In this document: positions 1 to 64,000 of the stretch, piece after piece | How the letters are laid out: each line of letters opens with the position of its first letter | How positions within the stretch are numbered: the first letter of the stretch is position 1 | Assembly (NCBI GenBank): GCA_003131625.1 | Contig: PKVY01000103.1 | Location: forward strand, 25,365-89,364 | DNA: 64,000 nucleotides | Source: Acidobacterium sp. | GTDB taxonomy: Bacteria > Acidobacteriota > Terriglobia > Terriglobales > Acidobacteriaceae | Direction: 5' to 3' | Position numbers and translations under genes: made by a program | The notes under the pieces: generated by a model | What the model saw: the letters and a program-made list of their open reading frames with translations, nothing else | Database searches by the model: none | Told to the model about the DNA's origin: nothing

Positions 1-1
1 G

Positions 2-736
2 GTGCTGGGAATTGCCGATCGGATTCAGGCGATCGTGGCGATGTTCTCGATTGGTCTGGAGCCGACAGGGTCGAAGGATCCGTTTGCGTTGCGGCGGGCA
101 GCGAACGCGATCGTGAAGATTCTGGCGGAGACGGGATTGCCGCTGGTGCGATCGGATCTGGTGAAAGCGGTGCCGGCGGACCTGAGCGAAGAAACGCTCA
201 CGAAGCTCGCGGCTTTCTTCGAGGAACGGCTGGTGTTCTGGCTGCGGGATCTGCGCGGCTTCGCGTACGACGTCGTGAATGCGGTGGTGGCGGTGCGCTC
301 CGACAATATGCGCGACGCCATTGCGCGGGCGGAGGCGCTGACGGCGGTGCGCGGGTCGGAGGACCTTGCGGCGATTGCCGCGGCGTTCAAGCGAATCAAG
401 AATATTTTGCGGCAGGCGGAAGAGAAGGGCGCTCTGCTTCCTGGACGGGCGGCGAGCGTGGCCAGCCCGGACTTATTGACGGACCCCGCGGAGCGTGGAC
501 TTCGCGCGGAAGCGATGAAGTTGGCTCCGGTGGTGGAGGAGCTGCGCCGGCGGCAGGAGTATCGGCAGGCGCTGGAGAAAATCGCGACGCTGCGGCCACA
601 CGTTGATCTGTTCTTCGACAAAGTGATGGTGATGGTCGACGACAAGGCGACGCGGGATAATCGCCTGGCGCTGATCAGCGAAGTGCTCAGTGCGTTTTCA
701 AGGATCGCCGATTTTTCTGAGCTGGTACACGCCTGA
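2..736 (+). CDS. glyS: glycine--tRNA ligase beta subunit, C-terminal part (5' end outside window)
   Basis: The frame is open from the window edge. The anticodon-binding-like region with 'KDPFALRRAANAIVKIL' is typical of the GlyS C-terminus. Confidence 0.75.
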   Translation: MLGIADRIQAIVAMFSIGLEPTGSKDPFALRRAANAIVKILAETGLPLVRSDLVKAVPADLSEETLTKLAAFFEERLVFWLRDLRGFAYDVVNAVVAVRSDNMRDAIARAEALTAVRGSEDLAAIAAAFKRIKNILRQAEEKGALLPGRAASVASPDLLTDPAERGLRAEAMKLAPVVEELRRRQEYRQALEKIATLRPHVDLFFDKVMVMVDDKATRDNRLALISEVLSAFSRIADFSELVHA

Positions 737-754
737 CGAGAGGCCAGACCCCGA

Positions 755-1450
755 GTGAAATCGCAGGGCAACACAAAGCGCAAACCGGAGCAGGTTTGGG
801 TAGCCGTCGAACACTACATCGACGGGCTGCTCATGCCCGCCGATCCGATTCTCGGTGCGGCGCTCGAGGACAGTGCCGAGGCGGGTTTGCCGGATATTGC
901 CGTAACGCCGGGCCAGGGCAAGCTGCTTTATCTGATGGCGAAGATGCAGGGTGCCAGAAAGATTCTCGAAATCGGTACGCTCGGCGGATACAGCACAATC
1001 TGGCTGGGGCGCGCGCTGCCCGCCGATGGTTTGCTGGTGACGCTGGAGGCGGAGCGCGAGCACTTTGAGGTAGCGCGGAAGAATCTGGCACGCGCCGGTC
1101 TGGCAAAAGTGGTCGATCAGCGGCTGGGGGAGGCGCTGGAGACGCTGCCGGAGTTGGCGGAGGAGGGCGGCGGACCCTTTGATTTCGTTTTCATCGATGC
1201 GGACAAGGAAAGCAGCCTGGAGTACTTCGAGTGGGCGCTACGGTTGTCGCGGCCGGGAGCGGCGATCCTGGTGGACAATGTGATCCGCGATGGCGACGTC
1301 GCCGATCCGGAGACAGAGGACCCGCGGGTGCAGGGGATTCGGCGACTGAACGAGGCGCTGGCGCGGGAGCCGCGGGTGAGCGCGACGACCATTCAGACGG
1401 TGGGCAGCAAGGGCTACGACGGATTTACGCTGATCCTTGTCGTTGGCTAA
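755..1450 (+). CDS. class I SAM-dependent O-methyltransferase (caffeoyl-CoA OMT-like)
   Basis: SAM motif 'LEIGTLGGYSTIWL' and 'FDFVFIDADKES' are typical of the Methyltransf_3 family. GTG start at 755. Confidence 0.8.
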   Translation: MKSQGNTKRKPEQVWVAVEHYIDGLLMPADPILGAALEDSAEAGLPDIAVTPGQGKLLYLMAKMQGARKILEIGTLGGYSTIWLGRALPADGLLVTLEAEREHFEVARKNLARAGLAKVVDQRLGEALETLPELAEEGGGPFDFVFIDADKESSLEYFEWALRLSRPGAAILVDNVIRDGDVADPETEDPRVQGIRRLNEALAREPRVSATTIQTVGSKGYDGFTLILVVG

Positions 1451-2445
1451 GGGATGACGACGGCGGCGCCGTCGATGGCGTCATTCGCGACAGCGAGCAG
1501 CGCGTCGTTGACCTGATCGAGGCGAAACAGCGTGGTGCGGGGGCGGATGCCGATCTTTGCGGCGAGAGCGACGAAGTCGCGGCCGTCCTGGCGGGTCATG
1601 TTGGCGACGCTGCGCAGCTGGCGCTCGCCCCAGAGCAGCGAGTCGTAGTCGAACTGCGGGATGCGGTCGAGGTGGATGGCGTTGATGGCGACGATGCCGC
1701 CTTTGCGCAAAGAGGCGAGCGCGGCGAGGACCACGTCGCCGCTGGGCGCGAAGGTGACGGCGGAGTCGAGGGGGACGGGCGGGCGCTCGGTTTCGTCGCC
1801 AACCCAGGTCGCGCCCATGGTGCGGGCGAGCTGCTGGTGCGACGCGCCGCGCGTGGAAACGTAGACGGCGCAATTCCAGGATTGGAGGACTTCGATGGCG
1901 AGGTGCGCCGATGCGCCGAAGCCGAAGAGTCCGACCCGGTCGCCGGGGGCAACTTCGGCGACGCGGAGGCTGCGGAAGCCGATGATGCCCGCGCAGAGAA
2001 GCGGGGCGAGGTCGGTGGCGGAGGTTTCTTCAGGGAGCGCGATGAGGAAGTCGGCGCGGGCAACGGCGTATTCCGCATAGCCGCCGTTGACGGAATAGCC
2101 AGTATAGGTGGGGTGGTCGCAGAGGTTTTCGCGGTTCTTGCGGCAGAGCGGGCAGGTACCGTCCACTCCGCCGAGCCAGGAGACGCCGGCGCGATGACCG
2201 ATGCGGACGGAGTCGACGCCGGAGCCGAGTTTCTCCACGCGACCGACGATCTGGTGACCGGGTGTGACGGCTTGGCGCAGAGGCGGTAGTTCTCCCGCAG
2301 TGATGTGGAGGTCGGTGCGGCAGACGCCGCAGGCCTCGACTTTGAGGAGGACCTGGCCGGGAGCGGGCTCGGGGATGGGTAGATCCTCAAGCGCCAGCGG
2401 GCGTGAGGCGATGGGAGCGGGATGGTGCAGGACGGCGGCGCGCAT
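1447..2445 (-). CDS. zinc-dependent alcohol dehydrogenase family oxidoreductase
   Basis: 'EACGVCRTDLH' and 'GHQIVGRVEKLG' zinc-ligand motifs, plus a Rossmann 'GLFGFGASAH'. The 3' end overlaps the convergent methyltransferase by 4 nt. Confidence 0.85.
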   Translation of the reverse strand: MRAAVLHHPAPIASRPLALEDLPIPEPAPGQVLLKVEACGVCRTDLHITAGELPPLRQAVTPGHQIVGRVEKLGSGVDSVRIGHRAGVSWLGGVDGTCPLCRKNRENLCDHPTYTGYSVNGGYAEYAVARADFLIALPEETSATDLAPLLCAGIIGFRSLRVAEVAPGDRVGLFGFGASAHLAIEVLQSWNCAVYVSTRGASHQQLARTMGATWVGDETERPPVPLDSAVTFAPSGDVVLAALASLRKGGIVAINAIHLDRIPQFDYDSLLWGERQLRSVANMTRQDGRDFVALAAKIGIRPRTTLFRLDQVNDALLAVANDAIDGAAVVIP

Positions 2446-2474
2446 TTGCTCTTAGAGTAGCGCCGGAAGGCGGT

Positions 2475-3464
2475 TCAGAGGCGGCGCAAGTCGTTCCACA
2501 ATTCTTCGCCGACCGGAAGGCCGAGGGCAAGATTCTCGGCGCGGGTTTTCAGGACCTGCCGGCCGGGATAGCGGACAGAGGCCCCGGATGCGAGCAGGGA
2601 CTCGACGATGGCGTCGGCTGCACGAGCGGATTCTTCGGCGGGTTGCAGCTTCGCCAGGCTCAGCGCGAGAAAGACCTGAGAAAGCCCAGTTTCTTTCACG
2701 GGATCGATGGGGATTTGGTGGGTCGCGAGCCCGCCAGAGAGCAAGGCGGCAACCATATCGAGCATCATGGCGAGCCCGGAGCCTTTCCAGTAGCCGATGG
2801 GCAGCGGCCGCTGCGAGGCTTCAATGGCGGCGGGATCGCGAGTGAGATGGCCCTCGGCGTCGAATCCGCCGTCGACGGGCAGGAGCTCGCCTTTCTGCTG
2901 GTACGTGGCGAGCGCACCATAGGAAAACTGCGACATCGCCATATCAAGGACAACGTGGCCCGCGGGACGCGGGACTGCGATGATGAGCGGATTGTTGCCG
3001 AGTGCGGCGACCGACGCGCCCCACGGTGGAAGATTGGCGAGGGTGTTAGTCCAGCAGAGGCCGATGACGCCGGCATCTGCGGCTTGCCAGCCATAGGCGC
3101 CGCCGCGCATCCAGTGGTTGGTATTGGCGAGCGCGACGCAGCCGATGCCGTGGTCACCGCTGAGTTCGATGGCTCTGGCCATCGCTGCCCATGCGTTGAG
3201 ATTGCCGGGACCGCGGCGCCCATCCCAGCGCTCGAGGGATCCGAACTGGTGGAGGCGCTCGGGGGTTGCATGGATGTCGACGGAACCGATGCGGATTGTG
3301 TCGAGGAAACGCGGGAAGCGCTCGACCCCGTGCGAGTAAACGCCGTCGCGCGTGGTTTCGGCGAAGAGGCGCGCGCAGTGCTCGGCGCGATTGGGCTCGA
3401 AGCCGGTGCGAACGAGAACGGCGGCGAGGGTGGACGCGAGTTCAGCGAAGGGAATGCGGAGCAT
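2475..3464 (-). CDS. Ldh2-family (malate/L-lactate/3-dehydro-L-gulonate type) dehydrogenase
   Basis: 'MLRIPFAEL...DGVYSHGVERFPRF' resembles Ldh_2 family N-termini. The start was moved to ATG 3464, which shares one base with the upstream TAA (TAATG). The longer ORF to 3587 would lie inside the upstream gene. Confidence 0.7.
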   Translation of the reverse strand: MLRIPFAELASTLAAVLVRTGFEPNRAEHCARLFAETTRDGVYSHGVERFPRFLDTIRIGSVDIHATPERLHQFGSLERWDGRRGPGNLNAWAAMARAIELSGDHGIGCVALANTNHWMRGGAYGWQAADAGVIGLCWTNTLANLPPWGASVAALGNNPLIIAVPRPAGHVVLDMAMSQFSYGALATYQQKGELLPVDGGFDAEGHLTRDPAAIEASQRPLPIGYWKGSGLAMMLDMVAALLSGGLATHQIPIDPVKETGLSQVFLALSLAKLQPAEESARAADAIVESLLASGASVRYPGRQVLKTRAENLALGLPVGEELWNDLRRL

Positions 3465-4840
3465 TATTGGAGGGGTTTCAGATCTTCGAAGGTGGTCGGG
3501 ATGAGCTCGGCGACGGTGGGATGAATGTGTACGGAATGGGTAAGCAGCGAGGCGGGCTGGCGTGCGTACATGGCGGTGAGGAGGCAATGGATGGCTTCGT
3601 CGCCGCCGGTGCCGAAGACGGTTGCGCCGAGGATGTGTTGAGTTTCGGCATCGACGAGAACTTTGATGTAGCCGAAGGTCTCACCTTTCTCGATGGCGCG
3701 GCTGATGCGGGTCATGGGACGCACGCCGATGAGCGCCGGCTTCTTTGTTGCGCGCACTTCGGCTTCGGACATCCCAATGCGAGCGAGCGGCGGGTCGATG
3801 TAGGTGGCATACGCAAAAATGCGGTCGCTGACGCGGCGTGAAGCGCCATGGAGGAGATTGTCGGCGACGATTTCGTAGTCGTTGTAGGAAGTGTGGGTAA
3901 ACGCGCCGCGGCCGTTGCAATCGCCGATGGCGAAGATGCCGGGAGTCGTGGTGCGGAGCTGATCATCGACGGGGATGTAGCCGCGCTCGTCGGGCGGGAT
4001 GCCGGCCGCGGGGAGGTTGAGGTCGTCGGTGTTGGGTATGCGCCCCACGGCGAGCAGCACATGCGAGCCAGTGGCGTGGGGTGCGCCTTCGTTGCACTCG
4101 ATGCCGACGGCGACTTCGTTCCCGCGCTTTTCGAGATGGATGCAGTTGGCGCTGACACGGACGTCGATGCCTTCGGAGACGAAAATTTCACGAATGACTT
4201 TGGAGGCATCTTCGTCTTCGTTCCCAGCGAGGCGGGGGTTCTTGTCGATGATGGTGACCTGAGAGCCGAAGCGGCGAAACATCTGGGCGAACTCGAGACC
4301 AACGGGGCCAGCGCCCACGACGATGAGGTGCTCGGGGAGTTTTTCGAGATCGAGGATGGTGGTGCTGGTGAGATACGGGACCGAATCGACGCCGGGCATT
4401 TTTGGGACGGCCGGGCGCGCTCCGACGTTGAGAAAGATTTTCGGCGCTTCGAGCAGATCGTCTCCGACGCGCATGGTGGTGGGCGATGCGAAGGAAGCCG
4501 TGCCGGTGAAGACGGTGCAGTTGGTGGTGGTGCGCAGATTCTTCTCGACGCCGTTACGAGCGCTGAGGATGATGGCGTCTTTGCGGGCCTTGACGGCGCG
4601 CATATCGACGGTGACGGGACCGGCGTGAATGCCGAAATCGGCGCCGCGGCGCGCGAGGTGAGCGGCGTGGGCGCTGGCAACCATGGCTTTGGTGGGGGTA
4701 CATCCGTTGTTGACGCAGGTGCCGCCGAAGAGATGACGTTCGACGGCGGCCACTTTCCAGCCGGCGCCGGCAAGGCGGGTGACCAGGGGAGGGCCGGCCT
4801 GGCCTGCGCCAACGACGATGGCATCGAAGGAGTATTTCAT
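3464..4840 (-). CDS. class I FAD-dependent pyridine nucleotide-disulfide oxidoreductase
   Basis: Has 'VVGAGQAGP' FAD fold, redox-active 'GGTCVNNGCTPTK' and a second dinucleotide fold 'VVGAGPVGLE'. No NmerA domain and no C-terminal Cys pair. Confidence 0.8.
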   Translation of the reverse strand: MKYSFDAIVVGAGQAGPPLVTRLAGAGWKVAAVERHLFGGTCVNNGCTPTKAMVASAHAAHLARRGADFGIHAGPVTVDMRAVKARKDAIILSARNGVEKNLRTTTNCTVFTGTASFASPTTMRVGDDLLEAPKIFLNVGARPAVPKMPGVDSVPYLTSTTILDLEKLPEHLIVVGAGPVGLEFAQMFRRFGSQVTIIDKNPRLAGNEDEDASKVIREIFVSEGIDVRVSANCIHLEKRGNEVAVGIECNEGAPHATGSHVLLAVGRIPNTDDLNLPAAGIPPDERGYIPVDDQLRTTTPGIFAIGDCNGRGAFTHTSYNDYEIVADNLLHGASRRVSDRIFAYATYIDPPLARIGMSEAEVRATKKPALIGVRPMTRISRAIEKGETFGYIKVLVDAETQHILGATVFGTGGDEAIHCLLTAMYARQPASLLTHSVHIHPTVAELIPTTFEDLKPLQ

Positions 4841-5295
4841 GCAAGCCTCACGGCGAAGATGGCAATCGCGATCGCGGCGATGTCTTCGAGAATCGCTGCG
4901 GGGAAATCGCGATGAAACGCGGCAGCCAGTTTGGCACGGGCCGCGGCGCCCCCCAGAGTCCCAGCGACGGCTCCAATGACGCCGAAGATGAGGCCGAGGA
5001 TGAGCTTTCCTCCAGAGGCTCCCACGGTGGCGCCGACCAGACCGCCGCTGAGGATGCGGATGACGAAGGGCACCAGTTGCTTGCGGCTGGGGGTGGTGGG
5101 CAGCTTGTCGACCACCAGTTCACACACAGCGAGGACGGTAAAGACGAGAACGGTGATTCTGTAAGTCATCAGGGCCATGAAAGTCTGTTCGATGTCGAGC
5201 AAGCCCAGGCGAGCGGACCAGCTGACGATTGCGGGGGCCAGCATGGAGCGAAGCCCTGCAACGAGGCCCACCAGGAAAGCGCAGAGAAGAAGCAT
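4837..5295 (-). CDS. DUF4126-like integral membrane protein
   Basis: 152 aa with about 4 hydrophobic helices. ATGA overlap with the downstream oxidoreductase start. Confidence 0.5.
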   Translation of the reverse strand: MLLLCAFLVGLVAGLRSMLAPAIVSWSARLGLLDIEQTFMALMTYRITVLVFTVLAVCELVVDKLPTTPSRKQLVPFVIRILSGGLVGATVGASGGKLILGLIFGVIGAVAGTLGGAAARAKLAAAFHRDFPAAILEDIAAIAIAIFAVRLA

Positions 5296-5348
5296 TCGAT
5301 CCTCCTGAATTGCCAGCAGACTGCCTTGTGGAGACTTCGTTTCTTTGG

Positions 5349-8339
5349 CTACTGGTAGTTACCGATCAGGACAAAGGGCGCCCAGTAATAAGGATGAGCA
5401 TAAGACGTGGCCTGGGTCGCGGGCTCCGGGACAACCTGGACGCCGCGGCCGGTTCCGGAATGCGCGGAGACGGATGAGCTGTGGAGAAAAGCAAGCTGGG
5501 CCTGGCGCAGGGCTTCGGCCTTGCCGATTGCGGGATCTTTGACCCAGCGCGCATAGAAGTCGCTCATGATGTGGCTGGTGCTGGCGTCGTTCACGTCCCA
5601 CAGCGTGGCGAGCACGGCTTCGGCGTCTTTTTGTTGGGCGACCATCCCTAGGCTGTCCATCTCGAGGCCGTCGTTGGCGGTGTCGCCTTTCGCGGTGCTG
5701 CAGGCGGAGAGGGTGAGCAAGCGCGTGCCATGAAAACTGACGACGGAGTTTTCAAGCTGCGAGAGGGTGAGGGGAAATCCCTGGGGGTCGCCTGCATCGT
5801 TGCCGCCGAGCATGAGCCAGGGCTCGGCTCCGCTGCCGGCTTCGAGGACGAAGTGACTCGCGATGTGGACGACGGGATAGCCGGAGCCGGGACCCAGCTG
5901 CGCTTTCAACGCTGCCCAGGTAAAGCGCTCATTGGGCAGAAGCGTGCCGTCGATGGGGCCGTGGGATTGGGGATCGGTGGGGTCGTGCACCACCGCGTCG
6001 AGCTCGGGGATGACGCCGGGCAGCGCGGGCAGGCCGCCATAGCTCTTCGACAAGCCCATGGCGAGGACGCGCAGAGGGGTTCTGTTAACGTCGGGGGCGC
6101 TCATGTGGCCGTAGCTTTCGGGCGTGAAGAGGACGTTGTTGAAGCGCTCGGCCATGTAACGGTGGCCGTCGAAGAGCGCGGCCATGGGCAGGTAGCGCAT
6201 GGCGCCGTCGAGGGACCAGAGCAGCGTGGGGACGCGGCCCTTGTCCAGGGGATTTCGCTCGAGCGCGGCGAGTTCGGGTTCGAGGGGCGCGATGACAATC
6301 GAGTACATTTCCGCGAGGTGGGGTTTGGGATCGGATGAGGGTGAGCGCAGTTCGGTGCGGAGCTGCTGCACTTTGTCGTTGAGCTCGGCGGGCGTGGCCT
6401 TCAGTTCATATTTTTGGCGTGACCGCGGGGTGATTACGATAGCGTAGGCGTGCTCGTCGCCGAGCAGGAGACGGATGCCGACGACGTGCGGGCCGAGGTC
6501 CGCCAGCGTGTTTTGCAGGCGGCTGACTTCTGATTTTTCCTCGCTGAGCAGGGCATTCGCGGCCTGGGTTCCGGCGTTCTGCGCCAATTCCGGATAGAGG
6601 CTCTTGCGGAAAAAGTCGGAAACGTCGGTGTTGCCGGATTCGATCTTCGCCTCCAGCGCCTTCATTCCCGCCTCTTCGGCGGGCGTGCGGTTGGGTTTGG
6701 CCAGCAGCGCCTCGTATTGCGCGCTCAGGTCGGTCAAGGCAACGGCGGCTTGTTCGTGAGCCGCCAAATCGGTCTCGACGTTTTGCTCGGCACGCGTGAG
6801 ACTGAGCGGCGTGGCGTGGGCGTCGGGATGATCCGCGGTCGCGAGAACGACTTCCTGCAGTTCCTGCTCCTTCAGCAGATCCATCACCTGTTCCGCTTCG
6901 CCCAGGCGGTTGGCCTCCAGCAGCAGCTCGGCCAGCATACGGTACGTTGCGGACTTCGATTGCGCAAACTGTTCCTGCAGGCTTTGATCGAGGCCGCTGA
7001 TATTGCGGCGCATCAGCTGATAGGCATTCACAGCTTCGGTGCCGAAGAAGATAGCTTCTTCAAGGCGATGCTGGGTGCGGAAATCGAGCATCATTGATGC
7101 TGCGATGCCACCCTCAAGGTCGGGATCGCCCGCTGCTTTCGCCAGGGAGATCGCCGCGAGTTTCTGGGGGAGTGCCTGGTCGAGCTTGCCCTGATCGGAC
7201 AAAACGCGGCCGATGCTGTTCAGAGCGAAGGCCTGGCCACGGCGGTCCTGCACGTCGCGCCAGGCTGCGAGCGCCTGATAATCGAAGTCGAGAGCCTTGT
7301 CACGCTCGCCGAGGTCGGCATATGCGCGGCCGATGTGATTGAGGGCGGCAGCCTGGCCGCGGCGATCCTGGGTTTCGCGCCAGATGACGAGGGCCTGGTT
7401 GTAGAAATCGAGCGCCGGTTGCGGCTGGCCCATCTCGACGTGGATTCTGCCGATGTCGTAGAGGGCGAGGGCTACGCCGCTGCGGTTACCGACTTGTTTC
7501 CAGAGGGGCAGCGCCTGGTTGTAGTAGTCGAGCCCCTGTTGTCTTTGGCCCAGATCGTCGTAAATGCGGCCGATGGCGTTCAGGGAGGCGGCTTCGCCTT
7601 CGGGATGGCCGAGTTCGCGCCAGAGCGGGAGCGCGGCCTGGTAGGACTCGAGGGCTTTCTCTTTCTCACCCAGGTTGGTGTAGGTTCTGCCGAGGTTATT
7701 GAGGGTCTGCGCCTCCCCGCCAATCTCGCCAACGGCGCGCCAAAGCGGAAGAGCCTGATTGAGATTGTCGAGGGCCTCCTGGCTGCGGCCCATATCGGAA
7801 TAGCAACGGCCGAGATTGTCGAGGGTGCTGGCTTCTCCGGCGCGATTGTTGGTTTGGCGCCACATGGGCAGCGCCCGATTGAGTACTTCAAGCGCCTTAT
7901 CGTGCTGGCCGAGGTCGTTATAGACGCGGCCCATGTTGTTCAGTGTGGAAGCTTCGCCCATCAGTATGTTGAGTTGACGCCAGACGGGGAGGATTTCGTT
8001 GAAGAGGTCGAGGGCTTTTTGTTCCTGGCCGAGATCGGTGAGGATGCGGCCTTCGACGTTTTTGCTCTGCGCCTGCTGGCCTTTGCTGGTTTCGATGGAC
8101 AAAGCCTGAGCGCAATAGTCGAGGCCCTTTTGCGGATCGCCCGCCTCGCGATAGAGGTTCGCGAGCGTGTTCAGCTCCGTCGCTTCTGTCCTGGTGTTAT
8201 GCGACGCACGCGCGTCAGAGAGCGCCTGTTCGTGTTGCGCGATCAGCCCGTGCAGCGCTCCGGGCTGCTGCGCGACGGCGGTTGCGCATAACAGGCCGAG
8301 ACAAACCGAGATTGTCTTCGCCGGATTCATCGTGACCAC
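5349..8339 (-). CDS. exported TPR-repeat protein with C-terminal CHAT (caspase-fold) protease domain
   Basis: Signal peptide 'CLGLLCATAVAQQ'. About ten repeats of 'EA.TLNNLGR.Y.DLG...ALD..NQALP.WR'. C-terminal His/Cys dyad context 'VVHIASHFV' and 'LTLSACSTAKG'. Alternative start at ATG 8330. Confidence 0.8.
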   Translation of the reverse strand: MVTMNPAKTISVCLGLLCATAVAQQPGALHGLIAQHEQALSDARASHNTRTEATELNTLANLYREAGDPQKGLDYCAQALSIETSKGQQAQSKNVEGRILTDLGQEQKALDLFNEILPVWRQLNILMGEASTLNNMGRVYNDLGQHDKALEVLNRALPMWRQTNNRAGEASTLDNLGRCYSDMGRSQEALDNLNQALPLWRAVGEIGGEAQTLNNLGRTYTNLGEKEKALESYQAALPLWRELGHPEGEAASLNAIGRIYDDLGQRQQGLDYYNQALPLWKQVGNRSGVALALYDIGRIHVEMGQPQPALDFYNQALVIWRETQDRRGQAAALNHIGRAYADLGERDKALDFDYQALAAWRDVQDRRGQAFALNSIGRVLSDQGKLDQALPQKLAAISLAKAAGDPDLEGGIAASMMLDFRTQHRLEEAIFFGTEAVNAYQLMRRNISGLDQSLQEQFAQSKSATYRMLAELLLEANRLGEAEQVMDLLKEQELQEVVLATADHPDAHATPLSLTRAEQNVETDLAAHEQAAVALTDLSAQYEALLAKPNRTPAEEAGMKALEAKIESGNTDVSDFFRKSLYPELAQNAGTQAANALLSEEKSEVSRLQNTLADLGPHVVGIRLLLGDEHAYAIVITPRSRQKYELKATPAELNDKVQQLRTELRSPSSDPKPHLAEMYSIVIAPLEPELAALERNPLDKGRVPTLLWSLDGAMRYLPMAALFDGHRYMAERFNNVLFTPESYGHMSAPDVNRTPLRVLAMGLSKSYGGLPALPGVIPELDAVVHDPTDPQSHGPIDGTLLPNERFTWAALKAQLGPGSGYPVVHIASHFVLEAGSGAEPWLMLGGNDAGDPQGFPLTLSQLENSVVSFHGTRLLTLSACSTAKGDTANDGLEMDSLGMVAQQKDAEAVLATLWDVNDASTSHIMSDFYARWVKDPAIGKAEALRQAQLAFLHSSSVSAHSGTGRGVQVVPEPATQATSYAHPYYWAPFVLIGNYQ

Positions 8340-8388
8340 TTTACTGCTCCGGGTTTCAGGGGGCGAGGCCCGCCGATTCAGATATGGA

Positions 8389-10791
8389 TTACTGCGAGGC
8401 CTGCTGGGGGATGCTGTGAATTGTAGTCAGCAGAATGCCCCAGTTGGTAGGGACCTGGCCGGGATTTCCGCGGGTCCCGCTGCTGGTATTGCTCAGCAGT
8501 TGTTCCAGCGGCGATTGCTCGCCGCCGCGCGAGCGCGAGACGCCCTCGAAGTTGAGCACAAAAGGATCGGACAACGGCTGCGCGGTGCTCAGGAGAACGA
8601 AGGTATCCGTGCCGAAAGGCGCTCCGATTTTGAGGGCAGGCGCGCCCGGGATCAGAAACTGATTGCCGGTATCGGATTCGTTGGGAAACTGGTTTCCCGA
8701 ATTTCCCCTGGGATACAGGACCGTGCCCTGACCATGGCAATCGATGTCGAGGACGTAGACCCAGCGCTTCTCGGTGACCTGGCCGTTTGCCCGCAAGGCC
8801 ATTCTCAGCTGATCGCCTTCGTGCAGCACCTGACCGGGGGCGAGCGGCGATCCGCCGGAATACGGAACCAGAGCCAGCGAATAGTAGTACCCACGAGAAG
8901 CGTCGGCGGGACTGTTAGCCATCTGGAGCCAGCCATGCACTTTGGCCAGCAGCGACGCATAGCGATTCAACGCGGCCGCGCCTTTTTCCATCGCGCTCAC
9001 GTCGGGCATCGCGACCCAGTCGCTGCGGACGGGATATTGCGATGTCGCAGAGCAGCCAGGAGTGAGATGGTTGGGGTTGGGTGGGGGCGGACCGGCGGCG
9101 AGCTCATTCTTGTGGAACCACGCCCACGCTGGCCCACTGGGGGTGAGAACGCCGGTCAACGCGTATTCCGCACTTGCGAGCGTCGCAACTGTTTGCACAG
9201 CGCTGTTGGGATCGGGCGGAAGAAGCTGCGCAACAAGTTCACGCGATGGCGGGAGGTTGACCCAAAGCTTTGCGCCGGCGGGAATCTTTTTTCGCAGGGC
9301 CGCTGCTGTGAGGGTGGCGCCCAGCGGTGCGGGCAAAGGCGCGCCGGCCTGTTGCAGCGTCCAGTTTGTGCCATCCCAACTGAGGATGTGGGTCCATTGT
9401 TCGGCGGCCGGATCGGAGACGGAGACCATGCCGGCAGCCTGAATTTGCGCGGCGGCTGCGAGGATGTCCGCCTGCGCCAGGGTTGCCGGCCAGTGCCAGA
9501 CGCTCAGCGGCGCCGACTGCGCGGGGCTCCACTTCGTCATCTCGAATATGTCGCCGGAGCTCACCTTAGCGCCCTGAGGACTGACGACTTCGGCTACCGA
9601 GCGGGCGATGCCCTCGAGTGCGGTGACGCGCAACTGGACTTTCTGGCCGTCGCTGTTGGGGAGCGTCGCGGTGAATTCGCTGCCAACGCCGACGCCGGAG
9701 ACGCGGCCGACGTCGAGCCACACTGCGCCGCTATTGCTGGTTCCGAGCGCGGCGGTGCGAATCTTGTCGGAGGCTGTCGCCGCTCCACCGAAGAGTGGCT
9801 GCTCGCGACGCTGAGCTGTGGCGTCGAGGTCCGGGTCCTCGTCGGGAACGTCTTCGTTTTGGATCACGGCTCTGACTCGCTGATAGACGACGGCGGCTGG
9901 CGCATCGGCGGGCAGAACCTGCAGCGCCTCGACCAGCGCAGCGGTGAAAGCACCGTGGGGCTCCGTCGGCGGGACGGTGTCGGGAGTCTCCTTGGCACTC
10001 TGGTCCTGCTGGACGGCGGAAAGCACCAGCGCAGGGTTATCCTTCCGTTCCGTGGGCGCGGGTGGCGGATCGCCGCTGGGGAGCAGGACCGGGGCTTCGG
10101 CGACGTCGCGTGGGTCGAAGGGCAGGTCCCGCTGGCGATACTTTGGCTCGATGCCGCGACTAATACCGCCGCTGTGGCAATTGTCGAGGATCACGGTGAG
10201 GTGAATTCCCTTGTCCAGCGCGGCGTTGAAGATGTGGGTCATTTCACGATCGCGAACGTCGTAGCCGCCTTTGTACGCGTCGGACGGAACTAAGGTGCTG
10301 TCGGCAGGCACGTACTTGCCGTTGACCAGCACAGTGAGCTTGGTTCCTTTGCTGTTGATGCGGAGCGATCCGTGGCTGGCGGCATAGAAGACGACGGTGT
10401 CACCGGAGTGGGGAACGTCGACGAGGTACTTCTGCATCGCCGCGAGAATACCGTCGCGCGTGGTCTGCCCGGCGGGCAGGATCGTCTCGCTAGCGCCGGG
10501 ATGAGGCGGCGCCGGATTGGTGAGCAGCACCACCTGGTTCGATGGGAACCCAAACTTGGGGCTGGTGAGAACGTCCGCCATGGACTGCGCGTCGTTGACG
10601 GCGCCGTCGAGATTCTCGAAATAGCCCAGTTCGCAGCGGCCGTAAGTGCAGCCATCGGGATGCTGTGCCCTGGTGCCGGCGGGTTCGTAGGTGTTAATGC
10701 CGATCAGGAGCGCACGCTTCGTCTGCGCTGGTCCCGGTGTTCCGCACAGCACGCAGAGCCAGACGAAGGCAGCAGCAAAGGTGGACTTCAT
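8389..10791 (-). CDS. exported caspase-family (peptidase C14) protein with DUF4384-like C-terminal domain
   Basis: Signal peptide 'FVWLCVLCGTPGPAQT'. Also 'RALLIGINTY', catalytic 'FYAASHGS' and 'VILDNCHSGG'. The C-terminal 'VYVLDIDCHGQGTVLYP...FVLLST' is DUF4384-like. GGAG lies 7 nt before the ATG. Confidence 0.8.
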   Translation of the reverse strand: MKSTFAAAFVWLCVLCGTPGPAQTKRALLIGINTYEPAGTRAQHPDGCTYGRCELGYFENLDGAVNDAQSMADVLTSPKFGFPSNQVVLLTNPAPPHPGASETILPAGQTTRDGILAAMQKYLVDVPHSGDTVVFYAASHGSLRINSKGTKLTVLVNGKYVPADSTLVPSDAYKGGYDVRDREMTHIFNAALDKGIHLTVILDNCHSGGISRGIEPKYRQRDLPFDPRDVAEAPVLLPSGDPPPAPTERKDNPALVLSAVQQDQSAKETPDTVPPTEPHGAFTAALVEALQVLPADAPAAVVYQRVRAVIQNEDVPDEDPDLDATAQRREQPLFGGAATASDKIRTAALGTSNSGAVWLDVGRVSGVGVGSEFTATLPNSDGQKVQLRVTALEGIARSVAEVVSPQGAKVSSGDIFEMTKWSPAQSAPLSVWHWPATLAQADILAAAAQIQAAGMVSVSDPAAEQWTHILSWDGTNWTLQQAGAPLPAPLGATLTAAALRKKIPAGAKLWVNLPPSRELVAQLLPPDPNSAVQTVATLASAEYALTGVLTPSGPAWAWFHKNELAAGPPPPNPNHLTPGCSATSQYPVRSDWVAMPDVSAMEKGAAALNRYASLLAKVHGWLQMANSPADASRGYYYSLALVPYSGGSPLAPGQVLHEGDQLRMALRANGQVTEKRWVYVLDIDCHGQGTVLYPRGNSGNQFPNESDTGNQFLIPGAPALKIGAPFGTDTFVLLSTAQPLSDPFVLNFEGVSRSRGGEQSPLEQLLSNTSSGTRGNPGQVPTNWGILLTTIHSIPQQASQ

Positions 10792-10958
10792 ACACGCTCC
10801 GAAAGAAAAACTCCCACCGAGTATAGCGGGTGAGCGGCTCGGGTCGGACAGGTGGCCTGGGGAGCGGGCCGCATAGTTGTCTGTGACAGGTTTTGGCCCG
10901 ATTCGGTGCGGATTGAATCGTAATATGGAATGGTTGGAGGATCTGGTCAGGATTCCCT

Positions 10959-11933
10959 GTGGGTTCGATTTCTGAAATTCACATTGTCGATTCTCATACG
11001 GCGGGCGAGCCGACCCGCGTCATCGTCGCCGGAGGACCGGAGCTGGGCAATGGGCCGTTCGCGGAGCGCCTGCGCCGGTTTGCCGCCGAGCACGACGATT
11101 TTCGCTCGGCCGTGGTGAATGAACCGCGCGGTTCCGATGTGCTGGTGGGGGCCCTGCTGGTGGAGCCAGTGGATGCGGCGTGCATTGCCGGCGTCATTTT
11201 CTTCAACAACGTCGGGTATCTGGGCATGTGCGGCCACGGCGCGATTGGTTTGGTGACGACGCTCGCGCATCTCGGCCGTGTCGAGCCGGGCGAGCACAGA
11301 ATTGAAACGCCGGTGGGCGTGGTGCGTGCGATGCTGCACAACGATGGGCGCGTAACGGTGGAGAACGTCCCAAGCTATCGCTGCCGGAAGGGGATCGCGG
11401 TTGAAGTTGCGGGATTCGGCGAGGTGACCGGCGACGTGGCGTGGGGCGGGAACTGGTTTTTCCTGACGGAGGACGCGCCCATGCCCCTGACGCTGGAGAA
11501 TCGTGAGGCGCTGACGGGCTTCGCGATGGCGGTCAAGGCGGCGCTGAACGCGCAGGAGATCACGGGGGCCGACGGGAGTGAGATCGACCATATTGAGGTC
11601 TTCTCCCCATCGACCGTGTCCGGAAACGACAGCAGAAATTTTGTCCTGTGCCCAGGTAACGCGTACGACCGCTCGCCTTGCGGAACCGGTACGAGCGCGA
11701 AGCTGGCCTGCCTTGCGGCAGACGGCAAACTCGCGCAGGGCCAGGTGTGGCGGCAGGAGGGAATCCTGGGGACGGTCTTTGAAGGCAGCTATCGGATCGG
11801 GGACGGCCCGCAGACCCAGGTAATTCCCAGCATCACCGGCTCGGCGTACATCACGGGGGAAGGCCGGCTGTTGTTACAGGAGGATGACCCGTTCCGCGTG
11901 GGGATTCAGGCGCCGAAGTCGGCGAGGTCATGA
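10959..11933 (+). CDS. proline racemase family protein, 4-hydroxyproline 2-epimerase-like
   Basis: '[14 protein letters not shown]' plus both catalytic Cys contexts, 'LGMCGHG' and '[12 protein letters not shown]'. GTG start. Confidence 0.8.
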
Positions 11934-12459
11934 CTCCGTAAGCTCAGCATTTCTGCAATCGCGGAAGCGCTGCGACGAATGCCCCGGTCTACGGGTGACT
12001 CGCCAGAAAAACGCCCGTGCGATGAAACGCCGAGGCCGGCCCGCGCACTATGCTCCCAGAGAAAGTCGTCGTGCCAACCAGCATCGGCGAATCCCTAACC
12101 GCGGTACCCATCTCAGACCCACGAGGATGGGGACCGCAATCGGAGCGTGCGATGGCGCGGCTGACACTGTGGAACTTCCCCGGATCGCTGATTCACCTGT
12201 ATTCCTCTTTCTGCCCTGAGTTCGCTCTTCCCCTGTCCCTCTGGCTGAGTTGCGGCTGGATCGGACTCCGCCTCCACGTGCAGGCTGAGCTGGCCGCAGC
12301 CGGCCTGCTGTGGAGAGTGATGCCCGAAGAGTACAGGTCGACGATATGAGTCTCGAATTGGTTCGCAACAACGCAGGCCTGTCGCGTGCTCCCGGTGCGC
12401 AGAGGCACGTCCGCCCTCCGTCGGTCGATCACAAGCTCAATGCGCGCCCGACGCCGATG

Positions 12460-13080
12460 CTATACTCGCGTCCTCCCGGGTTTGCGAGGACTTCTTTGCA
12501 GTTTTTTGCGTTCGATGCAGGCTATATCGAAGGTCTCTGCGCAGGGGACCCTCGCACGCAGGAGCACTTTGTCGGTTATTTCACCCAGCTGCTCCACCTG
12601 AAACTCCGCTCGCGGCTCAAATCCTCGCAGGCCATCGAAGATGTGCGCCAGGAGACCTTTGTCCGCGTGCTGGCGACCCTGCGCAAAGAGAACGGACTGC
12701 GCCAGCCGGAACGCTTTGGCGCGTTCGTCAACACGGTCTGCAACAACGTGCTCTTCGAGCACTACCGCGCGTCCTCGCGCAGCGAATCCCTCGATGAGGA
12801 CGACCGGCCGGAGCTGCCGGCAACCGGAGCCAACGCGCACGACATCGCCGCGACGCGACAGCTTGGGGAAAAGGTGAGGGAGATTCTGGCCGAGATGCCG
12901 GCGAAGGATCGGTCGCTGCTGAAGGCGATTTTTCTGGACGAAAAAGATCGGGATGAGGTTTGCCGCGAGTTCGGTGTGGATGGGGAATATCTTCGGGTCC
13001 TGCTGTTCCGGGCCAAGAAGAACTTCAAGGCCGAGTACGTGAAACGAATGGGCGGAGATTCCAATGGTGCGATTCGCTGA
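12460..13080 (+). CDS. ECF-type RNA polymerase sigma-70 factor
   Basis: Region 2 'IEDVRQETFVRVL...FGAFVNTVCNNVLFEHYR' and region 4 'LPAKDRSLLKAIFLDEKDRDEVCREFGV'. Start is uncertain: in-frame alternatives at 12310 (GTG) and 12346 (ATG). Confidence 0.75.
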   Translation, partial: LYSRPPGFARTSLQFFAFDAGYIEGLCAGDPRTQEHFVGYFTQLLHLKLRSRLKSSQAIEDVRQETFVRVLATLRKENGLRQPERFGAFVNTVCNNVLFEHYRASSRSESLDEDDRPELPATGANAHDIAATRQLGEKVREILAEMPAKDRSLLKAIFLDEKDRDEVCREFGVDGEYLRVLLFRAKKNFKAEYVKRMGGDSNGAIR

Positions 13081-13136
13081 AACGTTTCACCGAGCCGAGT
13101 CACTACTAGTCAGAGCAGGAATTGGAGTCCGCGCCC

Positions 13137-13817
13137 ATGAATCATAGCGAAGCAGTTCAGATGATGGCGACCGAGCGGTACCTCCTGGGAGAGTTGTCCC
13201 CCGAATTGCGGGAGGCTTTTGAAGAGCACTACTTTGACTGTCAGGAGTGCGCGCTCGACCTTCGCGCCGAGGCGGCGTTTGTTGACGCGGCCAAAGTGCA
13301 GTTGCCGAACATGGCGACCTCGCCGGCAGCTTCTCCTGCGCCGAGGAAGCGCGAGTGGTTCGCGTGGTTGCGCCCGGCCATGGCCGTTCCCGCCTTCGCC
13401 CTGCTGCTCATCGTGATCGGATACCAGAACATCGCCACGATTCCGTCACTGCGCTCGGCGGCGTCCAGTCCGCGGCTGGCGCCCTGGGCGACGCTTCACG
13501 CTGGAACTCGAGCCGGTGCTCACCTGCCGGTCGTGGCGGACCGCAAATCCGGCGCGGTGCTCCTCATCGATGTTCCCAACGACGGCGCTTACGCTTCGTT
13601 TGCCTTCGATCTGGAGGATCCGCAGGGGAAAAAGTTCTGGTCCCAGACCATCAGCGCCCCCTCGGAAACGGGCGGCGCGGCCGGCACGCTCTCTCTTCTG
13701 ATCCCAGGAATGGGCTTGCAGCCAGGCTCGTATACGCTTACTATCTCGGGCATCACCCCTCAGGGCAGCCGGACCCAGGTGGACCGGCGGATCCTTGATG
13801 TTCGCTTTGACGAGTAG
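13137..13817 (+). CDS. anti-sigma factor (zf-HC2 N-terminus, one TM helix, extracytoplasmic C-terminal domain)
   Basis: 'LLGELSPELREAFEEHYFDCQECALDL' is the zf-HC2 pattern. TM helix 'AMAVPAFALLLIVIGY'. Lies 56 nt after the sigma gene. Confidence 0.65.
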   Translation: MNHSEAVQMMATERYLLGELSPELREAFEEHYFDCQECALDLRAEAAFVDAAKVQLPNMATSPAASPAPRKREWFAWLRPAMAVPAFALLLIVIGYQNIATIPSLRSAASSPRLAPWATLHAGTRAGAHLPVVADRKSGAVLLIDVPNDGAYASFAFDLEDPQGKKFWSQTISAPSETGGAAGTLSLLIPGMGLQPGSYTLTISGITPQGSRTQVDRRILDVRFDE

Positions 13818-13852
13818 TACCCACTCCCCCCGGAAAGTGAGCAAGTACGGCC

Positions 13853-14704
13853 ATGCCTGGCGATAAACCCCACCCGGAACACGAATATCACGCGGAAGCG
13901 CACGCCCTTTCGGGCCATCTGCACCATCCTGTTGAGCAGCCCATCAAGCCCCAGGCCTTCGTCCGCCTTGAGAAATATGGTGGCTATCTCTCGGAGCGGG
14001 CTCGCGATTATCGTCTGGAGGGTGTTTTCTCTTTCCGGCATTCCTATACGCAGGTGGCCGGCAACCGCGACCAAAAGAAGGACCACGGCTTCAACACGCT
14101 GGCGACTGCGGTCATCGAAGGCTTCAACGTCCTCGACGTGGTTACTGCGGACCGCATCGTGTCGCAAATTTCCACCGACCATCCCCTCGTGGGCTATGTG
14201 CCCACAGTCACTTTTCTCGGCACGCGCTTTGAAAACCTGCGCATCGCCGGCAAAGAAGTGGATGTCGACCTGGACCTCGATTTCCTGGGACCAAAACCAA
14301 CGAAGGACGCTCCGTATCTCAAGGACGCCGGATTCCGCGCGCGCGTCGAGAAGCAATACGCGGGCATCCGGGGACAGAACCTTCCCCCCGCGATCCTCGG
14401 ACGCTACAATCAACTCCCATCGGATTCCAAACCTGAGGCATCTCTCGAATGCTCGCTGGTCAGCAAGGCGGAGCCATCTCGTTTTGGGCGGCCTTGCGGC
14501 CACGTTATCGAAATTCCGGGCTTTGGGCGGATCCTTCTGGCCGTGTTGCGTATCGAGCACTGGGATCCCAACAAAAAGACGGGCATCCCGATGCGGACCA
14601 AAATCAGCCTGACCATGCTGGAGATCGAGATGGGCTGCATCGGGCACGGGAACGCAGCGGCGGGGAACACCATCGTCAACGGAGCTGGAAAGGGCGGAGG
14701 ATAG
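13853..14704 (+). CDS. hypothetical protein (283 aa), no recognisable domain
   Basis: Long ORF 35 nt after the anti-sigma gene with coding-like composition. 7 His in the first 25 residues. Ends in 'NGAGKGGG'. No signal peptide or TM helix seen. Confidence 0.6.
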   Translation: MPGDKPHPEHEYHAEAHALSGHLHHPVEQPIKPQAFVRLEKYGGYLSERARDYRLEGVFSFRHSYTQVAGNRDQKKDHGFNTLATAVIEGFNVLDVVTADRIVSQISTDHPLVGYVPTVTFLGTRFENLRIAGKEVDVDLDLDFLGPKPTKDAPYLKDAGFRARVEKQYAGIRGQNLPPAILGRYNQLPSDSKPEASLECSLVSKAEPSRFGRPCGHVIEIPGFGRILLAVLRIEHWDPNKKTGIPMRTKISLTMLEIEMGCIGHGNAAAGNTIVNGAGKGGG

Positions 14705-14793
14705 TCGGGATTGTCGCTTCCCTTGTTGTAACCGCATCATGCATAGGTGACCGTGCGCTCTCCGTTGAAGAGGAATATGACCGTACGACGCTG

Positions 14794-17163
14794 ATGTTTC
14801 AACACGGTGAGCTAGCCGCTAGCCAGGAAGTTGCCGGCGAGTTAGCAGACCGATACCACGCCACGAGTCCGGAGTGGTTCGTAAAGTTCAGAATCCTTGA
14901 GGCTCAGTCGGCCTCGTGGCGCGGGTTGAGCCAGCAGGTCCTTGATATCCTCCCCGATGACCTCCCATCCTCAACCGACCGCGACCTTCAAGTACGCAGA
15001 TTGTCCCTCCTCGCCGGGGCAAATACTTACCTGCACAAATATGCAGCCGCAAGACAATACCTCGCGGAAGCCGATGCATTCTGTCCCTCGATGGGTCGCG
15101 CTGTTTGCAGCCACGTCCTCGATGCCCATTGGACCCTTGCCATTGAGCGAGGCCAATACGAGCAAGCTTCACATTTTGGTCTACAGGAACTGTCCATTGC
15201 TCGCGAATTCAGACAGCCATTTGACGAGGCGAGAGCGTTGGCCAATCTCGCGAACACTAACCTATATGTGGAGCACTTTGACGAAACCATCGACTGGCTG
15301 AATGCCTCGAATCGGATTGCGGCGTCCCTGGGCGCTGACGACATCCTTCTCACCAACATCGGCAACCTGGGTTGGGCTTATTACAGTCTCGGTGACCGAG
15401 TTCGCGCCTTAGCCTTGCTCCAGGATGCAGAGCGAAGAGCAGTGGCTCTGGGGGATGTGCGTGAGGCTATCATCTGGCTCACGACCACCGCCTATGTTTT
15501 CCAGGATGGCGGCGAATGGTTGCGGGCTGAAGACTCATATCGCCGAGCCCTCGCTGCCGCAAACGAAATCAACAGCAGCGAAGACATCATTAACTCCCTG
15601 GAGAGCCTGGCCCACATTTCCATCGAGCTCAATCAACTCAGCGACGCCGACAGCTACCTCCGCCAACTTGACCCCCTGATCCGCGCTAATGGCAACCGTC
15701 TCGACGCGCTCGACGTCCTGCTGGCGCAGGGGCGCATCGCCGCGGCGCGGCGTCAGGATCAGCAGGCGGAGGCGCTCTTTCGCCAGGTCGAGGCCGATCC
15801 GGCCAGCCAGATCACCATGCGCCTCGACGCGGAGCACGAGCTGGCCCGGCTCTTCGAACAACAAGGCCGCATCGACGACGCGAAGAAGATGTACGCGACC
15901 GCGTTGGCCACCTTTGAGTCGGCGCGGGCGAAGATCAAAAACGAAGATTCGAAACTTCCTTACTTCGCGAACGCCACGCCTATCTACGACGATTACATTC
16001 GTCTGCTGATATCGCAGGGCAAAGAAGAAGCAGCGCTCGCCGCCGCCGACCAAAGCCGCGCCCGCACCCTCGAGCAGGGGCTTGGGGTGACGGTCGGGAG
16101 CAAATCCATCCAGGCGGCCTCTCTGCATCCCGGAGCGATCGCGTCCCGAGCCGACGCGACGCTGCTCTTTTACTGGCTGGGAGAAAACAAGTCCTGGCTC
16201 TGGGCCATCACGCGGAAGAAGACCACCGTCTTCCCCCTGCCCGCCAAAGCCGAGATCACGCGCATCGTCGAACGCTACCGCCAGGCGCTGCTGGGACCGG
16301 AAGATCCGCTCACCTCCGCCAACCCAGACGGCCTCGCGCTCTATCGCATCCTCGTCGCACCGGCAAAGAGCGCGCTGCCACCCAATGCGAAGGTGGTCAT
16401 CCTCTGCGACGGCGTTCTCAGCCAACTCAACTTCGAAACCCTTCTGACCGATACGACCAAGCCTCACTACTGGATCGAAGACGCGGACATCGTCTCCGCG
16501 CCGTCGCTGCTGATGCTGGCCGCCTCGAAGCCTTCGCACGACACCAGCCGCAAACTCCTCCTGCTGGGCGACGCCGTTTCCCCGGGCCCCGACTATCCCG
16601 AACTACCCAACGCCTCCGTCGAGATGCAACAAATCCGCCGGCATTTTCAGCCCCAGGACGAAACCGTCTACGCGCGGCAGCAGGCGAGCGCCGCCTCGTA
16701 CCTGGATAGCGCGCCGCAGCGCTATTCCTACATCGATTTCGTCGCGCACGGTGTGGCCAGCCGCACCGATCCGCTCGATTCGGCCATCATCCTCTCGCGC
16801 ACTTCCGGCGGAGAGGATTCGTTTAAACTCTATGCGCGCGACATCATGCTGCACCCCATCGACGCGCGTCTGGTCACCATTGCAGCCTGTTATGGCGGCG
16901 GGACGCGTACCTATGCGGGCGAAGGTCTGGTCGGACTCTCGTGGGCGTTCCTGCGCGCCGGCGCGCACAACGTGATCGGCGCGCTCTGGGAGGTCAGCGA
17001 CGAATCCTCGCCGCGCCTGATGGACGCCCTCTACAGCGGGCTCGAAAAGGGTCTGCCGCCGAGCGCCGCTCTGCGCCAGGCGAAGCTCTCCCTGCTGCAT
17101 GCCCCAGGGGATTTTCGCAGGCCCTTTTTCTGGGCCTCCTTCCAGCTGTACACCGGTATGTAG
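14794..17163 (+). CDS. TPR-repeat protein with C-terminal CHAT (caspase-fold) protease domain
   Basis: TPR-like helical repeats, then 'YIDFVAHGVAS' (His) and 'LVTIAACYGGG...GALWEVSD' (Cys). The frame is open from 14449, but the first non-overlapping canonical start is ATG 14794 (see finding). Confidence 0.75.
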   Translation: MFQHGELAASQEVAGELADRYHATSPEWFVKFRILEAQSASWRGLSQQVLDILPDDLPSSTDRDLQVRRLSLLAGANTYLHKYAAARQYLAEADAFCPSMGRAVCSHVLDAHWTLAIERGQYEQASHFGLQELSIAREFRQPFDEARALANLANTNLYVEHFDETIDWLNASNRIAASLGADDILLTNIGNLGWAYYSLGDRVRALALLQDAERRAVALGDVREAIIWLTTTAYVFQDGGEWLRAEDSYRRALAAANEINSSEDIINSLESLAHISIELNQLSDADSYLRQLDPLIRANGNRLDALDVLLAQGRIAAARRQDQQAEALFRQVEADPASQITMRLDAEHELARLFEQQGRIDDAKKMYATALATFESARAKIKNEDSKLPYFANATPIYDDYIRLLISQGKEEAALAAADQSRARTLEQGLGVTVGSKSIQAASLHPGAIASRADATLLFYWLGENKSWLWAITRKKTTVFPLPAKAEITRIVERYRQALLGPEDPLTSANPDGLALYRILVAPAKSALPPNAKVVILCDGVLSQLNFETLLTDTTKPHYWIEDADIVSAPSLLMLAASKPSHDTSRKLLLLGDAVSPGPDYPELPNASVEMQQIRRHFQPQDETVYARQQASAASYLDSAPQRYSYIDFVAHGVASRTDPLDSAIILSRTSGGEDSFKLYARDIMLHPIDARLVTIAACYGGGTRTYAGEGLVGLSWAFLRAGAHNVIGALWEVSDESSPRLMDALYSGLEKGLPPSAALRQAKLSLLHAPGDFRRPFFWASFQLYTGM

Positions 17164-17336
17164 CGTCATTCATCCGCGCCCATTGCGGGAGCGAATCCCT
17201 TCTCCGTGAATTTCTCAAGATGTCTGATACGAAAGTGCCAGGCGCAGCACTACTCCCCAGTGCGACGTGAGGCGCGGTCCCCATCCCGCTCGACCCTTCG
17301 GCCCCTCAACGCCAAAAGTCGCCGCGAAGGAGCAGC

Positions 17337-18464
17337 ATGTCTTCAACCAACAAATTTGTGCTTCGCGTACCTCTCGATGCATCGCGGGTTCCGGACTTCC
17401 TGCCCGACCGCTCCGTGAGCGTACTCGCCTGGCACAAGCAGGGCGTTCCCCAGCAACGTCTGGCGACCTTCAATCCGCAGGGCCAAGGCTCCGCCTCGTT
17501 TGAATTTCAGCAGCCGCCGGAATCCCTGCGTGTCGCGCTGGGACCGGAGACTGCTACGCCCGCCGACCTCCAGCGACTGCAGACCGTTTCTGTCGCCGTA
17601 CCAACTTCCTCCTGGCAAACAGCGTCCGAAGTTTCGCTCCCCGCTATTCAAATTTCCTCGTATCACTGGTGGTGGTGGCAGCACTGGCGCCAGACCTTCA
17701 AACTCACCGGCCGGGTTCTAACTTCGCGCGGCGTTCCCATCACCGGCGCAACTGTTTCCGCATTCGACATCGACGCATGGTGGTGGTGGACCGCGCAGGA
17801 GCAGGTGGGACGCGCGACCACCGACGACGATGGTTGCTTCGCCATCGACTTCACCCGCGGTTGCGGCTGGTGGCCGTGGTGGTGGTGGGTCACCCGTGAT
17901 TGGCAGGCCAATGCGGTGCTTGTCGACCAGGTCACCGCGTTCGTCCGCCAGTACCCCAGGTTGGCCGCGCTCGGGCCGGTAACCCCCATGCCCAGTCTCG
18001 ACGTCTTCCAGTCGCTGCTCGCCTCGGGTCCCCGGCCGATGCCGTCCAAATTCTCCACCAGCGTCTTCCAGCTCGGCCAGACCCTTGCCAACACTGCCAT
18101 CGATCCCGCCTCGCTCGAAAGTCTGCGCGAGCGGCTCATTGAAATCCTGCCCAAAAACTTTCCGCTTCCCATCTGGCCCTGGTCCGCGTGGTCTCCCTGG
18201 GAAGACTGCGGCGCCAACGTCCTGTTCAAAGTGACGGACACCTGCGCCGGTGAAACCAGGGTCCTGCTGAGCGAAACGGTGAGCGAGGCTCGCTGGGATA
18301 TTCCCTCGTCACTCGATGTCATGCTGACGACGCGCGAAGGCCGGTTCCGAGAGAAAACCCCGGGATGGACGCTGGTGGATTATCTCTTTCCGGCGAATCG
18401 TTCCGGCGCGTGGGGCAGCAGGGCCGGCAAAGAGATGGCAGCGCCACCGGGCAGACTGGCGTAA
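17337..18464 (+). CDS. hypothetical protein with three Trp clusters around a CarboxypepD_reg-like beta-sandwich segment
   Basis: GAAGGAG RBS before the ATG. Contains 'HWWWWQHW', 'AWWWWT' and 'GWWPWWWWVTRDW'. 'LTGRVLTSRGVPITGATV...TDDDGCFAIDF' resembles a carboxypeptidase-regulatory-like domain. Confidence 0.6.
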   Translation: MSSTNKFVLRVPLDASRVPDFLPDRSVSVLAWHKQGVPQQRLATFNPQGQGSASFEFQQPPESLRVALGPETATPADLQRLQTVSVAVPTSSWQTASEVSLPAIQISSYHWWWWQHWRQTFKLTGRVLTSRGVPITGATVSAFDIDAWWWWTAQEQVGRATTDDDGCFAIDFTRGCGWWPWWWWVTRDWQANAVLVDQVTAFVRQYPRLAALGPVTPMPSLDVFQSLLASGPRPMPSKFSTSVFQLGQTLANTAIDPASLESLRERLIEILPKNFPLPIWPWSAWSPWEDCGANVLFKVTDTCAGETRVLLSETVSEARWDIPSSLDVMLTTREGRFREKTPGWTLVDYLFPANRSGAWGSRAGKEMAAPPGRLA

Positions 18465-18551
18465 GTGGAAAGGATGAATTCAGGGCCATTTTTCAATGAC
18501 TGATCCCCCGGACTGCACGCCAGCCGGGAAATTCAATTGAACAGGAGTTTT

Positions 18552-18797
18552 ATGCATATCTTGACGGCAATATTTGACTTCCTTTTCGGATGCCGCCATG
18601 CGGACCTGAGCCGCGTGTTCACCATCGGCGGCCAGACCTATCGGGTGTGCTGCAATTGCGGCACAAGGTTCAGTTACTCGCTCTCCCGCATGCGCCTGGG
18701 GGCGCGATGTGCCGAGACGCCGGTTAGCCTTCCCATTTTCTCCAGGCTGGGACGCCGGCCCATCGCCGTTCTCTCCGAAGATTTCCAGATGGAATAG
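18552..18797 (+). CDS. small Cys-rich (zinc-ribbon-like) protein with hydrophobic N-terminus
   Basis: AGGAG lies 5 nt before ATG 18552. Sequence 'ILTAIFDFLFGCRH...YRVCCNCGTRFSY'. Confidence 0.45.
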   Translation: MHILTAIFDFLFGCRHADLSRVFTIGGQTYRVCCNCGTRFSYSLSRMRLGARCAETPVSLPIFSRLGRRPIAVLSEDFQME

Positions 18798-18835
18798 GAC
18801 TTGACTCGGCGAGGAGTTACGCGCGGAGCTCGTTC

Positions 18836-20065
18836 TCAGTTACAGGCCGTTGCGGAAGATTCCGCCTGAGAAAGACGGAATTCGTCGATGTAACTCCGCC
18901 ACGCATCCACTTTCTCTGACAGCCCCAAACTGTCGAGATAGCCAGCATCCAACGGGATGTCGCCGGCCTCCAGTGCGTCGCCGGATGCAATCGACAGGGC
19001 GTCTGCGCAGTGAACCGCGGTTAAGGGTGAAAAGCGCGCCTCGATGGCCTCCGATGGACGATGGTGAAACGCCACAGCGTGCACCAGGGAAATAGGTAGT
19101 CCCCACATGCTCATCAGATAGGCGCCTAACTGCGCGTGAGAACAGCCCAGAGCCTCGATCTCGAGGGCTTCGATGGAACGCGCGCAGCCCTCCGCATTCT
19201 TCAGAACTTCGCCGTACTCCTTGGGCTTCTCGGCGAGAAGAATGATCTTGCCGGCGTCGTGGAGCAGACCCGCCGCAAAGCACTCTTCGGCGAGTGACTT
19301 ATCGCCGGTTTCGTCCACCGCGATGCGCTGCGCGACGGAGGCGACGCAGACGCTGTGATCCCACAAGGCGGGAAGGGAACTGGCGACTGCGGATTTCCTG
19401 TCGAACTGAGAGAAGACGTGGATGGACAGGGTCAGGGTGCGGACCGTCTCGATCCCGATCAGCGAAACCGCCTGGCGCAGACTCGATACGCGGCCGTGCA
19501 CCCCGATGAATGCGGAGTTCGCCAGCTGAAGAATCTTCGACGCCATGCCAATGTCGCGCGCGATGATCTGCTCAATTTGCCCGAGCGATGCGGTTTCCGA
19601 GCGCAGGGCCACCGTCAGTTCGTTGTAGATGGCCGGCAAGCTGGGGATCGAGCGCAGTCGGGCAATGGCGGCGGCGATGGCCGGGTTCGTGACCAGATCG
19701 CGCGAGGCAAAGGCCTGGTTGAGACGCAGCTTGAGCTCCCGGATATCGCACGGCTTCGCCAGGTACTGATGCGCGGGGGCGATGGAGCGAAGCACGGCCT
19801 CTTTTTCCGACTGCCCGGACAAGATGATTCTGACGACCTGCGGGTAGCGATCCTTGATGCAATCCAGCAGCAGAGCGCCGTCCATGGAGGGCATGCGCAT
19901 GTCGGTAATCACCGCATCGAAGCGTTCCTTTTCGAGCGCCTGCAGGGCGGCGTAAGCGCCGGGAGCGAAGTGCATGTCCCATTCCTGGCGCATGTCGTGC
20001 AGAGCTCGCCGGAGCCCGGCGAGGACCAGGGCGTCGTCGTCGACGAAGAGCAGGCGTTTCAGCAT
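18836..20065 (-). CDS. response regulator, receiver + HDOD domain
   Basis: REC 'LLFVDDD...VITDMRMPSMDG...LAKP', then HDOD-like 'LPSLPAIYNEL...IIARDIGMASKILQLANSAF'. The start overlaps the kinase stop (ATGCTGA). Confidence 0.8.
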   Translation of the reverse strand: MLKRLLFVDDDALVLAGLRRALHDMRQEWDMHFAPGAYAALQALEKERFDAVITDMRMPSMDGALLLDCIKDRYPQVVRIILSGQSEKEAVLRSIAPAHQYLAKPCDIRELKLRLNQAFASRDLVTNPAIAAAIARLRSIPSLPAIYNELTVALRSETASLGQIEQIIARDIGMASKILQLANSAFIGVHGRVSSLRQAVSLIGIETVRTLTLSIHVFSQFDRKSAVASSLPALWDHSVCVASVAQRIAVDETGDKSLAEECFAAGLLHDAGKIILLAEKPKEYGEVLKNAEGCARSIEALEIEALGCSHAQLGAYLMSMWGLPISLVHAVAFHHRPSEAIEARFSPLTAVHCADALSIASGDALEAGDIPLDAGYLDSLGLSEKVDAWRSYIDEFRLSQAESSATACN

Positions 20066-22377
20066 CGGTTTTTCTCAGCTCCGCAGGCAGAACCGATGGG
20101 GAGGTGGATAAAGAACGTCGTGCCAGCGCCCATTTCTGTCTCGCACCAGATCTTTCCCTGGTGTTTTTTCACGACGACGCTGTGTGCCAGAGCCAGGCCC
20201 TGCCCGGTACCCGCGCCAACCTCCTTCGTAGTGAAGAAGGGCTCGAAAATCCGCGTGCGAATCTCCGGGGGGATTCCTGTGCCGGTGTCGGATACGGCGA
20301 TCTCCGCAAACGGTCCGCAAGTCCTGGTGCGAACCACGATTTGTCCCTTACCGGTTCCCTTCAGCTTCTGCCGGATGGCGTGCGCCGCGTTGACGATCAG
20401 GTTGAGGACCACCTGATTGACGTCGCCGGGATAGCAGAGAACGCGCGGAAGCGCCTCGTCAAAATCCGTGGTCAGGTCCGCTACGTATTTCCACTCGTTG
20501 TGGGCGATGGTGATGGTCGATGTGATCCCCTGGTTGAGATCGGCTTCCGCCTTTTCGGCAAGGTCCGGGTGAGAGAATTCCTTCACGGCGCGAACGATCT
20601 TCGCGATGCGTCGTACTCCTTCGAGACTCTGCGTGATGGCGCGCGGAACCTCTGCGCCGATGAATTCCAGGTCGCACACTCTTTCCGCTTCGGTCAGATC
20701 GCGGATGGCGTCCGCGGAGAATCTCTCCGAATCTTCCCGGACCGCCTTCCTGTAGAGTTCCAGCAATCCGAGTGCAGCCTCGCAGGACTCGCGAAGAAAG
20801 GTGAGGTTATCGGTGACGAATTGCGTGGGCGTATTGATCTCATGGGCAATGCCGGCGGCCAGCTGGCCGATTCCTTCCAGCTTCTGGGCCTGGCGAAGGT
20901 CGCCTTCGAGTGCGCGACGCTCCGTGATGTCTTCCTTGACGGCCAGGAAATGGGTGATCGACCCATTCGCGTCCACGATGGGCGACAGGACCGCCGACTC
21001 CCAGTAAAGCTCGCCATTTTTCTTTCTGTTACGAAATTCGCCCCGCCACTCCTTTCCAGCCAGGATGGTGGCCCAGAGGGTTTCGTACATGTGGGGGGGC
21101 GAATAGCCGGAATTGAGGATGCGCGGGTTCTTACCCCGCACTTCTTCGAGGGTGTAGCCCGTGCATTCAGTAAACTTCCGATTCGTATAACGAATATCGC
21201 CGTGCGTATCGGCGATGACCACGGAAACCGGGCTCTGCTCGACGGCGGCGGAGAGCTGGCGCAGAGTGTCTTCGTGGTGCCTGCGCTCGGTCATGTCGCG
21301 GAAGCTCCAGATGCGGCCGTAGTACTGGCCCTCGGCGGCCGTTACGGGAGAAGAATAGCGGTCCAGGATGGTCCCGTCCCTGAGTTCGATTTCATCCCGG
21401 CTGGTTTCCTCCGGATGACTGTAAAGTTCCCGGACCCGGTTCACGAACGATGCGGGGTCCTTGGTTCTCTGGGTGACGTGGCGGAGAACCGGCTCGTCGT
21501 CCGGGCCGGATGCCAGTGCGGCAGGGATTGCGAAGATCTCATTGAAGCGGCGGTTCTGCAGGATGCGCCGCCCGGCTGCGTCCACAACGAGGATGCCATC
21601 GATGGTTGAATTCGCCTGCGCCTCGAGAAAAGCGGTCTTCGCCTGCAGCTCGAGCTCAGACCATTTCCGCCGGGAGACGTCGCAGATCACCCCATCGGCG
21701 ATCGTGACGCCGTTCTCCTGCCAGGGGCCCATGGCCCGGTTGTGAAGCCAGATCCAGGTGTCGTCCTTGCGCTGAAAGCGAAACTCCTCATCCAGGGACG
21801 CGCCTTGGGAAAAGAGCGCCTGGGTGGCTTCCAGAACGCGGGACAGATCGTCGGGGTGGACGCGCGAGAGAAGAAACGGCGAGCCCCCGGCGTAAATCTC
21901 CTGAGAGGTGTACCCGGTCCAGTCCGCGACCTTGGGGCTGATATAAATCATGCGGCCGTTCTCATCCCCGGTCCACGCGACGTCGGGTTGATTGGTGAGG
22001 ATACGGCGAAACTTCTCTTCGCTCCGCTCCAGCCGGGCTCTGGTTTCCCTGGCGGTGCTCCGCATAGAGCTCACCCAGGCGGCGGCCAGGGCGCTCAGCA
22101 GAAACGGCAGCACTTCCGGTCCGGCCTCTGGGCTGATTCCGAGGGTGTGGAGCGGAGGCAGAAAGAAGTAGTCGAGTACCAGAGGCGCAACGCCAGCCGC
22201 TAACAAACCTGGCCCCCGGCCGCCCAGCCATCCGCTGGCAACAATGGCGGCGAGGAACAGATAGTCGACGCTGTGCGGAATGATGGAGTGGACCAGCTCG
22301 GACAACAGCAGCGCGAGGCCGACGAGGACCACCGCCAGCCCGTAGCGGACAATTCTGCTTCCTGGTGCGCGCCTCAC
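20059..22377 (-). CDS. sensor histidine kinase (DUF4118-like membrane module, 3 PAS, HK core)
   Basis: N-terminal TM region resembles the KdpD membrane module. Has PAS repeats, H-box 'GIAHEINTPTQFV' and ATPase boxes 'LIVNAAHA', 'DTGTGIP', 'GAGTGQGLA'. GTG start. Confidence 0.8.
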   Translation of the reverse strand: MRRAPGSRIVRYGLAVVLVGLALLLSELVHSIIPHSVDYLFLAAIVASGWLGGRGPGLLAAGVAPLVLDYFFLPPLHTLGISPEAGPEVLPFLLSALAAAWVSSMRSTARETRARLERSEEKFRRILTNQPDVAWTGDENGRMIYISPKVADWTGYTSQEIYAGGSPFLLSRVHPDDLSRVLEATQALFSQGASLDEEFRFQRKDDTWIWLHNRAMGPWQENGVTIADGVICDVSRRKWSELELQAKTAFLEAQANSTIDGILVVDAAGRRILQNRRFNEIFAIPAALASGPDDEPVLRHVTQRTKDPASFVNRVRELYSHPEETSRDEIELRDGTILDRYSSPVTAAEGQYYGRIWSFRDMTERRHHEDTLRQLSAAVEQSPVSVVIADTHGDIRYTNRKFTECTGYTLEEVRGKNPRILNSGYSPPHMYETLWATILAGKEWRGEFRNRKKNGELYWESAVLSPIVDANGSITHFLAVKEDITERRALEGDLRQAQKLEGIGQLAAGIAHEINTPTQFVTDNLTFLRESCEAALGLLELYRKAVREDSERFSADAIRDLTEAERVCDLEFIGAEVPRAITQSLEGVRRIAKIVRAVKEFSHPDLAEKAEADLNQGITSTITIAHNEWKYVADLTTDFDEALPRVLCYPGDVNQVVLNLIVNAAHAIRQKLKGTGKGQIVVRTRTCGPFAEIAVSDTGTGIPPEIRTRIFEPFFTTKEVGAGTGQGLALAHSVVVKKHQGKIWCETEMGAGTTFFIHLPIGSACGAEKNRC

Positions 22378-22613
22378 AAGGCGTTTATCGGCTCGATCTT
22401 CGACGCCATGACGGATCCTGGCCCGCTGGCCATCCTGTCAGGACCTCGGCTCGTGTTTTCGCTGGGTTCGCCGATATCCGTACCAGCTTCCCGTCCGGGT
22501 GGAGTCGACGCCGCGCGCGTCACCGCAAGTCGGACTTTCCCGGGGGACGGGTGGCCCCCGGCTGGTTGAGTCGGGAACGGACTCGATGCGCGAGTTCCGG
22601 GGAGGCAGCATTG

Positions 22614-23564
22614 GTGAAGGAAAAGATCCTGTGTGTCGACGACGAAGCGTCGGCGCTGGAGGGATACCAGAGAATCCTGCACCGGCAGTTCGAGGTCACC
22701 ACCGCGGTCAGCGGCGCGCAGGGGCTCGCCATCCTCCAGAAGTGGGGCCCTTTCGCCGTGGTCATATCGGATATGCGGATGCCGGGCATGAACGGCGCGG
22801 AGTTCCTCGCCCAGGTGCGGGAGAGGGCGCCGGAAACGGTGCGGATGCTGCTGACCGGCTACTCCGACATGAAGGCGGCTATCGACGCGGTGAACAAGGG
22901 ACGGATCCTGCAGTTCCTGACCAAGCCCTGCGAGCGCGATGTGCTGATCGCCGCGATCAACACCGGAGTGGCTCAGTATCGCAGCCAGACAGCGGAGAGA
23001 GAGATGGTGAAGAACGCGGAGAAAATGGGGCGCTCGAAGTCGGACTGGGAAGCCGTGGATTTCGATCGATGGGAGCACTTTGAGAGTTCCGCAGGCCTGC
23101 CCGGCCCCGCGCAGGCCCGAGCGCACCTTCTGCCGCGGGTGGGAACGGACGCTCAATGCTATGTCGCGCTGCTCAAGCTCACCGTCCTGCGCACCGTCGA
23201 AGAGCGTTACGGAGAGAAAGCTGCCGGCGACTACCTGGGAACGGTCGCCCAGCTGCTGACGCGGGCGCTCGGTGCTGACGATCAGCTCTTCCACTGGAGC
23301 CGGGACGTTCTGATGGCCGTGTTGCGGCGGCATATCTCTCCCGCCGCGGTCAGGATGGAGATGGAGCGGCTGGTCGCCGAGGCGCGGGAATACGTCATCG
23401 AAGTGAGCGGCAGGCGGATGATGATCGCCTGCCTGATCGCCTTCGACCTTCTGCCGGCAGCGCAGTTTCCGGGATTCAGCGACCTGCTGGCGGCCTTCGA
23501 TGCCGGGCTGGCCGGAGGTCTGCGCCGCGAGCGCCCCGACGACCAAGGGACGGCGCATGGATGA
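22614..23564 (+). CDS. response regulator, receiver + degenerate GGDEF-like domain
   Basis: GGAGG lies 8 nt before GTG 22614. REC 'ILCVDDE...VISDMRMPGMNG...LTKP'. The C-terminal region follows the GGDEF-fold spacing, but the signature position reads 'HWSRDVL'. Confidence 0.7.
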   Translation: MKEKILCVDDEASALEGYQRILHRQFEVTTAVSGAQGLAILQKWGPFAVVISDMRMPGMNGAEFLAQVRERAPETVRMLLTGYSDMKAAIDAVNKGRILQFLTKPCERDVLIAAINTGVAQYRSQTAEREMVKNAEKMGRSKSDWEAVDFDRWEHFESSAGLPGPAQARAHLLPRVGTDAQCYVALLKLTVLRTVEERYGEKAAGDYLGTVAQLLTRALGADDQLFHWSRDVLMAVLRRHISPAAVRMEMERLVAEAREYVIEVSGRRMMIACLIAFDLLPAAQFPGFSDLLAAFDAGLAGGLRRERPDDQGTAHG

Positions 23565-26500
23565 AGCTTTCCTCAACCCCGAAGCCGCGTGCGCCCGCTT
23601 GCCCCGGGATGCGGGCGACCTCACCGTCCCGCAACTTCTGGCGGAGCGAAAGGTCGCCGAAGCCGCTCTGCGGGAAGCGCGCGCCAAACTGCAGGCGGTT
23701 TTCGAAGGAGTGGAGACAGGAATCTTCGTCATCGATCCGGAATCGCACCGGATCGTCGACGCCAATCCCGTCGCGCTGGAACTGACCGGCGCGCCGCGCG
23801 AGAAGATGGTGGGCGCGGTGTGTCACAAATTCGTATGCCCGGCAGAACAGGGGCGCTGCCCGGTCACGGATCTGGGGCAGACGGTGGACAACTCGGAGCG
23901 CGTGCTGCTCACGGTGCAGGGGGAGAAGCGCTCGATTATCAAGACGGTAAGGCCGGTCGAAATCGACGGACGCCGCTATCTTCTGGAAAGTTTTCTCGAT
24001 ATTTCGCAGCGCAAGCGCGCGGAAAAGGCGCTCGAAGAGCAGACCGCCTATCTGAATACGCTGTTTGAAACCAGCCCTCTGGGCATCGTGGTTCTGGACG
24101 AAGACGAGCGGATTCAGATGTCGAATACGGCGCTGGAGCGGCTTTTCCTCTACTCGCGGGAGGAAATGAAGGGCCAGCGTCTGAGCGACTTACTCGTCCC
24201 TGACGATCTGGCTTCCGATGCCGGCCACTTCACCCAGGAATGTCTGGCCGGGAGGGGCGCGCACTTCACCAGCCAGCGCCGCCGCAAAGACAACGTGCTG
24301 GTAGACGTGGAGATCTTCGGAGTGCCGCTGGTCATCGCGGGCCGGCCGCGGGGAATCCTGGCGCTTTACCAGGACGTCACCGGGCGCCGGCAGGCGGAAG
24401 CGGAGCGGGCGGAACGCCATCGCCTGGCAACCCTGGCGGCCGAAGTTGGGCTGGCGCTCACCGGAGCCGAGGACCTGAGCGAGGGGCTGCAGCAATGCGT
24501 GGATGCGCTGATTCGCAACACGGACATCGCCTTTGCGCAGATCTGGACCGGCAACGAGAAGGAGCACCGTCTCGAGCTGCAGGCCAGCGCGGATATCCAG
24601 CTGAATTGCGGTCCCGATCGCCTGCGCATGGACCGTTCCAGACTCGAGCGCATTGCCGAAACCGGCGTAACCCAGCTGGACAACGCCTTTGCGGGCTATC
24701 CCCTCAAGGTTCGGGAACAGGTATTGGGGGTGGCGGCTGCCTTTTCCTGTCAGCCGCTGACCGAGGCCGCGCTGCAGGCATTCGAATCCGTGGTCCACAG
24801 CATCGCCCAGTTCGTGGAACGCAAGCGGGCGCAGGAATCCCTGCGTGAAAGCGAAGATCGATTCCGCACCGCGTTTGAAGAGGCTCCCCATGGCATGTGC
24901 ATGACCGGACTGGACGGACGTTTTCTGCATGCCAATGCGGCGCTGTGCCAGATGCTGGGCTACACAGCGGAGGAGTTGCTGGCCGGGGCCTGGCAGGGAA
25001 TCACCCACCCGGACGATCTGGAACGTTCGCGTCAGGTGAGGATTGAATTCGGCAAGGGCGTGGCGACCACGCTGGGGCTGGAAAAGCGGTACGTCCACAA
25101 ACGAGGGAACGCTGTATGGGTGAACGTGACGATTTCCGTGGTGAAGGACGGCTCCGGGAATCCCTCGCATTTTATTACCCAGGTGGAGGACATCACCCTG
25201 CGTAAGCAGGCCGACGAGGCGCAGGCCTTTCTGGTCTCGCTGGTGGAGTCCTCCCAGGACGCCATTATCGGCACCACACCGGAGGGCGTGGTCGTCAGCT
25301 GGAACCGAGGGGCCGCGGAGCTGTATGGGTACAGCGCCGGGGAGATGATCGGGAAGACGGCCGCGGTGGTGATTCCCCCGGAATGCCCCGACGAACTGTC
25401 CTCCATTTTGCGGACGATTCAGCGGCGAGAAGGAGTGGCCAGCCACGAGACAGTGAGGATCCGCAAGGATGGGCGGTCGGTAGAGATATCGCTGAATACC
25501 TCGCCGGTCTTCGACGCGGCCGGGAAGATTACCGGAGCGGTGCATATCGCCAGGGACATCACGCGCCGCAAGGTTGCCGAGGAACGGCTGCGCGCTTCGG
25601 AAGAGCGCTATCGGGAGCTGTTCGAAAACGCCAGCGACCTGGTGTACACCTTCGATCTCGACATGTGCATCACCTCGCTCAACCGCGTCGCCAAGGCGAC
25701 GATGGGGTATGCCGGGGAGGAAGCGATCGGGATGGACCTGCGGCAGCTCGTCGATGCTGAGCCGTGGAGGCGCGTCGAGGAAGCCGTGGATCGGCTGGTA
25801 GCAGGGCATCCCGCGGCGAAAATCGAGCTGGAGATCAGAGCCAAAGAGGGGCGGCGAGTGACGCTGGAAATGAATCCGCGCCTGATTTACAGGGACGGCA
25901 GGGCGGTGGGAATCCAGGCGATTGCGCGCGACATCACCGGGCGCGACGCGGCGGAGATGGAACTGCGCCAGGCCCAGAAGCTGGAATCGGTGGGCCGACT
26001 GGCGTCGGGGATCGCTCACGAAATCAATACTCCGATGCAGTTTGTAGGCGACAATGTGCGCTTCCTCCAGGATACGTTCGGAGAAGTGCAGGCTCTCATC
26101 GGCAAGGTGCATGAACTCTGCCAGCCCACCGCGAGCGCAGACCTGCCTGCGGAGCTGCGTCGCCTCGAGGCAGAACTCGATTGCGATTACCTGCTGAAGG
26201 AAATTCCCGAGGCGCTGACCCAGACCCTCGAGGGAGTGGACAGGGTGGTCACGATCGTGCGCGCGATGAAAGAATTCGCGCACCCCGAAAACAAGGGCAT
26301 GGTTCCGGCGGATCTGAACAAGGCTCTTCTGAATACGCTGACCGTCGCGCGCAATGAACTCAAGTATGTTGCCGACGTGGAAACCCAGTTCGGAGACTTG
26401 CCGCTGGTGGTTTGCAGTTTGAGCGATCTGAATCAGGTCTTCGTGAACCTGCTGGTCAATGCCGCCCACGCCATTGCGGAAGCGGTGGAGGGAACCGGAA

Positions 26501-26790
26501 AAAGAGGCAGGATCCTGATCCAGACAGGCCAGGAGGGCCCGATGGCGCAGATTACCATCGCGGACACCGGCGCGGGCATTCCGGAGGGGATTCGCGACCG
26601 GATTTTCGATCCTTTTTTCACGACCAAGGAAGTGGGCCGCGGAACCGGCCAGGGATTAGCGATTGCGCGGTCCGTGGTCGACCGCCATAAGGGAACCCTG
26701 ACCTTTGAGAGCGAAGTAGGGAAGGGGACGACCTTCCTGATTCGCCTCCCGATCGAAGGCTCCGAGGCCTCGGCATTGCCTGCACAGTAG
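23557..26790 (+). CDS. multi-PAS/GAF sensor histidine kinase
   Basis: ATG 23557 overlaps the upstream TGA (ATGGATGA). Several PAS units and a GAF-like segment. H-box 'GIAHEINTPMQFV' and ATPase boxes 'LLVNAAHA', 'DTGAGIP', 'GRGTGQGLA'. Confidence 0.8.
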   Translation: MDEAFLNPEAACARLPRDAGDLTVPQLLAERKVAEAALREARAKLQAVFEGVETGIFVIDPESHRIVDANPVALELTGAPREKMVGAVCHKFVCPAEQGRCPVTDLGQTVDNSERVLLTVQGEKRSIIKTVRPVEIDGRRYLLESFLDISQRKRAEKALEEQTAYLNTLFETSPLGIVVLDEDERIQMSNTALERLFLYSREEMKGQRLSDLLVPDDLASDAGHFTQECLAGRGAHFTSQRRRKDNVLVDVEIFGVPLVIAGRPRGILALYQDVTGRRQAEAERAERHRLATLAAEVGLALTGAEDLSEGLQQCVDALIRNTDIAFAQIWTGNEKEHRLELQASADIQLNCGPDRLRMDRSRLERIAETGVTQLDNAFAGYPLKVREQVLGVAAAFSCQPLTEAALQAFESVVHSIAQFVERKRAQESLRESEDRFRTAFEEAPHGMCMTGLDGRFLHANAALCQMLGYTAEELLAGAWQGITHPDDLERSRQVRIEFGKGVATTLGLEKRYVHKRGNAVWVNVTISVVKDGSGNPSHFITQVEDITLRKQADEAQAFLVSLVESSQDAIIGTTPEGVVVSWNRGAAELYGYSAGEMIGKTAAVVIPPECPDELSSILRTIQRREGVASHETVRIRKDGRSVEISLNTSPVFDAAGKITGAVHIARDITRRKVAEERLRASEERYRELFENASDLVYTFDLDMCITSLNRVAKATMGYAGEEAIGMDLRQLVDAEPWRRVEEAVDRLVAGHPAAKIELEIRAKEGRRVTLEMNPRLIYRDGRAVGIQAIARDITGRDAAEMELRQAQKLESVGRLASGIAHEINTPMQFVGDNVRFLQDTFGEVQALIGKVHELCQPTASADLPAELRRLEAELDCDYLLKEIPEALTQTLEGVDRVVTIVRAMKEFAHPENKGMVPADLNKALLNTLTVARNELKYVADVETQFGDLPLVVCSLSDLNQVFVNLLVNAAHAIAEAVEGTGKRGRILIQTGQEGPMAQITIADTGAGIPEGIRDRIFDPFFTTKEVGRGTGQGLAIARSVVDRHKGTLTFESEVGKGTTFLIRLPIEGSEASALPAQ

Positions 26791-27033
26791 CCGCTGGGCG
26801 ATGAGCGGGACCTCCTTGTTTCCGGGGAGTGTTCCGGAACGGGTCGGGTGACAGGTATCACAGCACGTTCCCCCTGCCAGGGCGTACCTTCATCGGTTTT
26901 GGAGACTGCAATAATGCAGGATTCCAGAAGCGGGCCGGACAAGGCCAAGTTGCTGGATTCCCGCCATTTAGCTGCAACGGCGGAAAGGCATGCTGAGCAG
27001 CCGATACGGACGCGTCCGGGAGGGCGACGAAGA

Positions 27034-28356
27034 ATGACCTGGAGCGAAGAGTATCGGACCCGATCCATGTGCGCCGCGCAGGCGCTGGAGGCGGTGCGGT
27101 CGGGAGCGCGTGTCTGGATTCAGTCGGGGTGCGGCACCCCTTCAACCCTGGTGAATGCCCTGGTCGCGCGGGCTGCGGAGCTCCGGGATGTGGAGATCGT
27201 CCACATGATGACCCTGGGCAGCGCCGATTACACGAAGCCGGAGTTCGAAGGCCATTTTCGCCACCGGGGATTGTTCCTGGGGGCCAACGTGCGCGAGGCG
27301 GTGGCGGCGGGGCGGGCCGACTACACGCCGATCTTCCTGAGCGAGATTGAAGGCTTGTTTACCAGCGGCGCCATGCCGCTGGATGTCGTGCTGATGCAGG
27401 TGTCGCCGCCCGACGCACACGGCTATGTGAGCCTGGGCACCACGGTGGACTCCACGCTGACGGCGGCGCGCTGCGCGAGCACGGTGATTGCCGAGGTCAA
27501 CGACCAGATGCCGCGCACGCACGGCGACACATTCATCCACGTGAGCCGGATTTCCGCTTTCGTGGAGACAGACCACGCGCTGCTGGAACTGCCCACGGAG
27601 CCGTTCACCGAGATGCACCTGCGGGTGGCGCGCAATGTGGCGTCGCTGATCCCCGACGGGGCCACGCTGCAGACCGGGATTGGCGGGATTCCGGAGGCGG
27701 TGTTGGCTTGTCTGGATGACAAGCGGGATCTGGGCATTCACACAGAGATGTTTTCCGATGGCGTGATCGACCTGATCGAGTCGGGCGTGATCAACGGAGA
27801 GCGGAAATCGCTGCTCCGGGGCAAAGCGGTTGCGGCGTTCGTGCTGGGAACGAAGCGGCTGTTCGATTTCATTCATGACAACGCCAGCTGCGAGTTCCGG
27901 CCGATCTGTTACACCAACGATCCGTTTGTGGTGGCCAGGAACGACAGGATGGTCGCGATCAATTCGGCGCTCCAGATCGACCTCACCGGACAGGTATGCG
28001 CCGATTCGATTGGCACCCGTCCGTACAGCGGATTTGGCGGGCAGCTGGATTTCATTCGCGGGGCGGCGCGGTCCCGTGGAGGGGTTCCCATCATCGCGCT
28101 GCCGTCGACCGCGCTGGGCGACACGATATCGCGCATTGTGCCGGTCCTGGACCCAGGCGCGGGTGTGGTGACGTCGCGGGCCGATGTGCACTACGTGGTC
28201 ACGGAACACGGAATCGCCTACCTGCACGGGAAAACGCTGCGGGAGCGAGCCAAAGCGCTGATCGCGATTGCCGATCCGCGCTTTCAGCAGGAGCTGGAGG
28301 ATTTTGCGGTGCGCGCGCATTATCTGGAGCGCAAAACCGCGGTTGCGCTGGCCTGA
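27034..28356 (+). CDS. acetyl-CoA hydrolase/transferase family protein (4-hydroxybutyrate CoA-transferase-like)
   Basis: GGGAGGG RBS before ATG 27034. Family-typical '[21 protein letters not shown]' and '[12 protein letters not shown]'. Confidence 0.8.
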
Positions 28357-28384
28357 GAGGCGGGCTTGCGGAAAGGAGTGCGGA

Positions 28385-28666
28385 ATGACGAGCGCCGGGA
28401 AACAGGATCGAGGACGGCTGCGGGTGGATCAGGATGAGTGCAAGGGCTGCGCGCTGTGCATCGAAGCGTGCCCGCCGCACGTGATTCAGATGACGGAGCG
28501 GCTGAACCACTACGGATATCGAACCGCGATGTATGCAGGAGCGGGCTGCACGGGCTGCGGGATCTGCTTTATGGTGTGTCCCGAGCCGGGAGCCATTACG
28601 GTGCTGCGCCTCGCCAGCCATGTCGCAGCCAGCGCAGAGGGAGTGAAGCCATGCGCCGGCAATTAA
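28385..28666 (+). CDS. 4Fe-4S ferredoxin-type subunit (delta) of 2-oxoacid:ferredoxin oxidoreductase
   Basis: AAAGGAG RBS. Two cluster motifs, '[12 protein letters not shown]' and '[12 protein letters not shown]'. Confidence 0.75.
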
Positions 28667-29745
28667 TGAAGGGCAATGAAGCGATTGTCAAAAGCGCGAT
28701 CCTTTCCGGATGCCGTGCGTTTTACGGGTATCCCATCACGCCGGCCAGCGAGATCACCGAGGCGGCGGCGCAGTATCTGCCGCAGGTGGGCGGCGTGTTT
28801 CTGCAGGCGGAAAGCGAAGTGGCGGCGATCAACATGCTCTACGGCGCGGCGTCCGCGGGCGTCCGCGTGATGACCGCGTCAAGCGGGCCGGGAATCAGCC
28901 TGATGCAGGAAGGCATCAGCTACATGGCCGGCGCGGAGCTGCCCTGCGTGATTGCCGACATTACCCGGGGTGGACCGGGGCTGGGCAACATCGCCGCCGA
29001 ACAAAGCGACTACCACCAGGTCGTGAAGGGCGGAGGCCACGGCAACTACCACACCCTGGTGCTGGCGCCGCATTCGGTGCAGGAGATGGCGGACCTGACG
29101 GCGCTGGCCTTCGAGCTGGCGGATCGTTATCGCAACCCGGTGGTGGTGATGGCCGACGGATTCATCGGACAGATGATGGAGCCGGTCGAGTTTCCGCAGA
29201 CTGCCACGGAGCCGCACTTGCCGAAGTGGGCGGTCGCGGGCACGGAGGAATCGCGCGGCAATCTGATTTCCTCAATCTACCTGGAGCCCGACAAGCTGGA
29301 GGCCCACGTTCGTCAGCTGGAAGCCAAGTATTACGTCGCTCAGCAGCGGGAAGCGCGCGCCGAAGAATGGCGGACCGAGGGCGCGGAAATCGTCCTGGTG
29401 GGGTACGGAATTGTGGCGCGCATCCTGAAGGCGGTCGCCGCCGAGGCGCAGGCCGAAGGGCTGAAAGTCGGCGTGCTGCGCCCGATTACGCTGTATCCGT
29501 TTCCTGGTTTGCAATTCCAAAAGCTGGCGGAGCGGGCGCGCGTGTTCGTGGTGGTCGAGATGAGCAACGGCCAGATGCTGGAAGATGTGCGGCTGGCGCT
29601 GAATGGGGTGCGGCCCGTCGAGTTCCTCAGCCGCTTCGGCGGGAATGTCCCGTCGCACGGAGAAGTGCTGGAACTGGTCCGGAAGCTGGCGAGGCAAACG
29701 CTCCCGGCCCCGCAGCCGGAAAGGGAGAGTGTGGCCCATGTCTAA
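28651..29745 (+). CDS. 2-oxoacid:ferredoxin oxidoreductase alpha subunit
   Basis: '[31 protein letters not shown]' is the typical KorA/VorA N-terminus. Alternative start at ATG 28666 (TAATG overlap with the ferredoxin stop). Confidence 0.8.
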
Positions 29746-31204
29746 CGGAACGGAAGCGGAATATGAAGTTACGCACGGCAGGCCGCAAGCCTTCTACGAG
29801 AATTTCGACCGCAAGGGCGAGCTGCAGCACCAGACGCATTATTGTCCGGGGTGCGGGCACGGCATCGTGCACAAGATGCTGGCTCAGGCCATCGATGAGC
29901 TGGGTATTCAGAACCGGACGATCCTGGTCAGCCCGGTCGGCTGCTCGGTCTTCGCGTACTACTACTTCGACGTCGGCAACGTGCAGGGCGCGCATGGCCG
30001 CGCTCCAGCGGTGGCCACGGCGGTCAAGCGGAGTCACCCGCAAAGCATCGTCGTCAGCTACCAGGGCGACGGGGATTTGTCGGCGATCGGGTCGGCGGAA
30101 ATTCTGCACGCCGCCAATCGCGGCGAGAACATCACGGTCATCTTCGTGAACAACGCCATTTACAGCATGACCGGCGGACAAGCCGCGCCAACGACCCTGC
30201 TGGGCCAGGTGAGCACCACGACTCCTGCGGGTCGCAACGCCGCGAACGAGGGCTATCCGCTGCACGTGAGCGAGCTGCTGGCGACGCTGGAGGCTCCTGT
30301 CTATATCGAGCGCGTGGGGTTGGGCGACAACCGCCAGGTGGCGCAGGCGCAGCGCGCAGTGCGGCGGGCCGTGGAGAATCAGGTGCGCGGGCTCGGTTTC
30401 TCGCTGGTCGAGGTTCTGTCCCCGTGCCCGACCATCTGGAAAATGTCGCCGGTGGATGCACAGCACTGGGTCCGCGACGTGATGGAGAAGACTTTTCCGC
30501 TCGCGGTCCTTCGCGATCGCACGAAGGATGTCCAGCCAAAAGCGGCGCCGGCGACAGGGCCCGCTCTCGAGGAAATTCCGCGGATTCTCGGCGTCACCGA
30601 CGAGGGTGAGGCCGAACCGAGCGATGCGCAAGCGAAAGGCGGCGTCGATCTGCAAGTGCGCGTGGCCGGGTTTGGCGGACAAGGCGTCCTGTTGCTGGGC
30701 GAAGTGCTGGCCGAAGCGGGACTGCACGCGGGACTTGAGGTATCGTGGCTGCCCTCCTACGGGCCGGAAATGCGCTCGGGCACCTCGAACTGCCATGTGC
30801 GGCTCGCGCGGGAACCCATCGATTCGCCGCTGGTCGCCCATCCCGATGTGCTGGTGGCCATGAATGAGCCATCGCTGCACAAGTTCTGCGCCAGCGTGCG
30901 TCCCGGCGGCTGGATCTTCTACAACGGCGAGACGGTGCCGGAGGAGTGCGAGCGGAAAGACGTGCATATTCTGGCGCGCCCGTTCATGCATGTCGCCGAC
31001 GAGCTGGGCGATGGCCGAGCCGGCAACATGGTGATCCTGGGTGCGCTGCTCGAGGCCACCGCAACGTTGCCGCAGGCCAGTGTGGACGCTGCGCTGGGCC
31101 AGCTGGTGAAGAGCCCGCGCTGGCTGACGCTCGACGAGCGCGCTCTGGCGCGAGGGCGCGAGCTTTTGCGGGAGTCGCTGCAGGAGGTATGCCATGAAGG
31201 CTGA
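29738..31204 (+). CDS. 2-oxoacid:ferredoxin oxidoreductase beta (TPP-binding) subunit fused to a gamma-subunit domain
   Basis: Beta part: 'YCPGCGHG', 'GDGD...IG', '[12 protein letters not shown]'. After an Ala/Pro/Glu-rich linker, the gamma-like part: '[22 protein letters not shown]...[16 protein letters not shown]'. 8-nt overlap with the alpha stop. Confidence 0.75.
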
Positions 31205-32180
31205 TGCGGATCCGAACCTGATTGTGTATTTCGACGGGCAATATGTGCCCCTGCGCGAGGCGCGCGTCGGAATCCTGACCCACGCTCTGCATTATGGGAC
31301 TGGCGTATTCGAAGGCATTCGCGGGTATTGGGACGACGCGGAGCATCAGCTTTTTCTCATGCGCCCTCGCGAACACTACGAGCGATGGAAACAGAACTGC
31401 GGGATTTTGCGCATCCATGTGCCCGCGTCGGCAGAGGAGTTGTGCGCGATCACCATTGAGCTGATGCGGCGGAATGCCTTTCGCACCGACGTCTACGTCC
31501 GCCCGCTGGCCTGGAAGTGCGCACAACGGATCGGCGTCAGCATGGACGACCAGGATGCCTTTGCGGTCGTTGCGCTCCCCTTTGGCGAATACCTGCACAG
31601 CGACAAAGGGCTGCACGCAGGTGTAAGCTCGTGGCGCCGGATCGAGGACAATGCGATCCCGGCCCGGGCCAAAATCTGCGGAGCCTATGTGAACAGCGCG
31701 CTGGCCACCGACGAAGTACGGCAGAGCGGCTTCGACGAAGCGATCCTGCTGAACGAGAGCGGTCATGTCGCCGAGGGCGCTACCTGCAACCTCTTCATGG
31801 TGCGCGGCGATCAGCTGATCACGCCTTCCATAACGGAGAACGTGCTGGAAGGGATCACACGCGCCTCGATCATTGACCTGGCGTTTCGTGAACTTGGCCA
31901 GCGCGTTGTGGAAAGGGCCATCGATCGCAGCGAGCTTTACGTTTGTGATGAGTTGTTCCTTACCGGAACAGCGGTAGGCGTCGCGCCGGTGGTGCGCGTC
32001 GATCATCGCCCGGTGAAGGATGGGACCATAGGCGCGGTTACGCGCGAAATACGCCAGTTGTATTTCGACGCATCGCGAGGACATATGCGGGCTTACCGGA
32101 AATGGGTGGTGCCGGCATTCCCGTCACAGATTGAACCGGAGCCGCACGCGGTTTCGCTGGCAGAGGCGAGCGCCATTTGA
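31194..32180 (+). CDS. ilvE: branched-chain amino acid aminotransferase (class IV)
   Basis: 'YGTGVFEGIRGY', 'NLFMVRGDQLITP' and 'LEGITR'. 11-nt overlap with the upstream gene. Confidence 0.85.
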   Translation: MKADADPNLIVYFDGQYVPLREARVGILTHALHYGTGVFEGIRGYWDDAEHQLFLMRPREHYERWKQNCGILRIHVPASAEELCAITIELMRRNAFRTDVYVRPLAWKCAQRIGVSMDDQDAFAVVALPFGEYLHSDKGLHAGVSSWRRIEDNAIPARAKICGAYVNSALATDEVRQSGFDEAILLNESGHVAEGATCNLFMVRGDQLITPSITENVLEGITRASIIDLAFRELGQRVVERAIDRSELYVCDELFLTGTAVGVAPVVRVDHRPVKDGTIGAVTREIRQLYFDASRGHMRAYRKWVVPAFPSQIEPEPHAVSLAEASAI

Positions 32181-32237
32181 GCCGATGCCGGCGTGAGGAA
32201 GCGCAGTGACCCTGGCTCGCACAGAGAGGAAACAAAG

Positions 32238-33497
32238 ATGCCTACGACCGTAGTTGCAGAGAATGCGTACGACCTCGCTCTGGAAAATTTCGACACAGCA
32301 GCCGACAGCCTGGAACTGAGCCAGGATATTCGGGCGATGATCAAGTATCCGGAACGCGTGCTGACGGTTTCCGTGCCGGTGCGCATGGATGACGGCCATA
32401 TTCACAGGTTTGAGGCCTACCGGGCGCAGCACAGCTCGGTGCGCGGTCCGGCGAAAGGCGGCATCCGTTACCACCCACAGGTCACGCTCGACGAGGTGAA
32501 AGCGCTGGCTACCTGGATGACGTGGAAATGCGCTGTCGTGAATATTCCCTTTGGCGGCGCCAAGGGCGGCGTGACGTGCGATCCCAAACACATGTCGCAG
32601 GGCGAACTGGAGCGGATGACGCGACGCTATACCAGCGCGATCCTGCCGCTCATCGGTCCCGCCCAGGACATTCCCGCGCCCGACGTCTACACCAACTCGC
32701 AAACCATGGCCTGGATCATGGATACCTACAGCATGACCAAGGGTTATCCGATCCCCGGCGTCGTGACGGGAAAGCCCATCAGCCTTGGCGGTTCGCTCGG
32801 GCGCAACGAAGCAACCGGGCGCGGCGTTTTCTATACCATCCAGTGCGCCTGCGAGCATCTTGGAATGACGTTGAAGGGCGCCACGGTCGCCGTGCAGGGC
32901 TTCGGCAACGCCGGCTCCATCGCGGCGCAGTTGCTGCACGAAGCCGGAGCCAAAGTCGTTGCCGTGAGCGATTCGACCGGCTGCATCTACAACCGGAACG
33001 GTCTGAACATTCCCGAGGTCATCCACATGAAAACCCTCACCGGGCATGTGAATGGATTTCCCGAGAGCGAGGCGATCACGCCCGACGCACTGCTGGCGCT
33101 TGACTGCGACATCCTGGTTCCGGCGGCGCTGGAAAACGTCGTCCACGCCGGGAACGCAGCTACGGTGCGTGCGAAGATCGTCGCCGAAGCGGCCAACGGG
33201 CCACTCACGCCCGGTGCAGACCGGAATCTCGAAAGCCGCGGAATCTTCATCATCCCGGATATCCTGTGCAACGCCGGCGGAGTAACCGTCTCGTACTTCG
33301 AGTGGGTGCAGGATGAGCAGCACCTGTTCTGGGAAGCGCAGGACGTCTACAACCGCCTCGAGCGCGTGATGAAGACAGCGTTCCGCGACGTGCTGAAGAT
33401 CCGTCTGGACCGGAAAGTTCCGATGCGCATTGCCGCGAACATGCTGGGCATCGGACGCGTGGCGGAGGCGGTGCAGATTCGGGGTATCTATCCGTAG
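32238..33497 (+). CDS. Glu/Leu/Phe/Val dehydrogenase family, glutamate dehydrogenase-like
   Basis: 'GPAKGGIRYHPQV...WKCAVVNIPFGGAKGG' and NAD(P) fold 'VQGFGNAGS'. The start was moved to ATG 32238, which is preceded by GAGAGGAAA. Confidence 0.85.
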   Translation: MPTTVVAENAYDLALENFDTAADSLELSQDIRAMIKYPERVLTVSVPVRMDDGHIHRFEAYRAQHSSVRGPAKGGIRYHPQVTLDEVKALATWMTWKCAVVNIPFGGAKGGVTCDPKHMSQGELERMTRRYTSAILPLIGPAQDIPAPDVYTNSQTMAWIMDTYSMTKGYPIPGVVTGKPISLGGSLGRNEATGRGVFYTIQCACEHLGMTLKGATVAVQGFGNAGSIAAQLLHEAGAKVVAVSDSTGCIYNRNGLNIPEVIHMKTLTGHVNGFPESEAITPDALLALDCDILVPAALENVVHAGNAATVRAKIVAEAANGPLTPGADRNLESRGIFIIPDILCNAGGVTVSYFEWVQDEQHLFWEAQDVYNRLERVMKTAFRDVLKIRLDRKVPMRIAANMLGIGRVAEAVQIRGIYP

Positions 33498-33609
33498 AGG
33501 CCTTTTGCTTCGAGTTTGGAGTTAGGGGCTTGCCACCGCGTTTCAACAGGCCAAAAACGGGCACTTTCCCCGCGGCTCCGCGTCTGTTGAGCCTCGACAG
33601 CTAGCCTGG

Positions 33610-33636
33610 CCCGGGTCTCGATTCTTCAGACCCGGG
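33610..33636 (+). terminator. perfect 9-bp stem hairpin downstream of the dehydrogenase gene (no U-tract)
   Basis: CCCGGGTCT / AGACCCGGG with a 9-nt loop, about 110 nt after the stop at 33497. Confidence 0.3.
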
Positions 33637-33855
33637 ATTGCGCGTAGCCCCGCTTTTGCCTCTCGACTTCCGCGAAAACCACCAAATGTGGAAAATTTGT
33701 CAAGAGGCGCGCCCCAAAACCGAAGTAATGACCCCACATTCCACGCCACTTCCACCACAACAACCTCAAAGATATTTGGCCGGTTTTTAGGCTGGACTTG
33801 GTATCCTGATAATAGGGGGTAAAGAAGAAAAATCCCCCAACAGTTCAGGCAAAGC

Positions 33856-33888
33856 AGGCCGCCTTCTCGGGTGGCCTTTTCTATTTCT
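33856..33888 (+). terminator. intrinsic-terminator-like hairpin + T-tract inside a gene-free region
   Basis: AGGCCGCC-ttctcg-GGTGGCCT (one G:U) followed by TTTCTATTTCT. No protein gene lies upstream on this strand within about 360 nt. Confidence 0.35.
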
Positions 33889-34225
33889 GGAGGGTTGATC
33901 GTGCCACGCTCCTGCGCCGCTCTCGTCGATTGTGAAACCGCTGTACCCAGGGTGATGTCCCCACATCCCCCTCACCAGGCGCCAAACGATGCCTTCAAAC
34001 TCCTGTATTTTCAGCAGCATGCCACAGTCAAAAAGCGTACTCCCGCAAACCCAGCAGGCTCAGCAGTTTGCCACAGTCCCATACCCCCCTGGGGGGGCCC
34101 TGCGCCCTGCACCTGCTCTTCTTTGCAACCACGTAGCAGGTTGGCTTTCGCCAACCCCCGCAGAATCAATCACATCGCAAAAAGCCAGGGGTTAGGAAAC
34201 ACAACCCATGCATTGGCGGGGCCGA

Positions 34226-34564
34226 TCAGTACGGCTGGTTCTTCCAGATCATCGGCACGAAGTACTCGGCGAGAAACCACGAGAGCAGGAACATCACCGC
34301 CATCAGGCTCACGCCCCAGTAAAAGAGGCGAACCGGCAGAGTGTGGCTGAGAGGAGTCGAGGGTTCGGGGTCGAATTTGCGGTCGGGGATTTCGAAGATC
34401 ATGCCGCTCGCAAAACAGATGCTGGCCGTCAGTCCCAACATGGCCAGCCCGTCCAGCAGGCGATCCTGCCACGGGCTGCCGGGAACGAAGAACGCATGCC
34501 CAGCCAGAGCGCAGAGCGAGAGGATGCTGAGCGCGAGAGCCAGAAGTTTGGCAATTTGCAGCAT
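34226..34564 (-). CDS. hypothetical membrane protein
   Basis: About 3 hydrophobic helices. Start placed at 'MLQIAKLLALAL'. Lies 50 nt downstream of xylB. Confidence 0.45.
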   Translation of the reverse strand: MLQIAKLLALALSILSLCALAGHAFFVPGSPWQDRLLDGLAMLGLTASICFASGMIFEIPDRKFDPEPSTPLSHTLPVRLFYWGVSLMAVMFLLSWFLAEYFVPMIWKNQPY

Positions 34565-34614
34565 GTCCCGATCCCCGAGTCGCAGTCCCGAGTTGCACGC
34601 CGAGCTCAAGGCGC

Positions 34615-36078
34615 CTATCCGTGAATCCCTTTCAGGGCCGGATAGACGCGGCGGTAGCCCGCATACCCCTCAGCATAACGCTGGACCGCTGCGGGTTTGG
34701 GCTGGATCGTCTCCGCAACCGTAATTCCGGCTGCACAGGCGGCTTCTAGATCGGGCCAGTGTCCGGCGCCAACGCCGGCCATCAGCGCCGCGCCAAACGC
34801 ACCGCCTTCTTCGGCGGTCAGCCGCTCGCACGCATATCCATAGATATTCGCCTGAATCTCGCGCCACAGCGGGCCGCGTGCGCCGCCTCCACCGAGTCGC
34901 ACGCCTTTCACCGGAATGCCCAGCTCCGAGAAAAGCGTGAACGTGTCCTTCAGCGAATACGCCACGCCTTCGAGCACGGCGCGGGTGAAGTGGGCGCGCG
35001 TGGTCGTCGCGGTGATGCCGACAAACGCTGCCGTGGCGGTTGGATCGAGATGCGGCGTGCGTTCGCCGAGCAGATACGGTGTCCAGAGCAGGCCGTCGCT
35101 GCCGGCAGGAATCCTGGCCGCAGCGGAAGTAAGGTCGTCGTAAGTCTGGTCGGGGGCCAGCGTCTCGCGCAGCCAGCGCAGCGATAAGCCTGCAGCTTGG
35201 GTCACGCCCATCACATGCCAGCGTCCAGGCACCGCGTGGCAGAACGTATGCAGGCGGCCAAGCGGATCGCGCGTCGGAGCAGCCGTCGCAGCAAAAACCA
35301 CGCCCGAAGTCCCAATCGTGGCTGAAACCGAACCCGGCTGCAGAATGCCCATGCCAACCGCGCCAGCGCCCTGATCGCCTGCACCGGCAGCCACCGGCGT
35401 TCCAGCCTTCAGGCCGGTCAGTTGCGCCGCTTCGTCGCTGATGTTCGCGCAAATCTCCGGCGACTCGAACAGCTCCGGCAGCCAGCTCTCCGGAATGCCG
35501 GCGATCTTCGCCACTTCCTTTGACCAGCGGCGATGCGCCACGTCGAGCAGCAGTGTGCCCGACGCTTCCTGCACGTCCATCGCATACGTTCCGGTCAGGC
35601 GATAGCGGACGTAATCCTTGGGGCAGAGAATGTGCGCGATGCGCGCGAAGATCTCCGGCTCATGCTCCTTCACCCACAGCAGCTTGGTCAGCGTGAAGTT
35701 GGGCAGCGCGGGATTCGCGGTCAGCTCGATCAGCCGCTCGCGGCCGATCACTTTGTGCAGCCAGTCGCATTGCGGACCGGTGCGCACATCGCACCAGATG
35801 AGTGCAGGCCGCAGCACTTTTCCGTCCTTATCGAGCATGACCGCGCCATGCATTTGGCCGGTCAGGCCGACGGCATCGACGCGAGCACCGCTGGCGAGTA
35901 CTTCGCGAATGGCCCGCTGCGCGGCACGCCACCAGTCTTCAGGGTCCTGCTCGGCCCAGCCAGGATGCGGCGTGCGGAACGGCTCATGCTCACTCGAAGC
36001 CGAGCCGGCCAGCTGCCCTTTTTCATCCACCAGCACGGCGCGTGTGCCGCCTGTGCCCACATCCATTCCCAGAAACAC
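34615..36078 (-). CDS. xylB: xylulokinase (FGGY carbohydrate kinase)
   Basis: 'VFLGMDVGTGGTRAVLVD', 'GAGDQGAGAVGMG' and 'VRLGGGGARGPLW'. GTG 36078 chosen as the start. Confidence 0.85.
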   Translation of the reverse strand: MFLGMDVGTGGTRAVLVDEKGQLAGSASSEHEPFRTPHPGWAEQDPEDWWRAAQRAIREVLASGARVDAVGLTGQMHGAVMLDKDGKVLRPALIWCDVRTGPQCDWLHKVIGRERLIELTANPALPNFTLTKLLWVKEHEPEIFARIAHILCPKDYVRYRLTGTYAMDVQEASGTLLLDVAHRRWSKEVAKIAGIPESWLPELFESPEICANISDEAAQLTGLKAGTPVAAGAGDQGAGAVGMGILQPGSVSATIGTSGVVFAATAAPTRDPLGRLHTFCHAVPGRWHVMGVTQAAGLSLRWLRETLAPDQTYDDLTSAAARIPAGSDGLLWTPYLLGERTPHLDPTATAAFVGITATTTRAHFTRAVLEGVAYSLKDTFTLFSELGIPVKGVRLGGGGARGPLWREIQANIYGYACERLTAEEGGAFGAALMAGVGAGHWPDLEAACAAGITVAETIQPKPAAVQRYAEGYAGYRRVYPALKGIHG

Positions 36079-36235
36079 GGCAGTTCTCCAGCAATCGCAA
36101 TTCGAACGAACCCACAACAATGTACCAAATACATTCTGCACTCAACGGCACACGCTTGTGCGCGACTCGCGCTTCTGTACTATGGCTCTTGCGTTCTGAT
36201 GCGCGAATCACTTCATTTTTTCGGAGTCACACTCG

Positions 36236-38020
36236 ATGTTCAATCTTCGCCGCACGCTCCCGCTTGCGCTGCTCCTGATTCTTGTCTTCGCAGTCAACGG
36301 CCTCGCGCAGTCGCCGAAAAACCTCGCAGCGCGCCGCGCCCAACTCCGCGACGCTCTCCAGCAGGAATGGCAATACACGCTGCGCACGAGCCCGGAACTG
36401 GCAACGTCGATTGGCGATCCTCGCTACAACGACCGCTGGAGCGACTACTCTGCCTCCGAACAGGAGCGGCAAACCGAGCATGCGCGCGCGGAGATTCGCG
36501 TTTTCGAGGCAATCGACGCAGCCGGTTTTTCCGAACAGGAAGTTCTCGACAAAACCCTGATGCTGCGCCAGCTGCGCGAAGCCGTCGAGGCCGCCCGCTT
36601 CAAGGACTGGGAGATGCCGGTGGATCAGATGAACGGCATCCAGCTCGGCATTCCTGGCCTCATGACGCAGATGCCGCTGAAGACCGTGAAGGACTACGAG
36701 AATTACATAGCGCGCCTGCACGGCACACCGCACGTGCTCGACCAGGCCACCGCCGACATGCGCCTCGGCATGGCCGACCACCTGATGCCGCCGCGTTATC
36801 TCCTCGATAAGGTCGCCGTGCAGAGTGAGGACATCGCCACCAAACCCCTCACCAGCAGCCCGTTCGCCGAGCCGCTCCAGAAATTTCCGTCCGCTATGAG
36901 CCAGGCCGATCGCGGACGGCTGACCATCGCCATCCAGGGAGCGATCCATAACGAAGTAGATCCCGCTTACGCGAAATTCGCCGCCTTTGTGAAGAACGAG
37001 TACGCTCCGCAGGGCCGCACCGATCCTGGCGTGTGGGCGCTGCCCGACGGCGCCGAACGCTATCGCTTCGCGGTGCGCGAGCAAACCACCACCGACCTGA
37101 CTCCGGAGGAGATCCACGCGATGGGGGTAAAGCAGGTGGCCGAAATAGAAGCCGACATGCTGAAGCTGGCGCAGTCGCTCGGCTATAAGGACCTGGCCAG
37201 CTTCAACGACCACATCCGCCACGATCCTGACCTCTATGGCAAATCGGGCCAGCAGATCTTCGACCTCTACAAGCATTACGCCGAGCAAATGGAAGGCAAG
37301 CTGCCGCAGCTCTTCGGCCATCTTCCCACGACGAAACTCGAGGTCATCGTCATGGAAGCCTTCCGCGCGCCGTCCGCTCCGCCTGCCGACTATTCACCTG
37401 GCGCCGGGGACGGCAGCCGACCCGGCTACATCAATGTGAACGAGTACGACCCCACGCATCGCCTGCTGCTCAATGTCGAGGCCATCGCGTACCACGAGGG
37501 TGTTCCGGGACATCATTTGCAGTTCTCGATCGCGCAGGAGCTGACCGACATTCCTGAGTTCCGGCGTTTCGGCGGCTACAACGCGTACTCCGAGGGCTGG
37601 GCGTTTTACACGGAGCGGCTGGGTAAAGAAGTCGGCTTCTATCAGGATCCTTACAGCGAATACGGCCGCCTCGAAAACGAGATGTGGCGTTCGGTGCGGC
37701 TGGTGGTCGATACAGGCGTGCACAGCCAGCACTGGACCCGCCAGCAGATGGTCGACTACTTCCACGCGCACACCGCCATGGACGACACCAACATTGCCAG
37801 CGAAGTCGACCGCTACATCGCATGGCCTGGGCAGGCGCTGGCCTACAAGCTGGGGCAGATGAAGATTCTGGAGCTGCGCGCTCGGGCAAAGAGCGAACTG
37901 GGGCCGAAGTTCGACATCCGCAAATTCCACGATGCGGTACTCGGCGAGGGTCCGCTGCCCCTCGACGTTCTCGACCAGCAAATCACGGCGTGGATTGCGG
38001 AGCAGAAGCGGCAGCAATAG
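36236..38020 (+). CDS. DUF885 family exported protein
   Basis: Signal peptide 'LALLLILVFAVNGLAQ' and the family-typical 'AYHEGVPGHHLQ'. Confidence 0.75.
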   Translation: MFNLRRTLPLALLLILVFAVNGLAQSPKNLAARRAQLRDALQQEWQYTLRTSPELATSIGDPRYNDRWSDYSASEQERQTEHARAEIRVFEAIDAAGFSEQEVLDKTLMLRQLREAVEAARFKDWEMPVDQMNGIQLGIPGLMTQMPLKTVKDYENYIARLHGTPHVLDQATADMRLGMADHLMPPRYLLDKVAVQSEDIATKPLTSSPFAEPLQKFPSAMSQADRGRLTIAIQGAIHNEVDPAYAKFAAFVKNEYAPQGRTDPGVWALPDGAERYRFAVREQTTTDLTPEEIHAMGVKQVAEIEADMLKLAQSLGYKDLASFNDHIRHDPDLYGKSGQQIFDLYKHYAEQMEGKLPQLFGHLPTTKLEVIVMEAFRAPSAPPADYSPGAGDGSRPGYINVNEYDPTHRLLLNVEAIAYHEGVPGHHLQFSIAQELTDIPEFRRFGGYNAYSEGWAFYTERLGKEVGFYQDPYSEYGRLENEMWRSVRLVVDTGVHSQHWTRQQMVDYFHAHTAMDDTNIASEVDRYIAWPGQALAYKLGQMKILELRARAKSELGPKFDIRKFHDAVLGEGPLPLDVLDQQITAWIAEQKRQQ

Positions 38021-38118
38021 CGTCCTCGGGCCGGCGTTCCCGTCCCGCATGTCAGGACACCATTTGTTTCGCCTCGACAGATGTGTTGGGATGAGGGGGA
38101 CACTCGGAACAGGTACTC

Positions 38119-38868
38119 GTGCGCGTATCGCTCTTCATCACCTGCTATAACGACACGCTCTTTCCGGCCACCGGCCAGGCCGTGGTGCGCCTGCTGGAGC
38201 GCCTGGGGCACACGATCGATTTCCCGCTGGAACAAACCTGCTGCGGGCAGATGCACTACAACACCGGCTATCAGCAGGAAGCCATGCCGCTGATGCGGCG
38301 CTTCGTCGAAATTTTTCGCGACTCCGAAGCTGTCTGCATTCCGTCTTCGTCCTGCGTCGCGATGATCCGCGACCACTATCCAAAGATGGCAGCCGAGCAA
38401 TCCGACCCTGGGCTGGCGCGCGCTGTTGATGAGTTGCTGCCTCGCGTTTATGAGATGACCGAGCTGCTGGTTCATCGATTCGGCCTCGAAGACGTGGGCG
38501 CGTATTTCCCGCATCGCGTCACCTACCACGCCAGCTGCCACTCGTTGCGCAGCCTGCATCTGGGCGATGTGCCACAGCGGCTGTTACGAAAAGTGCGCGG
38601 CATCGAGCTGGTCGACCTGCCCAACATCGACCGCTGCTGCGGCTTCGGTGGCACCTTCTCCATCAAGATGGGCGACGTCTCCGCTGCCATGCTCGCCGAG
38701 AAGATGAAGGACGTCGAAAATACCGGCGCGGAAGTCATCACCGCCGTCGATACCTCCTGCCTGATGCACATCTTCGGCGGCCTGCACCGGCAGCGCGCGG
38801 GGGTGCGCATGGCGCATATCGCCGAAATTCTTGCCCCGACTGAAACCGACGAAGGAGCCGGCGCATGA
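38119..38868 (+). CDS. lutA: L-lactate utilization protein LutA ((Fe-S)-binding, CCG domains)
   Basis: 'VSLFITCYNDTLFP', 'CCGQMH' and 'CCGFGGTFS'. Confidence 0.85.
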   Translation: MRVSLFITCYNDTLFPATGQAVVRLLERLGHTIDFPLEQTCCGQMHYNTGYQQEAMPLMRRFVEIFRDSEAVCIPSSSCVAMIRDHYPKMAAEQSDPGLARAVDELLPRVYEMTELLVHRFGLEDVGAYFPHRVTYHASCHSLRSLHLGDVPQRLLRKVRGIELVDLPNIDRCCGFGGTFSIKMGDVSAAMLAEKMKDVENTGAEVITAVDTSCLMHIFGGLHRQRAGVRMAHIAEILAPTETDEGAGA

Positions 38869-40325
38869 CCATCCGCGTCGGCGAATCGGCGTCCGCGCCC
38901 TCGTTCCAGAAGGCCGCGCTGCCGCTGCTGGAAGACGCGCAACTCAGGAAGAACGTCCGCCACGCGACGGACGTGATCCAGCGCAAGCGCGGGGTTGTCG
39001 TCGCCGAAACGCCGGACTGGCAGGAGCTGCGCACCGCGGCGAGCGCGATCAAGGCGCACACTATGCGCCATCTCGACCACTACCTGACGCAATTCGAGAA
39101 GGCCTGCACCGCGGCCGGCGGGCAGGTCCACTGGGCTGCCGACGCTGACGATGCCAATCGCATCATCGTCGGCCTGGTCAAGCGATACGGCGGCAACGAG
39201 GTCATCAAGGTCAAGACCATGACCTCGGAGGAAGTCGGCCTGAACGACGCGTCGGAACGCGAAGGGATTCGTCCGCACGAAACCGACCTCGCCGAAGTCA
39301 TCGTGCAACTCGGCGGCGATAAGTCGTCGCACATCGTCGCGCCTGCAGTGCATAAAAACCGCAGCCAGGTCCGGCAGATCTTCCGCGAGCGCATGAACCT
39401 GCCCGACCTGAGCGACGATCCCGAGGAGCTAACCGCCGCAGCGCGCCGCTATCTGCGCGAAAAATTCCTGCGCGTGAAGATCGGCGTCTGCGGCGCGAAT
39501 TTCCTCGTCGCGGAAACCGGCAGCGTCTGCATCGTGGAGTCGGAAGGCAACGGCCGCATGTGTCTCACCATGCCGGAGGCGCTTATCTCCATCGCCGGCA
39601 TCGAGAAAACCATCCCCGCTTTCCAGGACATGGAAGTTTTCCTCCAGCTGCTGCCTCGCTCCGCGACCGGCGAACGGATGAACCCCTACAACTCGCTGTG
39701 GACCGGCGTCCGCCGCGGCGATGGCCCGCAGCATTTCCACGTCGTCCTGCTCGACAACGGACGCACCCGCATCCTCGCCGACCCGGAATCCCGCCAGACC
39801 CTCCATTGCATTCGCTGCGGCGCCTGCCTCAACACCTGCCCCGTCTATCGTCAGACCGGCGGCCACGCCTATGGCTCGAGCTACTCCGGCCCCATCGGCG
39901 CCATTGTGACACCACAGTTGTTACAAATGCAGCACGGACAGTCGCTCCCCTTCGCCTCTTCGCTCTGCGGAGCCTGCTATGACGTCTGCCCGGTAAAAAT
40001 CAACATCCCCGAAGTGCTGATCCACCTGCGCGGCCGCGTCGTGCGCGAGCAGAAGAGCGCTCTCGACCCCGAAGCTCTGGCCATGAAGACCGCTGCAGCC
40101 ATCTTCGCCAGCCGCGCGCGCTTCGAGGCGGCGCAACGCCTGGGACGAATTGCCCAGTGGCCGTTCCAGTCGAATGGCTGGATGCGCAACCTTCCCGGCA
40201 TGCTGGGCAACTGGACCCGCGTCCGCGATCTGCGCGCCCTGCCGCAGCAGACGTTTCGTGAATGGTGGAAAGCGCGGGCAAAAGCCGGGAACACGGCGGC
40301 GACGAGGAAGAACAACCATGGCTGA
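38865..40325 (+). CDS. lutB: L-lactate utilization iron-sulfur protein LutB
   Basis: 4-nt overlap with lutA. 'CIRCGACLNTCPVY' and 'CGACYDVCPV'. Confidence 0.85.
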   Translation: MTIRVGESASAPSFQKAALPLLEDAQLRKNVRHATDVIQRKRGVVVAETPDWQELRTAASAIKAHTMRHLDHYLTQFEKACTAAGGQVHWAADADDANRIIVGLVKRYGGNEVIKVKTMTSEEVGLNDASEREGIRPHETDLAEVIVQLGGDKSSHIVAPAVHKNRSQVRQIFRERMNLPDLSDDPEELTAAARRYLREKFLRVKIGVCGANFLVAETGSVCIVESEGNGRMCLTMPEALISIAGIEKTIPAFQDMEVFLQLLPRSATGERMNPYNSLWTGVRRGDGPQHFHVVLLDNGRTRILADPESRQTLHCIRCGACLNTCPVYRQTGGHAYGSSYSGPIGAIVTPQLLQMQHGQSLPFASSLCGACYDVCPVKINIPEVLIHLRGRVVREQKSALDPEALAMKTAAAIFASRARFEAAQRLGRIAQWPFQSNGWMRNLPGMLGNWTRVRDLRALPQQTFREWWKARAKAGNTAATRKNNHG

Positions 40326-40959
40326 TGCGCGCGATGCGATCCTGGAACGAATCCGCACTGGCCTGCGCGACGTCGCTCCAACCGACATCGCCGCCGAATA
40401 CGCCGCCATCCCCCGAACGTACATCCGCGCCGGACAGCTCGACCTCCAGGCGCGCCTGCATCAGCTCAAAGAACGCCTCCGCGATTACGACACCAATGTC
40501 GTTGAAACCGACGCCGTATCTCTCCCCAGAACGATCGCCGAGGTCCTCCGCAGCCACGAACAGAAAAACGTCATCGCGGCCGACGGCCTGCCGGAGGAAA
40601 TCCTCCCGCTCAACTTCCCGTTCATTTCCGAACGCAACGCCAGCGTCGACACCCTGAACGCCTGCGATGGCATCGTCACCGCCTGCAGCGTCGCCATTGC
40701 GTTCACCGGGACCATCGTTCTCACCCACGGCCCCGGCGAGGGTGCCCGTCGCCTCACCCTCGTCCCCGACCGCCATCTCTGCATCGTCCGCGCGGAGCAA
40801 GTGGTCGAAACGGTGCCCGAAGCCATCGATCGCCTCGCACCCTTCGCCACCCATCCCCTGACCTTTATCTCAGGCCCATCGGCCACCGCCGACATCGAAA
40901 TGACCCGCATCCGCGGCGTTCACGGACCCCGCTTCCTTGACGTTGTGCTGGTGCAATGA
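40318..40959 (+). CDS. lutC: L-lactate utilization protein LutC (LUD domain)
   Basis: ATG 40318 overlaps the lutB stop by 8 nt. The gene order lutA-lutB-lutC is conserved. Confidence 0.75.
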   Translation: MADARDAILERIRTGLRDVAPTDIAAEYAAIPRTYIRAGQLDLQARLHQLKERLRDYDTNVVETDAVSLPRTIAEVLRSHEQKNVIAADGLPEEILPLNFPFISERNASVDTLNACDGIVTACSVAIAFTGTIVLTHGPGEGARRLTLVPDRHLCIVRAEQVVETVPEAIDRLAPFATHPLTFISGPSATADIEMTRIRGVHGPRFLDVVLVQ

Positions 40960-41347
40960 AAGCACATCGCGCCTGATTTGGTTTTCCGTCGCCCGGCACC
41001 CGGGACCCTGCTTCCCCGGCCGCCGGTAACCATCGTACCGTCCCGGTGACATCTCTCTAAGGCCTGTATTGCCTGCTACATGCGAAAATATGAATCGTCT
41101 GTTATGCTCTTTGGTTCGCGTGATACAGTTCCTGAGCGCGGCTCGGGGTATCGGACGCGGAGAGCTTAAAACCTGATTTCGTGGAGGTTGTGTGCCGGTC
41201 AACGCCTGGGTGTGTTTTTTTGTTGCCATGAGCGCCTTGCCGCTCGTTGTTGCGTGGTTCTTTACACCAGTACGGCTCGCTTCTCACGCGGGCACGCCAG
41301 CCATGCAGCAGATTGCCGCCTCTTTTAAAGCGGCCACGAGAGGAACT

Positions 41348-43780
41348 ATGATAAGCCGCTTATTCTCGTCACGCTGGGCCAGATTCGCCGGCGTCCTTGC
41401 CACACTCACCTTGCTCGGTCAGGGCGCGGCTTTTGCGGCTGACGAACCGGTCGGCGGGGAAGCCAATCTGCAACTGCCGGATTTGAGACAGGTTCACTTC
41501 TTCGGCATGAACGGCCACAGCCTGCTCATGTTCGGGCCTCTGGCCTGTATTTTGGGCATGATTTTCGGCCTCTTCATGTACGTTCACCTGAAAGGCCTGC
41601 CCGCGCATCGATCGATGCTCGAGGTTTCGCAGCTGATCTGGGAGACCTGCAAGACCTATCTGCTCCACCAGGGCAAGTTCCTGCTTCTGCTGTGGTCGTT
41701 CATTGCGGTCGTCATCCTCGCCTATTTTGCCGTGTTGCTGCACTTCAGCCTGCTGCGAGTAGTCATCATCCTTGCCTTCAGCGTGCTGGGGATGGCGGGC
41801 AGCTACTTTGTGGCCTGGTTCGGGATCCGCCTGAACACCCTCGCAAATTCGCGCGCCGCCTGGGCTTCCCTGGGCGGTAACGCGTATCGCGCGTTCAGCG
41901 TTCCCCTGAAGTCGGGCATGAGCATCGGCATGATGCTGATCTCCGTCGAGCTGCTGATGATGTTCATCATCATTCTCTTCGTTCCCGGAGACTATGCCGG
42001 GCCGTGTTTCATCGGCTTTGCCATTGGCGAATCGCTCGGCGCCGCCGTGCTTCGCCTCGCCGGCGGCATTTTCACCAAGATTGCCGACATCGGCGCCGAC
42101 CTGATGAAGATCGTCTTCAAGGTTAAAGAGGACGATGCCCGCAACCCTGGCGTGATCGCCGACTGCACCGGAGACAATGCCGGCGACTCGGTCGGTCCCA
42201 CCGCCGACGGCTTTGAAACCTACGGCGTGGTCCAGGTCGCCCTCATCGCCTTCATCATCCTCGGCGCGAAAAGCGCTGAAGTTGGCGTGAAGCTGCTCGT
42301 CTGGCTGTTTGCGGTGCGCGTGGCCATGCTGGTCACCGCCGTTGTGGGCTATTACCTGAACGGGCTGATCTCCCGCGCGCGCTACGGCAAAGCCGAGCAA
42401 TTCAACTTCGAAGCGCCCCTCACGTCCCTGGTTTGGATCACTTCCCTCGTCACCATTGCCGCCACCTACCCGGTCACCTATGCCCTGCTCTCGACCCTGG
42501 GGGGCGACCCGACACTCTGGTGGAAACTCGCGACCATCACCTCCTGCGGAACCATAGCCGGCGCTCTCATTCCCGAACTGGTCAAGGTCTTTACATCCAC
42601 CACCGCCCGTCACGTGAAAGAGGTCGTAGCGTCGGCAAGGGAGGGCGGCGCTGCTCTGGGTCTCCTCTCCGGTTTTGTCGCCGGGAATTATTCCGCCTAC
42701 TACCTCGGACTGGCCGTCGTCCTGTTAATGGCCCTCGGCTACGGAGTCAGCACCCTCGGATTCGCGAACGTGATTCTGGCCGCGCCCATGTTTGCCTTTG
42801 GCCTCGTGGCTTTCGGCTTCCTGGGGATGGGGCCGGTGACCATCGCCGTCGACTCCTTTGGGCCGGTAACCGACAACGCGCAGTCCATCTATGAGTTGTC
42901 GCTGATCGAGAACGAACCCGACGTCCCCGCGGAGGTGAAAAAGCAATTCGGCGTGAAGGTGGATTTCGAGCGCGCCAAGAGGATGCTCGAGGCGGCCGAC
43001 GGTGCCGGCAACACCTTCAAAGCCAGCGCCAAACCGGTGCTTATTGGCACCGCCGTCGTCGGCGCAACCACCCTGATCTTCGCCACCATTATGGCGCTGA
43101 CCAACTCGCTGACCGAAAACGTGGATAAGCTCTCGCTGCTGCACGCTCCTTTTCTGCTCGGCATGATCACCGGGGGGGCGATCATTTACTGGTTCAGCGG
43201 AGCTGCCACCCAGGCCGTCACCACCGGCGCCTACCGTGCCGTGGAATTCATCAAGAGAAACATGAAAATTGAAGGGGCCGAGAAAGCCTCCACCGAAGAC
43301 AGCAAGAAGGTGGTGGCTATCTGCACTCGCTATGCGCAAAGCGGGATGCTGACCATCTTCATCTCGCTGTTTTTTGCCGCCCTGGCGTTCGCCTTCCTGG
43401 ATCCCTTTTTCTTCATCGGCTATCTCATTTCCATTGCCATGTTCGGGCTCTACCAGGCCATCTTCATGGCCAACGCCGGGGGAGCCTGGGACAACGCCAA
43501 AAAAATCGTCGAAGTCGAATTGCATGAAAAAGGTACGCCCCTGCACGAGGCGACCGTGGTGGGCGACCTGGTCGGCGATCCTTTCAAGGACACCGCCTCC
43601 GTGGCGCTCAACCCCGTCATCAAATTCACCACACTCTTTGGCCTGCTCGCCGTCGAGTTAGCTGTCAAACTATCGTCGACCAACCCGACGTTGACGCACG
43701 TGCTGGCGGCGGTATTCTTCCTCATATCGTTCTTCTTCGTCTACCGCTCGTTTTACGGTATGCGCATCCAGAGCGAATAA
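41348..43780 (+). CDS. hppA: membrane-bound proton-translocating pyrophosphatase
   Basis: 'CTGDNAGDSVGPTADGFETYG', 'GGAWDNAKK' and 'VGDLVGDPFKDT'. Start placed at ATG 41348 after GAGAGGAA. The longer ORF from 41192 has no RBS. Confidence 0.8.
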   Translation: MISRLFSSRWARFAGVLATLTLLGQGAAFAADEPVGGEANLQLPDLRQVHFFGMNGHSLLMFGPLACILGMIFGLFMYVHLKGLPAHRSMLEVSQLIWETCKTYLLHQGKFLLLLWSFIAVVILAYFAVLLHFSLLRVVIILAFSVLGMAGSYFVAWFGIRLNTLANSRAAWASLGGNAYRAFSVPLKSGMSIGMMLISVELLMMFIIILFVPGDYAGPCFIGFAIGESLGAAVLRLAGGIFTKIADIGADLMKIVFKVKEDDARNPGVIADCTGDNAGDSVGPTADGFETYGVVQVALIAFIILGAKSAEVGVKLLVWLFAVRVAMLVTAVVGYYLNGLISRARYGKAEQFNFEAPLTSLVWITSLVTIAATYPVTYALLSTLGGDPTLWWKLATITSCGTIAGALIPELVKVFTSTTARHVKEVVASAREGGAALGLLSGFVAGNYSAYYLGLAVVLLMALGYGVSTLGFANVILAAPMFAFGLVAFGFLGMGPVTIAVDSFGPVTDNAQSIYELSLIENEPDVPAEVKKQFGVKVDFERAKRMLEAADGAGNTFKASAKPVLIGTAVVGATTLIFATIMALTNSLTENVDKLSLLHAPFLLGMITGGAIIYWFSGAATQAVTTGAYRAVEFIKRNMKIEGAEKASTEDSKKVVAICTRYAQSGMLTIFISLFFAALAFAFLDPFFFIGYLISIAMFGLYQAIFMANAGGAWDNAKKIVEVELHEKGTPLHEATVVGDLVGDPFKDTASVALNPVIKFTTLFGLLAVELAVKLSSTNPTLTHVLAAVFFLISFFFVYRSFYGMRIQSE

Positions 43781-43846
43781 CCCGGGTCGGAGCATGCTGA
43801 CGGCTCAGCCAACAGCGCTGGCCGTCAGCGAAAAACGAAGTGCCGG

Positions 43847-43895
43847 AAGGCAGGGGAGACCGCAGCGACGCGGCTTCCCTGCCTTTGCTTTTCTC
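43847..43895 (+). terminator. rho-independent terminator after hppA
   Basis: 12-bp stem AAGGCAGGGGAG / CTTCCCTGCCTT (one mismatch) followed by TTTGCTTTTCT. Confidence 0.5.
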
Positions 43896-43984
43896 CGCAG
43901 ACGCGGCCGATGGCCCGTCCGCGTGGCTGAACCAGTCGTTGCTGTGCCCTGTGCTCTGTGCCCTGAACTTGGTACCCTCAAATC

Positions 43985-44881
43985 ATGATTAAGGGCATCA
44001 CCTTCATTCGCCCCGTGCACTCTCCCGCTCACTTCGAAGAGCTGGTGAGTTTCTTTTCCGCGCTGGGCTTTGAGCCGGGCCGTGGCTGGGACCAGCCGCC
44101 AACACGAGAAGGCGCCGCGAGCCGCGGACGCCCCTTCCTCGCGCCCCTTGCCAATCTCGAGTTTGTCGACGGCGCGCTTCCCACCCTGAACACCGACCTC
44201 CTGATCGAAGTCACCGCGCTCGACGCCGTCCACCACGTCGCCCGCCAGTGGCTCGAAGCCAAAACCGGCGCGGCAAAGACTCTCATCACCGCCATCGCCG
44301 ATACGCACTGGAAATCCCGCCTCTTCACCGCCGAGCCGGTTCCTGGCTTTTCCGTCGCGTTCTGGGAGTGGCAGGACCCACTCCGCGGCAAGGCCATCGC
44401 GCTCGCCGGCGACCTCAGCGCCGCAGACATGTCCTTCGCCATCGTCGTCGCCCGCTGGAACGCCGTCATCACCGAGCGCCTCCTGCAAGGCGCCCTCGAC
44501 GCCCTCCTGCGCAGCGGCGCCAAACGCCACCAGATTGAGATCGCCCACGTCCCCGGCTCCTGGGAAATTCCCGCTGCCGCCCGCCAGCTCGCTGAGACTC
44601 ACCGATTCGACGCCATCGTCACTCTCGGCTGCCTCATCCGCGGCGAAACCGCCCACTACGAAGCCATCTACAACGAAGTCGCCCGCGGCATCGGCCAGTC
44701 GCAGCAGGAAACCGGCATCCCCCACTCCTTCGGCGTCCTCACCTGCGAAACGCTGGAGCAGGCTCTCGATCGCGCCGGCCTCAAAAGCGGCAATAAAGGA
44801 TTCGAAGCCGCAGCCGCAGCCATCGAGATGACCTCCCTGCATCGAAAAATTGACGGAAAACCACCGGAGCCCCGAGCATGA
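43985..44881 (+). CDS. ribH: 6,7-dimethyl-8-ribityllumazine synthase with an N-terminal ~145-aa VOC/glyoxalase-like extension
   Basis: The C-terminal 150 aa, 'FAIVVARWNAVITERLL...VPGSWEIP...GCLIRGETAHYE', is RibH. There is no stop between 43985 and the RibH core. Internal in-frame ATG at 44429. Confidence 0.7.
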   Translation: MIKGITFIRPVHSPAHFEELVSFFSALGFEPGRGWDQPPTREGAASRGRPFLAPLANLEFVDGALPTLNTDLLIEVTALDAVHHVARQWLEAKTGAAKTLITAIADTHWKSRLFTAEPVPGFSVAFWEWQDPLRGKAIALAGDLSAADMSFAIVVARWNAVITERLLQGALDALLRSGAKRHQIEIAHVPGSWEIPAAARQLAETHRFDAIVTLGCLIRGETAHYEAIYNEVARGIGQSQQETGIPHSFGVLTCETLEQALDRAGLKSGNKGFEAAAAAIEMTSLHRKIDGKPPEPRA

Positions 44882-45294
44882 CGCTCGTCGGCAAGCGCCG
44901 CAAGTCCCGCGAACTCGCCATGCAGATGCTCTTCCAGGCCGACATCGGCCGCCAAACTCCCGACGAGGTGCGCAGCACGTTCTGGAAGGCCCGTGAAGAG
45001 GGCGACGAAGCGACGCGCGGCTTCGCCGAGGATCTCTTTCGCGTGGCCACGGCACGCGAGGCGGAAATCGATGCGCTTCTCGATCAGCACTCGAAGAACT
45101 GGCGGCTCAAGCGCATGCCCGCCGTCGATCGCAACCTCCTGCGCATGGCGGTCGCCGAGCTGCTGGGCTTCCCCGGCACCCCCGCCCCCATCGTCATCGA
45201 CGAGGCGCTGGAGATCGCCCGCCGCTACTCGGCGCCCGAATCCATCGACTTCCTCAATGGAGTCCTCGACGCCATCGCAAAGAGCCGGCAATGA
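44878..45294 (+). CDS. nusB: transcription antitermination factor NusB
   Basis: 'RRKSRELAMQMLFQADI' and 'IDEALEIARRY'. ATGA overlap with ribH; the ribH-nusB pair is conserved. Confidence 0.9.
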   Translation: MTLVGKRRKSRELAMQMLFQADIGRQTPDEVRSTFWKAREEGDEATRGFAEDLFRVATAREAEIDALLDQHSKNWRLKRMPAVDRNLLRMAVAELLGFPGTPAPIVIDEALEIARRYSAPESIDFLNGVLDAIAKSRQ

Positions 45295-45340
45295 TCGTCT
45301 TCAGTCACCGGCATCGTTTTATTCTGAGTAAGCACGCCTC

Positions 45341-45517
45341 ATGAAACTTCTCGCCTGGCTCACGGAAACCTTCATTACCACCTTCGGCATTACCCGCCCG
45401 CGCCCCGAGCAGCAACGCACCGCCCAACTCCTCATCGGAGGCTTTCTGCTTGCCTTCATCCTGCTCGTCGCGGCGATCACCACGTTTCTCCTCATCGAGA
45501 TTCACGCGGGACACTAA
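45341..45517 (+). CDS. small single-TM protein (58 aa)
   Basis: ATG...TAA ORF below the track cut-off: 'MKLLAWLTETF...LLIGGFLLAFILLVAAITTFLLI'. The opposite-strand ORF 45305-45577 looks like a shadow. Confidence 0.4.
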   Translation: MKLLAWLTETFITTFGITRPRPEQQRTAQLLIGGFLLAFILLVAAITTFLLIEIHAGH

Positions 45518-45544
45518 GTCGCCCGAAGCCAAGCCCCAAAAAGC

Positions 45545-45621
45545 TGGTGACCCCGGGAAGACTCGAACTTCCGACACGCAGTTTAGGAAACTGCTGCTCT
45601 ATCCACCTGAGCTACGGGGCC
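45545..45621 (-). tRNA. tRNA-Arg (anticodon CCU), CCA encoded
   Basis: The reverse complement folds as a cloverleaf. Acceptor GGCCCCG/CGGGGTC (one G:U); D arm GCTC-AGGTGGATA-GAGC; anticodon arm GCAGT-TTCCTAA-ACTGC; T arm GGAAG-TTCGAGT-CTTCC; ends in ACCA. Confidence 0.9.
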
Positions 45622-45724
45622 ACTGGTCGAAACGCCAATTGCTGTCCTAGTTTACAGCGATGGAAACGCGGCGGACACCTCCATCGGCTGTAGACAAAGG
45701 CGCAGGAGATCGAGTGCAGGGTCC

Positions 45725-46105
45725 TTACTTGTCGTTCTTGAGTTCGACGACCATCACTTCGATCGGCCTCGAACCCGCGTTGACGTCGGCGTGCATCGTT
45801 CCCGGAGGGTTGGCGGGCAGCCAGTAAGCTTTTCCAACTTCCCAGACGTGCGTTTCCGTGGGGCCGTTTTGCTGGACGATGTTCATCGTCCCGCCCTCGA
45901 GCGGGATGATCACGCGCCCGTGATCGTGCCGGTGCATGGCGAGCGGTGCGTTGGGCAGAACCAGCGAGCGCCACACGCGCACATTCTCATTTTCGAATTG
46001 GGGAAAGCGCTGGGTCTGGGGCGGCGCTTGCTGGGAGCGCATCACGCCGAGGCCGGCCGCGAAACCGATGAACAGGAACAGGACGGGAATCCAGAGTCGT
46101 TTCAT
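45725..46105 (-). CDS. exported cupin-domain protein
   Basis: AAGGAG RBS before ATG 46105. Signal/TM 'LWIPVLFLFIGFAAGLGV' and cupin His motif 'HRHDHGRVIIPLEGG'. Confidence 0.7.
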   Translation of the reverse strand: MKRLWIPVLFLFIGFAAGLGVMRSQQAPPQTQRFPQFENENVRVWRSLVLPNAPLAMHRHDHGRVIIPLEGGTMNIVQQNGPTETHVWEVGKAYWLPANPPGTMHADVNAGSRPIEVMVVELKNDK

Positions 46106-46263
46106 AGTGCAGCATTCTCCTTGCAGTTCAGGATGGGCGGTCCGGTGCGGAGGTGCGCTGATGATACACAATCGGCCGGCAACCAGGCCCCAAACGCTGC
46201 CCAGGCCAGGTTCGCCCACAGCAACCTCGGCAAAATCAACCAGGACCTCAAAGCTGCCCAGGC

Positions 46264-46608
46264 CAGTGGCGCAACAGCACCACCGGACAGGTCTACCTCT
46301 GGCTGATGAACGGGACCACGTTGACGAGCAGCGGGAACCTTAGCTACGTCTCCTCCGACTGGGTCATTCAAGGCGTTGGCGACTACGAGGGGAGCGGTCG
46401 GGCCGGCATCCTGTGGCGGAACAGCGCCACGAAGCAGGTCTACCTCTGGCTGATGAATGGGACGACGTTGACGAGCAGCGGCAGCCCCGCCGCTGCCTGG
46501 CAAATAGCTACCTTATCTCCATTAGGTTGGTTGGAACGGAACTTTAGCGCACGAATCGGTGATGCGGCGAGGACGGCCCTCCGCGTCATTTCCGGATTGC
46601 CGGGCTAA
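46264..46608 (+). pseudogene. remnant of an FG-GAP/VCBS-like repeat protein gene
   Basis: Two repeat units, 'WRNS(T/A)T.QVYLWLMNGTTLTSSG', with no plausible N-terminus, signal peptide or RBS. The open frame begins inside the cupin promoter region. Confidence 0.4.
46288..46481 (+). repeat. 47-nt direct repeat, two copies 147 nt apart
   Basis: 46288-46334 and 46435-46481 differ at 2 positions. They correspond to the two protein repeat units of the remnant. Confidence 0.8.
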
Positions 46609-46711
46609 TCGTCCAGAACCCACGCGACGCGAGTAGTTCTGCTCCGATGACATATTTACCACTCGATTACTAACTTTGTCCTTCTCTTATGACCCCTTTG
46701 TGGGACGGACC

Positions 46712-46729
46712 CTGTTCAGTATTGATCAG
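46712..46729 (+). promoter_or_regulatory. 18-bp dyad motif CTGTTCAGTATTGATCAG, 66 nt upstream of response-regulator paralog 1
   Basis: Related motifs sit at the equivalent position upstream of the other two paralogs (51374-51391 and 52641-52658). Confidence 0.4.
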
Positions 46730-46795
46730 TGCGGCCTCTGCCGCGATGCCACACTTTGGGTTCGGGCGAAGTTCAATCTGCCCCCGAGGTGCCCT

Positions 46796-47386
46796 ATGCT
46801 CTACCTCACACCAGGTCTTCTCGTAGTGGACGATGAAGCGCTGGTCCGCACGTGTCTGTCCGACATGCTCACCAGATCCGGCTATACGGTGCGGGATGCC
46901 TCTGACGGTTTCTCTGCTTTGGCCGCAATCCGGGAGGAAATTCCCGACCTCATCCTCTCCGACCTCAACATGCCCGGCATGTCCGGCTTTGAATTCCTCT
47001 CCGTCGTCCGGCGCCGCTTTCCCTCCATTCGCGTCATCGCCATGAGCAGCGGATATGCAGGCGTCGATCTCCCCCCGGGAGTTGCCGCCGACGTTTTCTA
47101 TCAAAAAGGAAGCCATCCCACTTTCCTGCTTCGCATCGTCGAAGACATGACCCGCTCAGGCCAATCGCTGGTCACGCGCCGCCCCCGTATATTGGCGCCC
47201 ATCTGGGTTCCAACCAACGGGCACAATGCCTCTGGAGAGATGTACGTCACGATTTCCTGTCCTGAGTGCCTCAGGGCCTTCCCCCAAACCATCGACCACA
47301 GGGCCGCTACAACCCTCGAGACCAGGTGCGCCTGGTGCCGCGTCCCGATTCAGTGCGCGATCGTGCACTCCGCGACAGCCGCCTGA
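46796..47386 (+). CDS. orphan response regulator, receiver + C-terminal CxxC...CxxC zinc-ribbon-like domain (paralog 1)
   Basis: REC 'LLVVDDE...ILSDLNMPGMSG...IAMS...FYQKG'. C-terminus 'PIWVPTNGHN..GE.YVTISCPECLRAFPQ...RCAWCRVPI'. No HTH. Confidence 0.75.
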   Translation: MLYLTPGLLVVDDEALVRTCLSDMLTRSGYTVRDASDGFSALAAIREEIPDLILSDLNMPGMSGFEFLSVVRRRFPSIRVIAMSSGYAGVDLPPGVAADVFYQKGSHPTFLLRIVEDMTRSGQSLVTRRPRILAPIWVPTNGHNASGEMYVTISCPECLRAFPQTIDHRAATTLETRCAWCRVPIQCAIVHSATAA

Positions 47387-47466
47387 GATCCGCGCCCCGG
47401 CACGCGCCACTTCCGCGTGGCCCGGCACTCGTCAAGCCCGACAGCCGAGCGCTGACGCGTGGCTGG

Positions 47467-48222
47467 CTATCGAGCTCGCTCGGTCTGCTCACTCTGAGCG
47501 ATCTTCCGGGGTGGGCGGGGGGATGTGTCCGGGATGGGGGGCTTTTCCGCGTTATGCTCGGGCAACTGATCGTGCAGGATCACGTTGAGAAGCGACTGGT
47601 GCACGCGAATGCGACCGTTATATTCAATGAAGCCGAGCTTGCGGAATCGATTCATGAAAAAGCTGACACGGGACCGTGTAGTGCCGATCATATCCGCCAG
47701 AGTTCCCTGAGTAATGGCCGGAATCAGCGTTTCCGGCTCACCCGGCTGGCCGAATTCCGCCATCAACAGGAGGATGCGCGCCAGACGCTTCTCGCTGGAA
47801 TTGAAGAGCTGATCGACAAGATCGGCCTGCGTCCGCATACTGCGGGCCAGCAGGAACTTGAGGAACACATCGGAGAATGCATGCTCCTCGTGCATCACCT
47901 GGATCATCTCTTCGCGGTCGATCCGGAGCGCGGTACAGGCAGTAATGGAGGTGGCTGTTGCCATGCGCAAGCCCCCGCCGCCGGCGAGTGACTCCTCGCC
48001 AACGAAATCCCCGGCTCCGAGCAGAGTAATCGTAGCCTCTTTCCCATTCTTCGAAACAACGGTCAGCTTCGCGCGACCCTTCTGGAGATAGTAGATAGAG
48101 TCAGCAGGGGTTCCCTGCGAAAAGAAGACATGCTCCGGCTTCAACTGGACGATTCTCCGCCCCAGCCCGGCTTTCGCCAGAAAGTCATCGACGCTGAATG
48201 CAGTGTTCTCCTGCTCATCCAT
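47467..48222 (-). CDS. Crp/Fnr family transcriptional regulator (paralog 1)
   Basis: cNMP-binding-like barrel 'FFSQGTPADSIYYLQKGRAKL' and HTH 'TLADMIGTTRSRVSFFMNRFRKLGFI'. Confidence 0.85.
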   Translation of the reverse strand: MDEQENTAFSVDDFLAKAGLGRRIVQLKPEHVFFSQGTPADSIYYLQKGRAKLTVVSKNGKEATITLLGAGDFVGEESLAGGGGLRMATATSITACTALRIDREEMIQVMHEEHAFSDVFLKFLLARSMRTQADLVDQLFNSSEKRLARILLLMAEFGQPGEPETLIPAITQGTLADMIGTTRSRVSFFMNRFRKLGFIEYNGRIRVHQSLLNVILHDQLPEHNAEKPPIPDTSPRPPRKIAQSEQTERAR

Positions 48223-48418
48223 TGGAGGGACCTCCCACCGTTTCGACGGTGAACTTCAGGGCAAACTCATGCGCACTTACGGAGTGCTCATGAGCTCGCC
48301 GGGTAAGCTCGTGAGCGGTCGGATGATCCCCTGCTGCATGGGCCACGGCGGCGGCCGCATGGGCGTGGGCTGCGAGGTTGTGCAGTTCAGCGGCTCGATC
48401 GTGCGTGCTCTGTGGCAT
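48215..48418 (-). CDS. small His/Ala-rich protein (67 aa)
   Basis: AGGAA lies 6 nt before ATG 48418. Sequence 'HNLAAHAHAAAAVAHAAGDHPTAHELTRRAHEHSVSAHE'. The stop overlaps the Crp start by 8 nt. The longer ORF to 48640 has no support. Confidence 0.45.
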   Translation of the reverse strand: MPQSTHDRAAELHNLAAHAHAAAAVAHAAGDHPTAHELTRRAHEHSVSAHEFALKFTVETVGGPSNG

Positions 48419-48542
48419 GGCGTTCCTAACCGGACTTGAGTCCATCGAGAAAGAGAGCAGCTGCCCGTTTCCTGCCGATTGCAGCCCTGAGGCGAGCAGC
48501 GGATCCCTGTCTCCAGCGGTAGATGATAGCGATTGAGGTTGG

Positions 48543-48938
48543 CTACGGCCGTTTGTCGTCGCCAGGGTGACCGCGTCCATCCCGGGTTTCATTTGCCTTG
48601 AAGTTGCGGGGTGCGGGTTTGGAGCGACCCTTTTCGCCATTCTTTGGCAGTGAGCCCTGGTAGCCGTGCTGCGGATCGTAACGATTGTTTACGTGGCCAT
48701 TGAAGTGTTCGTCGCCATGAAACCATGGTCCGGCGCCGATGAAGGCACCGCCCGTGAACCACTCCGGGCCGTAGTAGCCGTAGGGAGCGCAGGTATAAGG
48801 AGAGTAGTCAAAGTAACCATAGGGACATGCGGGGGCGACTCCGATGTTGACGACCACCTGAGCCTTTGCTGCGGGAGCGGCTGCCACCAGGCAGATTCCC
48901 GCGGCAGCGGCGATTGCAAAAACACTGAACTTCTTCAT
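48543..48938 (-). CDS. secreted Tyr/Gly/Pro-rich hypothetical protein
   Basis: Clear signal peptide 'MKKFSVFAIAAAAGICLVAAAPAAKAQ', then 'CPYGYFDYSPYTCAPYGYYGPEWF'. Confidence 0.65.
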   Translation of the reverse strand: MKKFSVFAIAAAAGICLVAAAPAAKAQVVVNIGVAPACPYGYFDYSPYTCAPYGYYGPEWFTGGAFIGAGPWFHGDEHFNGHVNNRYDPQHGYQGSLPKNGEKGRSKPAPRNFKANETRDGRGHPGDDKRP

Positions 48939-49200
48939 GGATTCACCTTACTAACTTGTGACAACTTCGTTTTACATCTGGGCCATTTCTCCGACTGGGT
49001 CCTGGGGGAGGGAAATCGCTTACCAATCTGAGCTGGCTTCAAAACTCCGAACGCTGACATTCTTGCGCTCCTGTCCAATTGCTACCATCGCACCGGCAGA
49101 CACAATAATCTGTATCGTTCTGCTCACATCCCGGAATGGTTCAGTGCTGGACGCAACAGGCACGGCATCCTGTTATATCCCTGACGAGAATGCGTCCTGC

Positions 49201-50616
49201 CTAAAAAACAAACATGGCGATGCCGGCGGCAAACATCGCGACCGTAGTAATCGCCACAGCCGCCAGGCTCAGGCGCGAGCTGGGCTGACCCTGCATCAAT
49301 TTCTTGTCCGCCGCCACAACCAGGATGGCAACGAGCAGGAAAGGGGCAAGCAATCCATTGATAACTGCGGTCCAATAAAGCGCCTTCACCGGGTTAACGC
49401 CGGCAAAATTCAGACCTACTCCCACAGCGGTCGAGAGCAAAATCAGCGTGTAGAACCAACGCGCCTGTTTCAGTTTCCGGTTCAGGCCCTGGCGCCACCC
49501 CAGCGTTTCTGCGAAGGCGTATGCCGACGACCCGGCGAGAGTCGGAATGGCGAGAAATCCGACGCCGACAATACCCACAGTAAACAGAGTGGCTGCGAAT
49601 CTGCCGGCAAGAGGCCGAAGGGCTTCGGCGGCCTCGCGGGTCGTCTCGATGTGAGTAAGGCCGTGGCGGTTGAGGGTGATCCCGGTGGTCAGGATGATGA
49701 AGAACATCACCATATTCGAGAAAAACGAGCCAACGCCCACATCGATGTTCCTCATCTCCAGTTCCTGGCCCGATGCTCCCTTCCGCATGGCAAGGGTACT
49801 CTGGCCCGCGGCCTTCTCTTCTTCCACTTCTTCGCTGGCCTGCCAGAAAAAGAGATACGGACTGATCGTCGTACCGAGAAGCGCCACCAGCATCGACCAT
49901 TCAGCTCCGCTGTGTGGGATGGAGGGCACGAGGGTAGAACGTGCGACCTCGCGCCAGTTAACTCCCACCACGAACGCGGTAATGGGATAGGCAAAGAGCA
50001 CCAGGACCAGCCACTTGAGCGTGTTCGCGATCTGTTGATAACGGAGCCGGACGGTGGCCCATGAGATCAGGACAGCAAAAGTCACGACAAAGATGCGTGA
50101 ATCGATCCCGGACAGCATGGCAGCCGCATCGGCCATCCCGGCGAGGTCGGCGCCAATGTTGATGGTGTTTGCCATGAGCAAAGCGATGACGAACACGTAC
50201 AGCATCCAGACTGGAAATCGCGCCTTGAGATTGCCGGCAAGGCCCTGTCCCGTCACCTTGCCAATGCGTGCACACATCATCTGAACCGCGGCCATCAGAG
50301 GCCAGGTCAGGGCCGCGGTCCACAGCAGCCTGGTTCCAAACTGCGCGCCTGCCACGGAGTAGGTCGCTATTCCGGATGGGTCATCGTCGGCGGCGCCCGT
50401 AATCAGGCCAGGGCCAAGCGACTTCAGCACCAGTCGCATCCATCGAGAAGGGGAAAGCCTGGGCACGATCAGTCGGAGCGCGGAACGTCCGCCCGGGTTG
50501 TCAGGAAGAGTGCGCACGGCGTCTAAGGAATCATTCGTGACACTGGTCCGGTGCTTATTGTTGCCGTCTGCCGAAGTTTTTGTATCACGCTCGCGGCTGG
50601 TAAGGCCATTCGGCAT
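49201..50616 (-). CDS. NRAMP-family divalent metal cation transporter
   Basis: 'LGPGLITGAADDDPSGIATYS' and about 11 TM helices. Lies 24 nt downstream of response-regulator paralog 2. Confidence 0.8.
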   Translation of the reverse strand: MPNGLTSRERDTKTSADGNNKHRTSVTNDSLDAVRTLPDNPGGRSALRLIVPRLSPSRWMRLVLKSLGPGLITGAADDDPSGIATYSVAGAQFGTRLLWTAALTWPLMAAVQMMCARIGKVTGQGLAGNLKARFPVWMLYVFVIALLMANTINIGADLAGMADAAAMLSGIDSRIFVVTFAVLISWATVRLRYQQIANTLKWLVLVLFAYPITAFVVGVNWREVARSTLVPSIPHSGAEWSMLVALLGTTISPYLFFWQASEEVEEEKAAGQSTLAMRKGASGQELEMRNIDVGVGSFFSNMVMFFIILTTGITLNRHGLTHIETTREAAEALRPLAGRFAATLFTVGIVGVGFLAIPTLAGSSAYAFAETLGWRQGLNRKLKQARWFYTLILLSTAVGVGLNFAGVNPVKALYWTAVINGLLAPFLLVAILVVAADKKLMQGQPSSRLSLAAVAITTVAMFAAGIAMFVF

Positions 50617-50640
50617 CGGCGCGGCGCCTCTGTCGTGGTT

Positions 50641-51303
50641 TTAGAAACAGAGATTCGGAACGCCGAGAGAAGTGGGCGCCCCCGCGCCGGGCTTCCGCTG
50701 AAACGCCTGCGGCAGCGCTGAATCCTGCGGCTGGACGATGGCGTACTCAATCGGGCTGGAGCAGTAGACGCAGTCCGCCTGATGGATCCCATCGAGGCCT
50801 TTGCCGAGAACCTGCGGGAAGGTTCTCAGGCACTCCGTGCAGGTGACCATGACGTACGGTTCTCCGGCTGGGTCGTGCCCGTTGCGCGGAATCCAGATCG
50901 GCGCCATCGAGTTGGGGCGATCGGACGATGACAGGCGCGGGGATTGGGTCATCGCTTTCAAAATGCGGAACAAGAGGCCCGGATGGGTTCCTTTTTCATA
51001 GAAAGCGTCGGCGGCAACGCCGGGGGGCACGCCGTCGCCTGAGAACGCGGCGCTCATGGCGATCGCCTGGATCGCGGGAAATCGCCGACGCACCACCGAG
51101 AGCAATTCGAAACCGGACATGCGCGGCATATTGAGATCCGCGACGATGACATCCGGAATCTCTCGCCGCATTTCGGCCAGTGCGGAGAAGCCGTCGTCAG
51201 CCGTCCGCACGCTGTATCCAAATTCGTCAAGGATGGCCGAGAGAGCCATCCGAATCGGCGCTTCGTCGTCTACGATAAGGAGTCTTGCCCTGGTTTCCTG
51301 CAT
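50641..51303 (-). CDS. orphan response regulator, receiver + zinc-ribbon-like domain (paralog 2)
   Basis: GAAGGGGG RBS before ATG 51303. 'LLIVDDE...IVADLNMPRMSG'. C-terminus 'PIWIPRNGHD..GEPYVMVTCTECLRTFPQ...DCVYCSSPI'. Confidence 0.75.
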   Translation of the reverse strand: MQETRARLLIVDDEAPIRMALSAILDEFGYSVRTADDGFSALAEMRREIPDVIVADLNMPRMSGFELLSVVRRRFPAIQAIAMSAAFSGDGVPPGVAADAFYEKGTHPGLLFRILKAMTQSPRLSSSDRPNSMAPIWIPRNGHDPAGEPYVMVTCTECLRTFPQVLGKGLDGIHQADCVYCSSPIEYAIVQPQDSALPQAFQRKPGAGAPTSLGVPNLCF

Positions 51304-51373
51304 CGTGCCCCCTTCAGATGATGAACCAACACGTGTGGGTAAGAGCATCCTCCTCCTCTGACAATCTTCAATG

Positions 51374-51391
51374 CTGGTCAATTCTGCTCAG
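51374..51391 (-). promoter_or_regulatory. 18-bp dyad motif (gene orientation CTGAGCAGAATTGACCAG), 70 nt upstream of paralog 2
   Basis: Matches the paralog-3 motif at 14 of 18 positions and sits at the equivalent distance from the start codon. Confidence 0.35.
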
Positions 51392-51738
51392 CCCAGGCCC
51401 TTTCATCGATTCGTCGATCGCACTATAGTGCGTCGTTGATCTTCGCCGTTCCGATGGACAGAATATCCGCCTGGACCGGTGGCGGCGAGCTGCGTGGACC
51501 GATTCGAAAAGCCCCTGGCGGCCTTCGCCCACCCCGCGACAGAGGCGTCGCCGCGAAGTTCCTCCCGAGCGATGCACCGCAACAATCACTTCTCTTGTTT
51601 GGCCGACTGAGCGTTTCTGACCAGCTTTGCGAAACCTCCCCGTTCCATACTCGCTGGGTTGAGTGTCCTGACCGGGCGTGGAAACCTCTCAAACCCGATC
51701 CTCCCCGTCGCCGGCATTCAACGCCCAGGAGGGCGAAA

Positions 51739-52317
51739 ATGAATCCAGAACTGACGAATCCCAGACTGATTGCGGGCGCGATTGCGATCGTCCTGATCAT
51801 CGTCGTTGTGGTTGCGCTGTACTTGCGAAAGCGCAGAAAAACCACTGAGGGCCTGCGCGCTCGCTTCGGGCCGGAATACGACCAGGCCGTTCTCACGCAT
51901 GGTTCCGAACGCAAGGCCGAAGCGAAACTGGCGGATCGTGAGACGCGCGTAGAAGGGCTGAAGATCCGCGAGCTGGGCGCCGCGGAACGGGAACGCTTCA
52001 TAGCGGACTGGCATGTCGTGCAATCGCGCTTTGTCGATCACCCAAAGGGCGCCGTCACGGAAGCCGATGAGCTGGTCTCTTCGTTGCTGAAGGCGCGCGG
52101 CTATCCCGTCGCCGAATTCGATCAGCGCACCGACGACATTTCCGTCAACCATCCGCGCCTGGTGGAGTATTACCGCTCTGCGCACGGCGTCGCGGTGCGA
52201 GTAGGCCGAGAAGAGGCGAGCACGGAAGACCTGCGAAACGCGATGATCCAGTACCGCTCGCTCTTCGATGAACTCGTCGAGGTGAAGACGCCCGGCGAAA
52301 TCAAAGCTGTCGCATAA
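51739..52317 (+). CDS. single-pass membrane protein of unknown function
   Basis: AGGAGGG RBS before ATG 51739. TM 'LIAGAIAIVLIIVVVVALYL', then a conserved-looking 'LRARFGPEYDQAV' helical domain. The upstream ORF extension from 51436 is unsupported. Confidence 0.6.
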   Translation: MNPELTNPRLIAGAIAIVLIIVVVVALYLRKRRKTTEGLRARFGPEYDQAVLTHGSERKAEAKLADRETRVEGLKIRELGAAERERFIADWHVVQSRFVDHPKGAVTEADELVSSLLKARGYPVAEFDQRTDDISVNHPRLVEYYRSAHGVAVRVGREEASTEDLRNAMIQYRSLFDELVEVKTPGEIKAVA

Positions 52318-52351
52318 TCACGCATTTGACCTGGAGTGAAGGGAGACTGAA

Positions 52352-52507
52352 ATGATTCTGCTCATTATCGTTCTGCTGTTGGTTTTCGGACTTGGCGGCG
52401 GATATTTTGGTTACAACCGCTGGGGCTATCGCGGGGGCGGCGGTATAGGCCTCGGCACCGTGCTGGTGATCCTGCTGGTGTGCTATCTGCTGGGGGCCTT
52501 CCGATAG
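52352..52507 (+). CDS. DUF3309-like small membrane protein (51 aa)
   Basis: GGGAG RBS. 'MILLIIVLLLVFGLGGGYFGYNRWGYRGGGGIGLGTVLVILLVCYLLG' shows two TM segments flanking a Gly-rich loop. Below the ORF-track cut-off. Confidence 0.55.
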   Translation: MILLIIVLLLVFGLGGGYFGYNRWGYRGGGGIGLGTVLVILLVCYLLGAFR

Positions 52508-52640
52508 CGCGTAGGGCGGTGTGGTATCCCGCGCCGCGCCGATCCAGAATACTGCTCGATATCGCTCATCCCGGCCCTTCATCGGAGATCTGAGCCGCGT
52601 TGGGGAACGTCCGATCGGAATAAGGAACGAATCCGCGAAT

Positions 52641-52658
52641 CTGTGCAATATTGAACAG
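52641..52658 (+). promoter_or_regulatory. 18-bp dyad motif CTGTGCAATATTGAACAG, 64 nt upstream of paralog 3
   Basis: 16 of 18 positions are self-complementary. 15 of 18 are identical to the paralog-1 motif. Confidence 0.4.
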
Positions 52659-52722
52659 CACCGAAACCGGGGCGATGCGAGACTTATCGAGACGCGGTTA
52701 GATGCTGTCCTGCGGGTGAGCG

Positions 52723-53427
52723 ATGCCCAACCTGAAAGCAAGCCTTCTGGTCGTAGACGATGAACCGGCGTTTCGCAAAACGCTGTCCGTATTGCTTACC
52801 GCTCTTGGCTATGCGGTGCGGAGCGTCCCGAACGGCTTCTCGGCACTGGATGCCATACGGGATGAGATTCCCGACCTTCTTCTCTGTGACCTGTACATGC
52901 CCGGAATGTCGGGCTTTGAACTGCTCTCGATTGTCCGCCGCCGGTTCCCCTCAGTCCGGGTAATCGCTATGAGCGGCGCATTCTCCGGTATGGCAGTGCC
53001 TCCGGGCGTTGCCGCCGACGCCTTTTATGAAAAGGGCAGACGTCCGGCGCTCCTGCTCCGGATCGTGCAAACGATGATGCGCCCACCGCGATCGCTGGTC
53101 ATTCATCCCCCACGTTCCAACGCGCCCATCTGGATTCCCACCAACGGGCACAATACGTCGGGAGAACCCTACGTCCTGATTTCCTGTCCTGAGTGCCTCA
53201 GGGCGTTCCCACAGATTCCGGACAAGAGCGCCGCCACCATGCTCGATACAAAATGCGCCTGGTGCTCCAGCCCCATTCGCTACGCGATTGTCCACTCCGC
53301 CGATCCCAAATCGCCGCAGGAGCCAGCCGCGGGAAATCCGCCTGAGCCGCGCCCCCCGTTGCCCTCTGACTATGCTTCAGCGCTATCCGGGACAGGAGCG
53401 CCTGCCGCGTCCGCCTCGGGCAATTGA
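52723..53427 (+). CDS. orphan response regulator, receiver + zinc-ribbon-like domain (paralog 3)
   Basis: 'LLVVDDE...LLCDLYMPGMSG'. C-terminus 'PIWIPTNGHN..GEPYVLISCPECLRAFPQ...KCAWCSSPI'. Pro/Ala-rich tail. Confidence 0.75.
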   Translation: MPNLKASLLVVDDEPAFRKTLSVLLTALGYAVRSVPNGFSALDAIRDEIPDLLLCDLYMPGMSGFELLSIVRRRFPSVRVIAMSGAFSGMAVPPGVAADAFYEKGRRPALLLRIVQTMMRPPRSLVIHPPRSNAPIWIPTNGHNTSGEPYVLISCPECLRAFPQIPDKSAATMLDTKCAWCSSPIRYAIVHSADPKSPQEPAAGNPPEPRPPLPSDYASALSGTGAPAASASGN

Positions 53428-54080
53428 TCCATCAGCACCACGTTCAGCAGGGACTTGTGGACGTGGATGCCGCCGTTATACTCAATGAACCCGAGCTTGC
53501 GAAAGCGATTCATGAAGAAGCTGACGCGCGAGCGGGTGGTGCCGACCATCTCCGCCAAGGTTTCCTGCGAGATCTTCGGGATCAACGATTCCGGTTGACC
53601 CGGCTTGCCGAATTGCGCCATCAACAGAAGAATCCGGGCGAGGCGCTTTTCGCTGGAGTTGAAAAGCTGGTCTACAAGGTCGGCTTGAATGCGCATGCTG
53701 CGTGCCAGCAGAAACGACAGAAACCGGTCGGAGAAGGCAGGCTCTTGATGCATCACGCGAATCATCTCCCCCCTCTCGATCCTGAGGGCGGCACACGGAG
53801 TGATGGCAGTAGCGGTTGCCATTCGCAGCCCCGCCACTGCAGCGAGGCACTCCTCTCCAACGAAGTCGCCGGCGGAAAGAAGCGTGATGGTGGCTTCTTT
53901 GCCGTTGGCTGAAAAGACAGTGAGCTTGGCGCGGCCATCCTGAAGATAGAAAATCGAGTCGGCGGGATTTCCCTGGGAAAAGAAGACCTGATTCGCCTGC
54001 ATCTGCACGATTTTTCGCCCCAGGCCGGCATTCGCCAGAAAGGCCTCGGCGTCAAACGGAATTTTCTGAAGGTCAATCAT
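53370..54080 (-). CDS. Crp/Fnr family transcriptional regulator (paralog 2)
   Basis: Most positions are identical to 47467-48222, for example 'NGKEATITLL', 'SSEKRLARILLLMA' and 'GTTRSRVSFFMNRFRKLGFIEYNG'. Confidence 0.85.
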   Translation of the reverse strand: MIDLQKIPFDAEAFLANAGLGRKIVQMQANQVFFSQGNPADSIFYLQDGRAKLTVFSANGKEATITLLSAGDFVGEECLAAVAGLRMATATAITPCAALRIERGEMIRVMHQEPAFSDRFLSFLLARSMRIQADLVDQLFNSSEKRLARILLLMAQFGKPGQPESLIPKISQETLAEMVGTTRSRVSFFMNRFRKLGFIEYNGGIHVHKSLLNVVLMDQLPEADAAGAPVPDSAEA

Positions 54081-54208
54081 GCGACGACCCCTTTCCGGAT
54101 GCCGGGGCGCCTGCGGACAGTACAGCGAGGGAGCAGGCCCGCGTCCGGGTTCAAGGTGAACGCGTGGGCGAACTTCTTACCATTATAAACCTCAGTCGCT
54201 TCATCGAA

Positions 54209-54424
54209 TCATGTCAAATGCCGATGACTGCGGGTCTTCCGAACAACGTTCGCTAATGGCCAGGTGACCGCTCCAATAACCGTATAGATCAAGGCGTTCG
54301 CAGCTATCGCAAGGGCATATACCGTGATGATGTAGAGCGGGTCACCTACCGGAGCCACCACCGTTTCCCCCTCTTCCGCCCAAGTAACCGGCAATCTGGA
54401 AGTTTCGCTCTGGACGGGCTGCAT
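54209..54424 (-). CDS. possible small membrane protein
   Basis: 71-aa ORF with one or two hydrophobic segments, lying between two co-directional genes. No RBS checked. Confidence 0.3.
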   Translation of the reverse strand: MQPVQSETSRLPVTWAEEGETVVAPVGDPLYIITVYALAIAANALIYTVIGAVTWPLANVVRKTRSHRHLT

Positions 54425-54453
54425 TGCGGCGACGTTCGCGGATTCGACGAGGG

Positions 54454-57400
54454 TTATTGCTGTTGCTCGGTTTGGAGGCCGCCGTCGGGGACTAAGACGA
54501 CTTCGCAGGTGGTTCCCGCTGAGCAGCTGACGACGGCGCTGCGGAGCAGGTGGGCTTTGGAGCCGGGGGGCAGGAGCTCGGGGAATTTCATGGCGTCGAC
54601 AATTTTCTTTTCGGCGGTGAGCGGGTGCTCGCCGGTCATTTGCTGCGAGTCGATCACTCCAGCGGTAGTGATTTCGAGGCGGAAGGTGCCCCAGCCTTTC
54701 TCGTCCGCGGCGCGAGGCACTTTATAGGTGCGCAGATCCTGGAGATCGAGGGCTCCGCCCATGGGGAGCTCTTTGACGTCGGCGGACCGGAGGCGGTCGA
54801 CGCTGTCGTGGATATGGCCGCGGACGTCGGGGGCGTCGTTGCGGGTGAGGGCGTCGGCGGCAAAGGCGTAGGCGGTGAGGGCGTCGCGTTTGAGGCCGAG
54901 AGCTTCGTCGATCTGGCCGAGGTGATCGCCGACCTCGGCGTGGAGAGAGGCGCGCCAGGCGGGCTCGATGAACTGTTTGGCGTCTTCGTATTTGTGTTCG
55001 CGGAAGAGGATCCAGCCGTAGGTATCCCATGAGGCGATGAGGAGCTGGGCTTCGGCGAAGGTGCGGCTGTTGGCTTCCGCAGCGGCCATGGTGGCGCTCT
55101 TCTGCTCGAGGCCGGCGATGGCGCGGCGCGAGGCTTCCTCGGCCACGGGGAGATCGAGGCCGGTTTCGCTGAGGGCGTAGGCGGCGTTGTTCAGCAGCTC
55201 GGGGTCGTCGGTGCCGTCGAGGATGGCTTTGGCGACGGCGGCGGCTTCTTCTTTGCGGTCGAGGAGGACGAGGGTGTTGCTGATCTGGACCTGGATGTGG
55301 CGTTCGTCGGGATTCTGGGTAGCGGCGGTTTGCAGGGTTTTGAGCGCGGCGTTGTAGTCGTGGGCGGTGGTCTGGAGCGAGGCGAGATAGAGGGAAAGGC
55401 GCTGGTCGGGGTGCTGGCCAAGAAACTGCTGGAGGGTTTGGCGAGCGCCGATGGAGTCACCGCCATGGGCTTGCTGGGCGGCGAGCGCACCGACGGCGAG
55501 GGAGTTCTCGGGGTGAGCGGCGAGCTCCTTGCGGAGGTCGGCGATGGATTCGGCGTCATTGCGCTCGAGCATGGCAATGGCGCCGTACATGCTCCACAGA
55601 TATTCCTGGTTCGGATCTTTGGCCTTGACCTTATCGAGGATTTCTTTGGCACCGCCCAGGTCTCCGGCGCGCATACGACCCTGGGCGAGTTGCATGAGGT
55701 CGGCGGCGGAGGCGTTGTCGGGGGCGGTGGTTTCGGGCGGGGCTGCGTTGGCGGCCAGGGTCGAGGTATGGACGGTTACGGTTTTGGATCCATCGGCTGC
55801 GGTGGACGGGGCGGGAGACGATGCGGCGGATTTGGCGGGCGCGGAGGTTGAATCCGACTTTGTGCCAGGAGTAGCGGTCTCTTTGGTGGGCGGCGGGATG
55901 AGCGGGATCCACGGCTCATTGCTGAGGGCGATGTCTTTGGTGAAAGCCTGGTACTTCTTCCAGTCGTCCTTAGCGACTTTCTTTTTCAAAACGACGATGG
56001 TGCGGTCGACGATGACCTGTTTGCCATCGAAGCGGTAGGTCTTGTCGAAGGTGGCGAAGTCGGTTTTGACATGGACAGGGTCGGGGACGTCGGCACGGTA
56101 GCCCTCGGGCAGCACGATGGTGGAGGTGGCGGTGAGGGTGCGGGGGGCGCCGAGCTGGATGTCTTCGTCGGGCTGCTTCGCATCGTCATCGAGGAGGGTG
56201 AAGTCGGGGGCGGGAAAGAGGGGGACAATGTTGAGCATCTTCCAGTCGCCGTAGGGATGACGGGAGTAGTCGTAGGAGAGGACGATGGGGTCGTTGAGGT
56301 CGTCGGCGTTTTTGAACTGGGTGTTGCTGGTGGTGCCGCCGAAGCCGGTCATGGTGGAAATGTACTGAGAGGCCTTATCCCACTCGGCGGGGGCGATGCC
56401 CTGGGCGAGCGCGCGGACGATGAGCTCATCGTCGTCGCGGTAGGTGGAGACAATTTTGCCGGTGAGCTTGCCCTCGACGTCGAGGGCGGCGGTGGCCTCG
56501 AAGTGCGCGGTGAAGGGATAAGGCGCGGCGGCGGGCGTGGTTTCAAGGGACGCGGGGGAAGTGGCGGGGATGACGAGAGCTTTTTGGTCGCGAATGACGG
56601 AGGTGAGGAAGCGCCAGGGGGCGACGGTGGGCGTGCTATCGAGCCAGATGCGGCCGCTGGGCAGGTTGACGGTGGTGATGACGTGATTGAAGACGGCGGG
56701 TGAGGGAAGGTCGGCGACGGGAGCGATGCCGGCGCCGATGAGGGCGGGTGCGGTGGAGAAGCCTTTGGCGCGGAGGAGAGCTTCGAGGAGGGTGTCCTTA
56801 TCTTTGCAGTCGCCGTACTGGTTGGCGAGGACTTCGGCGGCGGAGTGGGGCTGATAGCGGCCGATGCCGAAGTCGATGCCGACGTAGCGGGTTTTGGCAG
56901 AGACGAATTCGTAGATGGCGCGGATCTGGTCTTCGGGGGTTTTGGCGTCTTTGGTCAGCTCGTCGGCGCGGGCGCGAAGAGCGTCAGTGGGCTGCGCCTG
57001 ACTGAGGGCGAGCGAGCGGTACCAGTCGCCGACTTCAGCCCAGTTGTGGAAGGTGGTCCAGGCGACGGAGGGAAGCTTGCGGCCGTCGGCGTCTTCGTCG
57101 GGATCTTTGGGGGGCGTGGGCTTGGTGTCTTCGGCGGTGGCTTTGGGAGCGGGCACGAGCTGGGAGACTTTCCAGGTCCAGGTGCGGAGGCCATCGTGAA
57201 CGGCGATGGTGGGGTTGTGGTTGGGGCTCCAGACCTGGACGTATTTGTCGGCGGGAACTTCGAGGGTGAGGACTTCGGCCGAGACGATGTAGGTGCCGGG
57301 CGCGGTGAAATGGTCGGCTCCCCAGAACTGGCCTTGGGCTTCGGGCTTGTCGATGGCGACGAGGAAATCGTACTCGAGGGTGTCGCCGACGGAGAGGGAG

Positions 57401-57834
57401 CGAACGGGGATGTGCTTCTCTTTGAGGTCGCTGTAGAGGGGAGCTTCGCGGGAGACGGCGGCGGGCATGTCGATGGCGTCGGAGGGGGGCGTGTCGACGG
57501 TCGTGCCGTCGGTCTTGTGGACGCGGACGAACTTGACGGTGGGGGTTTCGTTGGCGGAGGCGTAGCTGAGGGAGAGGACACCGAACTGCTGGGCTGCTCC
57601 CTGGGACTGGATGTGGAGGATGGTGTGGATTTCGCGCTCGCCGGTGCCGTCGGCGTGCATGCGGTAGCCGGTTTCATATTTTTCGAAGACGAGGGCTTCG
57701 CCGGGGAAGGAACTGGAGGTTGTGACGGTGGGCGGCGTGGGTGCGGGTTGAGCGGGCGCGGCGGCCTTTTGCGCGGGAGAGAGAAGGGGCAGAAGCAGAA
57801 CTGACAGGGCCGGGAGCAGAGGTGCGCGGGACAT
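54454..57834 (-). CDS. exported DUF3857 + transglutaminase-like + TPR multidomain protein
   Basis: Signal peptide 'LLPALSVLLLPLLSPAQ'. Transglutaminase-core triad contexts 'QYGDCKDKDT', 'FNHVITTV' and 'WLDST'. C-terminal TPR-like helices. Confidence 0.75.
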   Translation of the reverse strand: MSRAPLLPALSVLLLPLLSPAQKAAAPAQPAPTPPTVTTSSSFPGEALVFEKYETGYRMHADGTGEREIHTILHIQSQGAAQQFGVLSLSYASANETPTVKFVRVHKTDGTTVDTPPSDAIDMPAAVSREAPLYSDLKEKHIPVRSLSVGDTLEYDFLVAIDKPEAQGQFWGADHFTAPGTYIVSAEVLTLEVPADKYVQVWSPNHNPTIAVHDGLRTWTWKVSQLVPAPKATAEDTKPTPPKDPDEDADGRKLPSVAWTTFHNWAEVGDWYRSLALSQAQPTDALRARADELTKDAKTPEDQIRAIYEFVSAKTRYVGIDFGIGRYQPHSAAEVLANQYGDCKDKDTLLEALLRAKGFSTAPALIGAGIAPVADLPSPAVFNHVITTVNLPSGRIWLDSTPTVAPWRFLTSVIRDQKALVIPATSPASLETTPAAAPYPFTAHFEATAALDVEGKLTGKIVSTYRDDDELIVRALAQGIAPAEWDKASQYISTMTGFGGTTSNTQFKNADDLNDPIVLSYDYSRHPYGDWKMLNIVPLFPAPDFTLLDDDAKQPDEDIQLGAPRTLTATSTIVLPEGYRADVPDPVHVKTDFATFDKTYRFDGKQVIVDRTIVVLKKKVAKDDWKKYQAFTKDIALSNEPWIPLIPPPTKETATPGTKSDSTSAPAKSAASSPAPSTAADGSKTVTVHTSTLAANAAPPETTAPDNASAADLMQLAQGRMRAGDLGGAKEILDKVKAKDPNQEYLWSMYGAIAMLERNDAESIADLRKELAAHPENSLAVGALAAQQAHGGDSIGARQTLQQFLGQHPDQRLSLYLASLQTTAHDYNAALKTLQTAATQNPDERHIQVQISNTLVLLDRKEEAAAVAKAILDGTDDPELLNNAAYALSETGLDLPVAEEASRRAIAGLEQKSATMAAAEANSRTFAEAQLLIASWDTYGWILFREHKYEDAKQFIEPAWRASLHAEVGDHLGQIDEALGLKRDALTAYAFAADALTRNDAPDVRGHIHDSVDRLRSADVKELPMGGALDLQDLRTYKVPRAADEKGWGTFRLEITTAGVIDSQQMTGEHPLTAEKKIVDAMKFPELLPPGSKAHLLRSAVVSCSAGTTCEVVLVPDGGLQTEQQQ

Positions 57835-57888
57835 TTGCGGATTAGCTTAATACGGGCGGCAGGTTATTCCATGGCGTATTTGGGTTAG

Positions 57889-57909
57889 CCGGTAGCGGGT
57901 AGCTGGTTG
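57889..57909. repeat. degenerate tandem heptamers CCGGTAG CGGGTAG CTGGTTG
   Basis: Read directly. The same heptamer family occurs at 61018-61045. Confidence 0.6.
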
Positions 57910-58148
57910 GCGAGTTAGGGCGGCTTGCTTCATCTTTCTTACTCGTGGCGGAGCGGGCACGGGTGGGGGTGCCGTTTTGGGACTGGGACGGTACTTAAGA
58001 GTGGAAGTCGGGCATCCAGTTGTACCGGGAGCGCACGGCAGGAGCTTGAGCTTCTTGCTGTGGGGTGAACCTGGCCGGGGTCCAGCGTTTTTTTTGCGAA
58101 CTGTGGAGTCGGACCCTGAGACCAGGCGGAGGCTGAGAGCGACGGTTC

Positions 58149-60590
58149 TTACTCGTGGCGGAGGGCGACCATGGGGAGGACGCGGGTGGCGCGCCATGCG
58201 GGGACATAGCTGGCGAGGAGGGCGACGATGCCGAGCAGAATGACGACGGTAGTGAGGGTGAGCCAGTCCGCGACGCCGACGCCGTAGAGCAGGCTGCGCA
58301 GGAAGCGGGTGAGGAGGAGAGAGGCGGCGAGTCCGACGAGGACGCCGGCGGTGGTGAGGCGCAGGCCCTGGGCGAGAACCTGGCGGAAGATGATGGATTT
58401 CTCCGCACCGAGGGCGATGCGGATACCGATTTCGTGGGTGCGCTGTTTAGTGGTGTAGGCGACGACTCCATAGAGGCCGACGGTGGCGAGGAGGAGCGCG
58501 AGGAGGCCGAAGGAGCCGGCGAAGTCGACAACGATGCGCTCGAAGACGTTGCCCATCTTCATGTTGTCTTTGAGGGTGGCGATGTTGTAGAGGGGCAGGT
58601 CGGGGTTGAGGTCGGCGGCGGTTTGCTGGACGGCGGAGGTATACGCGAGCGGATCGCCGGCGACACGGAGGTGGATGGTGACTTCGCCGCGGTAGCTCTG
58701 CCAGAGGGGCAGGAGGATGGTGGGGGTTGGATCGTAAACCAGGCGACGGTATTTGGCGTTAGCGGTGACGCCGACGACGGTGCGCGCTGCTTCCCAGAGC
58801 TGCACTTGTTTGCCGATGGCGTTTTGTCCGGGCCAGTAGCGATCAGCGAAGGCCTGGTTGACGATGATGACGGGCTGGGCGCCGGCGCGGTCCGCGTCGG
58901 AGAAGTCGCGGCCGCGGAGGATTGGCGTGCGCAGGGTGGCGAGGTAGTCGGGTCCGACGTTGGCGCGGTCGGCTTCGACGGTTTCATGCGGCTGCGGGAC
59001 GTAGCCTTCGGGCTGGATGCCGTTGGAGTGGATGGTGAAGCTGAGGGGGGAGAAGTCGGCGAGGGTGGCGGACTGGACACCGGGGAGGGTCTGGAGGCGG
59101 GTTAGAAGCTGGCGCTGGAATGCGATTCCGGTGGTTTCGGAATAGCCCTGGGGCGAGAGGTCGAAGGTAGCGAGCAGGACGTGGTTGGGATCGAAGCCAG
59201 GGCCGCCTTGCTGGGCTTGTTCGAGACTGCGGACGAAGAGGCCGGCGGAGGTGAGCAGCACGGTGGAGAGGGCGATCTGCGCGACGACGAGAGCGGCGGC
59301 GATGCGCGAGCGGCCGAGGCCGGAGGTGGTGGTGAGGGCTTCGTCTTTGAGGACTGTGATAGGGGAGAGGCGCGAGGAGCGCAGAGCGGGGATGACTCCG
59401 GCGAGGAGCGCGGTGAAGAGGGAGAGAAGGATGGTGACCGTGAGGACGGCGCCGTCGACGCTTCCATTGAGAGTGAGGGGGAGGGTGGTGGGAGGGAGAA
59501 AGGCGGACATGGTGCGGGCGGTCCAGAGGGTGAGGAGGAGGGCGGCGGCTCCGGCGGCGAAGGCGAGGAGGAGGCTTTCGATCATGAGCTGGCGCACGAG
59601 GCGAACGCGGCCGCAGCCCATGGAGAGGCGAATGGCGAATTCGCGGCGGCGAGAGATGGCGCGGACGAGGAGGAGGTTGGCCACGTTGGCGCAGGCGAGG
59701 ACGAGAAGCAGCGCGGCGAGAGCGAGGAGGATGGGAAGGGTTCCGGAGAGATAGACGTTGGCGCCGAAGGGGGAACGCCAGAGGGGATCGGTGGAGAGGG
59801 TGTTGTTGCCCTGGTGCGAGGTGGGGTATTGGGCGACGATGCGCTGCATGAGGAGGTTGAGCTCGTTGTCGACCTGGCGCTGATCGACGCCGGGGCGGAG
59901 AGTGGCGAGGGTATTGAGCCAGGAGGCGGAGCGGTCGTCGACGGTGGGCCAGCCCCAGACCTGGCGCGCATTGCCGAGGGGGATGAAGACGTCGGCGCGG
60001 AGTCCGGTTTTGCATCCATGAAAGCCTTTGGCGGTGACGCCGACGATGGTGTAGGGATGGAGGTTGATCTGGACGGTGCGGCCGATGATGGAGGGGTCGG
60101 CTCCGAAATGATTGCGCCAGAGGTCGTAATTGAGGACGACTTCGTTCTGGCCGGTGGATTCGGCGGCGGGCGAAGAGAGCAGGAGGCGGCCGACAGCAGG
60201 GCGAACACCGAGGACGCTGAAGTAGTTGGCGGAGACGAGCGCGCCGTAGATGCGTTCGGGCTTGCCGATGCCGGTGATGGCCATGTAGTCGTCGTGATAC
60301 CCGAGGAGTCCGGAGAGGGTTTTGGTGTTGTCGCGGAGGTCGGCGTAGTCGGGATAGGAGAAGGGCGGAGAAGGATGCTCGTTGCGCTCGCCGCGCGTGA
60401 TGGTGAGCATGCGGGCGGTTTGGGTTGCGCCGGGGATGGGATTGAGAAGGGTGGCGCGAATCCAGCTGAAGATGGTGCTGTTGGCCCCGATGGCGAGGGC
60501 GAGGGTGAGGACGGCGAGGAGGGTGAATCCGATGTGGTGGAGGAGCTGACGGAGGGCGTAACGGGTTTCCTGGAGCAGGTTCTGGAGCAT
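58149..60590 (-). CDS. ADOP-type duplicated orphan ABC permease (MacB-like periplasmic domain + FtsX, twice)
   Basis: 'LLQETRYALRQLLHHIGFTLLAVLTLALAIGANSTIFS' is the typical ADOP N-terminus, and there are two FtsX-like 4-TM modules. Start placed at ATG 60590. The ORF extension to 61097 is Pro/Arg-rich non-coding-like sequence. Confidence 0.8.
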   Translation of the reverse strand: MLQNLLQETRYALRQLLHHIGFTLLAVLTLALAIGANSTIFSWIRATLLNPIPGATQTARMLTITRGERNEHPSPPFSYPDYADLRDNTKTLSGLLGYHDDYMAITGIGKPERIYGALVSANYFSVLGVRPAVGRLLLSSPAAESTGQNEVVLNYDLWRNHFGADPSIIGRTVQINLHPYTIVGVTAKGFHGCKTGLRADVFIPLGNARQVWGWPTVDDRSASWLNTLATLRPGVDQRQVDNELNLLMQRIVAQYPTSHQGNNTLSTDPLWRSPFGANVYLSGTLPILLALAALLLVLACANVANLLLVRAISRRREFAIRLSMGCGRVRLVRQLMIESLLLAFAAGAAALLLTLWTARTMSAFLPPTTLPLTLNGSVDGAVLTVTILLSLFTALLAGVIPALRSSRLSPITVLKDEALTTTSGLGRSRIAAALVVAQIALSTVLLTSAGLFVRSLEQAQQGGPGFDPNHVLLATFDLSPQGYSETTGIAFQRQLLTRLQTLPGVQSATLADFSPLSFTIHSNGIQPEGYVPQPHETVEADRANVGPDYLATLRTPILRGRDFSDADRAGAQPVIIVNQAFADRYWPGQNAIGKQVQLWEAARTVVGVTANAKYRRLVYDPTPTILLPLWQSYRGEVTIHLRVAGDPLAYTSAVQQTAADLNPDLPLYNIATLKDNMKMGNVFERIVVDFAGSFGLLALLLATVGLYGVVAYTTKQRTHEIGIRIALGAEKSIIFRQVLAQGLRLTTAGVLVGLAASLLLTRFLRSLLYGVGVADWLTLTTVVILLGIVALLASYVPAWRATRVLPMVALRHE

Positions 60591-60743
60591 GAGGCTTTCA
60601 CTTTCCAGCGGTTTGGAATCTATGGTAGAGCGAGGCATGGGGTGGGTAATGTGTTGGCGGTCACGGGCGTTTGGCCGGGATTTGGGGCGGGTTTCGGGGT
60701 GGTGTGAGGGGGGCGTGTAAGCTTCCACCGGAGGGCGGAAACG

Positions 60744-61031
60744 ATGGTCACGGTTGAGCTGTCGAAGCAGGCGAGGGCGGACGCGATTGCGTCGGTGAAG
60801 AAGTATTTCGAAGAGGAGATTCGGGAGCCGATTGGAGATTTGCGGGCGGGGCTGCTGCTGGATTTCTTTCTGGAGGAGATTGGGCCAGCGATCTACAACA
60901 AGGCGATCGGGGATGCGCAGGCGCGGCTGCAGCAGAGGGTGGGGGATCTGGATGGGGAGCTGTACGCGGATGAGTTTCAGTACTGGGTGCGGCTGGCGGC
61001 GAAGCAGAAGAAGACAGCCGGTAGCCGGTAG
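60744..61031 (+). CDS. DUF2164-like protein
   Basis: 'IGDLRAGLLLDFFLEEIGPAIYNKAIGDAQA' matches my memory of the DUF2164 family. Confidence 0.6.
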   Translation: MVTVELSKQARADAIASVKKYFEEEIREPIGDLRAGLLLDFFLEEIGPAIYNKAIGDAQARLQQRVGDLDGELYADEFQYWVRLAAKQKKTAGSR

Positions 61032-61045
61032 CCTGTAGCCGGTAG
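61018..61045. repeat. four tandem heptamers CCGGTAG CCGGTAG CCTGTAG CCGGTAG
   Basis: Read directly. The second copy supplies the DUF2164 stop codon. The 7-nt period puts TAG in all three frames. Confidence 0.8.
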
Positions 61046-61070
61046 CGCCTACAATGGTGGGCGCGATTCC

Positions 61071-61100
61071 GGGCACCGGGCTCAGGGCACCGGGCACCGG
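61071..61100. repeat. short direct repeats GGGCACCGG-gctca-GGGCACCGG-GCACCGG
   Basis: Read directly. Located just upstream of the GH127 RBS. Confidence 0.7.
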
Positions 61101-61119
61101 AGACGCCAGGAGGTTTGCT

Positions 61120-63147
61120 ATGTCGCGTCGCTCATTCTCGAGACGGAATTTTCTTTCACTCGCTGCGGGGACCGCGGCGGCGCGGCCTTTGATGGCGGCG
61201 ACGGGCGGATGGGGATTCGATCAGTCAGCCGCCGCGACGCCGGGGTGGCGTGATCAGGGAGTGCTGAATCTGGCGCATTCGCCGTATGCGAAGCTGCGGA
61301 ATGTTCCGGTGCGGGCGGTGACGATCGAGGACGGATTTTGGGCGAAGCGGCGGACGACGAACGTCGAGTCGAGCATCCCGTCGATGCATGAGGAGTTGCT
61401 GGAGCACGGGCGCATGGATAATTTTCTGCGACTGACGGGGGGATCGAGCGCTCCGCAGAAGGGGCCCGTGTATTCCGACTCCGACATTTACAAGTGGCTG
61501 GAAGCGGTGGCGTTTGCGCTGCAGTCCGAGGACAATCGGGCGCTGCGGCAGACGGCGGAGACGACGATTCGCGAAGTCGTAGCGATCCAGGAGCCGAACG
61601 GCTACATCGACACGTATTACCAGGACGACCGGAAGAAAGACCGGATGACGATCGAGACGCAGAAGCGCGGGCACGAGCTGTACTGCCTGGGGCATATGCT
61701 GCAGGCCTCGATTGCGTATTATCGCGCGACGGGCGACCGGACGCTGATGGACGCGGGGATGCGGTATGTGGATGGGACCATCCTGCCGAATTTCGGGCCG
61801 GATGCGCACAAGAAACCGATTGTGTCGGGGCATCCGGAGATCGAGATGGCGCTGATCGAGCTGTACCGGACGACGGGCGAGCGGAAGTATGTCGAACTGG
61901 CGGGGTACATTTTGCAGGGCGATCCGCGGGCGGATCTGAAGCCGCGGGAGATCGTGTACATGAACTGCGGGGTTCCGTTTACGACGAAGACGAAGCTGCA
62001 GGGGCACGCGGTGCGGGCGATGTACGCGTGCTGCGGGGCGACGGACTATTACCTGGAGACGGGCGATCCGGCGTACTGGAAGACGCTGGAAGTGCTGTGG
62101 AAGGATTTGTCGCAGGCGCAGATGTACGTGACTGGCGGCGTGGGGGCGCGCAGCGAGGGCGAGGCGTTTGGCAACGACTTTGAGCTGCCGAATGCGCAGG
62201 CGTATGGAGAGAGCTGCGCGGCGATCGGCAACATGATGTGGAACTGGCGCATGCTGGCGGCGACGGGCGAGGCGCGGTTCGCCGATGTGATGGAGCGGGC
62301 GCTCTACAACGGGATCAACTCGGGGATGTCGCTGGACGGGAAGACGTATTGCTATCGGAATCCGCTGGCGTTCGATCCGGCGAGCGGGGAGAAGATACGG
62401 AATCCGTGGTATGACACGACGTGCTGCCCGCCGAATCTGGAGCGGACGTTCGCGAGTTTGCCGGGGTATTTTTATTCGACCGCGAAGGACGGGCTGTACG
62501 TGCACCTGTACCACAACTCGGAGATGAAGTGGGCGCTCGAAAGCGGGAACGGGATCGTGGTGACGCAGAAGACGAACTATCCGTGGGAAGGGGCGGTGCG
62601 GCTGAGTGTGGCGGTGGAGCAGCCGGAGGAGTTCACGGTGAATGTGCGGGTGCCGGGGTGGTCGCGGGAGTCGCAGGTGAAGGTGGCTGGGGCTGCGGTC
62701 GATGGGGTGCGGGCGGGCGAGTATCTGCCGATTCGGCGGCGGTGGAGCGGAGAGACGATGGTGGAGCTGGCGTTCGACATGACGCCGCGGAGGGTGACGG
62801 CGAATCCGGCGGTGGCGGAGGACACGGGGCGTGTGGCGATGGAGCGCGGTCCGATTGTGTATTGCATGGAGGGTCTTGACCAGGCGCAGGGTGATGGGAA
62901 GACCTTCCCGCTGTATTTGGCGAAACGCAGCGGGGCGATTCATGAGGAGTTCAAGCCGGATTTGCTGGATGGGGTGATGGTGCTGACGCATGAGGGCGCG
63001 AAGGGGATGGAGCCGACGGACGCGCTGTATGTTTTGGGGGCAGGCGTGGTGCGGACGGAGCCGGCGGAGCTGAAGATGATTCCTTACTACGCGTGGGATA
63101 ACCGGGACGAGAGCTCGATGCAGGTTTGGGTGCCGGAGGTGGGGTGA
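61120..63147 (+). CDS. glycoside hydrolase family 127 (beta-L-arabinofuranosidase-like, DUF1680) with Tat-type signal
   Basis: AGGAGG RBS. 'SRRSFSRRNFLSLAAGTAAA' is a twin-arginine leader. Also 'HELYCLGHMLQA', 'YGESCAAIGNMMW' and 'TTCCPPNLERT'. Confidence 0.8.
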   Translation: MSRRSFSRRNFLSLAAGTAAARPLMAATGGWGFDQSAAATPGWRDQGVLNLAHSPYAKLRNVPVRAVTIEDGFWAKRRTTNVESSIPSMHEELLEHGRMDNFLRLTGGSSAPQKGPVYSDSDIYKWLEAVAFALQSEDNRALRQTAETTIREVVAIQEPNGYIDTYYQDDRKKDRMTIETQKRGHELYCLGHMLQASIAYYRATGDRTLMDAGMRYVDGTILPNFGPDAHKKPIVSGHPEIEMALIELYRTTGERKYVELAGYILQGDPRADLKPREIVYMNCGVPFTTKTKLQGHAVRAMYACCGATDYYLETGDPAYWKTLEVLWKDLSQAQMYVTGGVGARSEGEAFGNDFELPNAQAYGESCAAIGNMMWNWRMLAATGEARFADVMERALYNGINSGMSLDGKTYCYRNPLAFDPASGEKIRNPWYDTTCCPPNLERTFASLPGYFYSTAKDGLYVHLYHNSEMKWALESGNGIVVTQKTNYPWEGAVRLSVAVEQPEEFTVNVRVPGWSRESQVKVAGAAVDGVRAGEYLPIRRRWSGETMVELAFDMTPRRVTANPAVAEDTGRVAMERGPIVYCMEGLDQAQGDGKTFPLYLAKRSGAIHEEFKPDLLDGVMVLTHEGAKGMEPTDALYVLGAGVVRTEPAELKMIPYYAWDNRDESSMQVWVPEVG

Positions 63148-63159
63148 GGGTGGGCGGAT

Positions 63160-64000
63160 CAGTGTGCGTACTTCGCTCTGATGCGGACGGTGCGGTCGAG
63201 TTCGTCCATGGCTTCGAGGATTTTGAGGCGGAGGTCGGGGTCGGGGTTCGCGGTGGCGAGGTAGTGCTGGACGGTTTCGAGTGAGGCGGGGGATTGCTGG
63301 CCGTCGATGAAGGCGTCGAGCCAGGCGACGAGGAAGAAGATTTTGCGCTCGCGTTTGACCTCGGGGAGAGCTTCGAGGGCGGGGTCGAGATATTGTGCCG
63401 TTAACTGTGACTGATTCCAGAAATTGAAGGCGCCGAGGGAGGACTGGATCCAGTCTTCACTGATTTTGGGGGCCTGGCTCGATTCCGGGGCCGCGGGGTC
63501 GCGCGTGTAGTCGGCGAAGTAGTGCTGCTTGGTGGCGGCGTCGGGGCGGGCGGCCTGGGCTACCCAGGCGTACTTGAGGCCGTCTCCGGAGGGGTCGCGC
63601 TTTTGCTCGGCGGCGAAAAGGGCGTCGGCTTCGGCGTCGGCGTAGGCGATGAGGGCGGTGACGAGGGACCAGCGATCCTGCTGGCGGAGGTTGACGCCGG
63701 GGATGGTGCGCTTTTCCTGGAGGAGGTCTTTGAGGACCGCCTGGCCGGCGGGTTGGGCGGCGAATCCGGCGAGCGAGCGGAACCAGACGATGCGGAGATC
63801 GTGGTCGGGATTGCTGCCGATTTGTTCGGCGGCGAGGGTTGCGGCGCGGGCGAGGAGTTCGGGCTGGGTTTGCGCGCTTACGTAATGATGGACTGCGGTT
63901 TGGGTGCGAGCGAGGAGACTCGCCGCCAGTGATTCGTCGCGTTCGCCGGGCAGCGCGGTGAGGGCGAGGCGGACGTAGTCGGCGGGGTCGAGCTCGACCT
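63160..64000 (-). CDS. M1-family aminopeptidase N-like protein, C-terminal part (5' end outside window)
   Basis: Not in the ORF track because its start lies beyond the window. My manual translation of the minus strand is open from 64000 to TGA at 63160-63162. It reads '...DRWSLVTALIAYADAEADALFAAEQKRDPSGDGLKYAWVAQAARPDAATKQHYF...', which resembles PepN C-terminal domains. Confidence 0.55.

Follow-up and report, generated by a model that had tools for sequence, protein, structure and literature searches.

The genes for an ECF sigma factor, a zf-HC2 anti-sigma factor, a DUF8256 protein and a TPR-CHAT caspase-like protease form a strictly conserved four-gene core in soil Acidobacteria. The cassette, analysed here in a 64,000-nt stretch of Acidobacterium sp. 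DNA (the window, from whose first letter all positions are counted), is widely conserved and unstudied, and ranks among the most conserved ECF modules of the Acidobacteriaceae, a family that is among the most abundant in soil and whose signalling is almost wholly uncharacterised. As predicted from the sequences, it would combine a small membrane protein, an ECF sigma factor, a single-pass zf-HC2 anti-sigma factor, a cytoplasmic DUF8256 protein and a TPR-CHAT protease. Its likeliest role is that of a proteolytic signalling switch, and not that of a gasdermin-like system for cell death. Tentatively, and with slightly less than even confidence, we read it as an ECF signalling cassette that follows a ‘split’ version of the DdvA/DdvS design of Myxococcus, with the CHAT protein as a site-1-like protease and DUF8256 as an accessory component.

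Gene content and conservation of the cassette

The initial annotation had proposed a coupled, undescribed system of five co-directional ORFs. All five were found where it had placed them, the start of the sigma gene excepted, and the coupling is borne out for the first four, with the fifth gene falling outside the core. Beyond this genome, the sigma, anti-sigma, DUF8256 and CHAT genes stand in the same order and on the same strand, wherever the contig extends far enough, in 80 genome loci and in about 75 metagenome loci that make up a second subfamily. The total comes to about 160 fetched loci from two diverged subfamilies, and distant members keep the order as well. Relatives of the cassette are encoded by 507 species genomes, and the family comprises about 1,900 protein clusters. 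The co-occurrence of the four genes is far beyond chance, and it is ancient and strict across the two subfamilies. DUF8256 is mentioned nowhere in the literature searched.

A sixth conserved gene, missed by the initial annotation, lies upstream of the sigma gene. This small ORF has a GGAG 6 nt before its ATG, its peptide motif is kept at the equivalent position in diverse loci, and it is related to a 136-aa gene upstream of sigma in one further locus (L002). It has no match in Pfam, and its product is a probable small membrane protein. The fifth gene of the original set, which encodes the Trp-cluster protein, is an accessory gene with its own copy of the cassette promoter motif. It is present in about 12 of the 80 loci and belongs to a small family (66 clusters), within which the three tryptophan clusters first pointed out in this copy are real and invariant. 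The AF2 model of the protein (pLDDT 82) suggests relationships at the domain level, with matches only to Ig-like pilins and adhesins.

The possibility of a known defence system was considered and set aside, as PADLOC returned no meaningful match for the five cassette proteins and an upstream caspase. The Pfam labels of the called genes in six loci include no cas genes, and no Rfam family was found across positions 11800-18900.

Table 1. Features of the cassette in the window, in order of position
Feature	Coordinates	Strand	Remarks
P1, copy 1 of the putative sigma-dependent motif	12023..12051	+	Ahead of the small ORF and sigma; position conserved in relatives
Small ORF, 65 aa	12152..12349	+	Conserved hydrophobic motif CPEFxLPLSxWLxxGWxGL
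Extended -10-type element TGCTATACT	12458..12466	+	Housekeeping-sigma type; nucleotide-conserved in about 79 loci
ECF sigma factor	12496..13080	+	194 aa, TTG start; TIGR02937 above cutoff; conserved GGAG/AGGA
P2, copy 2 of the putative motif	13078..13106	+	TGA doubles as the sigma stop codon; followed by anti-sigma, DUF8256 and CHAT
zf-HC2 (ZAS-type) anti-sigma factor, predicted single-pass	13137..13817	+	zf-HC2 above cutoff; conserved extracytoplasmic domain of about 125 aa
DUF8256 protein, 283 aa	13853..14704	+	All-beta with two helices in the model; no signal peptide or known fold match
TPR-CHAT caspase-like protease, 904-aa ORF	14449..17163	+	CHAT E = 6e-46, TPR matches; probable start ATG 14449
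Predicted CHAT export signal, hydrophobic (IVGIVASLVVTASC, followed by IG)	14701..14748	+	Lipobox-like TASC; starts exactly at the DUF8256 stop codon
CHAT catalytic dyad	16747..16890	+	His 16747-16749 and Cys 16888-16890; conserved in 71/73 homologues
P3, copy 3 of the putative motif	17225..17253	+	TGATACG-N16-CACTAC; lies 84 nt ahead of the Trp-cluster gene
Trp-cluster protein, 375 aa	17337..18464	+	Predicted Ig/transthyretin-like beta-sandwich domains; no signal peptide; behind P3

Core proteins and their predicted compartments

The identities first given to the sigma factor, the anti-sigma factor and the protease all stood up to profile searches. The sigma factor matches NCBIfam TIGR02937 (sigma70-ECF) at 48.8 bits against a cutoff of 42.9, with Pfam Sigma70_r2 and r4_2 slightly under their cutoffs (22.7 and 22 bits) and the best NCBIfam equivalogs all far under theirs; its identity between loci ranges from 63 to 96%. 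The anti-sigma factor matches PF13490 at 23.9 bits (cutoff 22.2) and carries HxxxCxxC in all 81 of the homologues compared, and ATG 13137 is favoured as its start over TTG 13122. A single hydrophobic segment (WFAWLRPAMAVPAFALLLIVIGY) follows the zinc finger and would span the membrane once, leaving the conserved tail of about 125 aa beyond it. In the TPR-CHAT protein the CHAT domain and both residues of the His/Cys dyad are intact, as had been stated.

The protease is predicted to be exported. A hydrophobic stretch with K/R flanks is found near the N-terminus of all CHAT homologues, and when the pattern [LVI][ASTVI][GAS]C was applied to the end of this region, canonical lipoboxes were found in many of them, from distant loci and from the second subfamily (LAGC followed by RSA, GLAC followed by SRR; GLAC, GLGC, LAGC). 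The protein of the window has VTASC, with its N-terminus uncertain, and several loci of the first subfamily have no Cys and AxA-like ends instead. Because of this export or lipoprotein signal, TPR-CHAT is predicted to be periplasmic and would share its compartment with the tail of the anti-sigma factor, an arrangement also found in DdvA.

The 283-aa protein had been described as having no recognisable motif. Its function is indeed uncharacterised, but the family is already catalogued as Pfam DUF8256 (PF26784): the precomputed label is present on 120/120 of the homologues listed (54-93% identity) and on called genes in relatives, and a copy of Pfam that lacks the PF26784 model gave no match. 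A weak NCBIfam match to choice_anch_P reached 19.8 bits against a cutoff of 27. The AF2 model is confident (pLDDT 85.5) and contains many long beta-hairpins. Foldseek searches of this model against the PDB (E <= 1e-3) and BFVD gave nothing significant, gasdermins included; the best PDB match had E = 4.8e-3 and a TM of about 0.15, the weak structural neighbours being membrane beta-barrels, and a profile search against PDB sequences found no match. A gasdermin or pore-former fold for DUF8256 is not supported by these searches. A neighbour protein in locus L083 served as a positive control and hit the gasdermins 8sl0 and 7n51 (about 3e-8). No gasdermin-fold effector stands beside the protease in the window.

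Elsewhere, DUF8256 is fused to CHAT, subtilase (S8) and TIR domains and to multi-TM regions, and it is N-terminal to TIR, CHAT and S8 in proteins without export signals. The DUF8256-CHAT fusion of locus L083 adjoins a genuine gasdermin encoded by a separate gene, another such fusion adjoins a DUF7379 protein, and one DUF8256 fusion lies near an integrase and a trypsin-nuclease gene. Since the fusion sits beside a separate, true gasdermin, DUF8256 belongs to the protease arm rather than being the effector, and we infer that it assists or regulates the protease and is not its gasdermin-like substrate. These observations are the first to set the domain in a functional context: it accompanies CHAT, subtilase and TIR executioners in an accessory capacity, and one of these is gasdermin-linked.

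Promoter elements, translational starts and a candidate gene overlap

The 64-kb window contains three copies of a putative sigma-dependent motif, TGAAACG-N16-CACTAT, where 0.00 would be expected. All three lie within the cassette, which they partition. The motif consists of a -35 element TGAAAC, a 17-nt spacer and a -10 element CACTAT, and its positions are conserved in relatives from both subfamilies. The P2 copy is found at the sigma/anti-sigma junction in 63 of the 80 loci as well as in the second subfamily, and P3-type copies stand directly 3′ of CHAT, ahead of variable genes, in at least 14 loci. Position and conservation point to this cassette's own sigma factor as the one that would recognise the motif, which provides a concrete handle for defining the regulon.

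The start of the sigma gene had been placed at 12310. The conserved start is instead TTG 12496, preceded by AGGA, and across loci this codon is conserved as TTG or GTG behind GGAG/AGGA. A start at ATG 12457 was rejected, as that codon falls within the nucleotide-conserved, promoter-like TGCTATACT element, whose TATACT is retained even in loci without an apparent ATG. This extended -10 element probably serves as a promoter for basal sigma expression. A 5′-UTR hairpin hiding the sigma Shine-Dalgarno sequence was also considered, and RNAalifold gave no consensus structure.

The reported intergenic distances of 56, 35 and 173 nt are right, but the gap of ‘at most 89 nt’ between DUF8256 and CHAT is probably an overlap, the CHAT frame being open from ATG 14449. 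This codon lies within the DUF8256 gene in the -1 frame and is probably the CHAT start, which would create a 256-nt out-of-frame overlap and add a basic tail of about 84 aa to the CHAT protein. The ATG is kept in 53 of 53 overlapped loci by a synonymous A, although five different residues are encoded there, so that the A-ending codon survives replacements by E, Q, K, T and V, and divergence at four-fold sites is lowered only in the overlapped loci. The conserved ATG could be a by-product of a Glu-Cys dipeptide, and this is partly true; the A-ending codon and the four-fold-site constraint argue otherwise. Most loci with a separate CHAT start also keep the equivalent of ATG 14449. Long out-of-frame overlaps of bacterial genes that are under selection are rare, and the pair is a candidate for one.

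Two other ways of starting CHAT were examined and are less favoured. A programmed -1 frameshift joining DUF8256 to CHAT would fit the frame, but canonical X_XXY_YYZ heptamers or A_AAG sites are confined to a minority of loci and lack conservation. Non-canonical initiation (ATT, ATA or CTG) beside the DUF8256 stop is not general, as several close relatives have no near-cognate codon there; in the window itself, which has GGAGGA and then ATT 14710 at this stop, it might still apply.

Candidate mechanisms and known systems

The closest parallel is DdvA/DdvS of Myxococcus. In the DdvA paper, the anti-sigma factor is fused to a periplasmic TPR-CHAT region, for which a role as the factor's own site-1 protease, ahead of cleavage by RseP, is put forward, and DdvA-like anti-sigma factors are described only in Myxococcota and one Comamonas species. 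Self-cleavage of DdvA is itself unproven; no phenotype was seen in its catalytic mutants when the signal was absent (DdvA paper). The two systems share an ECF sigma factor, an N-terminal zinc-binding anti-sigma domain and, as predicted for the cassette, a single TM helix, a periplasmic TPR-CHAT region with a His/Cys dyad and control by regulated proteolysis. DdvA, however, is one polypeptide, whereas in all loci of the cassette anti-sigma factor and protease are separate genes (13137-13817 and 14449-17163 here) with DUF8256 between them. The anti-sigma factor of the cassette, unlike DdvA, has a small predicted periplasmic domain of its own, and the cassette adds the obligate DUF8256 gene and the small membrane ORF, has no apparent CBASS or CRISPR island nearby and belongs to a different phylum. 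No sequence homology of its CHAT protein to DdvA is detectable beyond domain type: in a phmmer search against PDB chains, it matched TPR proteins only, and the DdvA N-terminal domain came at a non-significant E = 0.88.

On this model, the extended -10 promoter would supply basal sigma factor, kept at the membrane by the anti-sigma factor. A periplasmic cue, probably a protein, would trigger TPR-CHAT through its TPR array, and the protease would clip the periplasmic domain of the anti-sigma factor in a site-1-like cut. Intramembrane and cytoplasmic proteases would then complete its degradation and free the sigma factor, which would fire P1 to yield the small ORF and more sigma, P2 to yield the anti-sigma factor, DUF8256 and CHAT, so that the switch is reset and re-armed, and P3 to yield variable outputs, here the Trp-cluster protein. 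The DUF8256 gene would be translationally entangled with the CHAT gene through the 256-nt out-of-frame overlap. Action of CHAT on the anti-sigma factor, one of the two readings put forward at the outset, is compatible with all findings and gains weight from the predicted export of the protease, and we tentatively favour it. The site-1 model leaves unexplained why DUF8256, which has no export signal, and a protease that has one should be obligate neighbours in different compartments.

Standing behind P2, CHAT and DUF8256 could equally be outputs of the sigma factor. The sigma/anti-sigma pair would then sense by other means, and DUF8256 and the exported TPR-CHAT would be its main induced products, used for instance in envelope remodelling or attack on foreign proteins, and not its activators. 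P2 does lie directly ahead of the anti-sigma, DUF8256 and CHAT genes, and genomics alone cannot separate the conserved neighbours of ECF factors into regulators and targets (PMC7826278). Against this, the co-occurrence of the core is strict and ancient, whereas the variable outputs (the Trp protein and proteins of 299 aa and 86 aa) are present in some loci and absent from others, and action of TPR-CHAT on sigma inhibitors has precedents in DdvA and Csx29. Moreover, sigma-dependent re-synthesis is what ECF systems normally do, re-making their own pathway components from a sigma-dependent promoter. On balance, we regard the output explanation as rather unlikely. A cytoplasmic cue, infection for example, appears less probable again: DUF8256 would be the sensor, throwing the switch by acting on the sigma/anti-sigma complex or on the CHAT tail of about 84 aa. 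It would account for the missing signal peptide of DUF8256 and for its place at the head of TIR, CHAT and S8 proteins that are not exported; fusions that adjoin a gasdermin or a DUF7379 protein, or lie near an integrase and a trypsin-nuclease gene, point the same way, and the evidence for a CHAT start inside DUF8256 would yield just such a cytoplasmic tail. The hydrophobic stretch, however, resembles a cleavable signal or lipobox, cleavage of which would remove any tail, and loci with a short CHAT signal peptide have no tail and still keep DUF8256.

The other original reading, in which the 283-aa protein is a gasdermin-like or otherwise toxic effector activated by CHAT cleavage, fares worst and is very improbable. 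The gene layout does resemble that of protease-plus-effector operons, and the long beta-hairpins and the weak membrane beta-barrel neighbours of DUF8256 speak in its favour. The fold searches and the PDB-sequence search described above gave no significant gasdermin or pore-former match, the supposed substrate, which lacks an export signal, is predicted to be kept apart from the exported protease, the effector in DUF8256-CHAT fusion systems is a separate gasdermin or DUF7379 gene, and PADLOC found no match. A bolder reading is speculative and on present evidence doubtful: DUF8256 and TPR-CHAT might be the Acidobacterial descendant of a gasdermin-type protease arm, rewired to release an ECF sigma factor, giving hundreds of soil species an immune-like, trans-envelope sense of phage or competitors. 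DUF8256 would then be a sensor or regulatory domain with a new fold, and the protease would be obligatorily co-translated with it through the overlap.

If it is the exported TPR-CHAT protein that makes the site-1 cut, DdvA would cease to look like a peculiarity of Myxococcus, and caspase-fold proteases would emerge as a general trigger of ECF factors. The split-gene version would also be the easier one experimentally, as protease and substrate can be expressed separately.

Other known systems share parts of this design. In the type III-E Craspase, the TPR-CHAT protein Csx29 cleaves Csx30, the inhibitor of the ECF sigma factor CASP-sigma (PMC10028731). There, as proposed for the cassette, cleavage of an inhibitor by a TPR-CHAT protease frees an ECF-type sigma factor, and the sigma factor autoregulates its locus. 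Craspase is, however, entirely cytoplasmic and activated by RNA-guided Cas7-11, whereas cas labels are absent from the six cassette loci inspected, the inhibitor is a classical membrane zf-HC2 anti-sigma factor and the protease bears a predicted export signal. With RseA/DegS/RseP and RsiW the cassette would share, as proposed here, a single-pass anti-sigma factor acting on an ECF sigma factor, an autoregulated operon and a periplasmic site-1 cut followed by intramembrane cleavage. In those systems site-1 cleavage falls to a PDZ serine protease encoded elsewhere, whereas the cassette has the candidate enzyme, a TPR-bearing cysteine protease of caspase fold, within its own operon.

In bacterial gasdermin operons, too, a caspase-like protease fused to repeats or domains has a protein of about 250-300 aa as its neighbour, but the window has no gasdermin, and DUF8256 is not gasdermin-like and is part of the protease in fused systems. 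Membership of the actinobacterial group ECF54 was set aside on literature grounds, that group belonging to another phylum and having no anti-sigma factor (PMC8999054, PMC7826278). The resemblance lies in an ECF sigma factor genomically tied to CHAT proteins, with proteolytic control proposed, the neighbours of ECF54 being CHAT, subtilase and carboxypeptidase-domain proteins (PMC8999054, PMC7826278).

The conserved cassette and its variable neighbours

The five co-directional ORFs of the initial annotation are present at its coordinates in a six-frame ORF list, and HMM scans agree with the identities it gave to three of them: the ECF sigma factor exceeds the cutoff of NCBIfam TIGR02937, with Pfam r2 and r4_2 slightly under theirs, the zf-HC2 anti-sigma factor exceeds its Pfam cutoff, and the TPR-CHAT protein matches CHAT at E = 6e-46. 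The CHAT dyad described as intact was located (His 16747-16749, Cys 16888-16890), and both residues are kept in 71/73 homologues. All 81 anti-sigma homologues carry HxxxCxxC and share a well-conserved, predicted periplasmic domain of ~125 aa. The 283-aa ORF gave no match in the local Pfam copy and, in NCBIfam, a weak one to 'choice-of-anchor P' that stays below the threshold; a search of a 5.8-billion-protein collection returned 1,929 homologues, nearly all of ~280 aa and from Acidobacteriaceae or Terracidiphilus MAGs, and the precomputed label PF26784 (DUF8256) was on all 120 homologues among the matches listed.

When each GTDB species was represented by a single genome, a scan placed relatives in 507 genomes. 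When the window proteins were mapped onto the best 80 loci, the order and orientation of the sigma, anti-sigma, DUF8256 and TPR-CHAT genes were constant wherever the contig reaches, and the same arrangement surrounds DUF8256 representatives at a far greater distance (E about 1e-43 to 1e-63). Starting from another branch of the family, a metagenome scan added ~75 cassettes, which belong to a second subfamily with a DUF8256 of about 310-335 aa. The coupled, undescribed system first suspected is thus real, strongly conserved and uncharacterised. The proposed five-gene order survives for four genes and not for the Trp-cluster gene, found in only about 12 of the 80 loci.

The Trp-cluster gene is accessory, lying behind the promoter-motif copy P3. 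Its 375-aa product gave only a weak CarboxypepD_reg-like match, belongs to a small family (66 clusters) in which the W clusters already noted prove invariant, and has no signal peptide; its AlphaFold2 model (pLDDT 82) is a series of beta-sandwich domains that individually resemble the Ig-like folds of pilins and adhesins. Of the genes beside the cassette, those for a caspase and a proline racemase occur in the closest relatives only. The product of the caspase gene has 800 aa, with a signal-like sequence at its N-terminus, a Peptidase_C14 domain (E = 3.6e-15), DUF4384 and a PADLOC 'caspase' match at 4e-18; because it is conserved just in those relatives (L004, L006), it is placed outside the cassette core. 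One 2.7-kb contig (L003, PLDF01000078.1) encodes proteins 99-100% identical to those of the window's DUF8256/CHAT segment and is labelled 'Bryobacterales bacterium palsa_243', every other relative being Acidobacteriaceae, which suggests mis-binning.

Promoter motifs and gene starts

Alignment of the spacers between the CHAT and Trp-cluster genes exposed a conserved block, generalised as TGA(A/T)ACG-N16-CAC(T/C)A(T/C), with TGAAAC as its -35, a spacer of 17 nt and a -10 resembling CACTAT. The window holds three copies against 0.00 expected, all on the + strand and all within the cassette, and nothing further when one mismatch is allowed. The positions recur across the window's own subfamily 1, with the P2 position at the sigma/anti-sigma junction occupied in 63/80 loci, the site upstream of sigma in 52/74 and that 3' of CHAT in 22/74; they recur in subfamily 2 as well. 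TGAAAC is a typical ECF -35, and we infer that the motif belongs to the cassette's own sigma factor; the motif, which would define the regulon, is a by-product worth following.

Coordinates of features in the window and of DUF8256 fusions and related genes elsewhere
Feature	Location	Strand	Context
Small ORF	window 12152-12349		between P1 and TGCTATACT element; conserved; motif CPEFxLPLSxWLxxGWxGL
Motif copy P1	window 12023	+	ahead of small ORF
Motif copy P2	window 13078	+	its TGA is the sigma stop codon
Motif copy P3	window 17225	+	84 nt ahead of Trp gene
800-aa caspase gene	window 8389-10791	-	1.5 kb upstream of cassette
TGCTATACT element	window 12458-12466		in about 79 loci
Terminator-like hairpin and T-run	window 12482-12501		overlaps sigma start TTG
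86-aa ORF	window 18537-18797	+	Cys/His-rich, GCRH...VCCNCG
299-aa gene	L002 4854-5929		equivalents in L016, L023, L032, L035 and others
Motif pointing back to CHAT	L002 11828; L032 11698; L045 11619; L067 11624	-	just 3' of CHAT
DUF8256-CHAT	L083 2529-5989		beside bacterial gasdermin
DUF8256-CHAT	L090 464-4610		beside DUF7379 protein
DUF8256-subtilase	L086 6001-9729		near integrase and trypsin-nuclease gene
DUF8256-TIR	L084 4871-7296		small overlapping downstream ORF
DUF8256 with CHAT	P0249, P0278, P0309		Pfam
DUF8256 with subtilase S8	P0243		Pfam
DUF8256 with TIR	P0248		Pfam
DUF8256 with multi-TM region	P0237		

The copy 3' of CHAT precedes variable genes, those for the Trp-cluster protein and an 86-aa Cys-rich protein. 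The latter, with a weak TRASH-like match (E = 0.02), has homologues downstream of this motif in several loci, whether or not the Trp-cluster protein is present, and is a possible further output gene. In type-S loci, where the CHAT gene has its own ATG after a gap, another motif copy stands ahead of the gene for a conserved 299-aa protein. This gene lies 5' of the small ORF and sigma, and its product has no Pfam match and no homologue in the window. The minus-strand copies found in four loci could be promoters of antisense RNA or of a small convergent gene.

The sigma ORF was correctly recognised, and its start is moved to 12496 by a conserved GGAG/AGGA with TTG/GTG. The apparent ATG at 12457 is part of a nucleotide-conserved, promoter-like (A/G)TGCTATACT element, and that region was rejected as the start. 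As TATACT persists even in loci that lack the ATG, the element is read as a putative extended -10 of housekeeping type, which would imply basal, sigma-independent transcription of the sigma gene. The hairpin overlapping the sigma start may act as an attenuator that separates sigma from the small ORF, or may be due to chance; RNAalifold found no conserved structure in the sigma 5'UTR.

In the window, 29 other subfamily-1 loci and 23 subfamily-2 loci, the CHAT frame would run into DUF8256. In these overlapped loci, the DUF8256 stop codon is the exact point at which a hydrophobic CHAT stretch starts. The stretch is invariably in the -1 frame and at a fixed distance (86 or 89 nt) from the conserved mature region, usually with no ATG, GTG or TTG able to start it. 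A frameshift joining the two is not favoured for want of a conserved site, nor, as a general account, is a near-cognate start near the stop, such codons not being general across loci. An in-frame ATG 80-103 codons upstream is universal (14449 in the window), made of the last base of the codon before the invariant Cys of 'xCSLV' and the TG of the Cys codon; GGAG, GAGG or AGGG lies 8-10 nt 5' of it in subfamily 1. The preceding codon ends in A in 53/53 overlapped loci, against 35/44 type-S loci. The residue in the overlapped loci varies among E, Q, K, T and V, whose A-ending codons have family-wide frequencies of 0.44, 0.31, 0.36, 0.12 and 0.09; the -1 frame lacks stops in 53/53 overlapped versus 36/44 type-S loci. 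As an internal control, divergence at four-fold degenerate sites in the last ~84 DUF8256 codons was divided by that in the rest of the gene, giving a ratio of 0.825 in overlapped loci (column-bootstrap 95% CI 0.72-0.93) and 1.00 in type-S loci (0.92-1.08). The best reading is that CHAT would start at 14449, in an out-of-frame overlap of 256 nt with DUF8256, and would carry about 84 additional N-terminal residues, basic in character, ahead of its export signal; this candidate long gene overlap under selection is another by-product worth following. The DUF8256 C-terminus is mostly NG-x-T-(K/R)-P-stop, replaced in the window (NGAGKGGG-stop, 14693-14704) and its closest relatives by a Gly-rich tail. 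A terminal Pro ahead of a stop codon is a slow-termination context, and may affect translation of the overlapping CHAT frame.

DUF8256 and its fusions

Homologues of DUF8256 have near-invariant motifs (GGY, YTQVAGN, TADR, FLGTRFENLRIAG, MGCIG, NG), and none has a signal peptide. A confident AlphaFold2 model (pLDDT 85.5, pTM 0.87; 56-sequence alignment) has long antiparallel strands and two helices. The comparison with gasdermin and effector folds suggested initially was made with this model: Foldseek against the PDB and BFVD returned nothing with E <= 1e-3, the best PDB value being 4.8e-3 (TM about 0.15), and a profile search of PDB sequences found no match. The predicted fold thus does not resemble that of gasdermins and is at present without a match.

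With a limit of E <= 1e-3, an exhaustive search yielded 1,120 representatives, among which a few long proteins carry DUF8256 at the N-terminus, fused to CHAT, subtilase S8, TIR or a multi-TM region; none of these has an export signal. Three nucleotides after the P0249 gene, a DUF8256-CHAT fusion, starts a 254-aa gene labelled Bact_GSDM in the collection, whose product has matches at about 3e-8 to two bacterial gasdermins of solved structure, 8sl0 and 7n51. At L090 the next gene downstream of the fusion encodes a DUF7379 protein, and the S8 fusion has an integrase and a trypsin-nuclease gene nearby. Together with the TIR fusion, these loci look like undescribed protease/TIR conflict systems. 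In such contexts DUF8256 recurs as an accessory domain of 'executioner' enzymes and, given these fusions and the separate effector gene, belongs to the protease arm. This speaks against the alternative in the initial annotation that the 283-aa protein is the cleaved effector. DUF8256 as an accessory domain of predicted new fold, shared with gasdermin-linked proteases, is the third by-product worth following.

Protease location and models of signalling

In all CHAT homologues, the conserved start of the TPR region directly follows 13-20 hydrophobic residues with K/R on their N-side. This stretch is an ordinary signal peptide in the 44 type-S loci, ends in canonical lipoboxes in distant loci and subfamily 2 (e.g. 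NLAGC|RSA, GLAC|SRR, GLGC|SRP) and reads IVGIVASLVVTASC|IGDR in the window. From these signals, TPR-CHAT is predicted to be a lipoprotein or a periplasmic protein, exported to what would be the same membrane side as the anti-sigma tail.

Among characterised systems, DdvA/DdvS comes closest. There the anti-sigma factor, DdvA, has a periplasmic TPR-CHAT in the same polypeptide, for which a cut in its own linker, ahead of cleavage by RseP, has been proposed; the predicted location of TPR-CHAT in the cassette is the same. By this analogy, the cassette would most plausibly work like a split DdvA, with exported TPR-CHAT cutting the anti-sigma factor as its site-1 protease, a tentative reading with close to an even chance of being right. 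A doubtful alternative treats DUF8256 and CHAT as products of the sigma factor and not its activators, and a model centred on a cytoplasmic cue sensed through DUF8256 is improbable. That DUF8256 acts as a gasdermin-like effector is very improbable indeed, its fold being unmatched and its place in fusions being within the protease arm. A cytoplasmic DUF8256 as the invariable partner of an exported protease is the main point that these models leave unexplained.

The cassette would be a new form of ECF signalling under protease control. It lies outside the DdvA family, since the anti-sigma factor and TPR-CHAT are separate polypeptides, no sequence homology to DdvA was found, and there are extra obligate genes. 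A second precedent for a TPR-CHAT protease releasing an ECF sigma factor is Craspase, in which Csx29 cuts Csx30 (PMC10028731). ECF54 is likewise CHAT-associated, but is actinobacterial and has no anti-sigma factor (PMC8999054; PMC7826278).

Follow-up and report, generated by a model that had tools for sequence, protein, structure and literature searches.

Receiver proteins with a C-terminal four-Cys module in Terriglobales: an undescribed family whose genes follow a predicted Crp/Fnr-type box

Single-domain or small-output response regulators such as CheY, DivK, CpdR and FixT act by protein-protein contact. In cyanobacteria, the Crp-family regulator NtcA is co-activated by PipX, a small beta-protein with a Tudor-like fold that is not a response regulator and whose gene does not lie beside ntcA. 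At class II CRP/FNR promoters, a 16-bp inverted repeat centred approximately 41.5 bp upstream replaces the -35 element, the half-sites being TGTGA for CRP and TTGAT for FNR. FixT, a member of the FixLJ-FixK microaerobic regulon, is an Fe-S-binding single-domain protein whose Cys motif lies within the receiver, and has never been seen phosphorylated; the Caulobacter protein has four Cys and is controlled by proteolysis (PMC7078487). TackOD1, an archaeal response-regulator output with 11 conserved Cys (five CxxC plus HxxC), resembles a double zinc ribbon (PMC5847659).

Here we analysed a window of 64,000 nt from Acidobacterium sp. (GTDB lineage Bacteria; Acidobacteriota; Terriglobia; Terriglobales; Acidobacteriaceae; assembly GCA_003131625.1, contig PKVY01000103.1, forward-strand positions 25,365-89,364). 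The segment under study, window positions 46,712-54,080, contains the following features.

46713..46728, no strand: RR1 box (Crp/Fnr-type, 16 bp, predicted), TGTTCAGTATTGATCA, PWM score 27
46747..46755, + strand: extended -10-like element TGcCACACT of the RR1 promoter, beginning at offset 19 past the box
46796..47386, + strand: RR1, receiver (residues 1-120) and putative zinc-ribbon module (residues 134-190; 47195-47365), from PF00072 and alignment
47467..48222, - strand: Crp1, Crp/Fnr-family regulator convergent with RR1 (cNMP_binding + HTH_Crp_2)
48215..48418, - strand: His/Ala-rich ORF, 67 aa, its 3' end overlapping the Crp1 start codon by 8 nt
48543..48938, - strand: secreted Tyr/Gly-rich protein, 131 aa, an ORF with a signal-peptide-like N-terminus
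49201..50616, - strand: NRAMP-family transporter (PF01566, E 1e-79)
50641..51303, - strand: RR2, receiver and putative zinc-ribbon module (50734-50904), from PF00072 and alignment
51347..51352, - strand: -10-like hexamer GAGGAT of the RR2 promoter, 22 nt past the box
51375..51390, no strand: RR2 box (Crp/Fnr-type, predicted), TGAGCAGAATTGACCA on the - strand, PWM score 25
51739..52317, + strand: single-pass membrane protein, function not assigned (open from 51436; likely start MNPELT at 51739)
52352..52507, + strand: DUF3309 small membrane protein (PF11752, E 8e-7)
52642..52657, no strand: RR3 box (Crp/Fnr-type, predicted), TGTGCAATATTGAACA, PWM score 30, the window's best
52676..52684, + strand: extended -10-like element TGcGAGACT of the RR3 promoter, beginning at offset 19 past the box
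52723..53427, + strand: RR3, receiver, putative zinc-ribbon module (53122-53292) and disordered tail, from PF00072, alignment and AlphaFold model
53370..54080, - strand: Crp2, Crp/Fnr-family regulator convergent with RR3 (cNMP_binding + HTH_Crp_2)

The receivers of RR1, RR2 and RR3 each match PF00072 (E 1e-18 to 1e-19), and all three retain the phospho-acceptor set D12/D13, D56, S84, Y102 and K104; with a mutual identity of 53-65%, they are the paralogs that the original prediction had described. RR1 (196 aa) is identical to the product of public gene calls. The 3' ends of RR1 and Crp1 are separated by 80 nt; at the RR3/Crp2 pair the ends share 58 nt, as they also do in two related loci (L004 and L016). 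Several further claims of that prediction held as well, including the strong likeness of the two Crp/Fnr paralogs (74% identical), the DUF3309-like protein, and the NRAMP gene 24 nt downstream of RR2, with which RR2 is probably co-transcribed; an NRAMP gene follows an RR2-type gene in 8 loci. The small proteins noted between the modules are conserved in related loci: in 16 genome loci the C-terminal part of the His/Ala-rich ORF is kept immediately ahead of a Crp1-type gene, and the Tyr/Gly-rich protein is kept in 9. The single-pass membrane protein, whose gene shares with RR2 the divergent region (51436/51739 on the + strand) that holds the RR2 box, is conserved in 15; neither it nor the Tyr/Gly-rich protein had a match in a Pfam search. 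As stated earlier, no histidine kinase lies in the segment, the nearest being 20-27 kb away.

The C-terminal module comprises approximately 57 aa in all three proteins and has a CxxC-x19-CxxC layout, with the motif APIW(I/V)PxNGH...C(P/T)EC LRxFPQ, 19 residues between the CxxC pairs, and CxxCxxPIxxAIV. It had been described as lacking an HTH, and no Pfam, NCBIfam or HTH model matched it; sub-threshold Pfam matches to Zn_ribbon_5 and DUF7836 occurred in 5 of 42 members. Comparison with solved structures gave no match either, the best meaningful neighbour being the ZitP zinc finger 2nb9 (TM 0.47/0.60, Foldseek E ~2). AlphaFold models the module as a small all-beta zinc ribbon with five strands (pLDDT ~80; in the RR3 model, ~82-86 for the module and >90 for the receiver). 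Similar to the MJ0042/ZitP zinc ribbons (Zn_ribbon_5), it places two CxxC knuckles on beta-hairpins, but the match is not significant, and additional strands at the N-terminus and motifs of its own, APIWIPxNGH and CLRxFPQ, set the module apart. These zinc-ribbon resemblances are all weak. The four Cys, on whose conservation the original prediction hinged, are kept in 120 of 120 close homologues and in 140 of 150 distant representatives, the other 10 being truncated or frameshifted, and they probably bind a metal. It is quite unlikely that, in place of structural Zn, they bind Fe (rubredoxin-like) or an Fe-S cluster and thereby make the protein's activity or its stability depend on oxidants or metal supply, a sensor role that is compatible with the other readings considered here. 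Such a role would suit the recurrent NRAMP neighbour, which bears the 16-bp box in other loci, and the His-rich small ORF translationally coupled to Crp1-type genes, with Fe-S-binding FixT as a precedent (PMC7078487); however, two beta-knuckles bearing CxxC...CxxC are the standard layout for structural zinc, sequence alone cannot identify the metal, and most of the family genes lack a metal-related gene beside them.

Searching with a profile of just the module retrieved 316 representatives, essentially always behind a receiver. The receiver plus four-Cys module (hereafter REC-ZnR) is a genuine architecture, undescribed so far, and the suggestion that its signature belongs to no described family agrees with the lack of any known DNA-binding or enzymatic match. 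The family comprises hundreds to thousands of sequence clusters, a second, distant subfamily having thousands, and 7 or more paralogs occur together in some single MAGs. Its phyletic distribution, a check proposed with the original prediction, is so far confined to Terriglobales (Acidobacteriota; named taxa are Acidobacteriaceae, Terriglobales and Ca. Angelobacter), with Crp genes co-occurring; it is a large unnamed group of soil-acidobacterial signalling proteins. Like CheY, DivK, CpdR and FixT, REC-ZnR proteins have a canonical phosphorylatable receiver, lack a linked kinase and carry no output domain for DNA binding or catalysis; they differ in adding, behind a linker, a conserved ~57-aa putative C4 zinc ribbon, so that the Cys lie outside the receiver, in lacking the alpha4 helix in the AlphaFold receiver model, and in being Terriglobales-restricted and multi-copy. 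TackOD1 proteins likewise place a Cys-rich domain, predicted to bind metal and of unassigned function, behind a receiver, but the REC-ZnR module has four Cys, is bacterial and shows no detectable sequence relation to TackOD1.

A conserved block, first seen across 24 tandem intergenic regions, corresponds to a 16-bp palindrome (TGWKCA-N4-TGMWCA) upstream of RR1, RR2 and RR3. A PWM scan of the 64-kb window found three strong sites, each in front of one of these genes. Across the family, 87 of 90 genes have a box agreeing at 13 or more of the 16 positions, located 52-90 nt ahead of the start codon. A strict regex, whose site density is ~8 times the composition expectation, found upstream sites for 69% of RR genes, compared with 22% for Crp genes and 5% for all others. 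In 62 of 87 family promoters, a TG at offsets 19-20 past the box accompanies a -10-like nAnnnT at offsets 22-27; the usual spacing between box and -10-like element is 21 nt (22 nt for RR2, 21 nt for its orthologue in L004), and a generic promoter scan found no -35-type promoter at the box sites. With 21 nt from it to an extended -10-like element, the box would therefore be centred near -41.5 from the predicted start, the class II Crp/Fnr geometry, although acidobacterial promoter rules are poorly known. The 16-bp inverted repeat, its TG...CA ends, its position and the extended -10 all recall class II CRP/FNR promoters, from which these differ in having a predicted start site and the half-site TG(A/T)(G/T)CA. 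This half-site fits the altered recognition helix of the neighbouring regulators, RSRVSF as opposed to RETVNK in M. tuberculosis Crp, the closest solved relative of Crp1.

The recognition helix GTTRSRVSFFMNRFRKLG is identical in 45 of 68 Crp copies, and the box precedes 32 of 70 Crp genes in an independent metagenome sample. Since this helix is near-invariant, the box precedes Crp genes and Crp genes are consistently nearby, the neighbouring Crp proteins most likely bind the box. With the same operator, at a Crp/Fnr-activator position, before nearly every family gene, REC-ZnR genes are probably switched on by these regulators rather than simply paired with them. One could propose that the zinc ribbon is itself a DNA-binding output and the palindrome the proteins' own autoregulatory site, as autoregulation is common among response regulators, nucleic-acid binding is possible for zinc ribbons and the box is nearly universal in the family. 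We find this highly improbable: the module is acidic to neutral (median pI 5.8, net charge -2) with mostly hydrophobic or aromatic conserved residues, a Crp/Fnr dimer fits an inverted repeat of 16 bp whose half-sites are spaced by one helical turn, the invariant motif is matched by the invariant Crp helix, and the box also precedes Crp genes lacking a nearby RR gene.

Crp is the sole gene family consistently near RR genes in the related loci; neither kinase genes nor genes for DNA-binding response regulators are linked to the family there. The proposed conservation of adjacency stood across genera and in the distant subfamily, which keeps the box and, in a different orientation, the Crp neighbour; it did not stand as convergent 1:1 pairing. 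The related loci were chosen by similarity to window proteins, are MAG-heavy and include orthologous loci, so their counts are not independent events: Crp lies immediately upstream on the same strand in 25 of 35 adjacent pairs and convergently in 6, and 23 of 83 RR copies have no Crp inside 3 kb. Counting from an unbiased sample of 34 Crp genes with enough flanking DNA (up to 4 kb per side retrieved), we found an adjacent REC-ZnR gene in 5 and none within the retrieved flanks in 27; approximately 15-20% of Crp genes have a family neighbour. A second Crp-like family shares these neighbourhoods and is also preceded by the box, which tempers the assignment of the box to the first. The RR-Crp link is real, yet it is not convergent 1:1 pairing.

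A physical partnership between RR and Crp proteins, as anti- or co-activator, is possible. In its strict form, each REC-ZnR protein would be the dedicated phosphorylation-dependent partner of the adjacent Crp, and the convergent pairs duplicated two-gene modules. Beyond the adjacency, this agrees with the amplification of both families together in the same regions, with a Crp phosphate-binding cassette that departs from the cAMP type (RTS to RMA), so that Crp may need another input, with an acidic module suited to protein binding, and with the PipX precedent, NtcA-PipX entries being among the PDB relatives. NtcA-PipX offers a model for how a Crp/Fnr activator at class II promoters could be modulated by a small protein that does not bind DNA; the likeness is hypothetical and confined to function, and no homology between PipX and the module was detected. 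The strict form is unlikely given the neighbourhood counts, and the identical Crp helix and invariant zinc-ribbon surface carry no pair-specific mark. Paired RR and Crp protein distances were not correlated (Mantel r = 0.06), which also argues against a specific interface, with little power because both families are near-invariant. The best reading is that one Crp/Fnr subfamily has the REC-ZnR genes as hallmark targets, not as obligate 1:1 partners.

Within the receiver, alpha1 and beta5-alpha5/alpha5 have column entropies of 1.9 and 1.8 bits, compared with 0.2 bits for alpha3. Variable alpha1 and beta5-alpha5, constant alpha3, at least 7 paralogs and no linked kinase together point to 'many inputs, one output'. 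We therefore propose, with a probability of roughly 45%, that REC-ZnR proteins are Crp-activated, phosphorylation-gated protein-binding adaptors feeding kinase signals into the Crp regulon. Each gene would have an activator-dependent promoter whose palindrome is bound by the neighbouring Crp, with Crp genes often bearing the same box. Each product, a phosphorylatable receiver, disordered linker and small acidic C4 zinc ribbon, would probably be phosphorylated by a different, unlinked kinase through the variable, kinase-facing alpha1 and beta5-alpha5. Through near-invariant alpha3 and zinc-ribbon surfaces, the paralogs would contact one common conserved target, most likely the Crp-RNA polymerase complex at box promoters, so that several kinase inputs would feed back into the Crp regulon.

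The variable kinase-facing surfaces, which imply specific kinase contacts, would also suit a FixT-like feedback, in which REC-ZnR proteins induced by the Crp regulon inhibit autophosphorylation of the upstream histidine kinases or serve as phosphate sinks and so damp the starting signal. We regard this as doubtful: no such cascade is visible at loci without a linked kinase or DNA-binding response regulator, FixT is a different kind of protein in its single domain, internal Cys motif and apparent lack of phosphorylation (PMC7078487), and a sink or inhibitor would leave the near-invariant extra domain unexplained. The parallels are nonetheless several, as the REC-ZnR genes follow a Crp/Fnr-type box much as fixT belongs to a regulon that includes the Crp/Fnr-type FixK, and Caulobacter FixT has a four-Cys motif and is itself under proteolytic control (PMC7078487). 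One third of the REC-ZnR family ends in xAA-COOH, resembling a ClpXP-type degron, and RR1 ends in SATAA.

The regulatory segment of the window encodes three paralogous genes in which a receiver is joined to a zinc-ribbon module (RR1, RR2 and RR3; the RR-ZnR or REC-ZnR family), together with two Crp/Fnr-type regulators (Crp1 and Crp2), and we describe RR-ZnR as a response regulator with a new output domain inside a newly recognised Crp-type regulon.

46796-47386, + strand: RR1, 196 aa, receiver PF00072 (Pfam)
50641-51303, - strand: RR2, receiver PF00072 (Pfam)
52723-53427, + strand: RR3, receiver PF00072 (Pfam)
47467-48222, - strand: Crp1, cNMP_binding and HTH_Crp_2 domains
53370-54080, - strand: Crp2, cNMP_binding and HTH_Crp_2 domains
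49201-50616, - strand: NRAMP transporter gene, 24 nt after RR2

The original prediction of three paralogous receiver genes was borne out by ORF translation (PF00072 at E 1e-18 to 1e-19; pairwise identity 53-65%), and the 196-aa RR1 product is also present in public gene calls on identical metagenome contigs. The phospho-acceptor hallmarks noticed earlier recur in all three RRs (acidic pair D12/D13, phospho-acceptor D56, S84, Y102 and K104), and each of these residues is invariant or at least 90% conserved among 92 homologues. Crp1 and Crp2, proposed to be paralogues, are 74% identical and share the same two domains, with PF00027 and PF13545 both above the Pfam cut-offs. We likewise recovered the convergent arrangement of RR1 and Crp1 (gap of 80 nt), the 24-nt gap between RR2 and NRAMP, and a segment free of histidine kinases, the closest being two PAS kinases located 20-27 kb off beside REC-HDOD and REC-GGDEF genes. 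The 3' ends of RR3 and Crp2 overlap on opposite strands by 58 nt (53370-53427), as they also do in two related loci (L004 and L016; 57 nt), which could cause transcriptional interference or merely reflect poorly constrained tails.

An AlphaFold model built from 92 sequences gave a receiver with pLDDT > 90 and a loop at the alpha4 position, and Foldseek comparison of the full model with the PDB retrieved receivers only (E ~1e-8, TM 0.8-0.9 on target). The receiver is a bona fide REC domain with a predicted (beta-alpha)5 fold; the Pfam match to it ends at about model position 79. After a variable linker (residues 121-135, disordered in the model), all three RRs carry the module APIW(I/V)PxNGHxxxGExYVxIxC(P/T)ECLRxFPQ-(13)-CxxCxxPIxxAIV. 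When the full proteins were searched against Pfam and NCBIfam, the receiver alone was matched and the module was left unmatched, and the module alone, at E up to 10 against Pfam, gave zinc-ribbon and DUF matches that all fell below cut-off (DUF7836 in 28 of 42 members, best E 2.5e-4; Zn_ribbon_5 in 5 of 42). A PDB sequence search with the module profile yielded nothing but a spurious C2H2 'CPECGKSF' likeness. The module was modelled as an all-beta unit of five strands (pLDDT ~78-86) whose topology was reproduced when it was modelled alone, with its two CxxC knuckles on predicted beta-hairpins and an invariant CxxC-x19-CxxC spacing. Foldseek found no PDB match with E < 1 for the module alone, the closest meaningful structural neighbour being the ZitP zinc finger (TM 0.47/0.60, E not below 1). 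The module is zinc-ribbon-like and could be assigned to no described family; TackOD1, the Cys-rich output domain of Galperin's archaeal census with 11 Cys (PMC5847659), is unrelated to it. Its composition is acidic (median pI 5.8, net charge -2), with hydrophobic and aromatic side chains at most of the invariant positions. The Pfam, PDB and Foldseek searches, together with the acidic charge, led us to reject the idea that it is a known DNA-binding domain. We read the module as a new protein-interaction domain of zinc-ribbon type that is not nucleic-acid-binding, and whose metal cannot be told from sequence.

Searching with the C-terminal halves of the RRs returned 887 clusters (90% identity) annotated just as "CheY-like" or "response regulator", the few named ones belonging to Acidobacteriaceae, and CxxC-x19-CxxC was found in all 120 best matches. 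A 67-residue module profile scored against 1.84 billion representatives (E <= 0.001) retrieved 316 proteins. Among the best 150 of these 316, the family receiver precedes the module in 100, the remainder being short fragments or miscalled ORFs, and the four cysteines, whose conservation the original prediction had asked to be checked, are kept in 140, the 10 exceptions being truncated or frameshifted. The sole alternative module architecture seen was REC-REC-ZnR, in a 331-aa metagenome protein (P0231) with an extra N-terminal receiver-like domain. A second, larger subfamily (APVWIPRNGKD...CTECLRSFPLNV) has the same architecture and comprises 4683 clusters (E <= 1e-20), with taxa including Ca. 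Angelobacter and unclassified Terriglobales. With each species represented by a single genome, a scan confirmed 276 copies, nearly all in Acidobacteriaceae/Terriglobales MAGs and isolates, and single MAGs carry at least 7. The tandem locus is present in cultured Silvibacterium bohemicum S15 and Acidobacterium sp. S8 (loci L048 and L042). Locus L033, in a record labelled 'uncultured Verrucomicrobiae' (OY970299.1), also has the typical tandem of Crp followed by RR-ZnR, and its Crp shares 79% identity with Crp1; the label is probably a taxonomic error, transfer being less likely. In the literature we found no description of the REC-ZnR architecture, the box motif or the Crp subfamily, and papers on the A. 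capsulatum transcriptome do not mention these regulators.

The nearest Crp1/Crp2-subfamily gene was scored for 83 RR-ZnR copies with at least 1.5 kb on both sides, from 75 genome loci chosen by similarity to the window proteins and dominated by MAGs, in which orthologous loci inflate the counts.

Nearest Crp1/Crp2-subfamily gene of 83 RR-ZnR copies
Within 600 nt, directly upstream on the same strand (gaps 53-344 nt): 25 copies
Within 600 nt, convergent (the window layout): 6 copies
Within 600 nt, downstream on the same strand: 3 copies
Within 600 nt, divergent: 1 copy
600 nt to 3 kb away: 25 copies
None inside 3 kb: 23 copies

In an all-against-all comparison of 1104 neighbouring ORFs, the Crp family was the sole consistent neighbour (68 copies in 52 loci), the runner-up family reaching 22 copies. 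The distant subfamily likewise has a neighbouring Crp gene, in 3 of the 4 genomes, there divergent or further upstream. Across the 34 Crp copies found from the Crp subfamily on metagenome contigs with enough flank, RR-ZnR lies directly downstream in 5 and within 3 kb in 2 more, and is lacking from the flanks of the other 27; the link is asymmetric, few Crp-subfamily genes in such contigs having an RR-ZnR neighbour. A mirror-tree (Mantel) test of paired RR and Crp distances gave a non-significant correlation (r = 0.06, permutation sd 0.10). The asymmetric counts and uncorrelated distances therefore describe a link that is real, yet without strict 1:1 pairing. Thus, the predicted adjacency stands as an association that recurs in the distant subfamily, but not as fixed pairing, and a partnership in which each RR is specific to its own Crp is disfavoured by both the neighbourhood counts and the Mantel result. 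The convergent orientation, taken earlier for a conserved feature, turned out to be a local variant (6 copies vs 25 in tandem). No recurring histidine kinase cluster was linked to RR-ZnR across the 75 loci, and the kinases of the window adjoin other regulators.

When perfect gapped palindromes were enumerated in the regions upstream of the genes, no motif dominated; one came to light only once the 24 tandem intergenic regions were aligned, which showed a conserved block, gTGAGCAAAATTGAACAg, with TGgGATACT after it. The block contains a 16-bp inverted repeat (the box, TGWKCA-N4-TGMWCA) with half-sites one helical turn apart, and a match of at least 13/16 to TGWKCAAWWTTGMWCA lies 52-90 nt before the start codon in 87 of 90 family genes, those with a Crp gene close by and those without alike. 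The strict regex TGNNCANNNNTGNNCA has a match ahead of 69% of RR genes, compared with 22% of Crp genes and 5% of other genes, at a density of 0.113 per kb in the loci versus 0.013 per kb expected from base composition. A PWM of the box detected just three strong sites in the 64-kb window; it was trained on promoters it scores, a circularity that the regex and window-wide scans lessen without removing.

46711-46730: strong PWM site ahead of RR1
51373-51392: strong PWM site ahead of RR2
52640-52659: strong PWM site ahead of RR3

With the cut-off lowered to 12, the window held 8 matches on both strands, versus 0-2 in shuffles. In an independent metagenome sample, the box lies at most 450 nt upstream of 32 of 70 Crp genes, and it also precedes NRAMP, a fatty-acid desaturase, a Ysc84-domain protein, a second Crp-like family and several small unknown proteins. 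The regulon appears to include RR-ZnR genes, Crp genes, NRAMP, the desaturase, and Ysc84-domain and small stress-type proteins.

What follows on promoters and transcription starts is prediction. Offsets +22 to +27 from the box read nAnnnT (A in 65 and T in 61 of 87 promoters), and TG follows the box at +19/+20 in 62 of 87; together these point to an extended -10-like element, spaced 21 nt from the box in 62 of 87, whose position puts the box centre at about -41.5 (RR2: -42.5). Class II geometry is that of CRP/FNR-activated promoters with a site near -41.5 replacing the -35. Relative to the predicted -10 element, the palindrome sits in just this place, and a generic scan of these regions detected no -35/-10 promoter. 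At 32-36 nt, the 5' UTRs predicted in this way speak for the start codons chosen. The recognition helix of the Crp subfamily (GTTRSRVSFFMNRFRKLG) is identical in 45 of 68 copies and differs from M. tuberculosis Crp (RETVNK to RSRVSF) exactly at base-contacting positions. From this helix, the inverted-repeat form of the box and its presence ahead of Crp genes, we infer that the box is bound by the Crp1/Crp2 subfamily. A second, more distant Crp-like family (~275 aa, cNMP_binding and HTH_Crp_2, box upstream; L020, L027 and L047, cluster 5), present in these neighbourhoods too, is an alternative candidate for the box-binding factor. That the zinc ribbon itself binds DNA, with the box as its own site, is unlikely given the charge of the module and the above sequence evidence favouring Crp.

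The four cysteines could also make RR-ZnR a metal or redox sensor, a role compatible with the other readings and consistent with two recurrent gene arrangements. One is the tandem of an RR2-type gene and NRAMP (gap 24-170 nt), recurring in 8 loci (window 49201-51303, - strand; L010, L016, L017, L028, L029, L035 and L054); in L036 and L079, NRAMP has its own box. Canonical NRAMPs carry DPGN, and this transporter has DPSG at that position, so its substrate may differ from Mn/Fe. The other is a 67-aa His/Ala-rich ORF (48215-48418, - strand) coupled to Crp1, with an overlap of 8 nt between its stop and the Crp1 start codon. In 16 genome loci, the C-terminal ~65 aa of this ORF are conserved (60-74% identity) immediately ahead of Crp1-type genes, and the two genes may therefore form a small-protein-Crp operon. 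Here, public gene callers annotate the other strand instead, with a 56-aa ORF.

RR-ZnR might instead provide feedback on kinases in the manner of FixT. Caulobacter FixT is a receiver in the FixLJ-FixK regulon with a four-Cys Fe-S motif (C53, C56, C59 and C64) and is degraded by Lon (PMC7078487). A hint of comparable turnover, of ClpXP type, comes from the xAA-COOH ends of one third of the family (69 of 206 members, in 46 exactly 6 residues past the last strand), including RR1 (SATAA, 47372-47383, + strand), which resemble ssrA/CtrA-type ClpXP degrons. However, FixT is a single receiver with its Cys residues inside that domain, whereas RR-ZnR has two domains with the Cys in the C-terminal module, and no kinase cascade is visible at RR-ZnR loci.

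Sequence variation within the family is unevenly distributed, alpha1 and the beta5-alpha5 region being the most variable structured parts.

Helix alpha1: mean column entropy 1.9 bits
Beta5-alpha5 loop and alpha5: mean column entropy 1.8 bits
Helix alpha3 (SGFELLSVVRRRFP): mean column entropy 0.21 bits

Helix alpha3 and the zinc-ribbon core, its inter-knuckle loop excepted, are nearly invariant. Two-component work has located kinase-partner specificity in alpha1 and the beta5-alpha5 region, and alpha3 of receivers is usually variable and exposed. Here alpha3 (RR residues 64-74; 52912-52944 in RR3) carries an Arg-rich patch, a possible docking site for the acidic zinc ribbon or for a partner. 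Variable kinase-facing parts, a nearly invariant alpha3 and ribbon core, at least 7 paralogs in some genomes and no linked kinase together suggest that many kinases feed one common output surface. Since the output domain is small, acidic and devoid of a nucleic-acid-binding signature, a protein target would be expected; given how the genes are coupled in the genome and in their regulation, the most economical candidate is the Crp-RNA polymerase complex at box promoters. Of all genes in the box-marked regulon, those for RR-ZnR recur most constantly, with Crp genes next to them. In an alignment with M. tuberculosis Crp, the R-[ST]-A phosphate-binding cassette of the cAMP type is altered (RTS to RMA), so that Crp may need a non-nucleotide input; neither Crp1 nor Crp2 has an FNR-type N-terminal Cys cluster. 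The partnership between RR and Crp originally envisaged would be kept in a generalised form that is not specific to pairs. REC-ZnR would supply the signal input missing from a Crp/Fnr subfamily in which canonical cyclic-nucleotide binding has been lost: any of several orphan kinases would phosphorylate the RR, the invariant zinc ribbon would dock on the Crp dimer or RNA polymerase, docking at the -41.5 box would switch transcription, and the adaptor gene, being under the same box, would supply a built-in feedback loop. We give this split response regulator, with two-component signalling wired in trans into a one-component regulator, a chance of roughly one in four.

Terriglobales Acidobacteria are among the most abundant soil and peat bacteria, and to our knowledge almost nothing is known of their gene regulation. 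The work described here delineates a large response-regulator family that is specific to this lineage and has an unannotated output domain, and gives a highly conserved Crp/Fnr subfamily a candidate DNA motif and a first regulon sketch. RR-ZnR is of interest for its large and ecologically weighty lineage, for an unusually clean operator signature and for the possibility that two-component signals reach a Crp-type activator. Should the adaptor idea hold, histidine-kinase signalling would be coupled to such an activator in a new way; should it fail, the box and the family still offer testable handles.

Elsewhere in the window, a tRNA gene (45548-45621, - strand), the sole match in an Rfam scan, lies just upstream of the regulatory segment. 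A signalling cluster at 18836-26790, with no evident link to the RR-ZnR genes, encodes REC-HDOD, a DUF4118-PAS histidine kinase, REC-GGDEF and a 1096-aa multi-PAS/GAF histidine kinase. At 5349-17163, a TPR-CHAT protein, a caspase-like (Peptidase_C14) and DUF4384 protein and a second TPR-CHAT protein form a cluster whose composition resembles a conflict or programmed-death system.
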